Virus record (IMG/VR): IMGVR_UViG_3300021964_000096
Span: 1-52,548 of that record
Origin: a virus
Taxonomy: Duplodnaviria; Caudoviricetes
Direction: 5' to 3' (one strand)
DNA length: 52,548 nt
Of this stretch, positions 1 through 52,548 are shown in pieces. A program made the position numbers and the translations under genes. The notes beneath the pieces are model-generated. The model saw nothing but the letters and a program-made list of their open reading frames with translations. It was not told the DNA's origin and ran no database searches. Positions within the stretch are counted from its first letter, which is position 1. The number at the start of each line of letters is the position of its first letter.

Positions 1-290
1 ATCGTCAGCCAAAAAGTTAGTGCATCAGTGCACAGAGCTTGGCGGCGTAAATGATGGAAGCACCGTAATGGTCCATCAAATAGCTACGGACGGGCGAGGG
101 ATCGTTATGAACTCCGCGAGTAGCAAATAGCTAGATGACGAGGCAGGAGGGCAATCGCGACGATAAATTCTGCGGTTGTTTTCAGAGGCCGATTCTAGTG
201 GCAACTAGGTGTGGATGCAACAGGAGTTATTAAATTAACCAGAGTTCATTACTGCTGACGAGTATGAGGGTTCGATTCCCTCACTAGTTA
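1..290 (+). ncRNA. Large structured RNA with tRNA-like 3' end (5' end probably upstream of window); class unassigned
   Basis: T-arm GAGGG-TTCGATT-CCCTC (266-282), then 7 nt ACTAGTT + A290. TCGTCAGC (2-9) is the exact complement of GCTGACGA (254-261). Internal helices 20-24/29-33, 52-58/72-78, 107-114/242-249, 143-148/168-173. More GC-rich than the flanks, with no credible ORF. Confidence 0.65.
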
Positions 291-294
291 CAAA

Positions 295-370
295 TGTGCA
301 GCGAATAAATAACAAAGACGCGCACCGGTCTAACGACAGTGGTGCACCGCGCTTAGGAAATGACTGCACA
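295..370 (+). ncRNA. Small structured RNA closed by a 7-bp terminal stem; unassigned
   Basis: TGTGCAG (295-301) pairs with CTGCACA (364-370). Inner hairpin GCACC/GGTGC (322-326/341-345) is capped by GTC-TAAC-GAC. Sits 3-4 nt from the tRNA-like RNAs on each side. Confidence 0.5.
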
Positions 371-373
371 CAC

Positions 374-452
374 GGGGGTGATTTGGTGTTGACGTAGTAG
401 AAAGCCTGCAAAGGAACTACTTCGGAAGACAGTTCGAGTCTGTCCACCTCCA
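374..452 (+). ncRNA. Minimal tmRNA-like RNA (tRNA-like domain only, Ala identity, no tag reading frame)
   Basis: Acceptor GGGGGTG/CACCTCC with G3:U wobble and discriminator A452. Unstemmed D-loop analogue ATTTGGTGTTGA. P2 helix CGTAGTAG/CTACTTCG (393-400/417-424), 3-nt linker GAA, T-arm GACAG-TTCGAGT-CTGTC. P2 is capped by a CCT-GCAA-AGG hairpin. Confidence 0.85.
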
Positions 453-473
453 CTAATTTTAAACTATATAATT

Positions 474-671
474 ATGCCAAATATGAGTTATTGCCGTTTC
501 GAAAATACGGTAAGTGATATGCGAGACTGCATTAGTGCCATTGAAGATGGTGACACTAGCGATTTAAGCCCTAGTGAAATAAGAGCGCTTGATGAGTTTT
601 TAGGTCTAGCACATGAAATTACTAATCTCGAGTATGAAATTGAAGAAATACTAGGAGATTATGAAAATTAA
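474..671 (+). CDS. Small acidic early phage protein
   Basis: 65-aa ORF with A-rich start and MSYCRFENT motif; overlaps the next gene. Confidence 0.75.
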   Translation: MPNMSYCRFENTVSDMRDCISAIEDGDTSDLSPSEIRALDEFLGLAHEITNLEYEIEEILGDYEN

Positions 672-930
672 AGAAAAAGATTTAATAACTCTAGGTTTCG
701 AGCGAACTGACGTGTCTGAGAAAGAATCTGGTGCTAATTCGTTTTATTATTATACATTAGATTTTGGTGAAAATAAAGTTGTAAGTCTTATTAGTTCAAG
801 CGATGACGAAGTGGTAGATGATAATTGGCTTTTATCAATATTTGAAGACGAGTGTTTAGTAGTAAAAAAGCTAGAAGATTTAATTAGTTTTATAAATATA
901 ATGAAAAAATTTAATAAAAAAAAGAAATAA
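661..930 (+). CDS. Hypothetical early protein
   Basis: 89-aa ORF in a tightly packed run. Confidence 0.7.
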   Translation: MKIKEKDLITLGFERTDVSEKESGANSFYYYTLDFGENKVVSLISSSDDEVVDDNWLLSIFEDECLVVKKLEDLISFINIMKKFNKKKK

Positions 931-933
931 ATT

Positions 934-1221
934 ATGAAAATTAAAGTAAAACAAATGACAAGCCCAAGGGCAGGTGTATTAATGTGTATTCATCCACCTG
1001 TAGCTAACCAATTTATTATCTATACAAGTGAAGGAAAATATTTCCAAAGCTACGATAGTATTATTGTTGCTATTGAAGACGGTAAAATAACGTTAGATGA
1101 AAACACTTGGAATTACTCACGCACAACTAGTAAATACAGAAATATATTTTTAGACGAAACGACTGCAGAAACTAGAGCTAAAATAGAATCAGGTGAGTAT
1201 GAACTAGAAGATCTTAATTAA
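934..1221 (+). CDS. Hypothetical phage early protein
   Basis: 95 aa; FQSYDSII...WNYSRTTSKYRN pattern typical of a widespread small phage family. Confidence 0.75.
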   Translation: MKIKVKQMTSPRAGVLMCIHPPVANQFIIYTSEGKYFQSYDSIIVAIEDGKITLDENTWNYSRTTSKYRNIFLDETTAETRAKIESGEYELEDLN

Positions 1222-1240
1222 TTCAAAAGAAAAATAAATT

Positions 1241-1492
1241 ATGAGTGATTACCAAGGATGGACTAATTACGCCACATGGCGTGTAAATTTAGAAATACTA
1301 AGCGACATAGAGTTTGAGAACAAAACGTCGGCAGATGACCTAAGAGAAATAGTAGAAGATATAGTATTTAGCCAATATGAGCTTAGCAACGGATCTCATT
1401 TAATTGAAGACTATGCAAGAGCTTTTATAAGTGAAGTTAATTTTTATGAAATAGCTCGGAGTATTAATGAAGAACTAGAATTACAATCATAA
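1241..1492 (+). CDS. Hypothetical phage protein (YxGWTNYxTW family)
   Basis: 83 aa; N-terminal YQGWTNYATW motif. Confidence 0.75.
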   Translation: MSDYQGWTNYATWRVNLEILSDIEFENKTSADDLREIVEDIVFSQYELSNGSHLIEDYARAFISEVNFYEIARSINEELELQS

Positions 1493-1522
1493 TACGATAA
1501 CTATTGGATAATATTAATGTAA
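1481..1522 (+). promoter_or_regulatory. Putative phage-specific promoter, copy 1
   Basis: TTACAA-N4-AATACGAT-N7-GGATAATAT-N2-ATGTAA; 31/42 identical, without gaps, to 3089-3130. Confidence 0.65.
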
Positions 1523-1541
1523 CAAATAAACAATTATAACT

Positions 1542-1682
1542 ATGAAAATCAAAGGATTAACAGAACAAGACTGTGCTTTTGTATACTACGTCTTACGAGA
1601 CTGGTCACAAAACCATGAAAATTATGACGAACAAGATGTAGATGATGTCTACCAAATTGCTAAAAAATTTAAAACTTACTAA
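1542..1682 (+). CDS. Small hypothetical protein (46 aa, absent from ORF track)
   Basis: MKIKGLTEQDCAF...KKFKTY; directly downstream of the promoter motif. Confidence 0.65.
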   Translation: MKIKGLTEQDCAFVYYVLRDWSQNHENYDEQDVDDVYQIAKKFKTY

Positions 1683-1684
1683 AT

Positions 1685-1831
1685 ATGAAATACCTTTATC
1701 AAGAACTAGATGAGTTGTTAAGTACTATTAAATACTCAGACGAAAGGGGTTTAGATGATCTATATGATAATCTATACTTCGAAGACATTTTAGAAACATG
1801 TAAAGAAATTGCAAAATATATAGAAGAATAA
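1685..1831 (+). CDS. Small acidic hypothetical protein (48 aa, absent from ORF track)
   Basis: MKYLYQELDELL...AKYIEE; fills the gap in the operon. Confidence 0.65.
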   Translation: MKYLYQELDELLSTIKYSDERGLDDLYDNLYFEDILETCKEIAKYIEE

Positions 1832-1835
1832 ACAT

Positions 1836-2084
1836 ATGAGATCAAACTTACTATCTCGGCTAAAGCCCGAGTTTAAAAAAGGCTTGGAAGACAACAAGGT
1901 TAGATATCCTGATATGACTAACGATATTGAGTTCTTACTTACTCAATTATTTTACTACGACGACTTAACTGTTCGTCAAGTGTTAAACATATTTGTGTTC
2001 TCTGACATGGAATATCTTGACAGAAAATCATTCGACTGGCGCTATGGTGAAGACGTATTCGAAGTTGAAAACAACGTAGCATAA
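1836..2084 (+). CDS. Hypothetical protein
   Basis: 82 aa; TAATG coupling to the next gene. Confidence 0.7.
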   Translation: MRSNLLSRLKPEFKKGLEDNKVRYPDMTNDIEFLLTQLFYYDDLTVRQVLNIFVFSDMEYLDRKSFDWRYGEDVFEVENNVA

Positions 2085-2308
2085 TGGTTATGTGTGAATG
2101 GACGCTTGCAGATATTAAGAATAGAGCAAGCAATAAGGCTTTTGCAAAGGTTACAACGCTAACCTTAGATGTTGAAACTTACAAGGAAGACTTAAGAACA
2201 GGTAATATCGGAGGTGTTACTTATGAAGAGTTTGAACAAGTAGTAAAAGGCTACGAAAAAGAGCTACAAGTATGGAATTACATTACAGAATTAATAGAAA
2301 AACAATAA
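2084..2308 (+). CDS. Hypothetical protein
   Basis: 74 aa; translationally coupled. Confidence 0.7.
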   Translation: MVMCEWTLADIKNRASNKAFAKVTTLTLDVETYKEDLRTGNIGGVTYEEFEQVVKGYEKELQVWNYITELIEKQ

Positions 2309-2312
2309 TAAT

Positions 2313-2822
2313 ATGAGTAAAAAACTAATTACACCAGAACTAATTAACGAAAGACTAGAAGCTAAAGGCTTCGGTGACATTCAAGCTAACAATGAAAACG
2401 CAGCTAGAAAATCAGTACTAAAACATTTCAGTGTAGAACTAACAGACAACTATGCCGGTAGTGCCGACTTCTATATATACGAAGAATCAACAGCTGATGG
2501 CTACTCAGTGTTTGTAGCTACTCACGACCTAAGTGTAGTAAATGTAAGCGAGAATATATACTATTACGACACTGATCTAAGTGGTGCTCTTATAGATTTT
2601 ATGAAATATTTCGCTAACGGCGATGAAGATTATCCTGAGGTTGTATATGTAGATGATCTTCACCAGCAATTTATTTATGATGCTATCGAGGAGTTATTTG
2701 TGTATTTAGCTGAAAGATTCGAAGAAGAAGTTATCGATGAACTAAAAAACGAAGGGTACGTGTATGATGATCCTAAAACAGAAGCAGAATTTATAAACGA
2801 AGTAAATAATATATTAAACTAA
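2313..2822 (+). CDS. Highly acidic early protein
   Basis: 169 aa; D/E- and aromatic-rich. Confidence 0.75.
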   Translation: MSKKLITPELINERLEAKGFGDIQANNENAARKSVLKHFSVELTDNYAGSADFYIYEESTADGYSVFVATHDLSVVNVSENIYYYDTDLSGALIDFMKYFANGDEDYPEVVYVDDLHQQFIYDAIEELFVYLAERFEEEVIDELKNEGYVYDDPKTEAEFINEVNNILN

Positions 2823-2824
2823 TT

Positions 2825-3088
2825 ATGACAGAAACAAAACAAAAATTACCAGAGTGGTTCAAAGGTATGCTATACACAGAAGGATTAATAGTAGAAAATC
2901 CATTTAGTGGAGAAGAATACGAGCTAAATAATGTAGAACTAAGTATGTATGACTTCTTAATGGGTTGTGCTTTGCTGTTTGAAAGAGCATCTAACAGAGT
3001 TAACGACGATATGATAAGAGACTACGAAAAAGGTATTAAATGGTTCAGGCAGAATAACCCTGAAGCTTATATGGCTTTGCTAGATTAA
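2825..3088 (+). CDS. Hypothetical phage protein
   Basis: 87 aa; VENPFSGE...WFRQNNPEAYMALLD. Confidence 0.75.
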   Translation: MTETKQKLPEWFKGMLYTEGLIVENPFSGEEYELNNVELSMYDFLMGCALLFERASNRVNDDMIRDYEKGIKWFRQNNPEAYMALLD

Positions 3089-3130
3089 TTACAAACTAAA
3101 TACGATTGTCTTCGGATAATATGTATGTAA
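3089..3130 (+). promoter_or_regulatory. Putative phage-specific promoter, copy 2 (upstream of tRNA-Gln)
   Basis: Same spaced motif as 1481-1522, ending 7 nt before the tRNA. Confidence 0.65.
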
Positions 3131-3137
3131 TAACATT

Positions 3138-3210
3138 TGTCTCATGGTGTAATTGGCAACACGTTGGTTTTTGGTACCAAAGAGTCTAGGTTCGATCCCT
3201 GGTGAGACAA
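3138..3210 (+). tRNA. trnQ: tRNA-Gln(TTG), CCA not encoded
   Basis: Acceptor TGTCTCA/TGAGACA; anticodon arm TTGGT-TTTTGGT-ACCAA with TTG at 3171-3173; T-arm CTAGG-TTCGATC-CCTGG. Confidence 0.93.
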
Positions 3211-3239
3211 CAATTATTAACAATTAAATTAAATAACTT

Positions 3240-3473
3240 ATGAATAGATTAATTTTACCAATGCAAAGCGTAGAAGTTAATTCAACAGCTATAAGCAAAG
3301 CTGATTATGAATATGACAACTACAAATTAACGTTAACTTATAAAAACGGTAGTTCTTATAGTTATACTAAAGTTCCAAACTTCGTGTTTGAAGGCTTAAG
3401 ATTATCTCAATCTAAAGGCAAGTTTATTAACAAGTATGTGTTATCAACTTATAACTATAGAAGAGTTTCGTAG
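3240..3473 (+). CDS. KTSC domain protein
   Basis: VNSTAISKADY...LTLTYKNGSSYSYTKVP...SKGKFIN pattern. Confidence 0.85.
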   Translation: MNRLILPMQSVEVNSTAISKADYEYDNYKLTLTYKNGSSYSYTKVPNFVFEGLRLSQSKGKFINKYVLSTYNYRRVS

Positions 3474-3752
3474 ATGACAGATGAAGAAATGAGCAAGTTG
3501 GCTGACATTATTGTCGACAAGATAATACAAAGACAAAAAGCTTATGACGAAGAGTTTAAAGCCGATATTCAAGCGATGGTAGGTGAAAATACCGACCTTG
3601 AGTTCGGCGTTATAACTCAAGATGAGCTTATAATTCAAGAAATAGATAGTCTTCAAGAAAGATTAGCACAACTAGAAGAAAAAGAAGACTACGAATCAGC
3701 AAGGATCGTAGCAAATAAAATTAAACACTTAAAAAATAAATACAATTTATGA
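3474..3752 (+). CDS. Hypothetical protein with C-terminal UvrB/UvrC-like coiled motif
   Basis: 92 aa; EKEDYESARIVANKI. Confidence 0.65.
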   Translation: MTDEEMSKLADIIVDKIIQRQKAYDEEFKADIQAMVGENTDLEFGVITQDELIIQEIDSLQERLAQLEEKEDYESARIVANKIKHLKNKYNL

Positions 3753-4576
3753 TAAAACCAATGCTCGCATACAAAGTAGACAAAAAACCTGTCGACTGGT
3801 CCGAGAAAGTATTCATACAACCTAAGCTTGACGGTATTCGTTGTATATTCACTAAAGATGGTGCATACTCTCGTACAGGTAAAGAATTTAAAAACCTAGC
3901 TCATATCAAGTATGATCTAACAGACTTTTTTAGAAAAAATCCAAACACTGTACTAGACGGTGAGTTGTATAATCATGCTCTAAAAGACGATTTTGAGAAA
4001 ATCGTATCATTGGTCAGAAAAACTAAACCGACTGAAGACGATCGCCGAGATGCACAACATTTAGTACAATATCACGTGTATGATACTATAGCTGAAGGTC
4101 CTGATTACGAGTCTCGTTTTAACTGGCTAAGAACTAATTTACCTATCGCAGCTTCAATGACACTTATTAAAAATACAGTTGTTGATAGCTATGATGAAGC
4201 TAAAATGTTACACAACGTACACTTAGCTCAAGGCTACGAAGGCTCTATGCTCCGTCTTAATAAACCGTATGAACAAAAACGTTCTTACAACTTACAGAAG
4301 TTTAAAGACTTCAGTGACACCGAAGCTACTATTATCGGTTATGAAGCTGGCAAAGGCAAGTTTACAGGTCTTATTGGCAAGTTCTTTATGCAAGATGATG
4401 ACGGTAATGAGTTTGGTTGTCCTATCGGTAAAGGTTATAACTTTGCTGATCGTAAAGCTATATTAGACAATGTACACGACTATATCGGTCAACGCGCTAC
4501 ATTTACTTATTTTCAACGAACACAAGCAGGTTCATATAGACATCCGCTTTTTAAAACACTTAGAAATTATGAATAG
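3749..4576 (+). CDS. lig: ATP-dependent DNA ligase (minimal type)
   Basis: QPKLDGIR adenylation motif, LDGELY, YEGSMLR, LQKFK, C-terminal OB fold ending RHP. Confidence 0.92.
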   Translation: MIKPMLAYKVDKKPVDWSEKVFIQPKLDGIRCIFTKDGAYSRTGKEFKNLAHIKYDLTDFFRKNPNTVLDGELYNHALKDDFEKIVSLVRKTKPTEDDRRDAQHLVQYHVYDTIAEGPDYESRFNWLRTNLPIAASMTLIKNTVVDSYDEAKMLHNVHLAQGYEGSMLRLNKPYEQKRSYNLQKFKDFSDTEATIIGYEAGKGKFTGLIGKFFMQDDDGNEFGCPIGKGYNFADRKAILDNVHDYIGQRATFTYFQRTQAGSYRHPLFKTLRNYE

Positions 4577-4775
4577 AGATAAACATATATGGGAAGGCTG
4601 GACAGTTGGTGACTTTATTGACGATATAGAAGTTACATTTAACTATCGATCAAAGTATTCTAACTTTTGGAAATCTAAAGAAGATCTTAAAAAATGGGTT
4701 GCGTCAGAACAGCCTTATTACAAGAAACACATACCAGAAGTGTATAATTATTTCTTAAAAAAATCAGGATTATGA
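4569..4775 (+). CDS. Hypothetical protein (start corrected to MNRDKHIWEGW)
   Basis: ATG at 4569 overlaps the ligase end; WEGWTV...EQPYYKKHIPEV. Confidence 0.7.
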   Translation: MNRDKHIWEGWTVGDFIDDIEVTFNYRSKYSNFWKSKEDLKKWVASEQPYYKKHIPEVYNYFLKKSGL

Positions 4776-4879
4776 GTAAACTTATATGGAAACTATACAA
4801 TGAAAATATGATAAGTGAAGAGGTTGTACATCAACTTCTTGACTGTCATTATAACAGAGTTAACAATAAAAAATACTAA
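4772..4879 (+). CDS. Small hypothetical protein (35 aa)
   Basis: ATGA and TAATG overlaps on both sides. Confidence 0.55.
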   Translation: MSKLIWKLYNENMISEEVVHQLLDCHYNRVNNKKY

Positions 4880-5352
4880 TGAATATATTTTATTTACACG
4901 AAAACCCATACTTAGCTGCTACATACTTTTATGATAAGCATAAGGTTAAGATGATACTAGAGTGTGCTCAAATGCTTTGTACAGCTCATCACGTATATGG
5001 AAATGGTGACAATGTACCTTATAAGAAAGCACATTTAAATCATCCGTCTACAATATGGGCTAGATCAAGTAAGTCAAATTATTATTGGCTATACGATCAC
5101 ATGCTGAGTATCGGTAAACAATATACTAAGCGATATGGTAAGTATCATTTAAGTATTGAGAAATGTAGAGAAGCTTTAGCGTTTGCGCCTGTAGGTATGC
5201 CTGACACTGGTTTTACAGAACCACCACAATGTATGCCTGATGAGTATAAAGTTGAAGGCGATAGTGTATCAGCGTATTGGAATTATTATGAAGCTGAAAA
5301 AGTTTCAGTAAGAAACAAAGGTGAAGCAATAATAACAAGACCAAATGGGTAG
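4879..5352 (+). CDS. Pyrimidine dimer DNA glycosylase/DenV-like family protein
   Basis: MNIFYL...DKHKVKMILECAQMLCTAH...HLNHPSTIW...PPQCMPDEYK. Confidence 0.75.
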   Translation: MNIFYLHENPYLAATYFYDKHKVKMILECAQMLCTAHHVYGNGDNVPYKKAHLNHPSTIWARSSKSNYYWLYDHMLSIGKQYTKRYGKYHLSIEKCREALAFAPVGMPDTGFTEPPQCMPDEYKVEGDSVSAYWNYYEAEKVSVRNKGEAIITRPNG

Positions 5353-5470
5353 AACTAGAGAATTATTTGAACAAATGAGGTTGGAATCAGAAAATGATTA
5401 TAATAATAATCATATTTTTTACCAACAATTAATACCAACTGAGGACTATGACAACAGCCCTCGAATATAA
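5345..5470 (+). CDS. Small hypothetical protein (41 aa)
   Basis: MGRTRELFEQMR...; overlaps the upstream stop. Confidence 0.45.
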   Translation: MGRTRELFEQMRLESENDYNNNHIFYQQLIPTEDYDNSPRI

Positions 5471-5484
5471 ATAGTAATAAGCTT

Positions 5485-6105
5485 ATGTCACACGAAAGAA
5501 ACCTTGATTATCTTATCAAGAGACGTATTATATACCGTAGATCACCGATCACAGACAAACCAACAGAATCGTTTGACTGGGGTGATTACTATGAAAATGG
5601 TACATATGAATGCTATGAATTATTTCGTAGCAAAGCTAAGATAACAACATACAAATCTCTTAAGTGGCATATGCTTGTTCTATGGTATTTAAACCCTCAA
5701 CTAGATCAAGATGAGTTTCAAGCTTTATTTAAGTATATATGTAACAAGCGCACTGGTTTTATAACATTCAATGTTAATGAATCGTTGCTATACACAATGG
5801 TATATGAAGTGAGTATGATGGATTTAGATAAACCACCAAGAAACAAACAGCGTAAGATTATCTTCAAAGAGTTTTGTAAACTTACAACTGAAGAAAAATT
5901 AAGTGTTGTAGGCAAAATGGTAGGTCGATCTAAGTCAATACACGAAGATGATATTTATCAGTGCATGTTAGATATACACGATATGGGTAAAAAAATAACA
6001 ATAAGCAAAATAGCAGGTTTATTAGATTGCTCAGCTAGAACAATACATAGAAATATGGGTATGGATCTTAAGAAAGAAAAAGAATTATTAAATCAAGAAT
6101 TATGA
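5485..6105 (+). CDS. DNA-binding protein with C-terminal HTH (possible replication initiator or regulator)
   Basis: ITISKIAGLLDCSARTIHRNM helix-turn-helix. Confidence 0.7.
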   Translation: MSHERNLDYLIKRRIIYRRSPITDKPTESFDWGDYYENGTYECYELFRSKAKITTYKSLKWHMLVLWYLNPQLDQDEFQALFKYICNKRTGFITFNVNESLLYTMVYEVSMMDLDKPPRNKQRKIIFKEFCKLTTEEKLSVVGKMVGRSKSIHEDDIYQCMLDIHDMGKKITISKIAGLLDCSARTIHRNMGMDLKKEKELLNQEL

Positions 6106-6212
6106 AAAAAGACTTTAATGAGTGGATGGCGAGTATAGGTAATATATACTACGCCGATAACAGGCTAATGTCACAAGCTTTTGAAAAAATAGAAGAATAT
6201 GAAGAAATATAA
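6102..6212 (+). CDS. Small hypothetical protein (36 aa)
   Basis: MKKDFNEWMASIG...; ATGA overlap upstream. Confidence 0.5.
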   Translation: MKKDFNEWMASIGNIYYADNRLMSQAFEKIEEYEEI

Positions 6213-6951
6213 CGTACAAAATTACGTAAGATATAAAGAGGATCTTAAAAAGTCTATGCCTTCTGATAAGTTTTACGATTATTATACTCGTGACGAAATG
6301 ATAATAAAGTTCATGCCACTAGTAGAAAATTTAGCACGTAAATTCTCAACATCGCAGCAAGCGTCAGGCGTTTTAAGCATAAACGATCTTATACAAGAAG
6401 GTAATAAAGGTTTGATACTTGCTGTAGATAGATTAGAATGGGACGAAAAACTTATTGATTCACCTGATATTGAAAAAACATTAAAAAGCTTTTTTAGTAA
6501 AAGAATTAAAGGTGCAATACGCAGAGCTATAGATATAAACAGAGGTAACATAAAAATACCTGAGCATAAGCTTAATGAAATACGTAAATCACCAAAAGAC
6601 GAAAAAATGGTTGCTATGTTTTTCAACTCTATATTCTCTAGCTATGATGAATATGAAGATGATAAAGAAAACCCTATTTATCAAGTAGAAGATAAATCAA
6701 TTTCTTATAATTTAAATTTATTAAATATATATTTATTAAGTTTAATGAAGCAACATTTAAGCAGTATGCAATATGATGTATTACGCATGTCTTATGGATT
6801 AGACTGTGATAAAATGTCTGCTAATGAAATAGCTAGCAAAATAGGTATACAAGTAGCCACAGCAAATGTTAGAGTTTCTCAGATAAAAAAAGATGCAATA
6901 AACATACTTATAGATAATGTAGACGCTTCGCAAGTGATTGATTATCTGTAA
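6199..6951 (+). CDS. Phage sigma70-family RNA polymerase sigma factor
   Basis: Region 2 PLVENLARKF...DLIQEGNKGLILAVDR; region 4 VLRMSYGL...EIASKIG...RVSQIK. Confidence 0.88.
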   Translation: MKKYNVQNYVRYKEDLKKSMPSDKFYDYYTRDEMIIKFMPLVENLARKFSTSQQASGVLSINDLIQEGNKGLILAVDRLEWDEKLIDSPDIEKTLKSFFSKRIKGAIRRAIDINRGNIKIPEHKLNEIRKSPKDEKMVAMFFNSIFSSYDEYEDDKENPIYQVEDKSISYNLNLLNIYLLSLMKQHLSSMQYDVLRMSYGLDCDKMSANEIASKIGIQVATANVRVSQIKKDAINILIDNVDASQVIDYL

Positions 6952-7014
6952 GATAGGTGATTAAATGTTGAATTTTATGTGTAATTATATTAATATACCA
7001 AATAACAAAACCAT

Positions 7015-7539
7015 ATGACCATAAACGAAAAACTGGCTACGATCCAGACAAAGTTTAAATCTAAAAAATCTAGATTTAATTCATTCGGCAAATATTACTT
7101 CAGATCAGCCGAAGACATTCTCGAAGCAACAAAACCCTTTCTGTTAGAGTTAGGAGTAACAGTAACTATAGACGAGCAATTAGTTGAAACAGGTGGTGTA
7201 CCTATCATTTGTTCTACGGCTACAATTAGTGATGGCGAAAATGCTGTACACGCCTCTGCTTTAGTTGGTGTAGACTTAAACCAAAAAGGTATGCAAGTAC
7301 CTCAGCAGTTTGGATCAGCTTCGAGCTATGGTAAGAAGTATGCATTAGGTAATTTATTCCTAATAGACGATACGCAAGATTCAGATGCGTCAAACAATCA
7401 CGGTAAAGGTAACGCAGCCAAACCTAAGTTAGAAGGAGCTGCACTAACAAAAGCAAAAGCTTTTATTAAATCAGGCGGAAGCTTGGATGCTATTAAAAAG
7501 AAATATGACATTCCAGCTGATGTACTAAAAACGTTATAA
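7015..7539 (+). CDS. erf: ERF-family single-strand annealing protein
   Basis: FGKYYFRSAEDILEA...QQFGSASSYGKKYALGNLFLIDD. Confidence 0.88.
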   Translation: MTINEKLATIQTKFKSKKSRFNSFGKYYFRSAEDILEATKPFLLELGVTVTIDEQLVETGGVPIICSTATISDGENAVHASALVGVDLNQKGMQVPQQFGSASSYGKKYALGNLFLIDDTQDSDASNNHGKGNAAKPKLEGAALTKAKAFIKSGGSLDAIKKKYDIPADVLKTL

Positions 7540-8270
7540 TGAAAAGAAAAGATGAGTTAAACAAGTTGAGAGAAGATGAACATTACTATGGTAAGTTTGG
7601 AAAACAGTTTCTAAGTAATTCAGATATCTCGACCTTATTAACAAATCCTTTGGCGCTAGGGAAACCAATGAAACCAATCCCTGCATTCCTAGTTGGAGGC
7701 TATTTTCACACAGCTATTCTTGAACCACATAAGCTCAAGAATTTTAAGATAATAGAAACTACGACTAGGAATACCAAAGCGTACAAAGAGATCTCAGACG
7801 GAGAGCTTTGCTTATTACAACACGAAGTAGATCAAACAGAGTTATTAGTAGAAAAAATTATGTCTAATGAAATCTGTAGAAATTTAATACGTGGTGAAAA
7901 CGTAGAGTATGAAGTACCTGGGATTGCTGAAATATTTGGTAATAAATGGAAAGGTAAGGCAGATATTATTAATCACGATGAAAAGTTAATCATTGACTTA
8001 AAAACAACTGCAGATATTTCTAAATTTCAATATTCAGCATCAAAGTACAATTATAACAGTCAAGCTTATATATATCAAAAGCTGTTTGGTTATGAAATGA
8101 TTTTTATAGTTATAGATAAAACCACACATCAAATAGGTATATATGACTGTTCTGATAAATTCCTATCTTATGGAGAGGAAAAAGTTCAGCAAGCAAGTGA
8201 AGCTTACGATTTATTTTTTAAAAATCCGGACTTTAAACCGGAAAACTATTTTATTAACAAAACCCTATAA
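7539..8270 (+). CDS. PD-(D/E)xK exonuclease (RecE/exonuclease VIII-like)
   Basis: LSNSDI...GGYFHTAILEP...KGKADII...IDLKTT...YNSQAYIY; adjacent to ERF. Confidence 0.85.
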   Translation: MKRKDELNKLREDEHYYGKFGKQFLSNSDISTLLTNPLALGKPMKPIPAFLVGGYFHTAILEPHKLKNFKIIETTTRNTKAYKEISDGELCLLQHEVDQTELLVEKIMSNEICRNLIRGENVEYEVPGIAEIFGNKWKGKADIINHDEKLIIDLKTTADISKFQYSASKYNYNSQAYIYQKLFGYEMIFIVIDKTTHQIGIYDCSDKFLSYGEEKVQQASEAYDLFFKNPDFKPENYFINKTL

Positions 8271-8272
8271 TT

Positions 8273-8584
8273 ATGGCAAGTATTATTAAAGCAAGCATTA
8301 ACTTAAATGAAATTCCTAAGGATAAAATTTATGTTGGCAAAAAAGGTAAATATTTACCTATTACAATTACCCTAAATGATGAAGTAGATAACTACGGAAA
8401 CCAGGGACCAGTTGTAGTTGAGCAGTCTAAAGAAGAGCGTGAAGCTAAAGCTCCTAAAGTTTATTTAGGTAATGTCAAAGTAGTATGGACTAACGGAGAC
8501 AATGTTGCAGCGGCGCCTCGTGAGGGTCAGCCTCAACAAGCAGCAGCGGCAGTACCAGAGCCTGCAGATGATCTACCATTTTAA
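8273..8584 (+). CDS. ssb: Single-stranded DNA-binding protein-like
   Basis: Follows the ERF/exonuclease pair; flexible tail ending DDLPF. Confidence 0.65.
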   Translation: MASIIKASINLNEIPKDKIYVGKKGKYLPITITLNDEVDNYGNQGPVVVEQSKEEREAKAPKVYLGNVKVVWTNGDNVAAAPREGQPQQAAAAVPEPADDLPF

Positions 8585-8705
8585 TTCCGACCGCCGCCAT
8601 TTTAAAGTCAAAACACTTTACTGGTGTGAGATGTGTGGGAAAAGTGTATCGGAAGAAGAATATGACTTCTGCGATATATGCCCCGACTGTAGAGACGGAG
8701 ATTAA
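8568..8705 (+). CDS. Small zinc-ribbon protein (about 45 aa; start uncertain)
   Basis: CEMC-x11-CDICPDC. Confidence 0.55.
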   Translation: MIYHFNSDRRHFKVKTLYWCEMCGKSVSEEEYDFCDICPDCRDGD

Positions 8706-8722
8706 CAATTAAATTAAATTAA

Positions 8723-10432
8723 ATGCAGACAACAGAGATCAATGGATTTTTGATTGATGAGTTCAATCAACATAAGCTTGAAGAGGGAAAAAAGCAAGGC
8801 ATATGTCCTCTTTGTTCTCACGATAGAAAACCCAAAAATCAAAAGGCAAAATGTGCGTCTTATGATTGGGAACGGGGTCTCGGTACTTGTCACAACTGTA
8901 ATACATCATTTCAACTACATACGTATCAACGTAAAGGTGCTAGTGAAAAGGTATATGTAAGACCTGCAGAGGTTGCGCATAAACCTCCAGCTAGCAAAGT
9001 AGTTGAGTGGTTTAAAACTAGGGGAATATCTCAGAAAACTCTCACTGATCTTAAGATTGGTGAGGGTCCTGAGTATATGCCTCAGACCGGTAAAACCGAG
9101 AACGTTATAAAGTTTAATTACTTCATGGGCGATCAACTTATTAATGTTAAGTATCGTGATGGACGAAAAAACTTTAAATTATATAAGGGCGCTGAAAAAG
9201 TGTTCTATAATATAAACAGTATAATAGGTTATGAGTATTGTGTTATTGTTGAAGGCGAAATGGATGTGCTTGCGCTACACGAAGCTGGAATAACAAATGC
9301 AATATCAGTTCCAAACGGAGCTACGTTAAATAGCAATAACCTTGATTACTTAGATGCTTGTATAGATTATTTCGAAGACAAAGAAAAAATCATATTAGCT
9401 GTAGACACAGACGAAGCAGGTCAAGCATTACAAACAGAGCTAGTTAGAAGATTAGGTTCTGAGGTATGTTACTTAGCTTCATTTGAAGATTGTAAAGACG
9501 CTAACGAATACTTAGTAAAATATGGAAAAGAAAAATTATCGCAGCGTATTTCAGGAGCAAGACCAGTACCGCTTGAGAATGTTACAACATTCAGGGATAT
9601 TGAAGATGAAGTTACCGACTTTGTTAAGAATGGCTTTAAACCAGGATTTCAAGTTGGCTTGGAAAATTTTGATGATATCTTCTCAACTTACACTGGTCAA
9701 TTCATTACTGTTACTGGTATTCCTAGTTCCGGTAAAAGTGATTTCGTCGATCAAATGGTTGTCGGATATAATAATAACTACGGATGGAAAACAGCATTTG
9801 CGTCGCCAGAAAATGTACCGACTTATTTACACGCTCATAAGTTAATGCGTAAGCATTGGCAAGGTATGCCGACTAGAGATGATATTGGTGGAGATAAATG
9901 GAATCAAATAGCAGATCATTGTAATAGCAATTACTTTCACATTGATATGGAACGTTATACGTTAGATTCTGTATTACGTAAAGGCGCTGAGCTGGTTAAA
10001 CGCAAAGGTATTAAATGCTTGGTTATTGATCCATTTAATAAAGTAAGAGATATCGATTGTAAAACTGAAGATGTAAATCGTTACACTATGGAATACTTAA
10101 GCAAGATTGAAATCTTTGCTAAGAAGTATGATGTATTAGTGTTTATTGTAGCTCACCCAACTAAAATGTATAAAGACAAAGATGGTAAAATTGAAGAACC
10201 AAATATGTATAACATTAAAGGCGGTGGTGAATGGTATGATGCTAGTTATCACGGGTTGTTAGTTCATAGAGATTATGAGGCAAAAACAGTCAAAGCTAAA
10301 GTACTTAAAGTAAAGTTTCAAAACCTCGGTGAAAACGGAGCTGAAGCTCATTTTAAATGGGAGCCTAAGTCTGGTTGTTTTATACCTCACGAGCAAGTTA
10401 ACTTAGCTGGTGAAAAAATGCCATGGGAGTAA
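8723..10432 (+). CDS. Primase-helicase (T7 gp4/Twinkle-like)
   Basis: Zn finger CPLC...CHNC; TOPRIM IVEGEMD...DTDEAG; Walker A TGIPSSGKS; VIDPFN; VAHPTK. Confidence 0.95.
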   Translation: MQTTEINGFLIDEFNQHKLEEGKKQGICPLCSHDRKPKNQKAKCASYDWERGLGTCHNCNTSFQLHTYQRKGASEKVYVRPAEVAHKPPASKVVEWFKTRGISQKTLTDLKIGEGPEYMPQTGKTENVIKFNYFMGDQLINVKYRDGRKNFKLYKGAEKVFYNINSIIGYEYCVIVEGEMDVLALHEAGITNAISVPNGATLNSNNLDYLDACIDYFEDKEKIILAVDTDEAGQALQTELVRRLGSEVCYLASFEDCKDANEYLVKYGKEKLSQRISGARPVPLENVTTFRDIEDEVTDFVKNGFKPGFQVGLENFDDIFSTYTGQFITVTGIPSSGKSDFVDQMVVGYNNNYGWKTAFASPENVPTYLHAHKLMRKHWQGMPTRDDIGGDKWNQIADHCNSNYFHIDMERYTLDSVLRKGAELVKRKGIKCLVIDPFNKVRDIDCKTEDVNRYTMEYLSKIEIFAKKYDVLVFIVAHPTKMYKDKDGKIEEPNMYNIKGGGEWYDASYHGLLVHRDYEAKTVKAKVLKVKFQNLGENGAEAHFKWEPKSGCFIPHEQVNLAGEKMPWE

Positions 10433-10675
10433 ATGGCAAAAAGTAAAGGTGTAAACATGGGTGAGTATTTAGCTACCCCTGGAGAATGGGAAGCGTATAG
10501 ATGGTGTATAAGAAATGCTATACACATTGCACCCAAAGCTTTGACTGAAGCTAGATGGACAATTACAATAACAAATAAAGGAATAACTAATCAAGACCCT
10601 GAAAGCTATACAAAAGTAGTTATTTGGGAGACAGTCTTTAAATATTACAAATATTATTATGACAAATATAATTAA
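10433..10675 (+). CDS. Hypothetical protein
   Basis: 80 aa; within the replication operon. Confidence 0.7.
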   Translation: MAKSKGVNMGEYLATPGEWEAYRWCIRNAIHIAPKALTEARWTITITNKGITNQDPESYTKVVIWETVFKYYKYYYDKYN

Positions 10676-11315
10676 TGCAGAATTTGAAACAGCGAGTGAT
10701 GCTTATAATTGGCTTTTTCCTAAAATAATTTGGGATGGGGTCGACTTCGGTGATACTAAAGCGTTGTTTAATGTAGGTTTTACAATACTGAATCCTACAG
10801 ACAAAATTATTCATAACAAAAACCGCAAGTGGAATATTGAATATGCAGAAGCTGAATGGCAATGGTATTTATCAGGTGACCCTAGTGTTGAAAAGCTTGG
10901 TGAAATATATGGTAAAGTGCCTCAAATATGGAAACGTATGGCTGATAGCTTAGGCAACGTAAGATCTAACTACGGTTGGCAATGGCAGCGTAATCATCAA
11001 ATAGACAAAGTTGTAGCAATGCTAAAAGACAATCCACAAACTAGACAAGCAGCAATAAGTATATATGACGGTAAAGAAATTGATACATACAGAAACGATA
11101 CACCTTGTACATATGCTGTTCAGTTTACGGTACTAAATAATAAGCTTAATATGTCTGTTTATATGCGTTCTAATGATCTCTGGTACGGCTTTTGCAACGA
11201 TCAGTATCAATTTGCATCATTGCAAGAATTAATCGCAGAGAGGACAGGATATGAAGTTGGTACTTATTACCACCACGCACATAACTTACATCTGTATAAC
11301 AATAAAATAACTTAA
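10659..11315 (+). CDS. Thymidylate-synthase-fold enzyme, probably dCMP hydroxymethylase/methylase type
   Basis: DTPCTYAVQF catalytic Cys; MRSNDLWYGFCND has Asp at the pyrimidine-specificity position; HNLHLY. Confidence 0.8.
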   Translation: MTNIINAEFETASDAYNWLFPKIIWDGVDFGDTKALFNVGFTILNPTDKIIHNKNRKWNIEYAEAEWQWYLSGDPSVEKLGEIYGKVPQIWKRMADSLGNVRSNYGWQWQRNHQIDKVVAMLKDNPQTRQAAISIYDGKEIDTYRNDTPCTYAVQFTVLNNKLNMSVYMRSNDLWYGFCNDQYQFASLQELIAERTGYEVGTYYHHAHNLHLYNNKIT

Positions 11316-11316
11316 T

Positions 11317-12090
11317 ATGTATTATTTATATCACATACCTGGTAAAAAGATTGGCGTAACACGTAATCTTAATACTAGAGTAACCCTTATGCAAGGCTAT
11401 AAGGAGGGTGAGTATGAAGTTCTTGAACAGTCAAGCGATATAGATTATATATCAGACCGTGAAATAGAACTTCAAAAGTCTTATGGCTACAAAGTTGATA
11501 GACAATCCTATAAAAATTTAATTAATAAAAACAATCAAATGCAAATAAACGCTACAGAGCAGACCTCAACATTCCCATGTCCATTAGACAAACTGAAAGG
11601 TAGATTAATGGACAATTTAAATTTAGTATGGCAAACATCACACGGTGAATTTGAAATTACAAAAGAAAATATACCTTGGATATTAGCTAACGCTAGGGCC
11701 TCGATGTATAACGATAATCGAAGCTATATTTATAACAAGGCTTTTTATGAAGCCTTTTTTAATCCGAAACATACACCTAAACCTTACCCTTTACCCTCAC
11801 GCTTTGATCTTATAAGAACTTGGGCTAGCGATAGAGGTATTTATGGTCAAGGCAATTCACATACACAATATGTTAAGCTCATGGAAGAAGCTGGTGAGCT
11901 AGCTAAAGCTTTATTAAAAAGAGATAATTTAGAAATAATAGATGCTATTGGAGATATGGTTGTAGTACTAACTAACCTAGCGGCAATGGAAGGTTTACAA
12001 ATTGAAGGTTGTATTGATTCGGCCTACAAAGAAATAGCTAACCGTAAGGGTAAAATGGAAAATGGTACATTTGTAAAAGAAACACTATAA
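11317..12090 (+). CDS. MazG-like NTP pyrophosphatase with N-terminal GIY-YIG-like segment
   Basis: N-term YYLYHIPGKKIGVTRNLNTR; C-term KLMEEAGEL...DAIGDMVVVL...AYKEIANRKG. Confidence 0.8.
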   Translation: MYYLYHIPGKKIGVTRNLNTRVTLMQGYKEGEYEVLEQSSDIDYISDREIELQKSYGYKVDRQSYKNLINKNNQMQINATEQTSTFPCPLDKLKGRLMDNLNLVWQTSHGEFEITKENIPWILANARASMYNDNRSYIYNKAFYEAFFNPKHTPKPYPLPSRFDLIRTWASDRGIYGQGNSHTQYVKLMEEAGELAKALLKRDNLEIIDAIGDMVVVLTNLAAMEGLQIEGCIDSAYKEIANRKGKMENGTFVKETL

Positions 12091-12446
12091 TGAAGATAGA
12101 CACTAAAGATGAAATAGTATTAGCAGTACTAAAGAAAATGGATCAACGTAGTATTATTGGTCAACAAAAATACGGAGCCACAATGATGCAAGAAATAGTT
12201 GGTGAGGAAAAAGATCTAAATCGTTTCTTAATTGATGTGCAAGAAGAGCTTATGGATGCTTTGCTATACATTGAAGCTGCTAAACGATGCTTGTCAGATG
12301 AAATTGAACAAGCTATGATTAATAGAAATAATATCATTGGTCAAAATGGTAACGATGGTCTGCATTATGACGAAGATCATGCTTTAGATACTGTTTTAAA
12401 TGATATGGTTAAAGACATTGAAGTAAATGAAGAGACTACCCTATAA
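12090..12446 (+). CDS. All-alpha NTP-PPase-like protein
   Basis: RSIIGQQKYG...VQEELMDALLY. Confidence 0.6.
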   Translation: MKIDTKDEIVLAVLKKMDQRSIIGQQKYGATMMQEIVGEEKDLNRFLIDVQEELMDALLYIEAAKRCLSDEIEQAMINRNNIIGQNGNDGLHYDEDHALDTVLNDMVKDIEVNEETTL

Positions 12447-12888
12447 AAAACGAAGTAGAAAAAAAGGTCCAGTGCAGTCGAAGAAGGTGTCATATGATGG
12501 CATCAACTTCGCCTCAGGGCTAGAACGCTATATGTATATGGCTTTACAAAAAGCTAAAATAAGGTTTAAATATGAAGGAGAGACTTTTGTTTTACTTAAT
12601 GGTTTTCATTTTGATAATGAAGTTTATGAAAGACAATCTAATGGAAAAGGTGAGTATAAAAATAGAGGTTGTAAAAGAATACTTCCTATTAAATACACTC
12701 CGGATTTTATTGGTGATGATTTTATAATTGAAACTAAAGGTAGAGCTAACGAAAGTTTTCCAATGCGTTGGAAGTTGTTTAAGCAATTAATTGTAAGACA
12801 ATTTCCAGGTATAACATTGTACAAACCACAAAATCAAAAAGAATGCGACGAGACAATAAGCATAATCCTTTCGAAGCGAAGAGGATAG
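12427..12888 (+). CDS. Endonuclease I-like Holliday junction resolvase (T7 gp3-like)
   Basis: FASGLE...YTPDF...IETKG. Confidence 0.85.
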   Translation: MKRLPYKKRSRKKGPVQSKKVSYDGINFASGLERYMYMALQKAKIRFKYEGETFVLLNGFHFDNEVYERQSNGKGEYKNRGCKRILPIKYTPDFIGDDFIIETKGRANESFPMRWKLFKQLIVRQFPGITLYKPQNQKECDETISIILSKRRG

Positions 12889-13019
12889 CTAGACAAAAGT
12901 ATGCTGAGCGCCAAATTGATAAGTTTGTCAAATGGAGTTGGGAAATACGAGGTAAAGTTAAATATAATGAATTAATAGAATTACAAGAACAGTATGGAAT
13001 TAGATGTAGCGAAAATTGA
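12843..13019 (+). CDS. Small hypothetical protein (58 aa)
   Basis: MRRDNKHNPFEAK...; fills the gap with overlaps. Confidence 0.55.
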   Translation: MRRDNKHNPFEAKRIARQKYAERQIDKFVKWSWEIRGKVKYNELIELQEQYGIRCSEN

Positions 13020-13149
13020 AAAATATGTAAGAGATAAATACCCTAGAACTTTTAAAGACAAACCTTTAACTATAATAGAAGAACAAGACTTTTATTTAAT
13101 AAAAAGAAACAACGACGAATCCCCATTAATATTAAGCAAAAACATATAA
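12994..13149 (+). CDS. Small hypothetical protein (51 aa)
   Basis: MELDVAKIEKYV...ESPLILSKNI. Confidence 0.6.
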   Translation: MELDVAKIEKYVRDKYPRTFKDKPLTIIEEQDFYLIKRNNDESPLILSKNI

Positions 13150-13150
13150 T

Positions 13151-13306
13151 ATGAGTAAAGAAAATGAAAACAAACCATTGTGGTCAATTGAATTAGGATT
13201 TTATCCTGGAATAGTTATAGGAGCTAGAACATATCCCGAACCAGAACAAACAACTCACGTGCTATACATACCTTTTATAGATTTAGCGTTAACAATTTAC
13301 AAATAA
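13151..13306 (+). CDS. Small hypothetical protein (51 aa)
   Basis: WSIELGFYPGIVIG...HVLYIPFID; TAATG coupling. Confidence 0.65.
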   Translation: MSKENENKPLWSIELGFYPGIVIGARTYPEPEQTTHVLYIPFIDLALTIYK

Positions 13307-13473
13307 TGGATCAAGACGTAGAAACACAATTCCATACAATAGACCTGTTTATACGATCTGTTTTAGATGATATGGATAAAGTATCAAAATCAACAAAAAA
13401 GATCGATATAATGGCTTATATTGATTCCTGGAAGACTGAATTAAAGACTGTACAACACATAATAAATATATAA
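13306..13473 (+). CDS. Small hypothetical protein (55 aa)
   Basis: TAATG-coupled on both sides, including to nrdB. Confidence 0.65.
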   Translation: MDQDVETQFHTIDLFIRSVLDDMDKVSKSTKKIDIMAYIDSWKTELKTVQHIINI

Positions 13474-14441
13474 TGGGATTATTTGACAAAAGAATAGCTT
13501 ACAAACCTTTTGAGTACCCTGACTACTACACAGAAGGCTGGTTGAAACAAGCTCAAGCATTTTGGTTACATACTGAAATTTCAATGCAAAGTGATATAAA
13601 AGATTGGAATGAAAAACTTAATGAAAAAGAAAAGCATTTAGTTGGTAATATCTTATTAGGCTTTGCACAAACAGAATGTGCTGTGTCAGACTACTGGACA
13701 CAAAAAGTAGTAGGTTGGTTTCCTAAACACGAAATACAACAAATGGCCATGATGTTTGGATCACAAGAAACAATACACGCTGTTGCTTACAGTTATTTAA
13801 ATGAAACATTAAAGTTAGAAGATTATGAAGCATTTTTACATGAGCCTGCTACGGCTGAGCGTTTTGATAATCTTGTTGCTTACGATGGTGATAATCCAAT
13901 CGGCATTGCTAAATCACTTGCTGTATTCTCTGCGTTCGCTGAAGGAGTTAGTTTGTATTCTGCTTTTGCAGTGCTGTATTCTTTTCAGTTACGCAATTTG
14001 CTTAAAGGTATTGGACAGCAAATGAAATGGTCCGTAAGAGATGAATCATTACATAGCAAAATGGGTTGTAAACTATTTCGCGATATGTGTAGTGAAAATG
14101 ATCAATTACTACATTTATGTCGAGAAGATATAATAAATGCTGCGGAAACAATGATTAAATTAGAAACTAAATATATTGACAAAATGTTTGAGATGGGTGA
14201 TATCGAGGGTATATCAGCTAATGATTTGAAACATTTTATAAAAAAGAGAACAAATGAAAAACTTGTGGAACTCGGTTATGTTGACTTGGGATCGTATTTT
14301 GCGTATGACACCAAAGCAGCAGCTAATCTTGATTGGTTCTATCATCTTACCGGCGGGGTCACTCATACTGATTTTTTCGCGACTAGGCCGACTGATTACT
14401 CGAAAGCTGGGGAAGGCGAAGACTTTGAAGACATTTGGTAA
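13473..14441 (+). CDS. nrdB: Ribonucleotide reductase class I beta subunit
   Basis: FW...E; ETIHAVAYS with radical Tyr; EGVSLYSAF; RDESLH; DFF. Confidence 0.96.
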   Translation: MGLFDKRIAYKPFEYPDYYTEGWLKQAQAFWLHTEISMQSDIKDWNEKLNEKEKHLVGNILLGFAQTECAVSDYWTQKVVGWFPKHEIQQMAMMFGSQETIHAVAYSYLNETLKLEDYEAFLHEPATAERFDNLVAYDGDNPIGIAKSLAVFSAFAEGVSLYSAFAVLYSFQLRNLLKGIGQQMKWSVRDESLHSKMGCKLFRDMCSENDQLLHLCREDIINAAETMIKLETKYIDKMFEMGDIEGISANDLKHFIKKRTNEKLVELGYVDLGSYFAYDTKAAANLDWFYHLTGGVTHTDFFATRPTDYSKAGEGEDFEDIW

Positions 14442-14480
14442 TGTCATAACTGAAGACGAATTATACGAACAATTATACAA

Positions 14481-14711
14481 ATGAAAGAACAAACTTTAAT
14501 AGAAATGAAAAACAAAATTGAAACGCTTGGACAAGCTGCTCAATTCTTAATGCAAGAAACTAAAAACTTAAAAGACCTAGCAGTAGGTACATTAGAAACA
14601 ATTAAACAAATGCCTGATTATGAGCAAGCTATCGAAAAGCTTAAAGAAAAAATGGTTGAAAAAACTGGTGAAGCAAAGAAAGCTGACACCGGTGGAAAGA
14701 TTATCGAATAG
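14481..14711 (+). CDS. Hypothetical coiled-coil protein
   Basis: 76 aa; between nrdB and nrdA. Confidence 0.7.
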   Translation: MKEQTLIEMKNKIETLGQAAQFLMQETKNLKDLAVGTLETIKQMPDYEQAIEKLKEKMVEKTGEAKKADTGGKIIE

Positions 14712-14898
14712 ATTAGGGTATATGGGGACGGCGTTTATGATGATGTCTCCCCATTTATTACCGGATCAAATTGGAATGGTTACATATATTATAGCAGGTG
14801 CTATATCAATACCTCAAGTGTTTGTAGCAAAACAATGGAACTTAGTAGCAGTTAATTTAAACGTAGCAATAGCCTACACAATATTATATTTATCATAA
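14620..14898 (+). CDS. Small membrane protein (about 3 TM; possibly PnuC/SemiSWEET-like)
   Basis: Basic N-term then three hydrophobic segments; abuts the nrdA start. Confidence 0.6.
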   Translation: MSKLSKSLKKKWLKKLVKQRKLTPVERLSNRLGYMGTAFMMMSPHLLPDQIGMVTYIIAGAISIPQVFVAKQWNLVAVNLNVAIAYTILYLS

Positions 14899-16620
14899 AT
14901 GTGGAATGAAAATTGGAAAAAAGGAGAAGATTACCCTACGTGGGGTGATACGGACGTATACAAAAAGACAATATCCGGGGGATATTTATTTGACGGAGAG
15001 TCACCTAAAGAAGCATACATGCGCGTCAGTAAAACGGTTGCTCGTAGATTATATAAGCCGGAAATGGCAGAAACTTTCTTCGAGTATATTTGGAACGGAT
15101 GGCTTTGCCTCGCGAGTCCAGTATTATCTAATACCGGCACTGATAGGGGTTTGCCTATTAGCTGCTTTGGTATCGATGTTGCTGATAGTATACAAGACAT
15201 AGGACAGAAGAACTTAGAGATGATGCTACTCGCTAAGCACGGCGGTGGAGTTGGTATCGGTATTAATCAAATTAGACCCGCTGGCGCTAAAATTACAGGT
15301 AATGGAACATCAGACGGAGTCGTACCTTTTTGCAAAATCTATGATAGCACAATTCTTGCGACTAATCAAGGATCAGTCAGAAGAGGAGCAGCATCGGTTA
15401 ACATCAATATTGAACACAATGATTTCGAAGAATGGCTTGAGATTAGAGAGCCTAAAGGAGATGTCAACAGACAATCGCTTAATTTACATCAGTGTGCAAT
15501 TGTGGGTGATAAGTTTATGCGACGCCTTGAACAAGGAGATGCGGATGCTAGAGCTAGATGGAGTAAATTACTTAGAAAGCGAAAAGCAACTGGAGAACCG
15601 TATATTATGTTTAAAGGAAATGTTAACAAAGCAAATCCAAAAGCATATAAAGAAAACGGGTTAAAAGTACATATGACAAACATATGTTCAGAGATAACGT
15701 TACACACAGATGAAAACCACAGCTTTGTTTGTTGTTTATCATCATTAAACTTAGCAAAATATGAAGAATGGAAAAACACTAACCTTATTTACGACGCCAT
15801 ATGGTTTCTTGACGGTGTTATGGAAGAATTTATTCAAAGGGCGAAAGGATTACGCGGATTCGAGAATTCTATACGATCTGCACAGAAAGGGAGAGCATTG
15901 GGACTGGGAGTCCTCGGCTGGCACACTTACTTACAAGAGAAGGGTATTCCTTTCGAAGGTTTATTATCTCAGTTTGAAACTAGGAGGATATTTTCGCAAA
16001 TTAAAATTGAAAGCGAAAGAGCTTCCATGGCGCTTGCTGAAACTTATGGTGAGCCTTTGTGGTGTGTTGGCACTGGTTATCGCAACACTCATTTGCGCGC
16101 CGTTGCTCCTACTGTCTCTAACAGTAAGCTCTCTGGAAACGTAAGTGCAGGTATTGAACCTTGGGCTGCCAATGTGTTTACTGAACAATCTGCTAAAGGT
16201 ACTTTTATACGTAAAAATCCTACGCTAGTTAAATTGTTAAGAAAACTTAAAATAAATAATAATGAAATTTGGAACAAGATTCTCGCGGATGGTGGTAGTG
16301 TTCAAGATATACCTGAGCTTGATGGGGTTACTGTTGGGTCACACGAAATCCCTGCGAAAGAAGTATTTAAGACGTTTAAGGAGATTAATCAATTAGAGTT
16401 AGTTAATCAAGCTGGACTGAGACAGCAGTATATAGATCAATCTGTTAGTTTGAATTTAGCTTTTCCTAGTGAAGCGACGCCTAAATGGCTTAATAAAGTA
16501 CATCATGAAGCTTGGAAAAAAGGAGTGAAGACTTTATATTATACGAGAACAGAGAGTGTTCTACGTGGAGATATTGCACAGCAAGCGATGAGTGAAGATT
16601 GTCTTGCGTGTGATGGTTAG
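14899..16620 (+). CDS. nrdA: Ribonucleotide reductase class I alpha subunit (no ATP cone)
   Basis: ISCF, GGGVG, RRGA, TNICSEI, CCLSSLN, APTVSNS, DQSVSLN, KTLYY, C-terminal CLAC. Confidence 0.97.
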   Translation: MWNENWKKGEDYPTWGDTDVYKKTISGGYLFDGESPKEAYMRVSKTVARRLYKPEMAETFFEYIWNGWLCLASPVLSNTGTDRGLPISCFGIDVADSIQDIGQKNLEMMLLAKHGGGVGIGINQIRPAGAKITGNGTSDGVVPFCKIYDSTILATNQGSVRRGAASVNINIEHNDFEEWLEIREPKGDVNRQSLNLHQCAIVGDKFMRRLEQGDADARARWSKLLRKRKATGEPYIMFKGNVNKANPKAYKENGLKVHMTNICSEITLHTDENHSFVCCLSSLNLAKYEEWKNTNLIYDAIWFLDGVMEEFIQRAKGLRGFENSIRSAQKGRALGLGVLGWHTYLQEKGIPFEGLLSQFETRRIFSQIKIESERASMALAETYGEPLWCVGTGYRNTHLRAVAPTVSNSKLSGNVSAGIEPWAANVFTEQSAKGTFIRKNPTLVKLLRKLKINNNEIWNKILADGGSVQDIPELDGVTVGSHEIPAKEVFKTFKEINQLELVNQAGLRQQYIDQSVSLNLAFPSEATPKWLNKVHHEAWKKGVKTLYYTRTESVLRGDIAQQAMSEDCLACDG

Positions 16621-16639
16621 TTGTTTAGTTAGTTAGAAA

Positions 16640-16672
16640 GAGGGCGCTGGAAACGGCGCTCTTGTTTTATTT
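16640..16672 (+). terminator. Intrinsic terminator after nrdA
   Basis: GAGGGCGCTG-GAAA-CGGCGCTCTT followed by GTTTTATTTT. Confidence 0.8.
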
Positions 16673-16695
16673 TAATATTTTAAAATTAAACTTTT

Positions 16696-16884
16696 ATGAA
16701 TTACGAAAAATTATTTAACAAATGTGTTGATATTTTATTATATTTAACTGATGTTACTGGTTTAAGTTATCAAGAGGTTAATGTTTGGGTATTTGTAATT
16801 ATAGAACCTGCTATATTTATAATAATGTTATTTTATATATTATATATTAATAATAAACTCTACCGTAAATCTCAGCAGGTTTAA
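16696..16884 (+). CDS. Small membrane protein
   Basis: 62 aa; YQEVNVWVFVIIEP plus a hydrophobic helix; A-rich start. Confidence 0.6.
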   Translation: MNYEKLFNKCVDILLYLTDVTGLSYQEVNVWVFVIIEPAIFIIMLFYILYINNKLYRKSQQV

Positions 16885-17647
16885 CACCAGCTAGGTATTG
16901 GCCCACCGTTGTTATAGCATCAAGTTTTTCACTTTGGCCTTTGTATGGGTTTAAATCCCAAACATCATAGTAAGCTATATATTTTCCTTTTTCGTCTTCC
17001 CCTTTGCTAAGAGAGTAGTTACCTAAAACATCACCATACATCTCTCCTACCATTTCATCTTCGTAACCTTTATTAGCTTCAAGCATTGCTTTTATATTTT
17101 TTTCAGTGTGGGGAGAGCTATAATAAGTTACGTTTTTGTCTTTAGCTTTAGTAGGTTTATATTTAGAGACTGGTATAGTGCCGTGTTCTTGCTTACCTGT
17201 CATCATCATGCTTAGTAAATCTCGTCTTTCTGCATCATGAAGCATATTTTCTTCAGATTCTGGATCTAAATATAGTTCCTTTAGCCAATCTTCTTCTTTT
17301 TCAAAAGACGCTATAGAACCTTCTTCTGGCTCTTGTAATACACTTTTAACTCTTTCAAGTACTCCATCAGCACCTTCGTAGCCATAAGGATTTATATTTC
17401 TTGTAAATTTTTCTCTTAAAGGTTTTGTGGCTTGCGTTATTCCAAACTTTAAAGCTTTAATTCCAAAATTCGCAAGTCCTGTAGGTATTGTATTAATAGC
17501 TAAGAACTTAGGTGAAGCTCCGCTACCTTTTTTTGAATTACTTTTTACAACTCCTAAATCTACCTCAGGTAACATCTCTGTTTTAATAGGAGGCTGTGAG
17601 TTTGTTAAGCCGTCTTGACTCAACCTTTTTTTCATGTTAAATCCCAT
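16847..17647 (-). CDS. Hypothetical late protein
   Basis: 266 aa; last gene of the - strand arm; GKYIAYYDVWDLNP. Confidence 0.75.
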   Translation of the reverse strand: MGFNMKKRLSQDGLTNSQPPIKTEMLPEVDLGVVKSNSKKGSGASPKFLAINTIPTGLANFGIKALKFGITQATKPLREKFTRNINPYGYEGADGVLERVKSVLQEPEEGSIASFEKEEDWLKELYLDPESEENMLHDAERRDLLSMMMTGKQEHGTIPVSKYKPTKAKDKNVTYYSSPHTEKNIKAMLEANKGYEDEMVGEMYGDVLGNYSLSKGEDEKGKYIAYYDVWDLNPYKGQSEKLDAITTVGQYLAGVKPAEIYGRVYY

Positions 17648-17649
17648 AC

Positions 17650-17778
17650 CTATATTTTATTTTTTACATTTTTTCCTTTTTTATATTTTTTCTTTGTAGG
17701 AGCATCTTCAGAACCTATTTTGTAACCGTTGTTACCCTTAACACCTAAGCCTTGAGGTCCTATTCCTTTTGTTTTCAT
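17650..17778 (-). CDS. Small basic protein (42 aa)
   Basis: MKTKGIGPQGLG...; Lys-rich tail. Confidence 0.55.
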   Translation of the reverse strand: MKTKGIGPQGLGVKGNNGYKIGSEDAPTKKKYKKGKNVKNKI

Positions 17779-17812
17779 AATTTATATATTTTAGTGTTGA
17801 TGAATCTTGTGA

Positions 17813-18160
17813 TTAATTATCAATACACCCTTCTAATTCCTTTACTTTTAATTTTAGTTCATCAATATCGCTTACAGCTTTTGCCTGATACTTTTCTAAA
17901 TATAGTAACCGCATGTTTTGCTCCGCATCATCTGGTAAAGATCCTAATTCACCGCGCGGCCATTTAACTCTAAACTCAGAATTCATATTAAGCTCAGACT
18001 CCATGCGCATTACATTAATGCGAAGCTGTTGTATTTCAGCTATTAATGTAAAATAGACTCCAGCTATGGAAAGCAATCCTGCACAAATAGCTATAATTGT
18101 TTTTACATTAATGTTAAAATTTGTGTTTTCGCTTAATTCTTTCATATTATTGTCTTCCAA
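17813..18160 (-). CDS. Membrane-anchored coiled-coil protein (lysis module; holin or i-spanin candidate)
   Basis: One TM segment then coiled coil; overlaps the amidase end. Confidence 0.55.
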   Translation of the reverse strand: MEDNNMKELSENTNFNINVKTIIAICAGLLSIAGVYFTLIAEIQQLRINVMRMESELNMNSEFRVKWPRGELGSLPDDAEQNMRLLYLEKYQAKAVSDIDELKLKVKELEGCIDN

Positions 18161-18578
18161 AAAAGCATATTATATTTTCATATTCTTTAGACACATCAAA
18201 ACTTGGGCATGCTTTACTTGAAAATTCATTATGTCCATGCAATGTAGCATCTGGGTAATCCTTCATTAAGTTCATTATTATTTCATATAAAGAACTTCTT
18301 TGCTCTTCTGTTCTAGTGTCAAGCGGTTTAAAAGTGTCTTTGTCTATACCACCAACATAGGCTATGCCTATTGAATCTTTATTATAACCTTTCACGTGAG
18401 CTCCTGGTATTTCAACAGGTCTGCCCTCAGAAATTTTACCGTCAATGTGCACGATATAGTGATAACCAATATCTGACCACCCACGAGCTTTATGCCAAGA
18501 TCTAATCTCCTCAACACTTGTTGGTCTGCATTCTGGCGTTGCAGTACAGTGTATTATTATTTTATTTATCGTCCTCAT
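18147..18578 (-). CDS. Endolysin, N-acetylmuramoyl-L-alanine amidase (T7 lysozyme-like)
   Basis: IIIHCTAT, DIGYHY, GAHVKGYN, SIGIAYVGG, GHNEFSSKACPSF. Confidence 0.93.
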   Translation of the reverse strand: MRTINKIIIHCTATPECRPTSVEEIRSWHKARGWSDIGYHYIVHIDGKISEGRPVEIPGAHVKGYNKDSIGIAYVGGIDKDTFKPLDTRTEEQRSSLYEIIMNLMKDYPDATLHGHNEFSSKACPSFDVSKEYENIICFFGRQ

Positions 18579-18720
18579 TAACTTTCGACCATTTAGCTAT
18601 AGTATAACCTATAGTTACTAATAGTAATATTATTTTCAACCAATCTTCTATTTGAGTAAATGTTGTTACGCCTAATGTGCCACCGTTAATTGCGTAAAGT
18701 TTTATGTGTTCTAAGTTCAT
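18562..18720 (-). CDS. Putative holin (52 aa, absent from ORF track)
   Basis: MNLEHIKLYAINGGTLGVTTFTQIEDWLKIILLLVTIGYTIAKW...; immediately upstream of and overlapping the amidase. Confidence 0.65.
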   Translation of the reverse strand: MNLEHIKLYAINGGTLGVTTFTQIEDWLKIILLLVTIGYTIAKWSKVNEDDK

Positions 18721-18926
18721 TATTTTTTATTTTTTGGTACACAGTTAGGTACTTTTTTACCTCCTTTTTTCTTCATGCCAATCATTTTGTACCCTGACCA
18801 GCAAGGTCCTTTCTTCTTAGCTATACTAATGGGACCGCCAGATCCATCAGCATTCATTGTAACTTCTTGGTTAACAGGAAATTTATAGCTTCTAGATTCG
18901 TTTACTCTTTTAGTTATTGGTTTCAT
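18720..18926 (-). CDS. Small basic protein with PCWxGY...VPNCVP motif
   Basis: 68 aa; coupled to its neighbours. Confidence 0.7.
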   Translation of the reverse strand: MKPITKRVNESRSYKFPVNQEVTMNADGSGGPISIAKKKGPCWSGYKMIGMKKKGGKKVPNCVPKNKK

Positions 18927-21900
18927 CGTAATATTATTTTTCTAGTCCTTGTTGTTCGTGTTCGTTTATTTGTTTTTTTGCTTTTCTTTTTATCTTCTAA
19001 ACCTAGGTTCCATTCATTCCAACCTGCTAGCAAAGCAATTCTTTGCCACTCTTCTACATTCTCTCCTAAAGCAGCGTCTATATTATTTATTTTCTTAATT
19101 AACCTATCTAATGGTACGTTAGTAGCTGCGGATATAACTTGACCGCCAGCTAAATAAGCTGGGTTGTCTAAACTAAAACCTTTTTCTTTCATTTCATCTT
19201 TATTCCATTGATAAGCTCTAGACGCGTTCTGTATTTGTGATACTTTAGCAGATAAAGGTGGTGATACTCTTAAAAGATCAGACACTAAAACTCTTTCTAC
19301 GTTTGGTCGTTTTTTATCAAGCTCGGTATTTAACTTTATAGCTGTATTCTTTAAAACACTAGCTATAGCGCCTACGTAACCAGAGCCTCTCATAACAGAA
19401 TCTGCCATACCATTTAAGGTTCTGTAAGAATCTTGTTTTTGTTTTTCAGACATTTCATTATCTTCATCAAAAGCTATAGCAAATAAAGCATTTTGAAGGG
19501 CGTTAAATATTAAGTTTTGAACAGCTCCGTAATACAGTATTTTAGATATGTTTTCTTTTTTACTACCTCTACCGTCTTTAAGATCCATATAAGCTTTCTT
19601 CATTATACGGTTGTACTGCATAGGCGTATTTGCAAAAGCTAAAACAACTCTACCTAAATCACTAGCTTGCTGAGCTGATATTCTGTCAGGTCTAGATGAC
19701 TGTTGGTTTTCTTCAGATATTTCTCTCCAGTCTTTAAGAGCTTGCTTCTCTGCGGCAACCTCGTTCATACCTTCTTTTACATATTTTTTAATTCTATTTC
19801 TATAATACGTAGAACCTCCAGACGCTATAGCAAAACTATCAGCAACTTGCGTTGGTGTAAAACCAAATTCAAGAAGTTTATTGACAACTCCTCTAACACC
19901 ACCTTTTTTAGCCATATCAGCAATATCAGCTTCGTTTATATTCATACGTAAACCGCTTCTTCTTTCTTTCAAAAAGTCAGAGTTCATTAACGTAGAAAAA
20001 TCCTTCCAATACTGTTTTTGATTAGCAAAAGCTTTTGCAGCTGCAAATATATTATTGTCTTTAAAGTTCAAGTAGTTAAAAGAAGATATCGTTTGTAGAA
20101 CTGCTGATCTTGTATTAAAGAACATAGTTACACCAATACTACCAGTTAACCAATCAACTAGTTTACCTGAAAACTTATCAGCATTGTTACCTCTGTTTCT
20201 ACCAGTTTCCATACGTTTTAATATACCTTCCATAGAAGATCTATAATTCTTACCAAACGCAGCTTCTAATTTATTTAAGTTTTGCTCAGAAAATATTTCA
20301 CTAACGTTTTGCTTCCAAGGCTCTAAATACTTAGCTCTTTTAGTAGTGTTTAAAGTTTGTAGTAAATCTGTAGTGATTGTTCCAGTAACCCAACCTTCGC
20401 CTGGTTTTGCGTATTGATCACCTTTTAATATATTTACTAACTGCTCTGAAAAAGAACTTAGTTCTGGAGATTTTTCTACAAACTCATTAAGTGATTTTAA
20501 ATCCGCCTTACTTAAGCCAGGAACTTCCATGCCTTGCTTACTCCATATATTAACTCTAACAGCTTGCTCTTGAGTGAAAGGTTCTCCAGGTAATTTTTTT
20601 CTTAAATTCTTAGGTACAGAGCTTATTTGTTTTTTTAACGCGTTAAAATCGTTTAACATAGCTACCCTGTCTCTAGATATATTATTCATGGCTCTAGCGT
20701 AAGGATCTAGCATTGTTTCTTTGTAAAACTTCATTTGAGCTTCACCTTTTTTACCTTTAGCTAAAGTTGTGTATAGCAAACCTGTAAAATCATTAGCAGA
20801 ATAAGGAACAAAAAAGTTTAATTTACCTTTTCCTTTTCCAGCAACCTCACCTTTAACTCTAGCGTATTTCTTTTGAGCTCCAATACCTGTTTTAAACTCT
20901 AAGTATTCGTTAAATGTCTTGCTTAAATCTATGTCTTTAGAAGCTTTGGCTTGTTGTACTTTAGATTTTACATCTATTTGACTTAATATATCTTTTACAG
21001 CTTTAACGTTTTTAATAGCATCATCTGCGAAGTAAAAATCATTGTAACCTTCACCTGCTTTATCTAAAACCCATTTAGCTTTAGCTTTAGCAGCTCCATC
21101 GCCTAACCCAGTTATGTTTTCAAGCGGTATATCTATACCAGCTTCTTTCATGAATTTCTGTATTTCAATAGCAGATTCAGGTGGTCTAGCTGTTAATATA
21201 AATACGTCTTCAGTTCCTCTAGCTGCTGCTATTTTTTCAGCTACACTAAATAAAGGTCCTTTTTTACCGTCAATAACTTTGCTAAACTCCTTAAAATCAA
21301 ATTTAGCTCCTTGACTCTCTAAAAGATCAGCTTGCTTAGCAAACTCAGAAGCATTTATTTTACCAACTTTATTTCTTGTTATACCTGAGTAAACCTTCTG
21401 TAAAAATCTTTCAGGTAACGCTTCACCAAAGCCGATGTCTGTAGTTTCTATTTCGTATAGTCTATCTCCAAACTCTTCTCTATATCTATTAGCACTTTCT
21501 TGAACTTGCTCCCAGGTTTTTCTAACAACAAAGTCAGGTAGTGATCTTTCAACTCTAGCTTGATTTCTGGATATAGCGGTTTCAAGAGGTGTGTTTGCTA
21601 CAACCATATGAACTTCAAAACCTGCGTCTTCAAGTTGCTTAACTTTCTTCATGGTAGCATTGTAAGAAGCGCCAGTACCATCAATTACCATACCATCTCC
21701 GTTCTTAGCATACTTATCAAACTTAGCAACAGCTGCTTTTCTAGCTGCCGCACCAAGTTTAGATCTCGTAGATCTTTGTTCTTTAGTGTACTCACCTTCT
21801 CTAGCTGGTAATCCAGCTTCTTCTTTCATAGCTTCAAGAGCTATATCTTGATTTACTACTTTAAAACCTCTTCTACCTAACTGTAAACCTTTACCTATGT

Positions 21901-24900
21901 TTGTTTTACCAGCTCCAGGCCCACCAACCATGAATATAGCTTTATATTTGTTAACCCCTTGCGAGAAGCCGCCTTCTACGTTTGGGGTAGTGTAATTTAC
22001 TTTACTATTAGATCTAGCTAATGTATCATCAAAATCAAATACTCTAATTTTTTTAACAGGAGCTTTTACGTCGTTACCTGCTTTTAAAGCTTTGTCTAAA
22101 GACTTTAAATTTTCTATGCTTTCTTGAACACTTTTAGGTTTTTCAAAAAACTCCTTTGAAGCTTTTGTAGATGTATTTTGCTCTAAAGCAGATTGGGCAT
22201 CTTTATAAGCTTGCTCAAAACCAGCCCCTTTTTTAACTGTTGTGTATGATCCATCAGCTTGTTTCTCATAAAGAGTAAGCTCTGTTATATCTCTACCGTA
22301 ATGGCTAAAGTTGTAATATCTTTTCCAAGGGTTTATAAGAGCTTCTAAAGGTAAGGAGCTTTGGTATTTTTCATTTATAATATTATCCATTTCCTTAGGG
22401 ATAATACTAGCGCTATAATCGTTTAATTTAGCTCTAAGTTCAGCCTTTGTTATTTTACCCTCTAGATACTGAACAGAGTAAACCTTCATAACGTTTGCAG
22501 GAGGATTATGCTCATACCTGTAGTTATCAGGGTTAAAATCTTTACCTTTTACAGCAATACTATTTAAGTTGGCTGCAGCTCTTAGCAAGCCTTCCATTGA
22601 AGATGTACTGCTAGATAGAAACATGCCAGTAGAATTATTGTCTCCGTTTTTCTTAAACTGCTCTAAAATATCTACATATAAATCTCTATTAGCATTAGCG
22701 TACTCTAAAGAACCGTCTAATGTTTCTTTAGATATTTTACCTTCTTTTTCAACTTCTTTTATAGCAGAGGAAGTTGCCGTTGAGCTCTGCTTAGCTCTTT
22801 TTACATCTATTCTTTTTCCGTCAAACTCTATATGTGAGAATTCCATTTTTTCACCTTCTTTAGTGTTTTTTGGTTTTCTAACAACTCTTATAGCGTCAGG
22901 GTTTGACATGTTGGGTTTTATAACTAAATTTATAAAATCTTCAGCTTTACCAAACGCACTTTGTCTAGTAGTACCTGTTTTACCGTTAGATAACTCTAGT
23001 ACTATCCCAGCGTCTGTTTCAGCCCACTTAAATAAACCACTACCAAGTTTAGCGTTAGCAGAGTAAGCTTTAACTAGAAACGCAGCTGTTTCAGCAAGCT
23101 CTGCATCTGTTTTGTCTTTAAACATCTCACCAATAGCCTTTTCATGTGCTCTTGTAAAAGCATTTATTTGTTCCGGGTTATCGAAGTCAATACCGTTTCT
23201 ACCTACACCTAACATTTCTTTAGTTTGCTCTTGAGCTCTTTGCTCTGAGACCTGCTCGAACAAATATCTTTGAAGTGGCTTTGGTTCAGTGCCTTTGGAC
23301 AAAGCTCTACTAGCTCTATCATACTCACCAACATTGTACTCTATAGATTTTATTAAATCATTTTTAGCTTTTAAAGGTGTGCCATCTTTCTTAGTTAAAA
23401 AAGTTTTATCAAAAGATTCGTTAAAAGCTTTTTCAACTTTCATGCCAGAAGCAATAGCGTTGTAGAAGTCGGCTTCACCTTCTTCATACATCTTTATATC
23501 CTTTGGGTTACTTATTAAGCTAGGTTTAAATTTATTTAATTTTCTTTTAGCCTCTTTAATAACTTCACTAGCCATACGCTTAGACGTGCCAGCTGCAATA
23601 TCAGCTATTATTTGATCTGTGCCTTTAGCTGTCTTGACACCAGATTCTTCAATCTTAGATCTTATAACTTTGTTTGTAACGTTATCTACGTAAAGCTTTG
23701 TTAAACCCTGTAAGAGTGTCCCAAACTTAGTTCTATTAGCTGCTTTCATAGGTATACTAAGCTCACCAGCTGGTGTAATACCTATATCTTGCTGTAATTT
23801 TCTTAATGTCTCTATAGATGGTTTTCTAAACTCAGGCTTTAGTCTCCAAACTTGAGTTTGCGATGTTTTACCTAAGCTTCTGCCTTTAGGTGAAGATATG
23901 CCAGGTATTTTAGTATCAACCTTGTCATACATTATTTTAAGCATTTTATTGCTTAAACCTGTAGCATAACCTTTAGCGTCAGGCGAAACATCTATAATCT
24001 TTTCTTGGCCTTCTAAAGTTTTAAGCGTAGCTTCTGGACCAGCAACGTTATATTCTGGCACTGTCTCCATAAACCTTTTAAACTCTTGAACGTTTCTAAA
24101 AAGTCCTTGCATTCTAGAAACTTCAGCTGCGCCGCTACCCCTACCGTAGTTCAAAGTAGATTTACCTGTAGCTCTTTCGTAAGGCACATCTAACAATGCT
24201 TCAGCTACTTTAGGTGAATACTCGTTAGCCGCTGTTTTGTATGTCAATGTAGATAAAGTTTCTGGCTTTAAATCTACAGACTCTTCTATTAATTCACGTT
24301 TAACTCTTACAGGTGTAAAATCTCTAACATCTATAAGATCTTTTGTTTCTGCCTCTTCTTTAGCTCTTCTTTCAGCTAGAGCTTCAGGAGATGATTGGTC
24401 TACTATTTCTCTAGCGAACTCAGTGTCAGCGCTTGTGGTTTCTCGTTTTCTACTATATTCTTCTACTATTTTAGGACCAACTCTAAGACCTAAAGGTTTT
24501 TGCATGTAAGTACTAAGCTCCACCTTTTCACCAGTTCTTGGGTTTACAGGTTTATAGTTTCTAATAACACTTTCAAGCTGATCTAATATTCTACCTTCTA
24601 TCTCAGGATTACCTTTAATAGCGCTAACAGGTACACCTTTTTTAGCCGCCCATGTACTTACAGCTTCTATACCTATTCTAACATACTGATCTTTAAAGTC
24701 AGTAAGCTCTTTAGGCGACATACTTTCTTTATTGTTTTGGTATTTTTCAGCTAGTTTACTAGCAGAAGCTTCAAGATCTTTAGATGCCTTTATTTCATTA
24801 ACTCTATCCTGTGTTATTTCATTGCCAAACGTATCAACTAGTTTGTTTCCGTCAATACTAATATCACTAAACTTTTCGAAACTTTTTTTAATACCACGTG

Positions 24901-27900
24901 CAGATCCTCCCTCTGAAACTCTACCCATGCTATACATAAATTCTAACAACTGCGAAGCTCTAGTTGAGTTAGATGCACTTAAGTCTAGGCTTGAGCTTAA
25001 ATCTAAACCTGCTTTTTTTCCTGTATTAACTAAAGTTCTTTTTAAGCTAGGAAGTAATCCTTTGTTTAAAAGCAAGTCAGCATATTTAGGGTTTTGTAGA
25101 AACTCTATAGCATTCATAACATACTCTTCAGCTTTAACATCCTTGCCGTAGGCAAAATCTATAACTTCTTCAAAAGTTAAATCTTTCTTGCCCTTGTAAT
25201 CAAACCTTTTACCTTGTAAAGCTTTATTGAAATCATTTTTTATAACATCTTTAAACTGCTTAGCAAGCTCAGGATTGGCTTTGAAAGCCATATCCATAAA
25301 AGCGTGTCCTACTTCGTGAGCAAAAACACCAGGCTTGTACTTTAATATGTCTACTGTAAACTTTTTGCTGATAGGATCATATAGTGCTTTTGCTCCTCCT
25401 GTTTTTTCACCACCCTCTACAATTTCTAACGAAACTTTATCTCCTAATATACCGGATTTTCGCATCTCATTAAACTGTCTATTGACTTGTCTTTGAGCCG
25501 CAGCAATATTAGCAGTACCTTGGTTTATAACCTTTTTAGCAGCTTCAATTTCGTATTTAGTAGATTTATCGCTATTAAGCACTGCTCTAGCAGCGTTCAT
25601 ATTATCTCTTACTGATGCTATATCTAGCTTATTAAAAGCTCTATCAGCAACAGCCATTTCGCTTTTCAGTAAATTTACTAAGTTTTGTTTCTTTAAAACT
25701 TCACTATCTGTTAATAGTTTTTCTTTACTAAAAGGACTTGCTTCTTTAAGAGATCTAGAAGTACTTTCTAAAGAACGTTTTTTTAGAAAATCGTTGTCAA
25801 GTTCATTTTGTGTTTTCTCAAGCAAGCTTCTTTTTTCTGCTATACTTTTGAAATCTAACTTTTTTATACCTAAACCTCCTATTAAAGAAAATACAGCCAT
25901 ATTAACAGCTACTCTAGACCCTACTTCTCCTAAATCTCCATACTCTTCTTCCATGCTTGAGCGGAAAGCTTTACTACCTATTACATCTTTATATACAGCT
26001 TCAGTAAACAAAGCTGCTTCAGATCCAACCGCACCACCTGGTCCAGCTAAAACTACTTTTTCTAAAAAAGGGTTAAACCTAGCTAAGTCTCCTTGAAATC
26101 TAAAAGGTATTGCTTTTCTCATTAAAGCACCTCCCGCAAAAAACCCAACACCACCACCTGTTTGAGATTCTCCTTCTGTTACAGCTTTAAATTTAGCTTC
26201 TTCCAATAAAGCTCCTAAAGCAAATCGCAATGGTTTATTACTAGTATTTGCTATTAATCTAGTTATTCCTGCAGCTCCAGCTACCTTATTGGCTAAAGCA
26301 AATTTAACCAGCTCTGGCATAAATGCTCCAACTCCTTCTGCAACATTCATTCCAAAACTTCGTTCAAAATTTTTCTTTTGATCTTCGGTCATAGTTATGC
26401 CTGCTTCGGAAAAAACACCTTCTAATGCGTCTAACTCTTTTCTAGCTGTAGTACCTATTCTTTCAGTAGCTTCCTCACCAATTGTGGCTTCCGTAGCGGC
26501 TTCAAAAAACCTAGAAGTTTTTGATTTCTTTATACTACCAGGATCTATGTTTAATAAATAAGCAGTTTTAAAAGCTTCTCTTTCAAGGTTTAATTTTTTT
26601 CTATCTTTGCTAATAGACTTAAGAGTTTTACCTAACAGAGGAACAATCCCTCCTTCTGGGTTGTATATAGATGACTGCAATAACTCTTCTTGATCTTGAA
26701 AATTCATTAGATCAGAGTACTTAACGTTTTTAAACACGCCATCCTCTGGTTCGTACCCGTAATTACCCAAAGCAATAGCAAACATTCCGTCTGTAGGTTT
26801 TAAGTCAATAGTGCTATTTCTATTTTTTTGGTAATCTTCATATTCTAATACATGACCAAAATAAGCCTGCTCTAAACTTTCTAAGTCTAAGTCTTTATAA
26901 TAGCCTTCTAATTCGTTCAACTCGCCTTCAAGATTAGTCATTTCATCTTGCTCACCCGCAGAATTTTTAGCTTCTACTTCAGGCTTAGTTAACCTCTGCC
27001 CTGTTTTATTATCAAACATGAAGGTAAGATCTTCGTTGTAAGTATTAAGAGCTTCATCGGCTAACGGTGATAGTTCTTTTAACTTTACTTGAGCGGCTAG
27101 TTTTTCATCATAAGTTCCGTCTCCTTGCAGTATTTTTTGTTGCTCTCGCGTTTGTTTTATTATATTAGCTAAATTTTTAGCTTCTTTAGATATTTCACTT
27201 ATGTGAAGCTTAGCTCCTGTGTTTAATTTAAAATCGTAACCACCGTCTTCTAACGCGTCTTCTACTAAAGCTCTAGCTGCATTCTGCTCTTGCTCAGCTT
27301 CTTGTTTTGATAGTTTTTTAATTTTAGCTTTAACTATATTATCTATGTCATAGTCTGATGGAAATTCTCCATTAGGAAATCTTCTGTAGTGAGCTTCTTT
27401 TATCTCAGACCTAATGTTGTCAAAAAAAGAAGGGTCTTCAGACAGCTCGCTTATAGAGCCTCCCTCTATATCTAACTGATATGGAGTATTAGAGTTCAAC
27501 ACAGCGTTAGCTGTTGATTCTAGGTTTTTTACTTTTTTTATATATTCCTTAGGTGTAGCCTTTGGGAGCTGCGTATTTCTTGTTCTAGTGCTTTCTACAG
27601 TTGTTTCATTAGTTGATTCTTCTAAACTTCTAGTGTAAGGCAAGGCATCTTTGTCATCTTCTATATCGACATTGTTTATTCCAAACTCAGCAAAAAACTC
27701 TTTATCATTTAACTTTTCTAAATCCAAAGAACCATTTTCCTGCTCTAAGTCCGTACTCTCGGATGCTATCTCCGGCTGCGGTGTTACAGTCGCATCCTCT
27801 TCCGCAACACCTTTTGGCTTTTTTACTTCTTTGAGACCATATTTACTAACATATTCATCAAAGCTCATGTTAAGGTTTGAAGCAGCTAGTTTTACATCTT

Positions 27901-27934
27901 CTAACGAGTATTCATTTCCTTCGTATTCAAACAT
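18923..27934 (-). CDS. Giant polyvalent internal virion/ejection protein (zincin, HNH-like, HAD phosphatase and P-loop kinase modules)
   Basis: 3003 aa; AHEVGH; EHNPP...WKRYY; VFDFDDTL...ILTARP...FADD; MVGGPGAGKT; located after smaller ejection genes. Confidence 0.85.
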   Translation of the reverse strand: MFEYEGNEYSLEDVKLAASNLNMSFDEYVSKYGLKEVKKPKGVAEEDATVTPQPEIASESTDLEQENGSLDLEKLNDKEFFAEFGINNVDIEDDKDALPYTRSLEESTNETTVESTRTRNTQLPKATPKEYIKKVKNLESTANAVLNSNTPYQLDIEGGSISELSEDPSFFDNIRSEIKEAHYRRFPNGEFPSDYDIDNIVKAKIKKLSKQEAEQEQNAARALVEDALEDGGYDFKLNTGAKLHISEISKEAKNLANIIKQTREQQKILQGDGTYDEKLAAQVKLKELSPLADEALNTYNEDLTFMFDNKTGQRLTKPEVEAKNSAGEQDEMTNLEGELNELEGYYKDLDLESLEQAYFGHVLEYEDYQKNRNSTIDLKPTDGMFAIALGNYGYEPEDGVFKNVKYSDLMNFQDQEELLQSSIYNPEGGIVPLLGKTLKSISKDRKKLNLEREAFKTAYLLNIDPGSIKKSKTSRFFEAATEATIGEEATERIGTTARKELDALEGVFSEAGITMTEDQKKNFERSFGMNVAEGVGAFMPELVKFALANKVAGAAGITRLIANTSNKPLRFALGALLEEAKFKAVTEGESQTGGGVGFFAGGALMRKAIPFRFQGDLARFNPFLEKVVLAGPGGAVGSEAALFTEAVYKDVIGSKAFRSSMEEEYGDLGEVGSRVAVNMAVFSLIGGLGIKKLDFKSIAEKRSLLEKTQNELDNDFLKKRSLESTSRSLKEASPFSKEKLLTDSEVLKKQNLVNLLKSEMAVADRAFNKLDIASVRDNMNAARAVLNSDKSTKYEIEAAKKVINQGTANIAAAQRQVNRQFNEMRKSGILGDKVSLEIVEGGEKTGGAKALYDPISKKFTVDILKYKPGVFAHEVGHAFMDMAFKANPELAKQFKDVIKNDFNKALQGKRFDYKGKKDLTFEEVIDFAYGKDVKAEEYVMNAIEFLQNPKYADLLLNKGLLPSLKRTLVNTGKKAGLDLSSSLDLSASNSTRASQLLEFMYSMGRVSEGGSARGIKKSFEKFSDISIDGNKLVDTFGNEITQDRVNEIKASKDLEASASKLAEKYQNNKESMSPKELTDFKDQYVRIGIEAVSTWAAKKGVPVSAIKGNPEIEGRILDQLESVIRNYKPVNPRTGEKVELSTYMQKPLGLRVGPKIVEEYSRKRETTSADTEFAREIVDQSSPEALAERRAKEEAETKDLIDVRDFTPVRVKRELIEESVDLKPETLSTLTYKTAANEYSPKVAEALLDVPYERATGKSTLNYGRGSGAAEVSRMQGLFRNVQEFKRFMETVPEYNVAGPEATLKTLEGQEKIIDVSPDAKGYATGLSNKMLKIMYDKVDTKIPGISSPKGRSLGKTSQTQVWRLKPEFRKPSIETLRKLQQDIGITPAGELSIPMKAANRTKFGTLLQGLTKLYVDNVTNKVIRSKIEESGVKTAKGTDQIIADIAAGTSKRMASEVIKEAKRKLNKFKPSLISNPKDIKMYEEGEADFYNAIASGMKVEKAFNESFDKTFLTKKDGTPLKAKNDLIKSIEYNVGEYDRASRALSKGTEPKPLQRYLFEQVSEQRAQEQTKEMLGVGRNGIDFDNPEQINAFTRAHEKAIGEMFKDKTDAELAETAAFLVKAYSANAKLGSGLFKWAETDAGIVLELSNGKTGTTRQSAFGKAEDFINLVIKPNMSNPDAIRVVRKPKNTKEGEKMEFSHIEFDGKRIDVKRAKQSSTATSSAIKEVEKEGKISKETLDGSLEYANANRDLYVDILEQFKKNGDNNSTGMFLSSSTSSMEGLLRAAANLNSIAVKGKDFNPDNYRYEHNPPANVMKVYSVQYLEGKITKAELRAKLNDYSASIIPKEMDNIINEKYQSSLPLEALINPWKRYYNFSHYGRDITELTLYEKQADGSYTTVKKGAGFEQAYKDAQSALEQNTSTKASKEFFEKPKSVQESIENLKSLDKALKAGNDVKAPVKKIRVFDFDDTLARSNSKVNYTTPNVEGGFSQGVNKYKAIFMVGGPGAGKTNIGKGLQLGRRGFKVVNQDIALEAMKEEAGLPAREGEYTKEQRSTRSKLGAAARKAAVAKFDKYAKNGDGMVIDGTGASYNATMKKVKQLEDAGFEVHMVVANTPLETAISRNQARVERSLPDFVVRKTWEQVQESANRYREEFGDRLYEIETTDIGFGEALPERFLQKVYSGITRNKVGKINASEFAKQADLLESQGAKFDFKEFSKVIDGKKGPLFSVAEKIAAARGTEDVFILTARPPESAIEIQKFMKEAGIDIPLENITGLGDGAAKAKAKWVLDKAGEGYNDFYFADDAIKNVKAVKDILSQIDVKSKVQQAKASKDIDLSKTFNEYLEFKTGIGAQKKYARVKGEVAGKGKGKLNFFVPYSANDFTGLLYTTLAKGKKGEAQMKFYKETMLDPYARAMNNISRDRVAMLNDFNALKKQISSVPKNLRKKLPGEPFTQEQAVRVNIWSKQGMEVPGLSKADLKSLNEFVEKSPELSSFSEQLVNILKGDQYAKPGEGWVTGTITTDLLQTLNTTKRAKYLEPWKQNVSEIFSEQNLNKLEAAFGKNYRSSMEGILKRMETGRNRGNNADKFSGKLVDWLTGSIGVTMFFNTRSAVLQTISSFNYLNFKDNNIFAAAKAFANQKQYWKDFSTLMNSDFLKERRSGLRMNINEADIADMAKKGGVRGVVNKLLEFGFTPTQVADSFAIASGGSTYYRNRIKKYVKEGMNEVAAEKQALKDWREISEENQQSSRPDRISAQQASDLGRVVLAFANTPMQYNRIMKKAYMDLKDGRGSKKENISKILYYGAVQNLIFNALQNALFAIAFDEDNEMSEKQKQDSYRTLNGMADSVMRGSGYVGAIASVLKNTAIKLNTELDKKRPNVERVLVSDLLRVSPPLSAKVSQIQNASRAYQWNKDEMKEKGFSLDNPAYLAGGQVISAATNVPLDRLIKKINNIDAALGENVEEWQRIALLAGWNEWNLGLEDKKKSKKTNKRTRTTRTRKIILR

Positions 27935-27943
27935 AATTTAATT

Positions 27944-29296
27944 TTATTTATTTAAACCAGGTAAACCTTTTTTTGTTAAAACTGGTTTTTTACCTCTTTT
28001 CTTTCTAATAGCATCTATAACATACGGTATTTGCTCAAAAACTAAATCAGTATTAGAGTCTGCGCCAAATCTACTTATTTCTAAGGTTTCAGCCAACCTT
28101 GCAACATCTTCAGCTCTATTTAGATCATATTTCATTTCGCCACCATCTCCGTTTTCTATTGTTATTACTCTATCATTTTTAGTTACACCGTCCAAACCTA
28201 TATATTGTCTTATAGTAGCCATAGGGTTAGCGTTATCACCAATTAAACCTTCTACAACAGAATTAGCTCTATTATTTATTCTTTGTTCTTTCTCTAATCT
28301 AGTTATCTCTGTTTGAGTAAGCTCATCAGTGTTAGACTTAAACTGTTCGTCTATTTGTTTTTTCTTTCTATATATATCTAATTGTCCTTGCTCTTTTGAT
28401 TGTAAATCTTGTTGCTCTTTTTGCTCTATCTGGTTTAGATATTGAGAAGCAACATCACTACGACCTTGTGCTAACCTAGCAGCTACTTGGTCTATTATGT
28501 CTTTTGCATCTAGATCTATATCAGAGAATAAATCAGAAGGCACACCTGGTATAATATTATCTCCTTTTACTATCATTTCAGCTACTTGTGGACTTAAAGA
28601 TGTTTTTAAGTCGTCTTTATACCGCATTGTTTCTTCAGGAGTGTAAGGAACTTTTCTTTTATAAGCTTGTTCTATGTCGTTTTTATATAAATTACCGAAA
28701 GTCAAACCAGCTTCTTTAAGTACAAGAACAGGCGGTTCTTTTACACCACCATATACAACCTCTCCATTGGGCCCAACTTCTAAATCACCAGTAAACCAAG
28801 ATTCAGCTTTGTCGCTTTCACCGTTTAAAGTGTTTAAAATAGAATATTTACCAGCTTTAGTATTATCAGCCCAATCAAGTTTACCTGTTTTTTGAACTTT
28901 TATATTGTTAGTTAAATTAACAAATCTATTGTTTATGGAGTTCAACTTGTCAGATAGCTCCATATATAACTCATAATTATCAGAAGCTGAAACCCTAGCT
29001 AATTGACTAGCCATGTCAGCGTATTCTTTTTTCCAAGCAAATGCTTTTGTTGCTATTTCTTTTTGCTCTTGAGGATTTAAATTAGCTATATCTATGTCTT
29101 CTAAACCATCTAAAAGCTTTACCATTTTAGCATCTTGAACAGCCTTTTTTTCTTGATCAGCCTTTAATTTAGCTTTACGCTGCTCTATTATAGGCCCGTA
29201 TGTTGATTCAAAACCTCTTGAAAAAGCTCCAAAGTAATCCACTGCCGGTCCTGCAGCTACAGCTGCGCCTCTTATTAATGCTTCGTTTACTGCCAT
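27944..29296 (-). CDS. Putative internal virion/ejection protein
   Basis: 450 aa; helical and charged; position in the ejection cluster. Confidence 0.6.
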   Translation of the reverse strand: MAVNEALIRGAAVAAGPAVDYFGAFSRGFESTYGPIIEQRKAKLKADQEKKAVQDAKMVKLLDGLEDIDIANLNPQEQKEIATKAFAWKKEYADMASQLARVSASDNYELYMELSDKLNSINNRFVNLTNNIKVQKTGKLDWADNTKAGKYSILNTLNGESDKAESWFTGDLEVGPNGEVVYGGVKEPPVLVLKEAGLTFGNLYKNDIEQAYKRKVPYTPEETMRYKDDLKTSLSPQVAEMIVKGDNIIPGVPSDLFSDIDLDAKDIIDQVAARLAQGRSDVASQYLNQIEQKEQQDLQSKEQGQLDIYRKKKQIDEQFKSNTDELTQTEITRLEKEQRINNRANSVVEGLIGDNANPMATIRQYIGLDGVTKNDRVITIENGDGGEMKYDLNRAEDVARLAETLEISRFGADSNTDLVFEQIPYVIDAIRKKRGKKPVLTKKGLPGLNK

Positions 29297-29314
29297 TTTA
29301 TTGTTATTATTTTA

Positions 29315-29947
29315 TTAAGGCCCAGTGCTTCCACCGCCTCCAAACATGTTTGAGCCAGCTACAGCACCACCAATAGCGCCAATGCCTCCGATTATAGATT
29401 GTGTAGCAGCCGCTCTAGCTTGCTTAGCAGCGCCAAGTCTTTGTTGAGCCATTCCTAGTAGTGTACCTGTTTTTTCGTATTCTAAACCTCTAGCTTGAGT
29501 TGCTCCTTGAGCTTCTAACTCTTGCAGTCTTTGACCTTGTTGTGCTTGAAGTAATTGATTTTGTTGCTCTTGTTGACCTATGCTAGCTGACGCTTGTTGT
29601 GCTGCTTGCATTTGTTGTCCAGCTAATGATTGAGCTAACGCAGCAATACCAGATCCACCAGCGGCACCTTGTAGACCAGTCATGGTAGTAGCTAATGCTT
29701 GTTGTTGCATTTGTTTTTGAAACTGAGCTTGCTGCTGGTTAACTGTCAAGTCCTCCATGGTATTTTCCATACCAGCATAAAGATTAGAAGTGTCAAGCTG
29801 CTCGTACTGAGCTTTTCTCATGTTCATCTCTTGTTGAGCTGCTTTTTCTTCTCGCTTTCTTTTGCGGCTACCTATAATACCACCGGCTATACCAGCGACA
29901 CCTTTTATTGCACCACCTACGAGCGCAGCTGTTGCTATTCCTGCCAT
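29315..29947 (-). CDS. Putative DNA ejection/pilot protein
   Basis: Gly/Ala-rich hydrophobic termini with a Gln-rich coiled coil. Confidence 0.7.
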   Translation of the reverse strand: MAGIATAALVGGAIKGVAGIAGGIIGSRKRKREEKAAQQEMNMRKAQYEQLDTSNLYAGMENTMEDLTVNQQQAQFQKQMQQQALATTMTGLQGAAGGSGIAALAQSLAGQQMQAAQQASASIGQQEQQNQLLQAQQGQRLQELEAQGATQARGLEYEKTGTLLGMAQQRLGAAKQARAAATQSIIGGIGAIGGAVAGSNMFGGGGSTGP

Positions 29948-30423
29948 AATTTTTCTTTTTTATTATATTCTTCCATTGTTATAGAGTACAAAGATTTTTC
30001 TATTTCTTTCATGTCCTGTGTATTTGTTGGATTTTTATGCACGTTTATAAACAATGTATCTTCTAGTGATAGTATTAATCTTTTAGCGCCTTTCATAGAC
30101 TTTTGATAACAAGGCGCTATGTGTTCTATTTGCTCCCCATCAGTTGTAACTAATATTCTTCCTTTTAATAGAAACCAAAAATGCTCAGTATGATGTATTG
30201 CGCTTATAACAACGCACTCTTTGGGCATGTACATTTTACGCATATATAGTTGATCAGAAAATTCGTTTTCTATTCTAAATATTTCGTTATTAACTAAGTT
30301 CTCTCCATCGCCAAAAACATTTTCTAAATGATTGTTTTTTATCATGACATTTTGAAGATCTTCGAGTCTTTTAGTGTAATTACTTACTTTATTGTTATTA
30401 GATTTAATTTTAACTTTAGACAT
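29935..30423 (-). CDS. Cupin-like protein
   Basis: YMRKMYMPK...AIHHTEHFWFLLKG...GAKR...FINVH. Confidence 0.7.
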   Translation of the reverse strand: MSKVKIKSNNNKVSNYTKRLEDLQNVMIKNNHLENVFGDGENLVNNEIFRIENEFSDQLYMRKMYMPKECVVISAIHHTEHFWFLLKGRILVTTDGEQIEHIAPCYQKSMKGAKRLILSLEDTLFINVHKNPTNTQDMKEIEKSLYSITMEEYNKKEKLWQE

Positions 30424-30440
30424 ATAATTATTATTACATG

Positions 30441-30767
30441 TTATTTACTACTTTCAAACACTTCGCTACCTACAGAGAATAATTCCGCATACGCTGTAGT
30501 GTTGTTTCTAAACTGAGCTTCGGCATAATAACCTTTTAATTGACCAACGTGCGCTCTTGTATCTTTTTTAAAAAATATAAAGTCAACACCTGGTTCAGGT
30601 AGGCTAGCGCCAGTCACTATATCTATTGTTAAAATTAAATCTGTTATATCAGTTAGCGTTCCAAGTTTAATTTCATTACCTGTGTCTATATCTAAAAACC
30701 AGACTTCGTCTCCAACCTGTAGCGTTACTGGGAAAGGGTTGTTAAATGTTAGTGTTAAATTGGGCAT
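30441..30767 (-). CDS. Tail-associated protein
   Basis: 108 aa; ends LKGYYAEAQFRN...ELFSVGSEVFESSK. Confidence 0.6.
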   Translation of the reverse strand: MPNLTLTFNNPFPVTLQVGDEVWFLDIDTGNEIKLGTLTDITDLILTIDIVTGASLPEPGVDFIFFKKDTRAHVGQLKGYYAEAQFRNNTTAYAELFSVGSEVFESSK

Positions 30768-30778
30768 AATTATATATT

Positions 30779-32902
30779 TTAAGTACAGTTAGCGTCAGGA
30801 CAACACAGTCTAAGCACACTCCAAGCTGTTCCTGTTGATCCAGTTACCCTTAGCGTAGCAAAATCTTTATTGTTATAGTCAGTAGCACTATATTGCCACC
30901 AAAGTATTTGTTGGTATGTATTACTTCCAACTGTCATGCTGTTAACGGTACGTCCGGTTGCATTTTGGAATTCAGATTGTCTAGTATATGTCCAAGGATT
31001 TGTTATATTTGTTCCAATAAACTGATCTACACCAGCGGCTTCCGTGGGTGAAGGTAGTTTGTTTCCTGTATTATACGTTCCAAATATACTATCAAAAGGA
31101 CCATCGTTAGAAGTTCCAGAACCTGGAATAACGTGACTTGTTGTTGCTACCTTATCACCGGTAGTTGCGGTTCCGTGGTATATTTCAAACTTATCTGGAA
31201 CACCTTGTGCATCAACTAAAAACGCTACTAAACCACCAGCTGGATCAAGTGGTATATCATAATCAACTATATCATAACCTCCAGAAGAAGATGTTGCAGC
31301 GCAACTTATCGACGGTATTACATATAAAAATTGATCTATATCTATAGTAAAGTTAGTGGTTAAATCACCTATACTGTAAACATCTACAAAGCCTTTTATT
31401 GTAGCTGTGCTAGTTCCGGTTACTTCAACGCTCGTAAGCTCAAACTCTATATTAGTACCGTTGTTTTTGACAAATAAAATATCTATATCATTGGCAACGC
31501 TTATATTTGGACTAACAGATATTTGAGTTTTAGAATCAACGCTTGTAACCTCGTAGTTAAAAGGAGCTAAACTAACAGCTTGCTCTTTAATAGAGCTTGC
31601 ATCATAAGCATTAAACCTGTCACCAGCGTCTATACCATCTGTACTACTTAAAGTTATGGTGCTTCCAGTGCTAGCTGACGTTGTAGAAGCTATAGTTGTT
31701 TGCATCTCTGGTATCAAAGGATACACCTCTCTATCTTCTTCTAAGTATGGGTGTGATAAACCTATTTTACTTCCAGAAGGAGCTGTGATATTCCACTCTA
31801 CAGGAACTTTAACAGGTGTAGTGTAGTTGTTAAGCGCGTCCCCCTGGTATTCGACTTGTGTAAATCCAGTCATTCCTTGAGAACTTAATCCATTAAACCT
31901 AACTCTAGGAAGTACATTGTATTGATTAAAATCTAATACGGTGTTACTAATATCAACATCAGCTCCGGATATAGCAAGAGAATACTTAACAACATTTACA
32001 GATGAATTTTGTATATTAGGAAAAACAACTTCAACATCAACATAACCAGCAGAAGGTATAGAAGCATTAGTTGCTAAATTCCATGTATTTGGGCCTGTTT
32101 CGGAATTATCGTCTGTTAAAACAACGCTAAAAACCGCTCCTTCGTCTCCCCATACTCTCCAAATTTGCGTTCTACCAACGCTTTCAATATTCATATCTGT
32201 TTTGTAGCAACCTGTACCAGAAACGTACCAACACCATCTTTTTACTTTTGGATTTGTAGGAGTGAAAATCTCAAAAGCTTTAATTGAGCGAATAGCAATT
32301 TTATCACCAGAAATACTTTGATTTGGATATATGTAATTAACATCATAAGTTATACTTGTTAATCTGTTTTCAGAATCATAGGTTGGTGTTTGAGCTATGT
32401 TATAGTTACTTTGTATGCCTTGAACAACTTGCATCCCAGCACCAATGTTTAAATAATGATTAGCAGCCGCGGTATATGTTTTACTAAATAATAACTCACT
32501 TTCCCCAAAAGCACCTGAATTTGAGTAAGGGGTATTCGCTTCTGTGCCATCGCCAGTAACATTAGTACTAACATTAGCTGTAAACGTACCTGCTATAGTT
32601 ATCTCCTTAACTTTACCTTCACCTACAACGCATAAAGGTATTGTATAATTACTCGAGGGCATAACAAATCCTGTGTCAAAAGTTACAGTACAAAGTACGT
32701 TTAAACCTGCTTGAGTGAATGAAACGTCCAAGACGGCATTGTCAGAAAAGCTAGGATCTTCTGAAAAATCCGCGGCGTTTGCTGTATATCCGCTATTTGG
32801 CACAATTGTTATTTGTGCAGTTGGGTATAATACAGAAACATTGCTTCCTTCTGGTATTGTATACTGAATATTTGTAAATGTATAATTATTAAAGCTTGGC
32901 AT
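30779..32902 (-). CDS. Beta-rich virion structural protein (tail appendage or adhesin-like)
   Basis: 707 aa; T/S/N/V-rich; GVPDKFEI motif; in the tail module. Confidence 0.65.
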   Translation of the reverse strand: MPSFNNYTFTNIQYTIPEGSNVSVLYPTAQITIVPNSGYTANAADFSEDPSFSDNAVLDVSFTQAGLNVLCTVTFDTGFVMPSSNYTIPLCVVGEGKVKEITIAGTFTANVSTNVTGDGTEANTPYSNSGAFGESELLFSKTYTAAANHYLNIGAGMQVVQGIQSNYNIAQTPTYDSENRLTSITYDVNYIYPNQSISGDKIAIRSIKAFEIFTPTNPKVKRWCWYVSGTGCYKTDMNIESVGRTQIWRVWGDEGAVFSVVLTDDNSETGPNTWNLATNASIPSAGYVDVEVVFPNIQNSSVNVVKYSLAISGADVDISNTVLDFNQYNVLPRVRFNGLSSQGMTGFTQVEYQGDALNNYTTPVKVPVEWNITAPSGSKIGLSHPYLEEDREVYPLIPEMQTTIASTTSASTGSTITLSSTDGIDAGDRFNAYDASSIKEQAVSLAPFNYEVTSVDSKTQISVSPNISVANDIDILFVKNNGTNIEFELTSVEVTGTSTATIKGFVDVYSIGDLTTNFTIDIDQFLYVIPSISCAATSSSGGYDIVDYDIPLDPAGGLVAFLVDAQGVPDKFEIYHGTATTGDKVATTSHVIPGSGTSNDGPFDSIFGTYNTGNKLPSPTEAAGVDQFIGTNITNPWTYTRQSEFQNATGRTVNSMTVGSNTYQQILWWQYSATDYNNKDFATLRVTGSTGTAWSVLRLCCPDANCT

Positions 32903-32911
32903 ATTATTATA

Positions 32912-35900
32912 TTAAGGTATTGTTGGCGTGACGGAATTGTATTGTACTATTTCAGAAATAATTCCATCTACTATTTTTATAAATTTATATTCATCTGGTA
33001 TTGGAGTAGGGTCAGTAGGATCTAGAGCTAAATTTGGATCAACAGTAGAAGAGCCTACCCATAAATACAATGCGTCCCATAGAATAAACTCGCAAGGATC
33101 AGATCCGTATGTTACCCAGATTTTAGTACCTACATTAACACCTTCGGCAATATTGTATCTATATTCAGCATTAATATTGCCTAAAGGTCCCGCGTTTGGA
33201 TAATCGATAAAGCTTTGTTCTATTGCACCTCTCGCCCATTCCATATCGGTAAAACCGCTCCAATTAATCCCTCCTAATTCTAGGCTAGCATCCCAATCTC
33301 TAAACCAATAAAAATAAATTGGTGTTTCCGGCAGACATTCATCTTCGCAGAGAGGGTTTGGGATTTGATTCATTTGAGTGATTTCTGTAACAACACCTGA
33401 TGAGTTTGTTTTAATTAATTTATACCCATCCGGCAGCAAAGATACATTGGTCCATCTATTAGCTGCATTATATTCTATGGAATATTCAAACGCATACCCG
33501 GGTCCTGGTCCTGTTACTAAATAACGGTCTGAGGCAACGTTCAAGTTAATAGGATCTATATAAAGAACTGTGTTAACTTCAATTTCCCCTGGTCCGTGCC
33601 AATAAATCTCAAAGCTGCTCCATCCTCCATTTGGGCCATTTATATTAGGATCATCATGTTGTTCCCAAAATGAATTCATAAAACCCCTTAAGCTACATAA
33701 AAAGTTATTTGTACTAGTATGTCCTTGTGTAACATTAAAAGAAGGTATTTGAGGATCAGAGTTATTTGCATTTAAGTATGTATCAAACCATCTAAACATA
33801 TCTGGCGTTGTTGGCGGGCATACTGCAAGAGAGTTATATGGAACAACAGAGCTAATAATACCATCCGATCCCCATATAACTATAAAGTACGTGTTAGGTA
33901 CTGAGACTGAATTATTAGGGTCTAAATAGAAGCTGTCTGGAGCAATTCCAATTGGCGGAGGCTTTATCCATAAATAAGTACCTGCTTCGGTTATAGGCTG
34001 CAAAGTATCTTTATCGTACATCTGAGTCCCTACGGATATTCCATCTGAAAACACATACTTAAATTGATGATAGTTTATTGAAGTTACCTGGCTGTAATTT
34101 CCATTTACATAATTGTAAAAATCATCTATAATACATTTAGCGTCCTGAGCGGTTAGTGCTTCTAATATTGAAGAGCTTAAACCTTTAGTGTTCCACTGAT
34201 ACCATCCTTCAAAATCAGTGTCTGGAGTTGGAGAACCAGAGCTGCTACAAGTTTCGTCAATAGTAACAGTTAATAAATAATTCTGAGGATCACACTCTAC
34301 TATAACTGGTGGTCCAATACCTTCACCTATAAATTCGCAATTGTTAAACTGCTCTAATCCTTTTATATAGTTAAAATACTTACCTTCTTTCTTTTCAAAC
34401 TCTTTAATCTCACCTCCTTCAAGATTTGTTTTGATATAATTTACATACCAACCTGGTTGCTTTTGTTCTACAAAATTTGGAATTATTTTATTAAAATTAA
34501 CTTCAGCTATAGAATATGGTTTACCTAATTGCTCTAGCTTGTATTGTAATCTTCTACTTTGCGTTCCAGTGTAGTTTAACGTACTAAACCCTTTTACAGA
34601 TTGAGGCATTTCATTAAAGATAACATTGAAGGCGCTATCATATTGTATACCATAAAAATTATTAGCTTTATCGAGAAGCCCGTGCTCCCAAATTCTACCG
34701 TGTTTAAAGGTAAAGTATCTATTGTTTAAACTAAGACCACTTTCTTGTATAAACGATTTTCTAGATGTCCAACCATCTACAGACTCTTTAAACGAAACAG
34801 TGGTTTGTGTTATTGGATCTGTTGTGTCTATGTTGCAGTCGGGGTTTAATTGATAATCTTGACTCTCGCTAAAAGTGTTTTTCCAAGATTGGCTAAGGTT
34901 GTTTAAAGTTACATTGTATATATCTTTGTCATCGTCATAACTACCTATAATTTTAGTAGAAACACCTAGGTTATCAGCAAAGAAATCTGACATACCTTTT
35001 TCTGCTATGTTAGTTATACCGTCTCTAGACAATCTTATAACAGCACCTCTATTTTTATCTGTAAAGTAAGATCTAAATGCGTATTGAGCAAATGATTCTG
35101 GATTTTTAGATATACCAAATTCACCAGCGTAAGGAACAGCTTGACCTAAAACAGCAGTATTACCAGTTAGGTTAACGTTGCCATCAGCATTATACAAGGC
35201 ATCTTTGTTAGCTAACACTCTAAAACACTTATCTTCACAAAGTGTTATTAAATCAGTGTCTCTAGCATGTAGCTTTTGTATCGTACCGTGTATTGGGTTT
35301 AAATCTTTTGTTATGGGTAAGGCTTGTATAAACTGATTTAATCTATTTATACCTGATGTAGAGTTGTATACTTGAGAGAATATATAACCACTACCCCTTC
35401 TTTCCTCTGCATAGGGATCGTCTAATACTGTAGAAACTTTAGGGCCTTTATCTATATAAACAGCGTTGTAATCATCTCTAATTCTATTAGACTCAACACC
35501 TTGACCATATGAATAACAGTTAAACCACTCTATTTGCTGGTTTGTATTATTATAGTCTGATATAGGTATAGCGTTAGAGGCTTCATAGTAAAGATCTAAA
35601 TCTACAGCTTCTTTAGGTTCTGTTTCAAATATAGCTGGATTAGGTGAAGTTAATAGTTTATTGTTGTCGGTACTAACGTTTTCAACTACTTGTATAGAAG
35701 GAAGTTTACTACTCAACACACTCTGCTGATTCCACTCTGGCATCCAAGGATCGTTTATAAACCTATCTAGAAATATCATAAATATAACTATACCGTTTTC
35801 AGAGTTTGTTCTCCAATTGTTACAATTTGACTTTTTGTATCTACCTCCTCTTGGAACTAGATAAGAAATTGTTTCCATCACGGTATATACCTCGCTCTGA

Positions 35901-38842
35901 TCACCTTGCTTAGATTGGAACCTTATTTTAGCGCCTTCTGCTAAAGTACCACCGGTGATTCTTCTTGATCCAAATTGGCTTGGCGGTGCATAACCAACCA
36001 TGCTGTTTATATACGTTTGGCTTGTATCGGGTCTTACGCCTGTGTAAACAAAGCCTACAACTCTTCTTCCCTTTGTAGGTGGCGCGTATCCTTCGCCATT
36101 CCACGATCTAGTGATATTTTGAGAGCTAAAATTAGTTCCAAAAGCTGGTGTAGTGCCTGCGTAATTCATGCTACTCCAGCCAAATATGCTATGCTGCTTG
36201 TTTCTTGAACTACATCCATCGTCACTACATCCATCACAACCCGCATCGCCGTAATTAAAAGTTTTATGGTAATTGCTCCAGCCCCAACTCCATGTTGTAG
36301 TAAAATCTATTTCATCTCTAACAGCATATCTAGGTGCTAAAGCTTTAAACGACTCTATTATATTTGTGTCAAACGCAAAGTTTCTATTTATTTTAGCAAA
36401 AAACCTACCCTCAAATTCTGGTAAATTTTTCTTTTCCGGCTCATATATTTTTATGGTAACTGTTGTACCAGAATTGGTTAAAGGCACTTCTGGACCCAAA
36501 GGTTCTTTTAACACAATTTCATACTCGTCATTATTACTACCTTTAGTTTTAAAAGACTCTATTTCATAATAATCACTAGTTGTACCAGCTGTTGTTATTC
36601 TTAACTTTCTATTACCGGTAAAACCTTTATGAAACTCTGGATTAGAAGTGTTTGTAGGCCCATCAAACTGAAGCGTTATTCTACCAGGTTCAATTTCATT
36701 TGTTAATTCTACATCGTTTCCGGCTTTAAAAATATCAAAAGTTGATATAAATTCTGGAGCAGATGAAGATATTGATAATATTTTATATCTATTCAACTCT
36801 TTTATAGCAACGTCATTATCGTGTTGTTTTTTTAGAATTAAATAAGTTTGTTCATCTACTTTATTTCTTTCTGAAGAAGGAAAAGACAGCCATATATTAC
36901 CATCTTCTGCATGATAAAATCTATCTAACGCTAGATTGTAATATTCATTAGAAGTTTCTTTTATAAAGAATTTATAATGAGTAGCCCAGTCTGGTGGTAT
37001 ATTAAGTGGACTTACTTGTAGCTTGTTAACAGTAGAAGAAGCTGATATATCTAACTGAAAACTAGCTTTTTGACTTGTAAAAACAGGTGTTTCTCTTCCG
37101 TATGTATCTTTATAAACAACTCCAACCTGATAAGTTCTTATTGATTTTATAGAAGGTGCTGGTTTTCCTATTTCGTATATAGGCTCGTGCGAAAAACTAT
37201 TAGAGCTAAGTAGTAAATCTACAGATGTAGATATACTAGAATCCGCGTTAATATACCCAACCGTGTTATAGTTTTGTAAATAATTACCATACACTATTCT
37301 ATTGCCTATAACTTCTTGAGATTTAGCTTTTTTAGGCACGTTATCCCAAGGTCTTAAAAGTTGATTATTATCTACAGTAGCACCTATTAATTCGCTTTTT
37401 ATTTGATACGTGCTAGGTAAAGAAACATTTAAATAATCCTCTTTTTTCAAAGTATCAACAACGTAGACAGATGTAGAATTACTTTCCTTATATAATATAT
37501 CAATTTCTGAAACCTCTTCGTCTGTCCAAATTAAATTTTCTATTATAAGTTTTTTAATTCTATTAACCATACCTAGGTTGTATGCATCTGAAGAAACGTA
37601 TTCAAATTCACCACCTAGAAATGCAACTTTAGAAAAAGGCGAAAAACAAGAATATTCATTGTCTATATATTTCCATCTATAAGCAAATCTAGGAAATTTA
37701 TATTCAAATATACTATCTTTTTCTAGCAAAACACACTCCCAAACTATTGGCTCTACTTCTTCCTCAGAATTTACAGTTTTTTGTATATCTAAAGATATAG
37801 CCTGTATCTGAGCCGTTATAGTTAGGTTGTTTATTTGTTTTATTTGTATTTGTATAGAATACTCTTCGTCTTGACCAAAAGGATTTTCATAATTACCTGT
37901 CATTATGACTACGTCATCTACTTGCCAAGCTGTAGCAATTTCACTTATTTCAAAGGTTATATGACCGTCCCAACCATAAGTTGCATCATAGTTAGGGTTA
38001 TTTGTAGGGTTATTAAAACTGGTATTTAAATAAGCACCACTTTCTCTTTGATCTAAATACTCTCCGTAAGTTGGATATGATATAAAAACATTTGGTTCGG
38101 TTACTGGGTTTGGTATATATGTAAAGTTTTCTAAATCAGTATTATTAAAAATTGTAGATACTGGTGTTATTCCAGTACCAGGAACATCATTTCCAAACTT
38201 AGAAACAGCTGCATTTATAGTAGGAGCATTTGTTGGTGATAACTTCGCTACGGTTACATCTTTTTCAGCAAAATCTGGTCTACCAGTTAAACTAGTCTGA
38301 TAAGTGTTTTGCTCTGGCAACCACTTAGGAATTTTAGTGTGTGTTGTAAAATCAACAGAACCTGTTTTAAATTTTTCAATATTAATCTTCTTTGGTTCAG
38401 TCTGATCGTCTGTCCAAAATAAAAACTTATCAAGTATATTAATACCTGTAATTAAATAGTCTTGTGAAAAATTGAGTATACCAGCTTTATCAACTAATAC
38501 TGGTTTTACTAGATCTGTAGTTTGATCATACTCCGCGATAGCGCTTGTGTTGTCAGAGGCTATAAACCAATAAATTCTTTCGGTTTGGTCATGTCTGTAA
38601 GACCCAATAACAACGGGGTTTTGAAGGGCATCTATATAGTCAGAACTCCAGTTTTCAGAACAACCTTCACAGCCACGCTGCTCTCGGTTTCCTTTTACAT
38701 TTTGTAAAGTACCTACATTAGATCCATCTGAGTTTGCTAAATCTAAGTTTAGCGCGTCGCGGTATTCACCATTTGGTATTAACCGCTCGTCAAGATCTTT
38801 ATTCATTCTCCCTGATTGGAAGGTATGGATAAATTCTGGCAT
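32912..38842 (-). CDS. Tail nozzle/stabilisation protein (crAss-like type) with C-terminal repeats
   Basis: 1976 aa; GRMNKDLDERLIPNGEYRDALN, LFWTD, RFAYRWKY, GNRIVYGNY, GVESNRIRDD, FGISKNPESF. Confidence 0.8.
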   Translation of the reverse strand: MPEFIHTFQSGRMNKDLDERLIPNGEYRDALNLDLANSDGSNVGTLQNVKGNREQRGCEGCSENWSSDYIDALQNPVVIGSYRHDQTERIYWFIASDNTSAIAEYDQTTDLVKPVLVDKAGILNFSQDYLITGINILDKFLFWTDDQTEPKKINIEKFKTGSVDFTTHTKIPKWLPEQNTYQTSLTGRPDFAEKDVTVAKLSPTNAPTINAAVSKFGNDVPGTGITPVSTIFNNTDLENFTYIPNPVTEPNVFISYPTYGEYLDQRESGAYLNTSFNNPTNNPNYDATYGWDGHITFEISEIATAWQVDDVVIMTGNYENPFGQDEEYSIQIQIKQINNLTITAQIQAISLDIQKTVNSEEEVEPIVWECVLLEKDSIFEYKFPRFAYRWKYIDNEYSCFSPFSKVAFLGGEFEYVSSDAYNLGMVNRIKKLIIENLIWTDEEVSEIDILYKESNSTSVYVVDTLKKEDYLNVSLPSTYQIKSELIGATVDNNQLLRPWDNVPKKAKSQEVIGNRIVYGNYLQNYNTVGYINADSSISTSVDLLLSSNSFSHEPIYEIGKPAPSIKSIRTYQVGVVYKDTYGRETPVFTSQKASFQLDISASSTVNKLQVSPLNIPPDWATHYKFFIKETSNEYYNLALDRFYHAEDGNIWLSFPSSERNKVDEQTYLILKKQHDNDVAIKELNRYKILSISSSAPEFISTFDIFKAGNDVELTNEIEPGRITLQFDGPTNTSNPEFHKGFTGNRKLRITTAGTTSDYYEIESFKTKGSNNDEYEIVLKEPLGPEVPLTNSGTTVTIKIYEPEKKNLPEFEGRFFAKINRNFAFDTNIIESFKALAPRYAVRDEIDFTTTWSWGWSNYHKTFNYGDAGCDGCSDDGCSSRNKQHSIFGWSSMNYAGTTPAFGTNFSSQNITRSWNGEGYAPPTKGRRVVGFVYTGVRPDTSQTYINSMVGYAPPSQFGSRRITGGTLAEGAKIRFQSKQGDQSEVYTVMETISYLVPRGGRYKKSNCNNWRTNSENGIVIFMIFLDRFINDPWMPEWNQQSVLSSKLPSIQVVENVSTDNNKLLTSPNPAIFETEPKEAVDLDLYYEASNAIPISDYNNTNQQIEWFNCYSYGQGVESNRIRDDYNAVYIDKGPKVSTVLDDPYAEERRGSGYIFSQVYNSTSGINRLNQFIQALPITKDLNPIHGTIQKLHARDTDLITLCEDKCFRVLANKDALYNADGNVNLTGNTAVLGQAVPYAGEFGISKNPESFAQYAFRSYFTDKNRGAVIRLSRDGITNIAEKGMSDFFADNLGVSTKIIGSYDDDKDIYNVTLNNLSQSWKNTFSESQDYQLNPDCNIDTTDPITQTTVSFKESVDGWTSRKSFIQESGLSLNNRYFTFKHGRIWEHGLLDKANNFYGIQYDSAFNVIFNEMPQSVKGFSTLNYTGTQSRRLQYKLEQLGKPYSIAEVNFNKIIPNFVEQKQPGWYVNYIKTNLEGGEIKEFEKKEGKYFNYIKGLEQFNNCEFIGEGIGPPVIVECDPQNYLLTVTIDETCSSSGSPTPDTDFEGWYQWNTKGLSSSILEALTAQDAKCIIDDFYNYVNGNYSQVTSINYHQFKYVFSDGISVGTQMYDKDTLQPITEAGTYLWIKPPPIGIAPDSFYLDPNNSVSVPNTYFIVIWGSDGIISSVVPYNSLAVCPPTTPDMFRWFDTYLNANNSDPQIPSFNVTQGHTSTNNFLCSLRGFMNSFWEQHDDPNINGPNGGWSSFEIYWHGPGEIEVNTVLYIDPINLNVASDRYLVTGPGPGYAFEYSIEYNAANRWTNVSLLPDGYKLIKTNSSGVVTEITQMNQIPNPLCEDECLPETPIYFYWFRDWDASLELGGINWSGFTDMEWARGAIEQSFIDYPNAGPLGNINAEYRYNIAEGVNVGTKIWVTYGSDPCEFILWDALYLWVGSSTVDPNLALDPTDPTPIPDEYKFIKIVDGIISEIVQYNSVTPTIP

Positions 38843-38845
38843 ATA

Positions 38846-39751
38846 TTAATGTTTTATTTGCTTAGATTTGTTACGCATAACCTGCGTAATCTCTTCTATT
38901 TTTATATTTGACAATCTTAATTTAGCATTGCGTCTAGCGGCTTGTTTTTCACGCTTAAACCTTGCTATAATATATTCTGGTGTATTTGCTCTAGTTGATA
39001 AAATAGCGTGAGCTATATACTTATATAAAGCTTCTTCAGCAAACTTGTGTACTGTCATTTCTTCGTCAGTGCCTAAGCCATCACTTATATACTTTAAAGT
39101 AACGATACGGTTAACCATATCAGAGCTAAAGTGTATTAAGCCTTTTATTTGGTCTATAAAAAACACACCATTTGATTGAGAATTTTCAGGGTTAAGACCG
39201 TAACGTCTACCTAAAAAATGCTCTGTCATTAAATCACCACTATTTGTATTTCTATTATTTTCTTTATTAACCGGGTTAGATTTAAATTTTTCCCAAGTTT
39301 CAGAGTCTTGAGCATATAATATCTCACCGTTTTCATCAAAAGTATACTCGTAATTGCTATCTTGTAATATAGGTAGCGGATCACTAGTTTTTCTAGCTGG
39401 ATATATAACATGTTCTAAACCTTGGTCATCTGTCCAGGTCAACTTAACATAGTTTACATAGTCTTGTGGCAACACCATATACAACTGAGGGCTTATTTCT
39501 ATTTCTTGTGATTTAAAAGAAGGTAGAAGATCAAAATTAAACTCTTGTATACCGCGCTGGGCGTGGAAAGCAACGTCAGTTCTTTTTATTTTACTTATAA
39601 CTTTACCTTCACCTACGTAAGATATAATAAAGTTATTTATAATATCTTTTAATGAGACAAATTGGTAGTTACCATAATCTTCGTCTAAACTATTCCAGAT
39701 ACCATCTGGTCCTTCGTAATATTGCTCGTTAGTATAGTTTATTAGTCCCAT
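38846..39751 (-). CDS. Tail adaptor/ring protein
   Basis: 301 aa; LPQDYVNYVKL, LKYISDG; position in the tail module. Confidence 0.7.
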   Translation of the reverse strand: MGLINYTNEQYYEGPDGIWNSLDEDYGNYQFVSLKDIINNFIISYVGEGKVISKIKRTDVAFHAQRGIQEFNFDLLPSFKSQEIEISPQLYMVLPQDYVNYVKLTWTDDQGLEHVIYPARKTSDPLPILQDSNYEYTFDENGEILYAQDSETWEKFKSNPVNKENNRNTNSGDLMTEHFLGRRYGLNPENSQSNGVFFIDQIKGLIHFSSDMVNRIVTLKYISDGLGTDEEMTVHKFAEEALYKYIAHAILSTRANTPEYIIARFKREKQAARRNAKLRLSNIKIEEITQVMRNKSKQIKH

Positions 39752-39754
39752 TTA

Positions 39755-40483
39755 TTAAGATTTTTCTTGTTGTATAGTTTCAATTTCTTCTTGATTAGCT
39801 ACATTGTATAAATTGTAGTCTTTAATCAATAAACCAGCCATTTCTAATATCTTTATAACAAGCTCTGTTTCTTCAGATGGATTTAATTCAAAATTAACTG
39901 AATTAGCAGCGTCATACAATGGCTCACCAAAAACTATTTGATATGCCCATTGTGGAGTGGTTGGCTTTTTAATATAATTACACTTTACGTCAGAAGTTAA
40001 TTCAGAATCACCATAAACATTGATTCCAGACGTGTTTTGAGTGTATATAGGACGTGTATTCTTTGGTTTTGTAAGTGGAGATGAGTTGATATATAAAATT
40101 TCATTTTTAGCAACTCTCTCAGCTTCTATTTGCTCTGTGGTAGACGTGCCAAAACCGTCGGTTGTAGTATTACTATATATAACTGTGCCAAGTCTATATA
40201 GATCAGTTGGTAATTCAAACTTAGTATTGTCGTGGGTTAAATTACCTGATGTTACTTCAAATGGACTTATTTTTTCGTTTAAAATATCTAACATGTCTGA
40301 GTACTCTGTGTCATTGCCAGGTAATCTTCCAAATTGATTAATATCATAAAAGTATTGCTCAAATAAATCTAATTGAGCTTGATTAGCAAATAAATTAAAC
40401 TCTTGAGGTGTTACATAACCTCTTTGCTCTTTATTTAATATAGCTAAAACTTTTTGATATACTGTATCTATGCTTATTGCCAT
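39755..40483 (-). CDS. Head-tail adaptor/ring protein
   Basis: 242 aa; LNKEQRGYVTPQEFNLFA; YIKKP. Confidence 0.7.
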   Translation of the reverse strand: MAISIDTVYQKVLAILNKEQRGYVTPQEFNLFANQAQLDLFEQYFYDINQFGRLPGNDTEYSDMLDILNEKISPFEVTSGNLTHDNTKFELPTDLYRLGTVIYSNTTTDGFGTSTTEQIEAERVAKNEILYINSSPLTKPKNTRPIYTQNTSGINVYGDSELTSDVKCNYIKKPTTPQWAYQIVFGEPLYDAANSVNFELNPSEETELVIKILEMAGLLIKDYNLYNVANQEEIETIQQEKS

Positions 40484-40502
40484 TTGTTATTTTTATTTAT
40501 AA

Positions 40503-40533
40503 TAGTTAGGCCACCATTACAGTGGCCTAGCTA
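40503..40533 (-). terminator. Hairpin, probable terminator or processing site
   Basis: Intergenic inverted repeat TAGTTAGGCCAC-7nt-GTGGCCTAGCTA; weak U-tract. Confidence 0.6.
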
Positions 40534-40545
40534 CTATAATGTGAC

Positions 40546-41364
40546 TTATAATTTTTTAATTATATGTTTGTAAACTTCCATACCTTCATCTGTTTTAAAG
40601 AAGGCTGCAAGCGCAGAATAAGGGTGTTCATCAAAAGGAACAGTCATTAACTTTCTACCAGTTTCACCATATGAAAAAGTTCTCTGATCTGAAGATAATT
40701 TTAATATCCCTAAGTCTGTAGCCTTTATACCTACGTTTCTAAGCTCAACGTTATCATCGTTAGCAAGTTCTAAAAATAATATAGGATTTTTCTTAGCAAA
40801 AACTAATCCATCTCTTTTAAGCTCGCTAGAAGTTAACCTATCAACTTTACTACCATATTCAACCCTCAATATTGCTTCTAAACTGCTTATATCCATTTGT
40901 TTAGCCGCTAGCAAAGCTTCAATTTCGTATTCCATGTAAGCAAGTTCGTTTACAGATTCTTGCACTGGATTGTACTCTTCGTACACTTTGTTTAAGGCTG
41001 GGTGGTATAATGATAATAGTTTTTGAAGGTTTTGTTGCTCTTTTGGAACAGCTAATACACCATCTCTAAAAATTATTCTACCCAATATATATTGACCTTT
41101 TTGATCGTCAACAAAAGGTGAGTTTTGATTAGTAGCGTATCTAAGTTCTTTTTGCTCCCCTGTTTTTTCATCAAACCAAAGAAGAGGAGATCTTCTAGAG
41201 TTTTTTGAAGGCAGAGTAAACACTAAAGGTGATTTACCTTGTTTTAATTGATATAATCTATTTTTTATTTCCCAACTAGGTTTAGCTGGGGCTTGTGGTT
41301 TTTTTATAACCACCGGCTGAGGTGCAACCTCAACAGCTTCTTCTGCTTTAGCTTTTTTAGCCAT
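40546..41364 (-). CDS. Conserved protein downstream of major capsid gene
   Basis: 272 aa; ELRYATNQNSPFVDDQ; position matches crAss-like head modules. Confidence 0.65.
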   Translation of the reverse strand: MAKKAKAEEAVEVAPQPVVIKKPQAPAKPSWEIKNRLYQLKQGKSPLVFTLPSKNSRRSPLLWFDEKTGEQKELRYATNQNSPFVDDQKGQYILGRIIFRDGVLAVPKEQQNLQKLLSLYHPALNKVYEEYNPVQESVNELAYMEYEIEALLAAKQMDISSLEAILRVEYGSKVDRLTSSELKRDGLVFAKKNPILFLELANDDNVELRNVGIKATDLGILKLSSDQRTFSYGETGRKLMTVPFDEHPYSALAAFFKTDEGMEVYKHIIKKL

Positions 41365-41401
41365 GATATAATAAAATTAAATAGTTAATAAAGGTAAGAA
41401 A

Positions 41402-41426
41402 TACCCCTGAAGTTGCATCAGGGGTA
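41402..41426 (-). terminator. Intrinsic terminator after major capsid gene
   Basis: TACCCCTGA-7nt-TCAGGGGTA, followed on the - strand by TTTCTT. Confidence 0.75.
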
Positions 41427-41442
41427 AAACTTACTTGTGTTG

Positions 41443-42933
41443 TTATCCACTAGGTAAAGTTGCTTTTTTGAATAAAACAAAGTTGTTAGCACCTTGAACA
41501 CATAAACATCTTTCAGATAAGAAGTTTACGTTCATTTCATCAGCTTCACTTGTATAGTTTCCACCAACAGATCCAGTCACCCAAGACTTCAAACGACGAT
41601 CGTCAGCTTCTGAAGCTCGGTAACGAACGTGTAAGAAAGGTCTTTGGATATTTTGACCTAGAATTTGATCGTAAACAGTTGAAGTTCCAGCTGGGACTAA
41701 AGCACCTAAAGTAAGTCCAGTTACTCCAGCAGTTGTAGAATCGTTCAAGTATTTCCAATCAGTTTTATAAAAGTCATAAGATCCTCTACGGAAACCAGAG
41801 AAACCTAAGTTAAGCGCCATATCTTCTGAATTTTCAAATACTCCATAAGAAGTACCTCCAGCTCCATAAGAATTTTGAGCAGCTAACATTAAGTCGATAT
41901 CTAGAGAAGTAGCACGATTCAAGAAAAGCATGTTTTCTTCAATAGCACCTTGCTTGTCTAGTTCAGCTAAAATGTCATCAAACTCTAAAATTCCTTCTGA
42001 ACCAGCAGTAGTATCAGCAAAGTCAGGATCATTGTAGACAAGACCTCTATCCTCAATAGCAGCAAAAAGACCTTCAGACCCAGTGTAACCAGCGGCTCCA
42101 GCAGCACCACCACCAGAGGTAGTATCAGTAACAGCTTCAATCATTGACATTTCTAAATAATCTTCAAAACGAATACGTGCTTCGTGCTCAGATTTTAAAT
42201 ACCAAAGATATCCTCCAGTTCCAGCTTCAGTAGTAACTTCAACCCATCCAATTTGTGCAACATCAGACCCATTAACGTTGTATTTATCTCTTAAGATAAT
42301 AGGTTTGTTGCTAAACTGAGTGAATTTAGCATCTACAGTTTTGCTAGGCCCAGGATTAGTTGAAGTTCCACTTCCTTTTGTGTACTCAGAGCCGTAAACA
42401 AAAACTTTTACAACACCTGGATCACCATCATTACTAGCGGTATAAATACTTGTTAAATCAGCTACTCCATAAGGCGCTACAGTAATAGTTGCAGCAGCAC
42501 CATCACCACCAGTCGTAACTCTAGCTTTAACAGTTGTAACTCCAGTAGATATAACAATAGTGTTACCAGCGTTAATTAAAGCAGCTTTTTGAGCACCTGT
42601 TTGAGATCCAGCAACTGCAGGAGCGTCATCTCCAAAAGTCAACAAGTTACTACCAGTTGCAGCTACTTGACAATCTTCAAAAGCAATATGAAGACGTCCT
42701 TGTTCAGACCAAACCACTTGATCAGAAGCCATAGGCATTTCAGCGCCTACCATTCTTAAAAATCCAGATACAGTACGGTTACCATATCGCTCTACCTCTT
42801 TTTCATACACTTCAGGTAGAAATTGTTGTGTAAAATTCATGTCATCTAGAGACAAATAGTTGTCACCAAATAGACCTTTAATAGGGCGCGGAGTTACGTG
42901 ATTTAACTCAGCACCAGTTCCAGCAAATGCCAT
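41443..42933 (-). CDS. Major capsid protein
   Basis: 496 aa after portal and scaffold; strongly biased codons; followed by a terminator; EGLFAAIEDRG, LGFSGFRRG. Confidence 0.88.
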   Translation of the reverse strand: MAFAGTGAELNHVTPRPIKGLFGDNYLSLDDMNFTQQFLPEVYEKEVERYGNRTVSGFLRMVGAEMPMASDQVVWSEQGRLHIAFEDCQVAATGSNLLTFGDDAPAVAGSQTGAQKAALINAGNTIVISTGVTTVKARVTTGGDGAAATITVAPYGVADLTSIYTASNDGDPGVVKVFVYGSEYTKGSGTSTNPGPSKTVDAKFTQFSNKPIILRDKYNVNGSDVAQIGWVEVTTEAGTGGYLWYLKSEHEARIRFEDYLEMSMIEAVTDTTSGGGAAGAAGYTGSEGLFAAIEDRGLVYNDPDFADTTAGSEGILEFDDILAELDKQGAIEENMLFLNRATSLDIDLMLAAQNSYGAGGTSYGVFENSEDMALNLGFSGFRRGSYDFYKTDWKYLNDSTTAGVTGLTLGALVPAGTSTVYDQILGQNIQRPFLHVRYRASEADDRRLKSWVTGSVGGNYTSEADEMNVNFLSERCLCVQGANNFVLFKKATLPSG

Positions 42934-42952
42934 AATTTTAAATTTTTAGTTG

Positions 42953-44149
42953 TTATTTTCTAATTTTCATTTTTAATTTAGAAGTATCAACACCGTTAAC
43001 AGACCTTACTGTCCAACCGTTAGAAGTTGTAGTTTTTTCATGGCCCCGTCTAGGTTCCATATCTACATTCTTGGCTCTAGCAACACTAGATTTTATAGCA
43101 TCGGCTTTACCTTGCTCATAAAAATGTTGCGCTATAGCGTCAGAATTCATAGCGGTGAACAAAGACTTGTGATAACCTTTAGCATCAGACATTTCATTTT
43201 TATCGTTTAAGAACTTCTTAACAAAATTATTAATGTCGCTTTGTGTGTTTTTCACGTTGTCTACGTCTTTAACGTTAAAACGATACCTCTTGTCCCCAAC
43301 TGAATATTCAAAACCTTTGAAATCATTGTTGAACAAATCGTTTGTTTTCTTTAAAAACGTATTTTTTTGTTGCTCTGCAACTTTAGTTGACTCTTCGTTT
43401 TCTTTATTGTAGCGGTTGAAAAATTCAACTGCTTTTTGCTGATCAGGTGTAAGCCTAGAACCAGCTTTTATTTCGTCATAGTATTTAGACTTCAAGCTTT
43501 CCATGTGGTTTTGAGCTTTAGCAAGCTCCTCCTTATAAGCTATTTTTCTTTTTCTAATATCTCTTTCGTCATCTAGCTCTTCATCATAGCTAAAATCTTC
43601 CATCAATATATCGACGTCTTCTTTGTCTAAATGTGGTTTTGTGGTTTCGTAATATTCCCTTAATAATTGTTCGTTATTTAACTTAGAATAATCTTGGTTT
43701 AATTTTACATAATCCTCAAGAGTTCCACCAGTGTCATTCATAAAGTCTACAACTTTTTGAATATTTTCTGGTAAATTAACTCCAGTTTGCTCCTGCTCTT
43801 CAATAGCATCAGCAATATCTTCCGTTAATTGCTCTGTTTGCTCTTGTACTTCTTCTTCGGTAATTTCTTCAACTACCGGCGCTTCACTCCGTACATCTTC
43901 AACACGCTGCTCGGGGTTTTCTTCAACCAATTCTTGCAATTCCAGGTTGGACTCTTCTCTGCTTTCTGCGCTTTCGTCTTCGCTGCGTAACACGCTTTCA
44001 TCTGTGCTTTGTTCTTGAACGGCATCTTGGTTTGTTTTGTTTAGTTTACTTAAATCAACCTTTATTACACCATCTTCTTGCATAACAGGCTTTGGCGCTT
44101 CTTGCTGCACCTCTTCAACTAAAGAATCTTTAATTTCTTCGTTTTCCAT
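42953..44149 (-). CDS. Capsid scaffolding protein
   Basis: 398 aa; very acidic N-half; HFYEQGKADA; between portal and capsid. Confidence 0.75.
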   Translation of the reverse strand: MENEEIKDSLVEEVQQEAPKPVMQEDGVIKVDLSKLNKTNQDAVQEQSTDESVLRSEDESAESREESNLELQELVEENPEQRVEDVRSEAPVVEEITEEEVQEQTEQLTEDIADAIEEQEQTGVNLPENIQKVVDFMNDTGGTLEDYVKLNQDYSKLNNEQLLREYYETTKPHLDKEDVDILMEDFSYDEELDDERDIRKRKIAYKEELAKAQNHMESLKSKYYDEIKAGSRLTPDQQKAVEFFNRYNKENEESTKVAEQQKNTFLKKTNDLFNNDFKGFEYSVGDKRYRFNVKDVDNVKNTQSDINNFVKKFLNDKNEMSDAKGYHKSLFTAMNSDAIAQHFYEQGKADAIKSSVARAKNVDMEPRRGHEKTTTSNGWTVRSVNGVDTSKLKMKIRK

Positions 44150-44182
44150 GATAAAATATTATATAATTACTATTAGTTATTA

Positions 44183-46612
44183 TCACCTGGGTTGTAGTGA
44201 ACCTAAATCAAATCCACCGCTTAATATGTCATTCCCAGATGATTCAAAGTTTTTTGGCGGTAGATCATTTTTTCTTTGAGCTATAAGTTCGCTTTGTTGC
44301 GTAGCTTGTATTTTAGTTCTTTCGTCTTTTCTATCTTCTTTCATTTTATCTTTTCCAGACAAAACTTCACTTTGTTGCTTTTGAAGCTGCATATTAATTT
44401 GAAACTCGTAAGCCATTAATTGTTTCTTCAACTCAGCTTCTCTCATTAGTTTATCTGCTTCAAAGTTAGCTTTAGCTTGCTCTAGTTGTATTTTGCTTTG
44501 AGTTAAAGCATTTTGTTTTTGAACTTCTAATTGAGCAGCGACTTGCTGTGATTGTTGATTAGCTTGTGCTTGAGCTTGAATATTCTGTTGCTGAATCAAC
44601 TGATCACGCTCCATTTTCTTTTTACGTCTAAGTTTTAGTAGCGCGTTAGCTAACTTTATATTTTTAACATCTCTAACATCTATAGCATCTTCTAAGTCTA
44701 TAGACTTTTGAGTTATAGCCATTTGTATGTTGTTTTCTAATATAGCTTTTTCTTCTTCGTCTGGCTGCAGCTCTATAAATATACCAAAGTCGTATAAATG
44801 TAACTCACTTAACTCATCTAACGTCGCTACATTATGAACACCTATTTGCTGTATAAACGCGTCTTTTGTTGGTGAATATTCTAATATATCTGATATTCTA
44901 AGTGATAAGTTCTCTGCTAAGTCAGATGTTATAAACAAACCACCGGTCAGTATGTGCCTTGTAGCTGTGTTTGAATTAGCAGCTGCAAGTTTTTGCACTC
45001 CAACTAAAGCGTCTTTTGAAGGTGTACTACCATCTCTAGCTTCATTAAGACCCGTTACGTCACGAATCATTTGTAGATAATAGTTGTAAGTATTTATAAG
45101 TTGAGGTATTTTATTACCACCAGAGCCACTTGCTATTTCTTGAATAGGTATTTTACCTGGGTTTAAGTCACCTTCCTGTGTAAATGATCTACCAATTACA
45201 GAACCTGTTTGAAAAAACATGTTTAGCGCTTCTTGCGGATTGTAATTAGTTCCATTGCCAAGGTCAACTTCGGCTAAACCATCAGCGTCTAAATAAACAC
45301 CATCTGGCACCATGCGTGACAACACCTGTTGTAGCTTCAAATGTGTTAGTTGAATCATATCAGCAAAACCGGTTATACGGCTAACTAATGATTCAATTTG
45401 TCCTTTATACATACGAGGCGCGCAAATACTATAATTCATTTTAACTTTAGTAAAATCACTTTTTGGTCGTAGCATATTTTTAGCCATTTCCCACTTAAGT
45501 AATTTATCTGTACCTAAAACTAAAACACCTTCATATAAAACTTCTAAAGATCTACCAACTTTTTGTATACCATACTGCTCAAGTATTTCTTGAGGTGGGT
45601 TAAATTGATCATCTTTAATTAATATTTTTTCAGCACCAGTAGCAGATTCTTTGACCTTATATACTTCATTCATATATGTTTTATAATTGAAGTATAATAT
45701 TTGAACAGTGTTAGAATCTGTTTCGTCGTAATTAGTTATTGTTCTGTCGTAAAAACCATTGTTTTGGAATGATGTCTTACTAATATCTTCTAATTGATCA
45801 TCTGTTAGCTCTGGAAATTGCTTTTTAAGCTCGTTAATATGAACTGATTTTATTTCACCAACATAATATATATCATCAAAATATGGTGATTCTGTATAAG
45901 AATATACCATGTATGCTGGATCTACATAGTCAACAACAACGCCCTCTGATTGTGTAAATCTATTTTTAACAGCTCCAATACCTATAGTGGTTAAATCGTA
46001 ATTAACTCTTTTTCTAGTTAAATCATATTTATTACCCTCTAACAAAACATTTATAGCTTGCTCTTGCGCTATTTCAATATTTTGCTTGTACGTAAGCTGC
46101 ATATGAAGCTCAAGTTCTTCTTTTGTTTCTGGTAAAGTAGCTGGATTATTTTCAAATAAATTAATACCTAAATTTTCTTGTACGTATTCGTTTATTTGTT
46201 TTGTTTGCATATCACGAATAATAGATTCCATATATGCAGTTCTTTTACCTACACCGTAAGGGTCTTGTGAATACGCGCTTATATCAAAAGCCCTTTCAGA
46301 TATACCATTGACAACAATATCAACAAACTTAGGTATAATAGGTACTGGTTTCCAGTCTAAATTTAAATAAGATAAATCACCATTTATAGATAATTCGTCT
46401 TTATATTTTTGTATACTTTGTTCTCCGCGAGCGTATAGTCTTAATCTGTGAAAAGTGTTTTGATTACTTTTATACCTATTAACACCGTTGGTAGATTTAA
46501 ACCATTCATCTTGAATAGCTCTACCAACTTTTAAACCATACTCGAAAGAGGCTTTTTCTTGATCACTAGCAACTTGACTAGGAAAAAAACTTTTTACAAC
46601 TGACTCAGCCAT
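44183..46612 (-). CDS. Portal protein
   Basis: 809 aa after terL; LDWKPVPIIPKFVDIVVNG; IRDVTGLNEARDG; Gln-rich C-terminal barrel. Confidence 0.88.
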   Translation of the reverse strand: MAESVVKSFFPSQVASDQEKASFEYGLKVGRAIQDEWFKSTNGVNRYKSNQNTFHRLRLYARGEQSIQKYKDELSINGDLSYLNLDWKPVPIIPKFVDIVVNGISERAFDISAYSQDPYGVGKRTAYMESIIRDMQTKQINEYVQENLGINLFENNPATLPETKEELELHMQLTYKQNIEIAQEQAINVLLEGNKYDLTRKRVNYDLTTIGIGAVKNRFTQSEGVVVDYVDPAYMVYSYTESPYFDDIYYVGEIKSVHINELKKQFPELTDDQLEDISKTSFQNNGFYDRTITNYDETDSNTVQILYFNYKTYMNEVYKVKESATGAEKILIKDDQFNPPQEILEQYGIQKVGRSLEVLYEGVLVLGTDKLLKWEMAKNMLRPKSDFTKVKMNYSICAPRMYKGQIESLVSRITGFADMIQLTHLKLQQVLSRMVPDGVYLDADGLAEVDLGNGTNYNPQEALNMFFQTGSVIGRSFTQEGDLNPGKIPIQEIASGSGGNKIPQLINTYNYYLQMIRDVTGLNEARDGSTPSKDALVGVQKLAAANSNTATRHILTGGLFITSDLAENLSLRISDILEYSPTKDAFIQQIGVHNVATLDELSELHLYDFGIFIELQPDEEEKAILENNIQMAITQKSIDLEDAIDVRDVKNIKLANALLKLRRKKKMERDQLIQQQNIQAQAQANQQSQQVAAQLEVQKQNALTQSKIQLEQAKANFEADKLMREAELKKQLMAYEFQINMQLQKQQSEVLSGKDKMKEDRKDERTKIQATQQSELIAQRKNDLPPKNFESSGNDILSGGFDLGSLQPR

Positions 46613-46614
46613 AT

Positions 46615-48825
46615 TTATTTCATTATTTTTGATATATTCCCGCTGTTAGTATATCTAGCGATTTTTATATTTATTGGTTCTTTTTCTATTTTAGCTACAG
46701 GTCTATATAAATGTCTATTGCAAGCCATTATAGCTAAACCAGAACTTATAGCAGCATCAAACTTTGTTCTTTTGTTTATATCGAACTTAGCCCAATCGTT
46801 TAATGTTTTATTAAAATACATATCTCCATATTGAGCATCTGATTTTAATCCAACGTATCTATCTATGTAAGACTCTATAGCCGCAGCGTGAGCTTGCTTT
46901 ATGTCTTCACTAGAGTTAGGTATACCACCTATTTCTTTTTCAGCTACAGATAATTTGTTCCAAAGCTTATCAGGTCTGTTCATTGAATAACCTCTATAAC
47001 CTCTTCTTTTTAAATAATATAAAAGTCTTGGTTTGTTATTTTCTGCGAGCAAAGGCATACCGTAAAAAACTAAAGCCATCAACACGTCTTCAAAAAACAT
47101 TTCAGCAGTTTGCGGTCTAGCTATATATTCTAGAAAAAATGAGCTTGGCGGCGCATCTTCCATGCTAAACTTAGTTAAACCGTGTAAAGCACCTTTAGAT
47201 CCTTTACCATCTACTGTTCCAGATATATCGTAACTATCACAACCAAAAGCACCTATATGTTCATTACCTGGGTGCTTAATACCATTTTTTATTATTTGTT
47301 TATTTTGTAAATCATAACTAGGAACCCAAGTGATATTGAAATTACCGTTTGGATTTGGTACAAATTTTACTCTAGTATCTTTTACACCATTCTCCCATTG
47401 AAATGTTCCAGTAGTAATAACGCTTGTGTTTCTTAAATCTTCGTTATAATCTATTTGCTCGTATATTTTAACTAAATTAAATATACTATTTTTTGTTTCG
47501 TCTCTAAACGCGTGTTCTTCAGTTCTTGGAAACTGTCTGTAAAATTCGTTTAAAGCATCTTGATCACTTCTGAGACCATCAGCTTCGTTTTCCCAATGTT
47601 CTATAACACCTACATCAATTAAATCACCATGTGGTCCTTCAACTGGTTCTTGCGGAGTATTGAAAACAGGGTGTCCATAAGAATCAATGAATCCCTCGTA
47701 GTTCCACTCCATAGGTATGAACAAAGAATATAGTCCTGAGCTAGTCTGTCCATTCCGGTTTCGCTTAGTAACACCGGAGTTGTAATATAGTTTTTTAAAA
47801 TTTTCTCCACCTTTATCTAAAGAGTTTGACGTTGAACCCATCATACACTTACCTATGATCCTTGAACCTAATCTCAAACAAGTTTTAGTAACTCTCCAGT
47901 TATTTAATATATTATCAGGTCTCTCCCATTTACCACTTTCATCGTGCACTAATAATTTTAGTTTTTCCCCATCGTAGGAATTGTCACCAGTATTTTTCCA
48001 ATCAATTGTGGTGTCGAGCCCTTCAAGTATTTCATCATTTGGTTTGTTCTGAATAGATTTACGAGTAAGTCTTGACGCTGGAATCCTATAAGCCAATTCT
48101 GTTTTTGGTCTATCCATACCGTCTTGGATTGGTTTGAAAAAGAACGGATAGTTGACCGATATTGGTACGACTTTATCTGTAAACATTTTTTTAGCGTCAG
48201 CTCCCGACTTAGACAATATTCCGAACCTAGAGTCGCTGGATATGGTCGCCATATTAACGGTTTCTCCACTTGCCATAAAAGAGAATCCAGATCTTCTGTT
48301 CTTGAGATAGCACATTCCATAGCATCGTGGGTCAGCTTTGCAAGCTTCCCAGAATATAAAGAATAATCTGTTTGCTTCTCTAAACTCTGGCTTGCCAACG
48401 TCAATCTTGGACCACTGCAGGTACATAAAGTGAGTGCCAGTAATGTAAGTAGCCACGCCTCTATTATAGAACCAATGACCTTCTTCTCGTTTTTTAAACT
48501 CATTATCTATGTAATTTTCCCATTTAGCTTTAAATTCTTCTGGATAATCTCTCCATTCGAATACACTATTAATGTTTTTAAGCTCTTTAGGATACTCTTT
48601 AGCTTCCCACCTGTCAATACCTTTAGTTAGATTTTTCGGTGTCTTAGGGAGAGCTATTTTAAGACCTTGTATTTCGTATATTTCACCTATTTGACCTGTC
48701 TTGCTAATAACTACAATGTCATTTTCTTTGTTGTAGCCATAATTCCATTTTTTAGATTTATTAAGTCTATTTAATGTGTTTATTTTTACAGGTTCAATTA
48801 TCTTGTATAAACTCTGCTCGTACAT
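46615..48825 (-). CDS. terL: Terminase large subunit
   Basis: LKNRRSGFS (Walker A variant), LLVHDESGKW (Walker B), GSTS, RQFP, FGCDSYD nuclease motif, ENN, KFDAAISSG. Confidence 0.92.
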   Translation of the reverse strand: MYEQSLYKIIEPVKINTLNRLNKSKKWNYGYNKENDIVVISKTGQIGEIYEIQGLKIALPKTPKNLTKGIDRWEAKEYPKELKNINSVFEWRDYPEEFKAKWENYIDNEFKKREEGHWFYNRGVATYITGTHFMYLQWSKIDVGKPEFREANRLFFIFWEACKADPRCYGMCYLKNRRSGFSFMASGETVNMATISSDSRFGILSKSGADAKKMFTDKVVPISVNYPFFFKPIQDGMDRPKTELAYRIPASRLTRKSIQNKPNDEILEGLDTTIDWKNTGDNSYDGEKLKLLVHDESGKWERPDNILNNWRVTKTCLRLGSRIIGKCMMGSTSNSLDKGGENFKKLYYNSGVTKRNRNGQTSSGLYSLFIPMEWNYEGFIDSYGHPVFNTPQEPVEGPHGDLIDVGVIEHWENEADGLRSDQDALNEFYRQFPRTEEHAFRDETKNSIFNLVKIYEQIDYNEDLRNTSVITTGTFQWENGVKDTRVKFVPNPNGNFNITWVPSYDLQNKQIIKNGIKHPGNEHIGAFGCDSYDISGTVDGKGSKGALHGLTKFSMEDAPPSSFFLEYIARPQTAEMFFEDVLMALVFYGMPLLAENNKPRLLYYLKRRGYRGYSMNRPDKLWNKLSVAEKEIGGIPNSSEDIKQAHAAAIESYIDRYVGLKSDAQYGDMYFNKTLNDWAKFDINKRTKFDAAISSGLAIMACNRHLYRPVAKIEKEPINIKIARYTNSGNISKIMK

Positions 48826-49100
48826 TATCTAGACCTCCTTTCTGCAAAACCACTAAAAGTTTTTTTATTTTCTTCTTTTGGTTTATTTTCTAAAACAGCT
48901 TCCTCTTCTTGTATTCTTGTCAATATCTCAAAAGCGTCAAATATAGCTAGTTTTTTAGTTGCAGCAGCGTTTTTAAGTCTATCAGCTGAAACATCATCTT
49001 CTGTATTAGTAATGATTTTTTCCTCAGCTACTTTTATTAATTCCTCAACTGCTTTGTGACCAGCTTGGATTATACTCTTTTTCGTTTCCTTGATATTCAT
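48825..49100 (-). CDS. Putative terminase small subunit (start at MNIKETKK)
   Basis: Helical 91-aa ORF coupled to terL. Confidence 0.55.
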   Translation of the reverse strand: MNIKETKKSIIQAGHKAVEELIKVAEEKIITNTEDDVSADRLKNAAATKKLAIFDAFEILTRIQEEEAVLENKPKEENKKTFSGFAERRSR

Positions 49101-49635
49101 ATTTAATTGTAATAAGTCTGTTTGGAACTCTATATAGTCTTTCATTTTCTATAAAAAACTCGTATTCAGCCCCAGGTTTAAAAGAAACTAACGTACCTTT
49201 TTCTATATAACCGTCGCTATGTTTTACAACACCTTTACCAACAACTTCTTTGTTTAATTTAAACATGTCTTCATCTTGCAAAGGTTTGATAAAAGAAAAA
49301 CCGCTTATAGCTTTCCATTCATTATCTCTTTTATAAGCATAAACTTGATCTTGTTGTACAAAAAATAAGTCTTCTTTAAAATAGCTTTTACTATTTTTTT
49401 CTTTACCTCTTACATCATAAAATCTTCTAAATACATTATGATGTACTATGACTTCATCACCTGCTTTGACTTCGCTACAAATAGCTAATGGTGTAGCTAT
49501 TACAACCCCGTGTCTACTTACATATTGATGGTTTTGCATTTCTGTATTTAGTATCAATTCAGAGTCAGCAATTTTAACCTTATTGTTGTTTCTTTCGTCA
49601 AACGGTTTAACTATAAAATTAAAAATACTGTTCAT
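49045..49635 (-). CDS. GroES-like co-chaperonin (duplicated fold)
   Basis: GVVIATP...VKAGDEVIVHHN; second half GVVKHS...GTLVSF...LYRV. Confidence 0.65.
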   Translation of the reverse strand: MNSIFNFIVKPFDERNNNKVKIADSELILNTEMQNHQYVSRHGVVIATPLAICSEVKAGDEVIVHHNVFRRFYDVRGKEKNSKSYFKEDLFFVQQDQVYAYKRDNEWKAISGFSFIKPLQDEDMFKLNKEVVGKGVVKHSDGYIEKGTLVSFKPGAEYEFFIENERLYRVPNRLITIKYEYQGNEKEYNPSWSQSS

Positions 49636-49853
49636 TAATATTCTAAATCATATTCAACTGCAATAGCCATGTTTTTGTTAAAATCTTTCCACGGCAGTAT
49701 CTCATCATTCTTTTTAATATAGATAGAGTACTTTGTATCTTCTTCTATTATATTTTCTATAATATGACCACCATACACTTCCTGTCCAACAGAGTAGTGC
49801 ATGGCATCATTCTTATAGTCTCTCCCAATACTAATTTTCCGTACTAGGCTCAT
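49635..49853 (-). CDS. Conserved hypothetical protein
   Basis: 72 aa; RKISIGRDYKNDAMHYSVGQ. Confidence 0.75.
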   Translation of the reverse strand: MSLVRKISIGRDYKNDAMHYSVGQEVYGGHIIENIIEEDTKYSIYIKKNDEILPWKDFNKNMAIAVEYDLEY

Positions 49854-50085
49854 TATCTAACTTCTTGTAAGATCCGTCGTTTATATCTATAGTTATGTCT
49901 CCATAGATACCTCTTAACTCTTCTTGATACTTTTGCAATTCTACTTGAAGTGTGCTAGCACCGTGAAGCACTTGGTGTTTTTCAATTTCTAACTCACCTA
50001 TTTTTAACTGGTGTTGGTTAAAATTTTTAACTAAATCTTGCAATTTAACTAACTCTTCTTCTTTAATTGCTTCTACTTTTTTCAT
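49831..50085 (-). CDS. Coiled-coil hypothetical protein
   Basis: 84 aa; ends YGDITIDINDG. Confidence 0.72.
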   Translation of the reverse strand: MKKVEAIKEEELVKLQDLVKNFNQHQLKIGELEIEKHQVLHGASTLQVELQKYQEELRGIYGDITIDINDGSYKKLDNEPSTEN

Positions 50086-50145
50086 TTTAATTATATTTAA
50101 TTGTTATTTATAGTTTTATTATTACGTATAAAGTTAATTATTTAC

Positions 50146-50466
50146 CTAACTCCAAGGCAAACCTGTGTTTGTTGGTAGGTCTTCTATTTGGTCTTTTTTA
50201 ATAGTCGCCTGCGCATCTACGTAAGTTTCAGCATCTGTTACAGCGGTTGCTCCTAAGTCTGCTTGCACTAAACCTATAACTTGAGATTCGGTTAGTTGAT
50301 CATAAGGCGTTAGTGGAGCTGGCCCTACTACACCAGATAAAGTATTAGTAAATACTTTTCTAGCATAACCAACACCGTCCTGCCCTTGCGCTGCAGATAT
50401 TACCACTAGCTTATCCTCGCCAGCGTTGTTTTCATATTCCATTGATAAAATTGTCCAAGTCGCCAT
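50146..50466 (-). CDS. Tail fibre-associated small protein
   Basis: 106 aa; PYDQLTESQV...GLPW; follows the fibre gene. Confidence 0.6.
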   Translation of the reverse strand: MATWTILSMEYENNAGEDKLVVISAAQGQDGVGYARKVFTNTLSGVVGPAPLTPYDQLTESQVIGLVQADLGATAVTDAETYVDAQATIKKDQIEDLPTNTGLPWS

Positions 50467-50474
50467 ATTTATTT

Positions 50475-52548
50475 TTAATTATAAGTTCTTATTTCTAATG
50501 AGGCTTTTGTAAGCTTGCCATCGCTATTATGTGTAAGTATTCTTAAATTGTCAGCGTCAATAACCTCCCATGCAACATCATGATTGTTTTCAGCTGATCC
50601 ACCATTTACAAATACGATTGTTTTTAATAGTTTAAATTTACCCGGTGCGTTTAAATTATATTCCCCGCTTGCTACCCTTGTAAAAGCACTATATGGTGAT
50701 ACAATACCTAACGAGTTTTCTAAAACTAGATTAGGTTGTGGGTTTGCAGCTCCTGATTGACTAAGCAAGCAAACAAAACTTAAGTAGTCTGGCTTGTATG
50801 GATTCTCTGTTTCTATTATTTGACCATTTGCATCAACGGATAAATTGTAGGCTGCTGTTCCAGTTACAGTGCCTGAACCATATGTAGGTATTTTAATATT
50901 ACCAGCGCCGTTTATACTTAAAGAGTTTGATCTACCACCTCCAGATCCATTACCTATTTGGAATTTATTAAAAGAATCTGTATTGTCATTATATGTGCCT
51001 AAATAAACACCGTATTGAGAAGACCCTTCAAGATAAGCTCCTATTAATTTTTGCTGCCCTTGCGTGCCAGCGTTATTATTGTTTCCAACTACAAAAGATT
51101 GAAAACCTCCTGCTGGTACGCCATTAGTAATCCCAAAAACAGCGCATGTGTTTGCAGATATGGTGTTGTTAATCCCGTAAGCAATAGACTCTGATCCTGT
51201 TACAGTGCTATTTTTACCACCTATAAAACTATTATCACCTGAAACAACATTGTTATCACCAGTAGCTATAGACTGAAATCCACTTGCCGTTGTGCCATTT
51301 CCTATTGCAAAAGAGTTTGGTCTAGAGGCTACGCACTCAAAACCAAACTTAGCTGAGTTAGTGCCGCTTGCTGATCCTTCGTAACCAAATTTAACAGCAT
51401 TATTCGCCGTAGCTGTACCACCAAATCCAGAAACAAAAGTGTTTTTAGCCTGTGCATCGCCTTTTTCACCAATAGCTACTGATGATGGCCCAGATGCGAT
51501 TGAATCTTGCCCAGATGCAATACTATAAGGACCAGAAGCAACTGACTTGTTTCCAAACGCTGCTGAAGCTAACCCTCCTGCTTCAGTTAATAAACCAAAG
51601 GCAGAAGATCCTCCTCCTGATGCTAATGTTATAAAGTTAGCAGCGAATGATCCATTTCCAAAAGCTGTAGTAGCCGCCCCTACTGATAACGCGTTTTCTC
51701 CGTTTGAATATGCATTACCACCCATATTAAATGATGGGCCGATGTTTAATATATCGCCAGAAGGTAATACAACACCACCGCCGCCGTCTTGAGTTATAGA
51801 AAACTTTTGACTGCCGCCAGAGTTTAAATCTAATAGCTTAGTGTTAATAGCTGGCGTATACGCTGTAGTAGTTATAGCGTTTAAATCAAATACAGTACCA
51901 CCATCTACTTTAGTTTGTGTTATTTGAGAATCGCCTAATTCACCGTTTGGGCCATCAGTCCAAATAGGTAAAGTGTTTGTTGTACCAGTTCCGCTCACAG
52001 TTCCGCTGCTAATATCAATCCACTCAATCTGCCCACCGTCCGATGATAGTACTTGACCTGCTGTTCCAGGACTACCATCTCCATCAAATAATTGCTCACT
52101 AATAGTTACTGTACCATTAAACTCGGCATCACCATCCGCAACAAAAATACCTTGAACTGTGACGTTATTACTACATTCCACTTCATCGATGAATGTAGCC
52201 ACACCGTCGACTGTTAAAGTTGAATTTATAGTTACAGGGTTATTAGCTACTAAATCGCCTTGCACTGTTAAATTATCGTCGAATGTAGCCACACCGTTGA
52301 CCGCTAAACTACCGTCTACGCTAAAATCTGATGTTACATCTAACCTGCCGGTCACGGTCACGCCTTGACCTGTAGCTGCTTGAGTTATTATAGAGTCATC
52401 AATTTTTTGCCCGTCTGGTGTAAACAGAGGTATTGTGTTTAAAGTACCGCCTCCGGTTATAATATTCTTAAGAGATATTAAGCCGTCTCCAAGCGCACCT
52501 ATTGAATAGTTTTTAGTTATACTATTGTCGTCAGCATCAGTACCTATT
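50475..52548 (-). CDS. Tail fibre/adhesin with YadA-head-like repeats (5' end beyond window)
   Basis: Frame is open to the window edge (IGTDADDNSITKNYS...); 14-aa AxGxxSxAxG repeats; beta-helix-like repeats. Confidence 0.85.
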   Translation of the reverse strand, partial: IGTDADDNSITKNYSIGALGDGLISLKNIITGGGTLNTIPLFTPDGQKIDDSIITQAATGQGVTVTGRLDVTSDFSVDGSLAVNGVATFDDNLTVQGDLVANNPVTINSTLTVDGVATFIDEVECSNNVTVQGIFVADGDAEFNGTVTISEQLFDGDGSPGTAGQVLSSDGGQIEWIDISSGTVSGTGTTNTLPIWTDGPNGELGDSQITQTKVDGGTVFDLNAITTTAYTPAINTKLLDLNSGGSQKFSITQDGGGGVVLPSGDILNIGPSFNMGGNAYSNGENALSVGAATTAFGNGSFAANFITLASGGGSSAFGLLTEAGGLASAAFGNKSVASGPYSIASGQDSIASGPSSVAIGEKGDAQAKNTFVSGFGGTATANNAVKFGYEGSASGTNSAKFGFECVASRPNSFAIGNGTTASGFQSIATGDNNVVSGDNSFIGGKNSTVTGSESIAYGINNTISANTCAVFGITNGVPAGGFQSFVVGNNNNAGTQGQQKLIGAYLEGSSQYGVYLGTYNDNTDSFNKFQIGNGSGGGRSNSLSINGAGNIKIPTYGSGTVTGTAAYNLSVDANGQIIETENPYKPDYLSFVCLLSQSGAANPQPNLVLENSLGIVSPYSAFTRVASGEYNLNAPGKFKLLKTIVFVNGGSAENNHDVAWEVIDADNLRILTHNSDGKLTKASLEIRTYN
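52191..52297. repeat. 17-bp exact direct repeat 90 bp apart inside tail fibre gene
   Basis: GAATGTAGCCACACCGT at 52191-52207 and 52281-52297, encoding the repeated GVATF unit. Confidence 0.8.

What the first reader, a model, noticed from the sequence alone, without database searches (positions are those of the whole stretch)
374..452. Phage 'mini-tmRNA': complete alanine tRNA-like domain with the mRNA-like domain deleted
Seen: every tmRNA TLD hallmark in 79 nt. These are the GGGGGUG/CACCUCC acceptor with G3:U wobble and A discriminator, an unstemmed D-loop ending UUGA-C, a P2 helix (7/8 pairs), a 3-nt linker and a perfect T-arm. P2 is closed by a CCU-GCAA-AGG GNRA hairpin instead of pseudoknots and a tag ORF. 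Known: G3:U70 is the AlaRS determinant and SmpB binds the TLD elbow. As I recall, TLD-only forms are reported in jakobid mitochondria and mycobacteriophage DS6A; verify this before claiming novelty. Inference: either an SmpB/AlaRS decoy that blocks host trans-translation, or a tag-free rescue RNA acting on ribosomes stalled by host tRNA/mRNA-cleaving defences.
Basis: partly seen in the sequence, partly recalled or inferred. Interest (0 to 1): 0.9.

Follow-up and report, generated by a model that had tools for sequence, protein, structure and literature searches.

The report
Phage tmRNA with no message part
This marine phage carries a small RNA gene that is only the alanine-accepting, tRNA-like head of the bacterial ribosome-rescue RNA (tmRNA), a form so far described for one mycobacteriophage but found here in hundreds of uncultured phage genomes.

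Summary
Rfam's tmRNA model matches 374-455 end to end at 53.1 bits (cut-off 47), with 12 nt where the model has 304 positions. ARAGORN finds no tag.

It is neither a remnant nor a chance match. The copies share one architecture. The P2 helix (8 of 8 pairs) and the T stem (4 of 5) show compensatory changes.

In a scan that did not fix the acceptor, pairs 4-7 covary freely, but G3:U70 is kept in 65 of 65 distinct sequences. The discriminator is A in 75 of 77. Alanine charging is therefore under selection.

The kind is known. Mycobacteriophage DS6A has a 'TLD only' tmRNA, and my model finds it at 50.8 bits. Papers say such a molecule inhibits tmRNA in E. coli.

In 49 representative viral records, none encodes SmpB and 2 encode an integrase.

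Most likely it is a charged mimic that uses host SmpB, competes with host tmRNA at stalled ribosomes and prevents tagging. Tag-free rescue or alanine tailing remains open. It is a new member of a known but barely studied kind. The wide spread was absent from the papers I could search.

The parts
374..452 (+). TLD-only tmRNA-like RNA gene, 79 nt up to the discriminator; CCA is not encoded and the trailer is CTA at 453-455
   Evidence: RF00023 at 53.1 bits, E 3.9e-18. My model R1 scores it 82.1 bits. An identical copy lies in L073 and close copies in L003, L027, L082 and L098.
374..380 (+). Acceptor 5' strand; pairs with 445-451 and includes the G3:U70 wobble (376 with 449)
   Evidence: Sequence read. 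G3:U70 is kept in 65 of 65 distinct sequences of the acceptor-unbiased alignment, while pairs 4-7 covary.
381..392 (+). D-loop without a stem: GG at 385-386, and GA at 391-392 facing GA at 425-426
   Evidence: Columns that the first scan's pattern did not fix are conserved in 81 sequences: first G of the GG 77 of 81, G of the GA 67 of 81, A of the 3' GA 79 of 81.
393..424 (+). P2 helix (393-400 with 417-424, 7 of 8 pairs) enclosing the A-rich bulge 401-404, the GCAA-capped 3-bp hairpin 405-414 and AA 415-416; this stands where the mRNA-like domain and pseudoknots would be
   Evidence: All 8 P2 pairs show changes on both sides in alignments A2 and A3.
428..444 (+). T arm: 5 bp and a 7-nt loop
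   Evidence: The T stem is 5 of 5 paired in 79 of 80 distinct family members. 4 of 5 pairs covary.
445..452 (+). Acceptor 3' strand and discriminator A452
   Evidence: The discriminator is A in 75 of 77 sequences of the acceptor-unbiased set.
203..293 (+). Second anticodon-less tRNA-like element upstream. It has a 6-bp acceptor-like stem (203-208 with 284-289), a GG-containing loop, a variable arm, a 4-bp hairpin with a GACG loop (253-264), a T arm (265-283), A290 and a CAA trailer. Function unknown; it may or may not act together with the TLD.
   Evidence: Found in 9 distinct forms, with compensatory changes in the small hairpin and the T stem and a 54-nt minimal form in L081. Its 3' part occurs in 62 viral loci. 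Rfam has no family for it.
1..54 (+). 3' end of a conserved small Cys-rich gene (stop codon at 52-54); the window starts inside this gene
   Evidence: Alignment with 7 relatives that hold the whole gene.
55..373 (+). Non-coding stretch that carries the small RNA modules ahead of the TLD. It includes a stem-closed module (295-301 pairs with 364-370).
   Evidence: Modules are present or absent among relatives. Contigs from RNA libraries cover the stretch.
474..671 (+). First of a block of small genes of unknown function that follows the TLD
   Evidence: ORF list. Matches phrog_8760, unknown function, E 6.4e-16.
3138..3211 (+). The phage's own tRNA-Gln, with trailer CAA; it shows how this phage's tRNA-type genes end
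   Evidence: ARAGORN and Rfam. Trailer read.

Best explanation
Window 374-452 is a gene for a TLD-only tmRNA. The steps below are inferred unless marked otherwise.

1. It is transcribed with the phage's early small-gene block.
2. It is cut out like a tRNA and given CCA by the host enzyme.
3. Host AlaRS charges it with alanine through G3:U70 and A73.
4. Host SmpB binds its D-loop/T-loop elbow.
5. As Ala-TLD.SmpB.EF-Tu it competes with host tmRNA for SmpB and for the empty A site of ribosomes stalled at the end of broken mRNAs.
6. It can take over the nascent chain, but it has no resume codon, no tag frame and no stop codon.
7. The result would be that ssrA tagging by the host is blocked or short-circuited: chains receive at most untemplated alanine.

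What is shown here: the identity of the RNA, its conserved structure, the selection on the alanine identity elements, and the absence of a phage SmpB. Binding, charging and the effect on the host are inferred from the tmRNA literature.
For: Identity:
- RF00023 matches end to end with 12 nt in place of 304 model positions.
- The structure is kept across the family. In A3 (81 sequences) 95.7% of cells pair, against 69.8% in shuffles (0 of 500 reach it). The covariation score is 0.591 against 0.126. Controls with partners slid by 1-3 columns pair in 47-57% of cells. A2 gives the same picture.

Selection for charging:
- The second scan was anchored on the D-loop, P2 and T arm and left the acceptor free.
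- In its alignment, acceptor pairs 4, 5, 6 and 7 change on both sides in 19, 29, 22 and 8 of 66 distinct sequences. G1-C72 is kept in 64 of 65, G2-C71 in 65 of 65 and G3:U70 in 65 of 65.
- By plain regular expression, G3:U70 holds in 74 of 77 sequences and discriminator A in 75 of 77, across 30 different acceptor stems.

Dependence on the host:
- SmpB is absent from the window's record and from 49 of 49 representative TLD-bearing records, 12 of them at least 90% complete.

Treated like a tRNA:
- A true tRNA gene lies on the same strand within 100 nt in 7 of 120 loci, only 4-8 nt away in L049, L027, L070 and L116.
- The trailers of the phage's tRNA-Gln (CAA) and of the TLD (CTA) are alike.

Literature, passages read:
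- A DS6A-like TLD molecule strongly inhibits tmRNA in E. coli (PMC4131195; PMC11915505).
- SmpB binds the TLD and enhances its aminoacylation. A TLD fragment with SmpB supports template-free polyalanine synthesis in vitro (PMC3929946).

Presence in RNA libraries:
- Contigs from 2 of 4 metatranscriptome runs cover the TLD of close relatives: X19 covers 203-463 and X23 covers 300-456.
- Their differences include a compensatory change (397 G>A with 420 C>T). Another (422 T>G) turns the U.U mismatch into a wobble pair.
Against: - No binding, charging or effect on tagging was tested.
[quoted passage not shown] Selection for charging therefore points to something beyond inhibition by titration, possibly a productive role.
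- Some phages carry full-length tmRNA (PMC4131195; PMC9004378). That suggests more trans-translation, not less, can help a phage.
- The RNA evidence is from assembled contigs only. DNA carry-over is not excluded, and neither ends nor a CCA tail can be seen.
- No sigma-70-type promoter was found on the + strand in 1-1000, though the likely host group may use another promoter type.
- A few relatives have A3:U70 (L265, L283), and 3 of 77 sequences lack G3:U70. Alanine identity is therefore not universal.
- I could not read Mao et al. 2009, the paper that reports the inhibition.
Confidence: 0.5

Rival explanations
1. The RNA is the phage's own minimal rescue system, with no tag or with an alanine tail. 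Ala-TLD.SmpB enters stalled ribosomes, takes the nascent chain and may do so repeatedly, adding one or more untemplated alanines. The ribosome is then freed by host back-up factors or by drop-off. The benefit would be faster ribosome recycling when host mRNA decay floods the cell with non-stop complexes.
For: - Strict conservation of G3:U70, A73 and the first two acceptor pairs, while the rest of the helix covaries. Titration of SmpB alone would not need this.
- A TLD fragment with SmpB supports template-free polyalanine synthesis in vitro (PMC3929946, passage).
- CDS-less mitochondrial tmRNAs co-occur with SmpB and are thought to help with incomplete mRNAs (PMC11915505, passage).
- Some phages carry full-length tmRNA.
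Against: - The reported effect in E. coli is inhibition of tmRNA.
- The RNA has no stop codon, so release needs another factor. None of 50 records (the window's plus the 49) encodes an RF-1/ArfB-type domain or a peptidyl-tRNA hydrolase.
- No in vivo evidence exists for alanine tails made in this way.
Confidence: 0.28
2. The RNA is a pure SmpB sponge. Uncharged, it soaks up host SmpB, and nothing happens on the ribosome.
For: - PMC4131195 says a similar molecule inhibits tmRNA whether or not it can be charged, 'perhaps acting by titrating SmpB'.
- The elbow features are conserved: the GG of the D-loop, the GA...GA pair and the T loop.
Against: A sponge needs neither G3:U70 nor A73, yet these are the least variable positions of a helix that otherwise covaries.
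Confidence: 0.1
3. The RNA is a decoy or target in phage defence. It would absorb a host nuclease that cuts tRNA or tmRNA, or it would be the ligand sensed by defence proteins with SmpB-like domains.
For: - Type II and III-A CoCoNuT systems carry SmpB-like domains predicted to bind tmRNA (PMC11090510, passages).
- The gene lies among early small genes of unknown function.
Against: - No defence or counter-defence gene recurs beside the TLD. The 224 loci fall into 88 context groups, and no protein cluster is shared by more than 4 groups. The clusters I annotated are a portal protein, an M23 peptidase and an HTH protein.
- Nothing links the RNA to a nuclease.
Confidence: 0.07
4. The element is a decaying remnant, an integration scar or an attP fragment of a host ssrA gene, or an odd tRNA-Ala.
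For: - Phages often integrate into ssrA and carry its 3' end.
- DS6A has a tyrosine integrase about 10 kb from its TLD.
- The window's P2 helix has one mismatch.
Against: - Both halves of the TLD are present and pair with each other.
- Covariation is strong.
- The same capped architecture recurs in loci of 29-67% G+C.
- No integrase is found in the window's record. Only 2 of 49 representative records have one, and none of the 12 complete ones.
- There is no anticodon arm. ARAGORN calls the window's copy neither a tRNA nor a tmRNA.
Confidence: 0.03

Closest known systems
TLD-only tmRNA of mycobacteriophage DS6A (tmRNA Website entry; Mao et al. 2009, cited in PMC4131195 and PMC11915505)
   Same: Both are phage-borne, about 80 nt, and have a complete TLD with G3:U70 and discriminator A. 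In both, P2 is closed by a 4-5-nt A-rich bulge and a short C/G-closed hairpin. My model R1, built only from IMG/VR copies, finds the DS6A copy at JN698994 28478-28557 with 50.8 bits, E 2.9e-8.
   Different: The acceptor stem differs at positions 5-7. DS6A is a GC-rich temperate phage of an actinobacterium and has an integrase. The window's phage is AT-rich, shows no integrase, and is probably a phage of Flavobacteriia. Rfam's tmRNA model passes its cut-off on the window but not on DS6A.
CDS-less organelle tmRNAs: jakobid and other mitochondria (Rfam RF02544) and ~65-bp plastid forms (PMC11915505)
   Same: Only the TLD is present, with no tag reading frame. They co-occur with an SmpB encoded elsewhere.
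   Different: The organelle genes are usually circularly permuted and belong to a cellular lineage that keeps its own SmpB. The phage form is not permuted and must use the host's SmpB. I did not test the window separately against RF02544, because matches within one Rfam clan are collapsed to the best one.
Canonical tmRNA (Rfam RF00023), including full-length phage copies (Bxz1-type mycobacteriophages, Bacillus phage G, the two-piece form of Melnitz)
   Same: The TLD has the same sequence and structure, and the element matches the family model above its cut-off.
   Different: There is no resume codon, no tag frame, no stop codon and no pseudoknots: 12 nt stand in place of 304 model positions. 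ARAGORN finds no tag.
Laboratory TLD fragments used for crystal structures and in vitro trans-translation (described in PMC3929946)
   Same: The design is the same: the 5' and 3' TLD strands are joined by a small loop that closes P2. According to the review, such fragments bind SmpB and, together with SmpB, support template-free polyalanine synthesis.
   Different: Those fragments are man-made. This one is natural and keeps a conserved A-rich bulge and a mini-hairpin.

Membership tests
tmRNA (Rfam RF00023) | tRNA-like domain: 7-bp acceptor with G3:U70, discriminator A, T arm, D-loop without a stem | tested here: met
   Sequence read. The model match covers both TLD ends at 53.1 bits, above the cut-off of 47.
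tmRNA (Rfam RF00023) | mRNA-like domain with a resume codon, a tag reading frame and a stop codon | tested here: not met
   12 nt stand in place of 304 model positions. ARAGORN finds no tmRNA or tag peptide in the window, in standard or permuted form.
tmRNA (Rfam RF00023) | Pseudoknots PK1-PK4 around the tag frame | tested here: not met
   The space between the P2 strands is 16 nt (401-416): a bulge, a 3-bp hairpin and AA.
tmRNA (Rfam RF00023) | Works with SmpB | not testable with these tools
   No SmpB gene in the window's record or in 49 of 49 related records. Binding to host SmpB is inferred, not tested.
TLD-only (CDS-less) phage tmRNA, DS6A type | Complete TLD whose P2 helix is closed by a short hairpin, in a phage genome | tested here: met
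   The record is a virus record with terminase, portal and primase/helicase genes.
TLD-only (CDS-less) phage tmRNA, DS6A type | Likeness to the DS6A molecule itself | tested here: met
   Model R1, built from 30 IMG/VR copies including the window's, hits DS6A 28478-28557 over its whole length at 50.8 bits, with the same bulge and cap layout.
TLD-only (CDS-less) phage tmRNA, DS6A type | Inhibits host tmRNA when expressed | not testable with these tools
   Reported for a DS6A-like molecule in E. coli (passages in PMC4131195 and PMC11915505). The original paper is not held.
tRNA-Ala | Cloverleaf with a D stem and an anticodon arm with a 7-nt loop | tested here: not met
   ARAGORN does not call it. 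Within Rfam's tRNA clan the tmRNA model wins. Position 8 is A and no D stem can form.
Integration-site (attP) fragment of ssrA | Only the 3' part of ssrA is present, next to an integrase | tested here: not met
   Both TLD halves are present. No integrase in the window's record. Integrase in 2 of 49 related records.

The most novel reading that the evidence does not exclude
TLD-only tmRNAs would be a widespread, overlooked class of phage RNAs that reprogramme ribosome rescue. Charged by host AlaRS and carried by host SmpB, they would enter non-stop ribosomes again and again and add template-free alanine tails. This would be an RNA-only counterpart of alanine tailing in ribosome quality control, in place of the host's encoded tag. 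The phage would then decide the fate of truncated proteins and the speed of ribosome recycling. These RNAs could also be the natural ligands of the SmpB-like domains in CoCoNuT defence systems. The second anticodon-less tRNA-like RNA beside the TLD in this phage clade (203-293) could be part of the same toolkit.
Probability: 0.18. Interest if true: 0.85.

Novelty: new member of a known kind. Interest (0 to 1): 0.6.

Why it matters
Trans-translation is the main ribosome-rescue pathway of bacteria and is studied as an antibiotic target. A natural RNA that carries only the tRNA-like head of tmRNA is a ready-made probe of that pathway. So far it has been treated as a curiosity of one mycobacteriophage.

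Three results here change that picture. First, the same design recurs in phages of very different base composition and gene context. Second, these phages never bring their own SmpB. Third, the alanine identity elements are the most constrained part of the molecule.

Together these make an open question testable: do phages shut down tagging, rescue ribosomes without a tag, or add alanine tails?

There is also a practical point for annotation. Rfam labels these genes 'tmRNA' without saying that the message part is missing. ARAGORN mostly misses them or miscalls them.

Tried and rejected
A two-piece or trans-acting message part. I looked in the upstream 373 nt for a tag frame. ARAGORN finds no standard or permuted tmRNA. 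The Rfam E-value scan gives only a weak beta_tmRNA hit on the T arm at 266-282 (E 0.57). That T arm belongs to a separate tRNA-like element whose acceptor does not match the TLD. Rejected.

Pelagibacter host. The only DNA similarity to cultured phages is about 105-117 bases (within 1083-1200) at 75% identity to Pelagibacter podophages. The terminase points instead to phages of Flavobacterium, Cellulophaga, Tenacibaculum and Maribacter. The host is inferred, not shown.

Cultured relatives with the gene. BLAST of 360-470 against 50,697 phage records found nothing at E <= 1. BLAST is too insensitive for 80 nt, so this says little. R1 finds no copy in MW202828.1 or NC_055853.1.

A conserved protein partner. 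Clustering the ORFs within 3 kb of the TLD in 224 loci gave no cluster shared by more than 4 of 88 context groups. The clusters I annotated are a portal protein, an M23 peptidase, an HTH protein and two with no significant Pfam match, one of them only a weak, below-cut-off match to DUF7227.

Promoters and terminators. No + strand site was found in 1-1000.

RNA runs. Parts of 1-3300 without cover (551-1320 in all four runs) are not evidence of silence, because relatives differ in gene content there. The small word shares of runs X19-X24 are not used to name a habitat.

Literature. Searches found no paper that describes TLD-only tmRNAs in phages other than DS6A. The terms included TLD-only, mini-tmRNA, tmRNA-like, truncated and minimal tmRNA, tmRNA TLD, phage and viral tmRNA, and trans-translation with phage, SmpB and decoy. 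The library lacks most subscription journals. Supplements were closed.
Full report
WHAT IS THERE. The window is a whole IMG/VR virus record of 52,548 bases, linear, estimated 82% complete. There is a 7-bp acceptor stem with a G3:U70 wobble and discriminator A. There is a D-loop without a stem that holds GG and ends in GA. An 8-position P2 helix has one U.U mismatch. A 4-nt A-rich bulge follows, then a 3-bp hairpin with a GCAA loop, then AA. A 3-nt linker leads to a perfect 5-bp T arm with a 7-nt loop. The 3' trailer is CTA, so CCA is not encoded.

Rfam's tmRNA model (RF00023) matches 374-455 at 53.1 bits against a cut-off of 47, E 3.9e-18. The match runs from model position 1 to 374, with 12 nt where the model has 304 positions. 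ARAGORN reports only a tRNA-Gln at 3138-3211. Folding energy alone is unremarkable (z = -1.67), and the unconstrained fold does not draw the T arm.

IT IS ONE OF MANY. I scanned IMG/VR with a pattern that fixed the window's acceptor and T loop but left 40-70 free bases between them. With the window's own locus L001 these hold 80 distinct sequences of 69-92 nt. The loci have 29-67% G+C.

Folds constrained only at the acceptor and T arm give the same layout in most of them: a D-loop, a P2 helix, an A-rich bulge, a short hairpin, one or two bases, the returning P2 strand, about three bases, and the T arm. The T stem is fully paired in 79 of 80.

On a 30-sequence MAFFT alignment, 93.4% of cells pair against 72.0% in shuffles (0 of 500 reach it). 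All 8 P2 pairs and 4 of 5 T-stem pairs change on both sides. Controls with partners slid by 1-3 columns pair in 42-57% of cells. A covariance model built from that alignment (R1) realigned 81 matches, with 95.7% paired and a covariation score of 0.591 against 0.126. That alignment is fitted to the model and so leans towards it. The MAFFT result does not have this bias.

THE ALANINE IDENTITY IS UNDER SELECTION. The first scan fixed the acceptor, so it cannot speak about it. A second scan was anchored on the D-loop, P2 and T arm and left the acceptor free.

Of 112 loci read, 84 distinct sequences came out. 77 had at least 6 of 7 acceptor pairs; 7 had weak acceptors and are probably chance matches. 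Among the 77 there are 30 different acceptor stems. G3:U70 holds in 74, the discriminator is A in 75, and the first trailer base is C in 72. CCA is encoded in 21.

R1 found 89 matches in 100 of the 104 new loci; I did not give it the last four. In that alignment (66 distinct rows) pairs 4-7 change on both sides in 19, 29, 22 and 8 rows. G1-C72 is kept in 64 of 65, G2-C71 in 65 of 65 and G3:U70 in 65 of 65. R1 was built from sequences with G3:U70, so it could favour that pair. The regular-expression count does not share this bias.

Positions that AlaRS reads are thus frozen in a helix that otherwise drifts. SmpB binds the elbow, not the acceptor end (PMC3929946). The simplest reading is that charging with alanine matters.

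There are exceptions. 3 of 77 sequences lack G3:U70. Two relatives of the window's clade have A3:U70 (L265, L283).

NOT A SCAR, AND NO PARTNER. The window's record has no tyrosine integrase and no SmpB. I grouped 224 TLD loci by the proteins encoded within 3 kb. They fall into 88 context groups, and no protein cluster is shared by more than 4 groups. Of the five recurrent clusters I annotated, three have clear Pfam matches: a portal protein, an M23 peptidase and an HTH protein. The other two have none.

In these 49 records:
- SmpB: 0 of 49 (0 of the 12 that are at least 90% complete).
- Integrase: 2 of 49 (0 of 12).
- RF00023: 47 of 49 hit and 40 of 49 are over the cut-off. The model-spanning matches at the TLD sites are about 72-95 nt and none is full length.

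With the window's record added (50 records), RF-1/ArfB domains and peptidyl-tRNA hydrolase were each found in 0 of 50.

The same pattern finds only 33 places in one genome for each of 185,579 prokaryote species (596 billion bases), most of them in metagenome-assembled genomes. R1 matches all 33. ARAGORN called none of the 14 I checked a tRNA at the match. The gene is thus mainly viral.

IT IS TREATED LIKE A tRNA GENE. A true tRNA gene lies on the same strand within 100 nt in 7 of 120 loci. It is only 4-8 nt away in L049 (Gln), L027 (Met), L070 (Tyr) and L116 (Trp). ARAGORN puts a call on the TLD itself in just 5 of 120 loci, as a false tRNA or as a tmRNA with a meaningless tag.

In the window the phage's tRNA-Gln ends with A then CAA, and the TLD with A then CTA.

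The gene sits at the head of a block of small + strand genes of unknown function. These are followed by ligase, DNA-binding, sigma factor, Erf, exonuclease, primase/helicase and ribonucleotide reductase genes. The structural genes are on the other strand.

The terminase is closest to phages of Flavobacterium, Cellulophaga, Tenacibaculum and Maribacter, at 45-62% identity. The host is therefore probably a marine member of the Flavobacteriia. This is an inference.

RNA LIBRARIES. Twenty-four public runs hold parts of 1-3300, six of them RNA. I laid contigs of four metatranscriptome runs from four studies at 90% likeness.

Word depth in the four runs (X19 / X20 / X21 / X23):
- 1-110: 1309 / 2861 / 187 / 51
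- 111-220: 746 / 462 / 118 / 56
- 221-330: 166 / 0 / 73 / 94
- 331-440: 48 / 0 / 0 / 56

The TLD itself is covered in two runs: X19 by a 603-nt contig over 203-463, and X23 by a 158-nt contig over 300-456. Their differences from the window include 397 G>A with 420 C>T, a compensatory pair in P2. They also include 422 T>G, which turns the U.U mismatch into a wobble pair.

These are contigs. They show presence in RNA libraries, not ends, strand or a CCA tail, and DNA carry-over is not excluded.

WHAT IS KNOWN. PMC4131195 (passages read) lists 'Mycobacterium phage DS6A (TLD only)'. It says a similar molecule, chargeable or not, strongly inhibits tmRNA, perhaps by titrating SmpB, and cites Mao et al. 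2009.

PMC11915505 (passages read) is the 2025 update of the tmRNA database and searched RefSeq viruses. [quoted passage not shown] It adds that mitochondrial tmRNAs have no tag frame but co-occur with SmpB, and it reports CDS-less plastid forms of about 65 bp. Mao et al. 2009 is not held.

I fetched DS6A. R1 finds the molecule at 28478-28557, between gp33 and gp34, where the record has no annotation. The score is 50.8 bits, with the same bulge-and-cap layout. Rfam's tmRNA model does not reach its cut-off there.

The window's RNA is therefore a member of the DS6A kind. Seven literature searches found no account of the kind in other phages. Supplements were closed.

HOW IT MOST LIKELY WORKS. 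Established knowledge, as summarised in PMC3929946: SmpB binds the TLD, protects it and enhances its alanylation. Ala-TLD.SmpB with EF-Tu enters the empty A site of a ribosome stalled without downstream mRNA. It takes the nascent chain and moves to the P site. In a normal tmRNA the resume codon is then placed in the A site.

This RNA has nothing to place there. My best reading (0.5) is that it is a charged competitor of host tmRNA for SmpB, EF-Tu and stalled ribosomes, and that it abolishes or short-circuits tagging. The reported inhibition in E. coli fits this.

The main rival (0.28) is that the same steps are productive for the phage: ribosomes are freed without a tag, or chains receive alanine tails. 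There is an in vitro precedent, because a TLD fragment with SmpB supports template-free polyalanine synthesis.

A pure sponge (0.1) does not explain the frozen alanine identity. A role in defence (0.07) has no support from gene context. A remnant, att site or odd tRNA (0.03) is contradicted by the calls above.

VERDICT. The function is narrowed but not settled. The instance is a new member of a known kind. That the kind is widespread, host-SmpB-dependent and selected for charging appears to be new, and it makes the function testable. Interest 0.6.

Noticed in passing
window 203-293 (+): A second anticodon-less tRNA-like RNA lies 80 nt upstream of the TLD. It has a 6-bp acceptor-like stem, a GG loop, a variable arm, a small hairpin with a GACG loop, a T arm, and A plus CAA at the end. 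The small hairpin and the T stem show compensatory changes among 9 forms. A 54-nt minimal form (L081) lacks the variable arm. In L003 and L081 it abuts the TLD with a gap of 3-4 nt. Its 3' part occurs in 62 viral loci, mostly on contigs of 58-70 kb. A TLD follows downstream in 21 of the 54 loci handed to R1 (53 of them new). There is no Rfam family and no alanine identity.
   Followed up: partly
window 55-202 and 295-372 (+): The non-coding stretch ahead of the TLD is a mosaic of stem-closed modules that come and go among relatives, for example 295-301 pairing with 364-370. A motif around 97-117 recurs in other relatives' spacers. RNA-library contigs are deepest over 1-220, but bin 1-110 also holds the end of a gene.
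   Followed up: partly
window 1-54 (+): The window begins inside a small Cys-rich gene that is conserved in relatives, with its stop codon at 52-54. What first looked like a conserved non-coding module is the end of that gene.
   Followed up: yes
window 3122-3217 and 1481-1495, 3089-3103: The tRNA-Gln gene sits in a 96-nt block that contigs from three RNA runs skip (joint 3121 to 3218, with 4 other letters between). It therefore behaves as a cassette that is present or absent among relatives. A promoter-like repeat precedes it at 3089. The repeat also occurs at 1481 and, in relatives, upstream of the small Cys-rich gene.
   Followed up: partly
L154 (JN698994) 28478-28557 (+): The DS6A TLD-only tmRNA lies between gp33 and gp34 and has no feature in the GenBank record. 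Rfam's tmRNA model does not reach its cut-off there, but R1 does. DS6A also encodes an RtcB-like RNA ligase (gp76).
   Followed up: partly
L014 3208-3288; L276, L286, L287, L294, L293, L283, L265, L275: One relative carries a second, divergent TLD copy with a different acceptor that still has G3:U70. Within the window's clade the region between the P2 strands varies, giving molecules of 65-125 nt. Two copies have A3:U70 instead of G3:U70.
   Followed up: partly
L121-L153 (genome contigs): The 33 matches in prokaryote genomes are mostly in metagenome-assembled genomes. They include three Poribacteria chromosomes, candidate-phyla bacteria (Peribacteria, Gracilibacteria, Saccharibacteria) and one archaeal bin (Nitrosotalea). 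I did not check whether these are prophages, misbinned viral contigs or cellular genes.
   Followed up: no
window 18923-27934 and 32912-38842 (-): Two very long ORFs of 3003 and 1976 aa lie in the structural-gene block. I did not annotate them.
   Followed up: no
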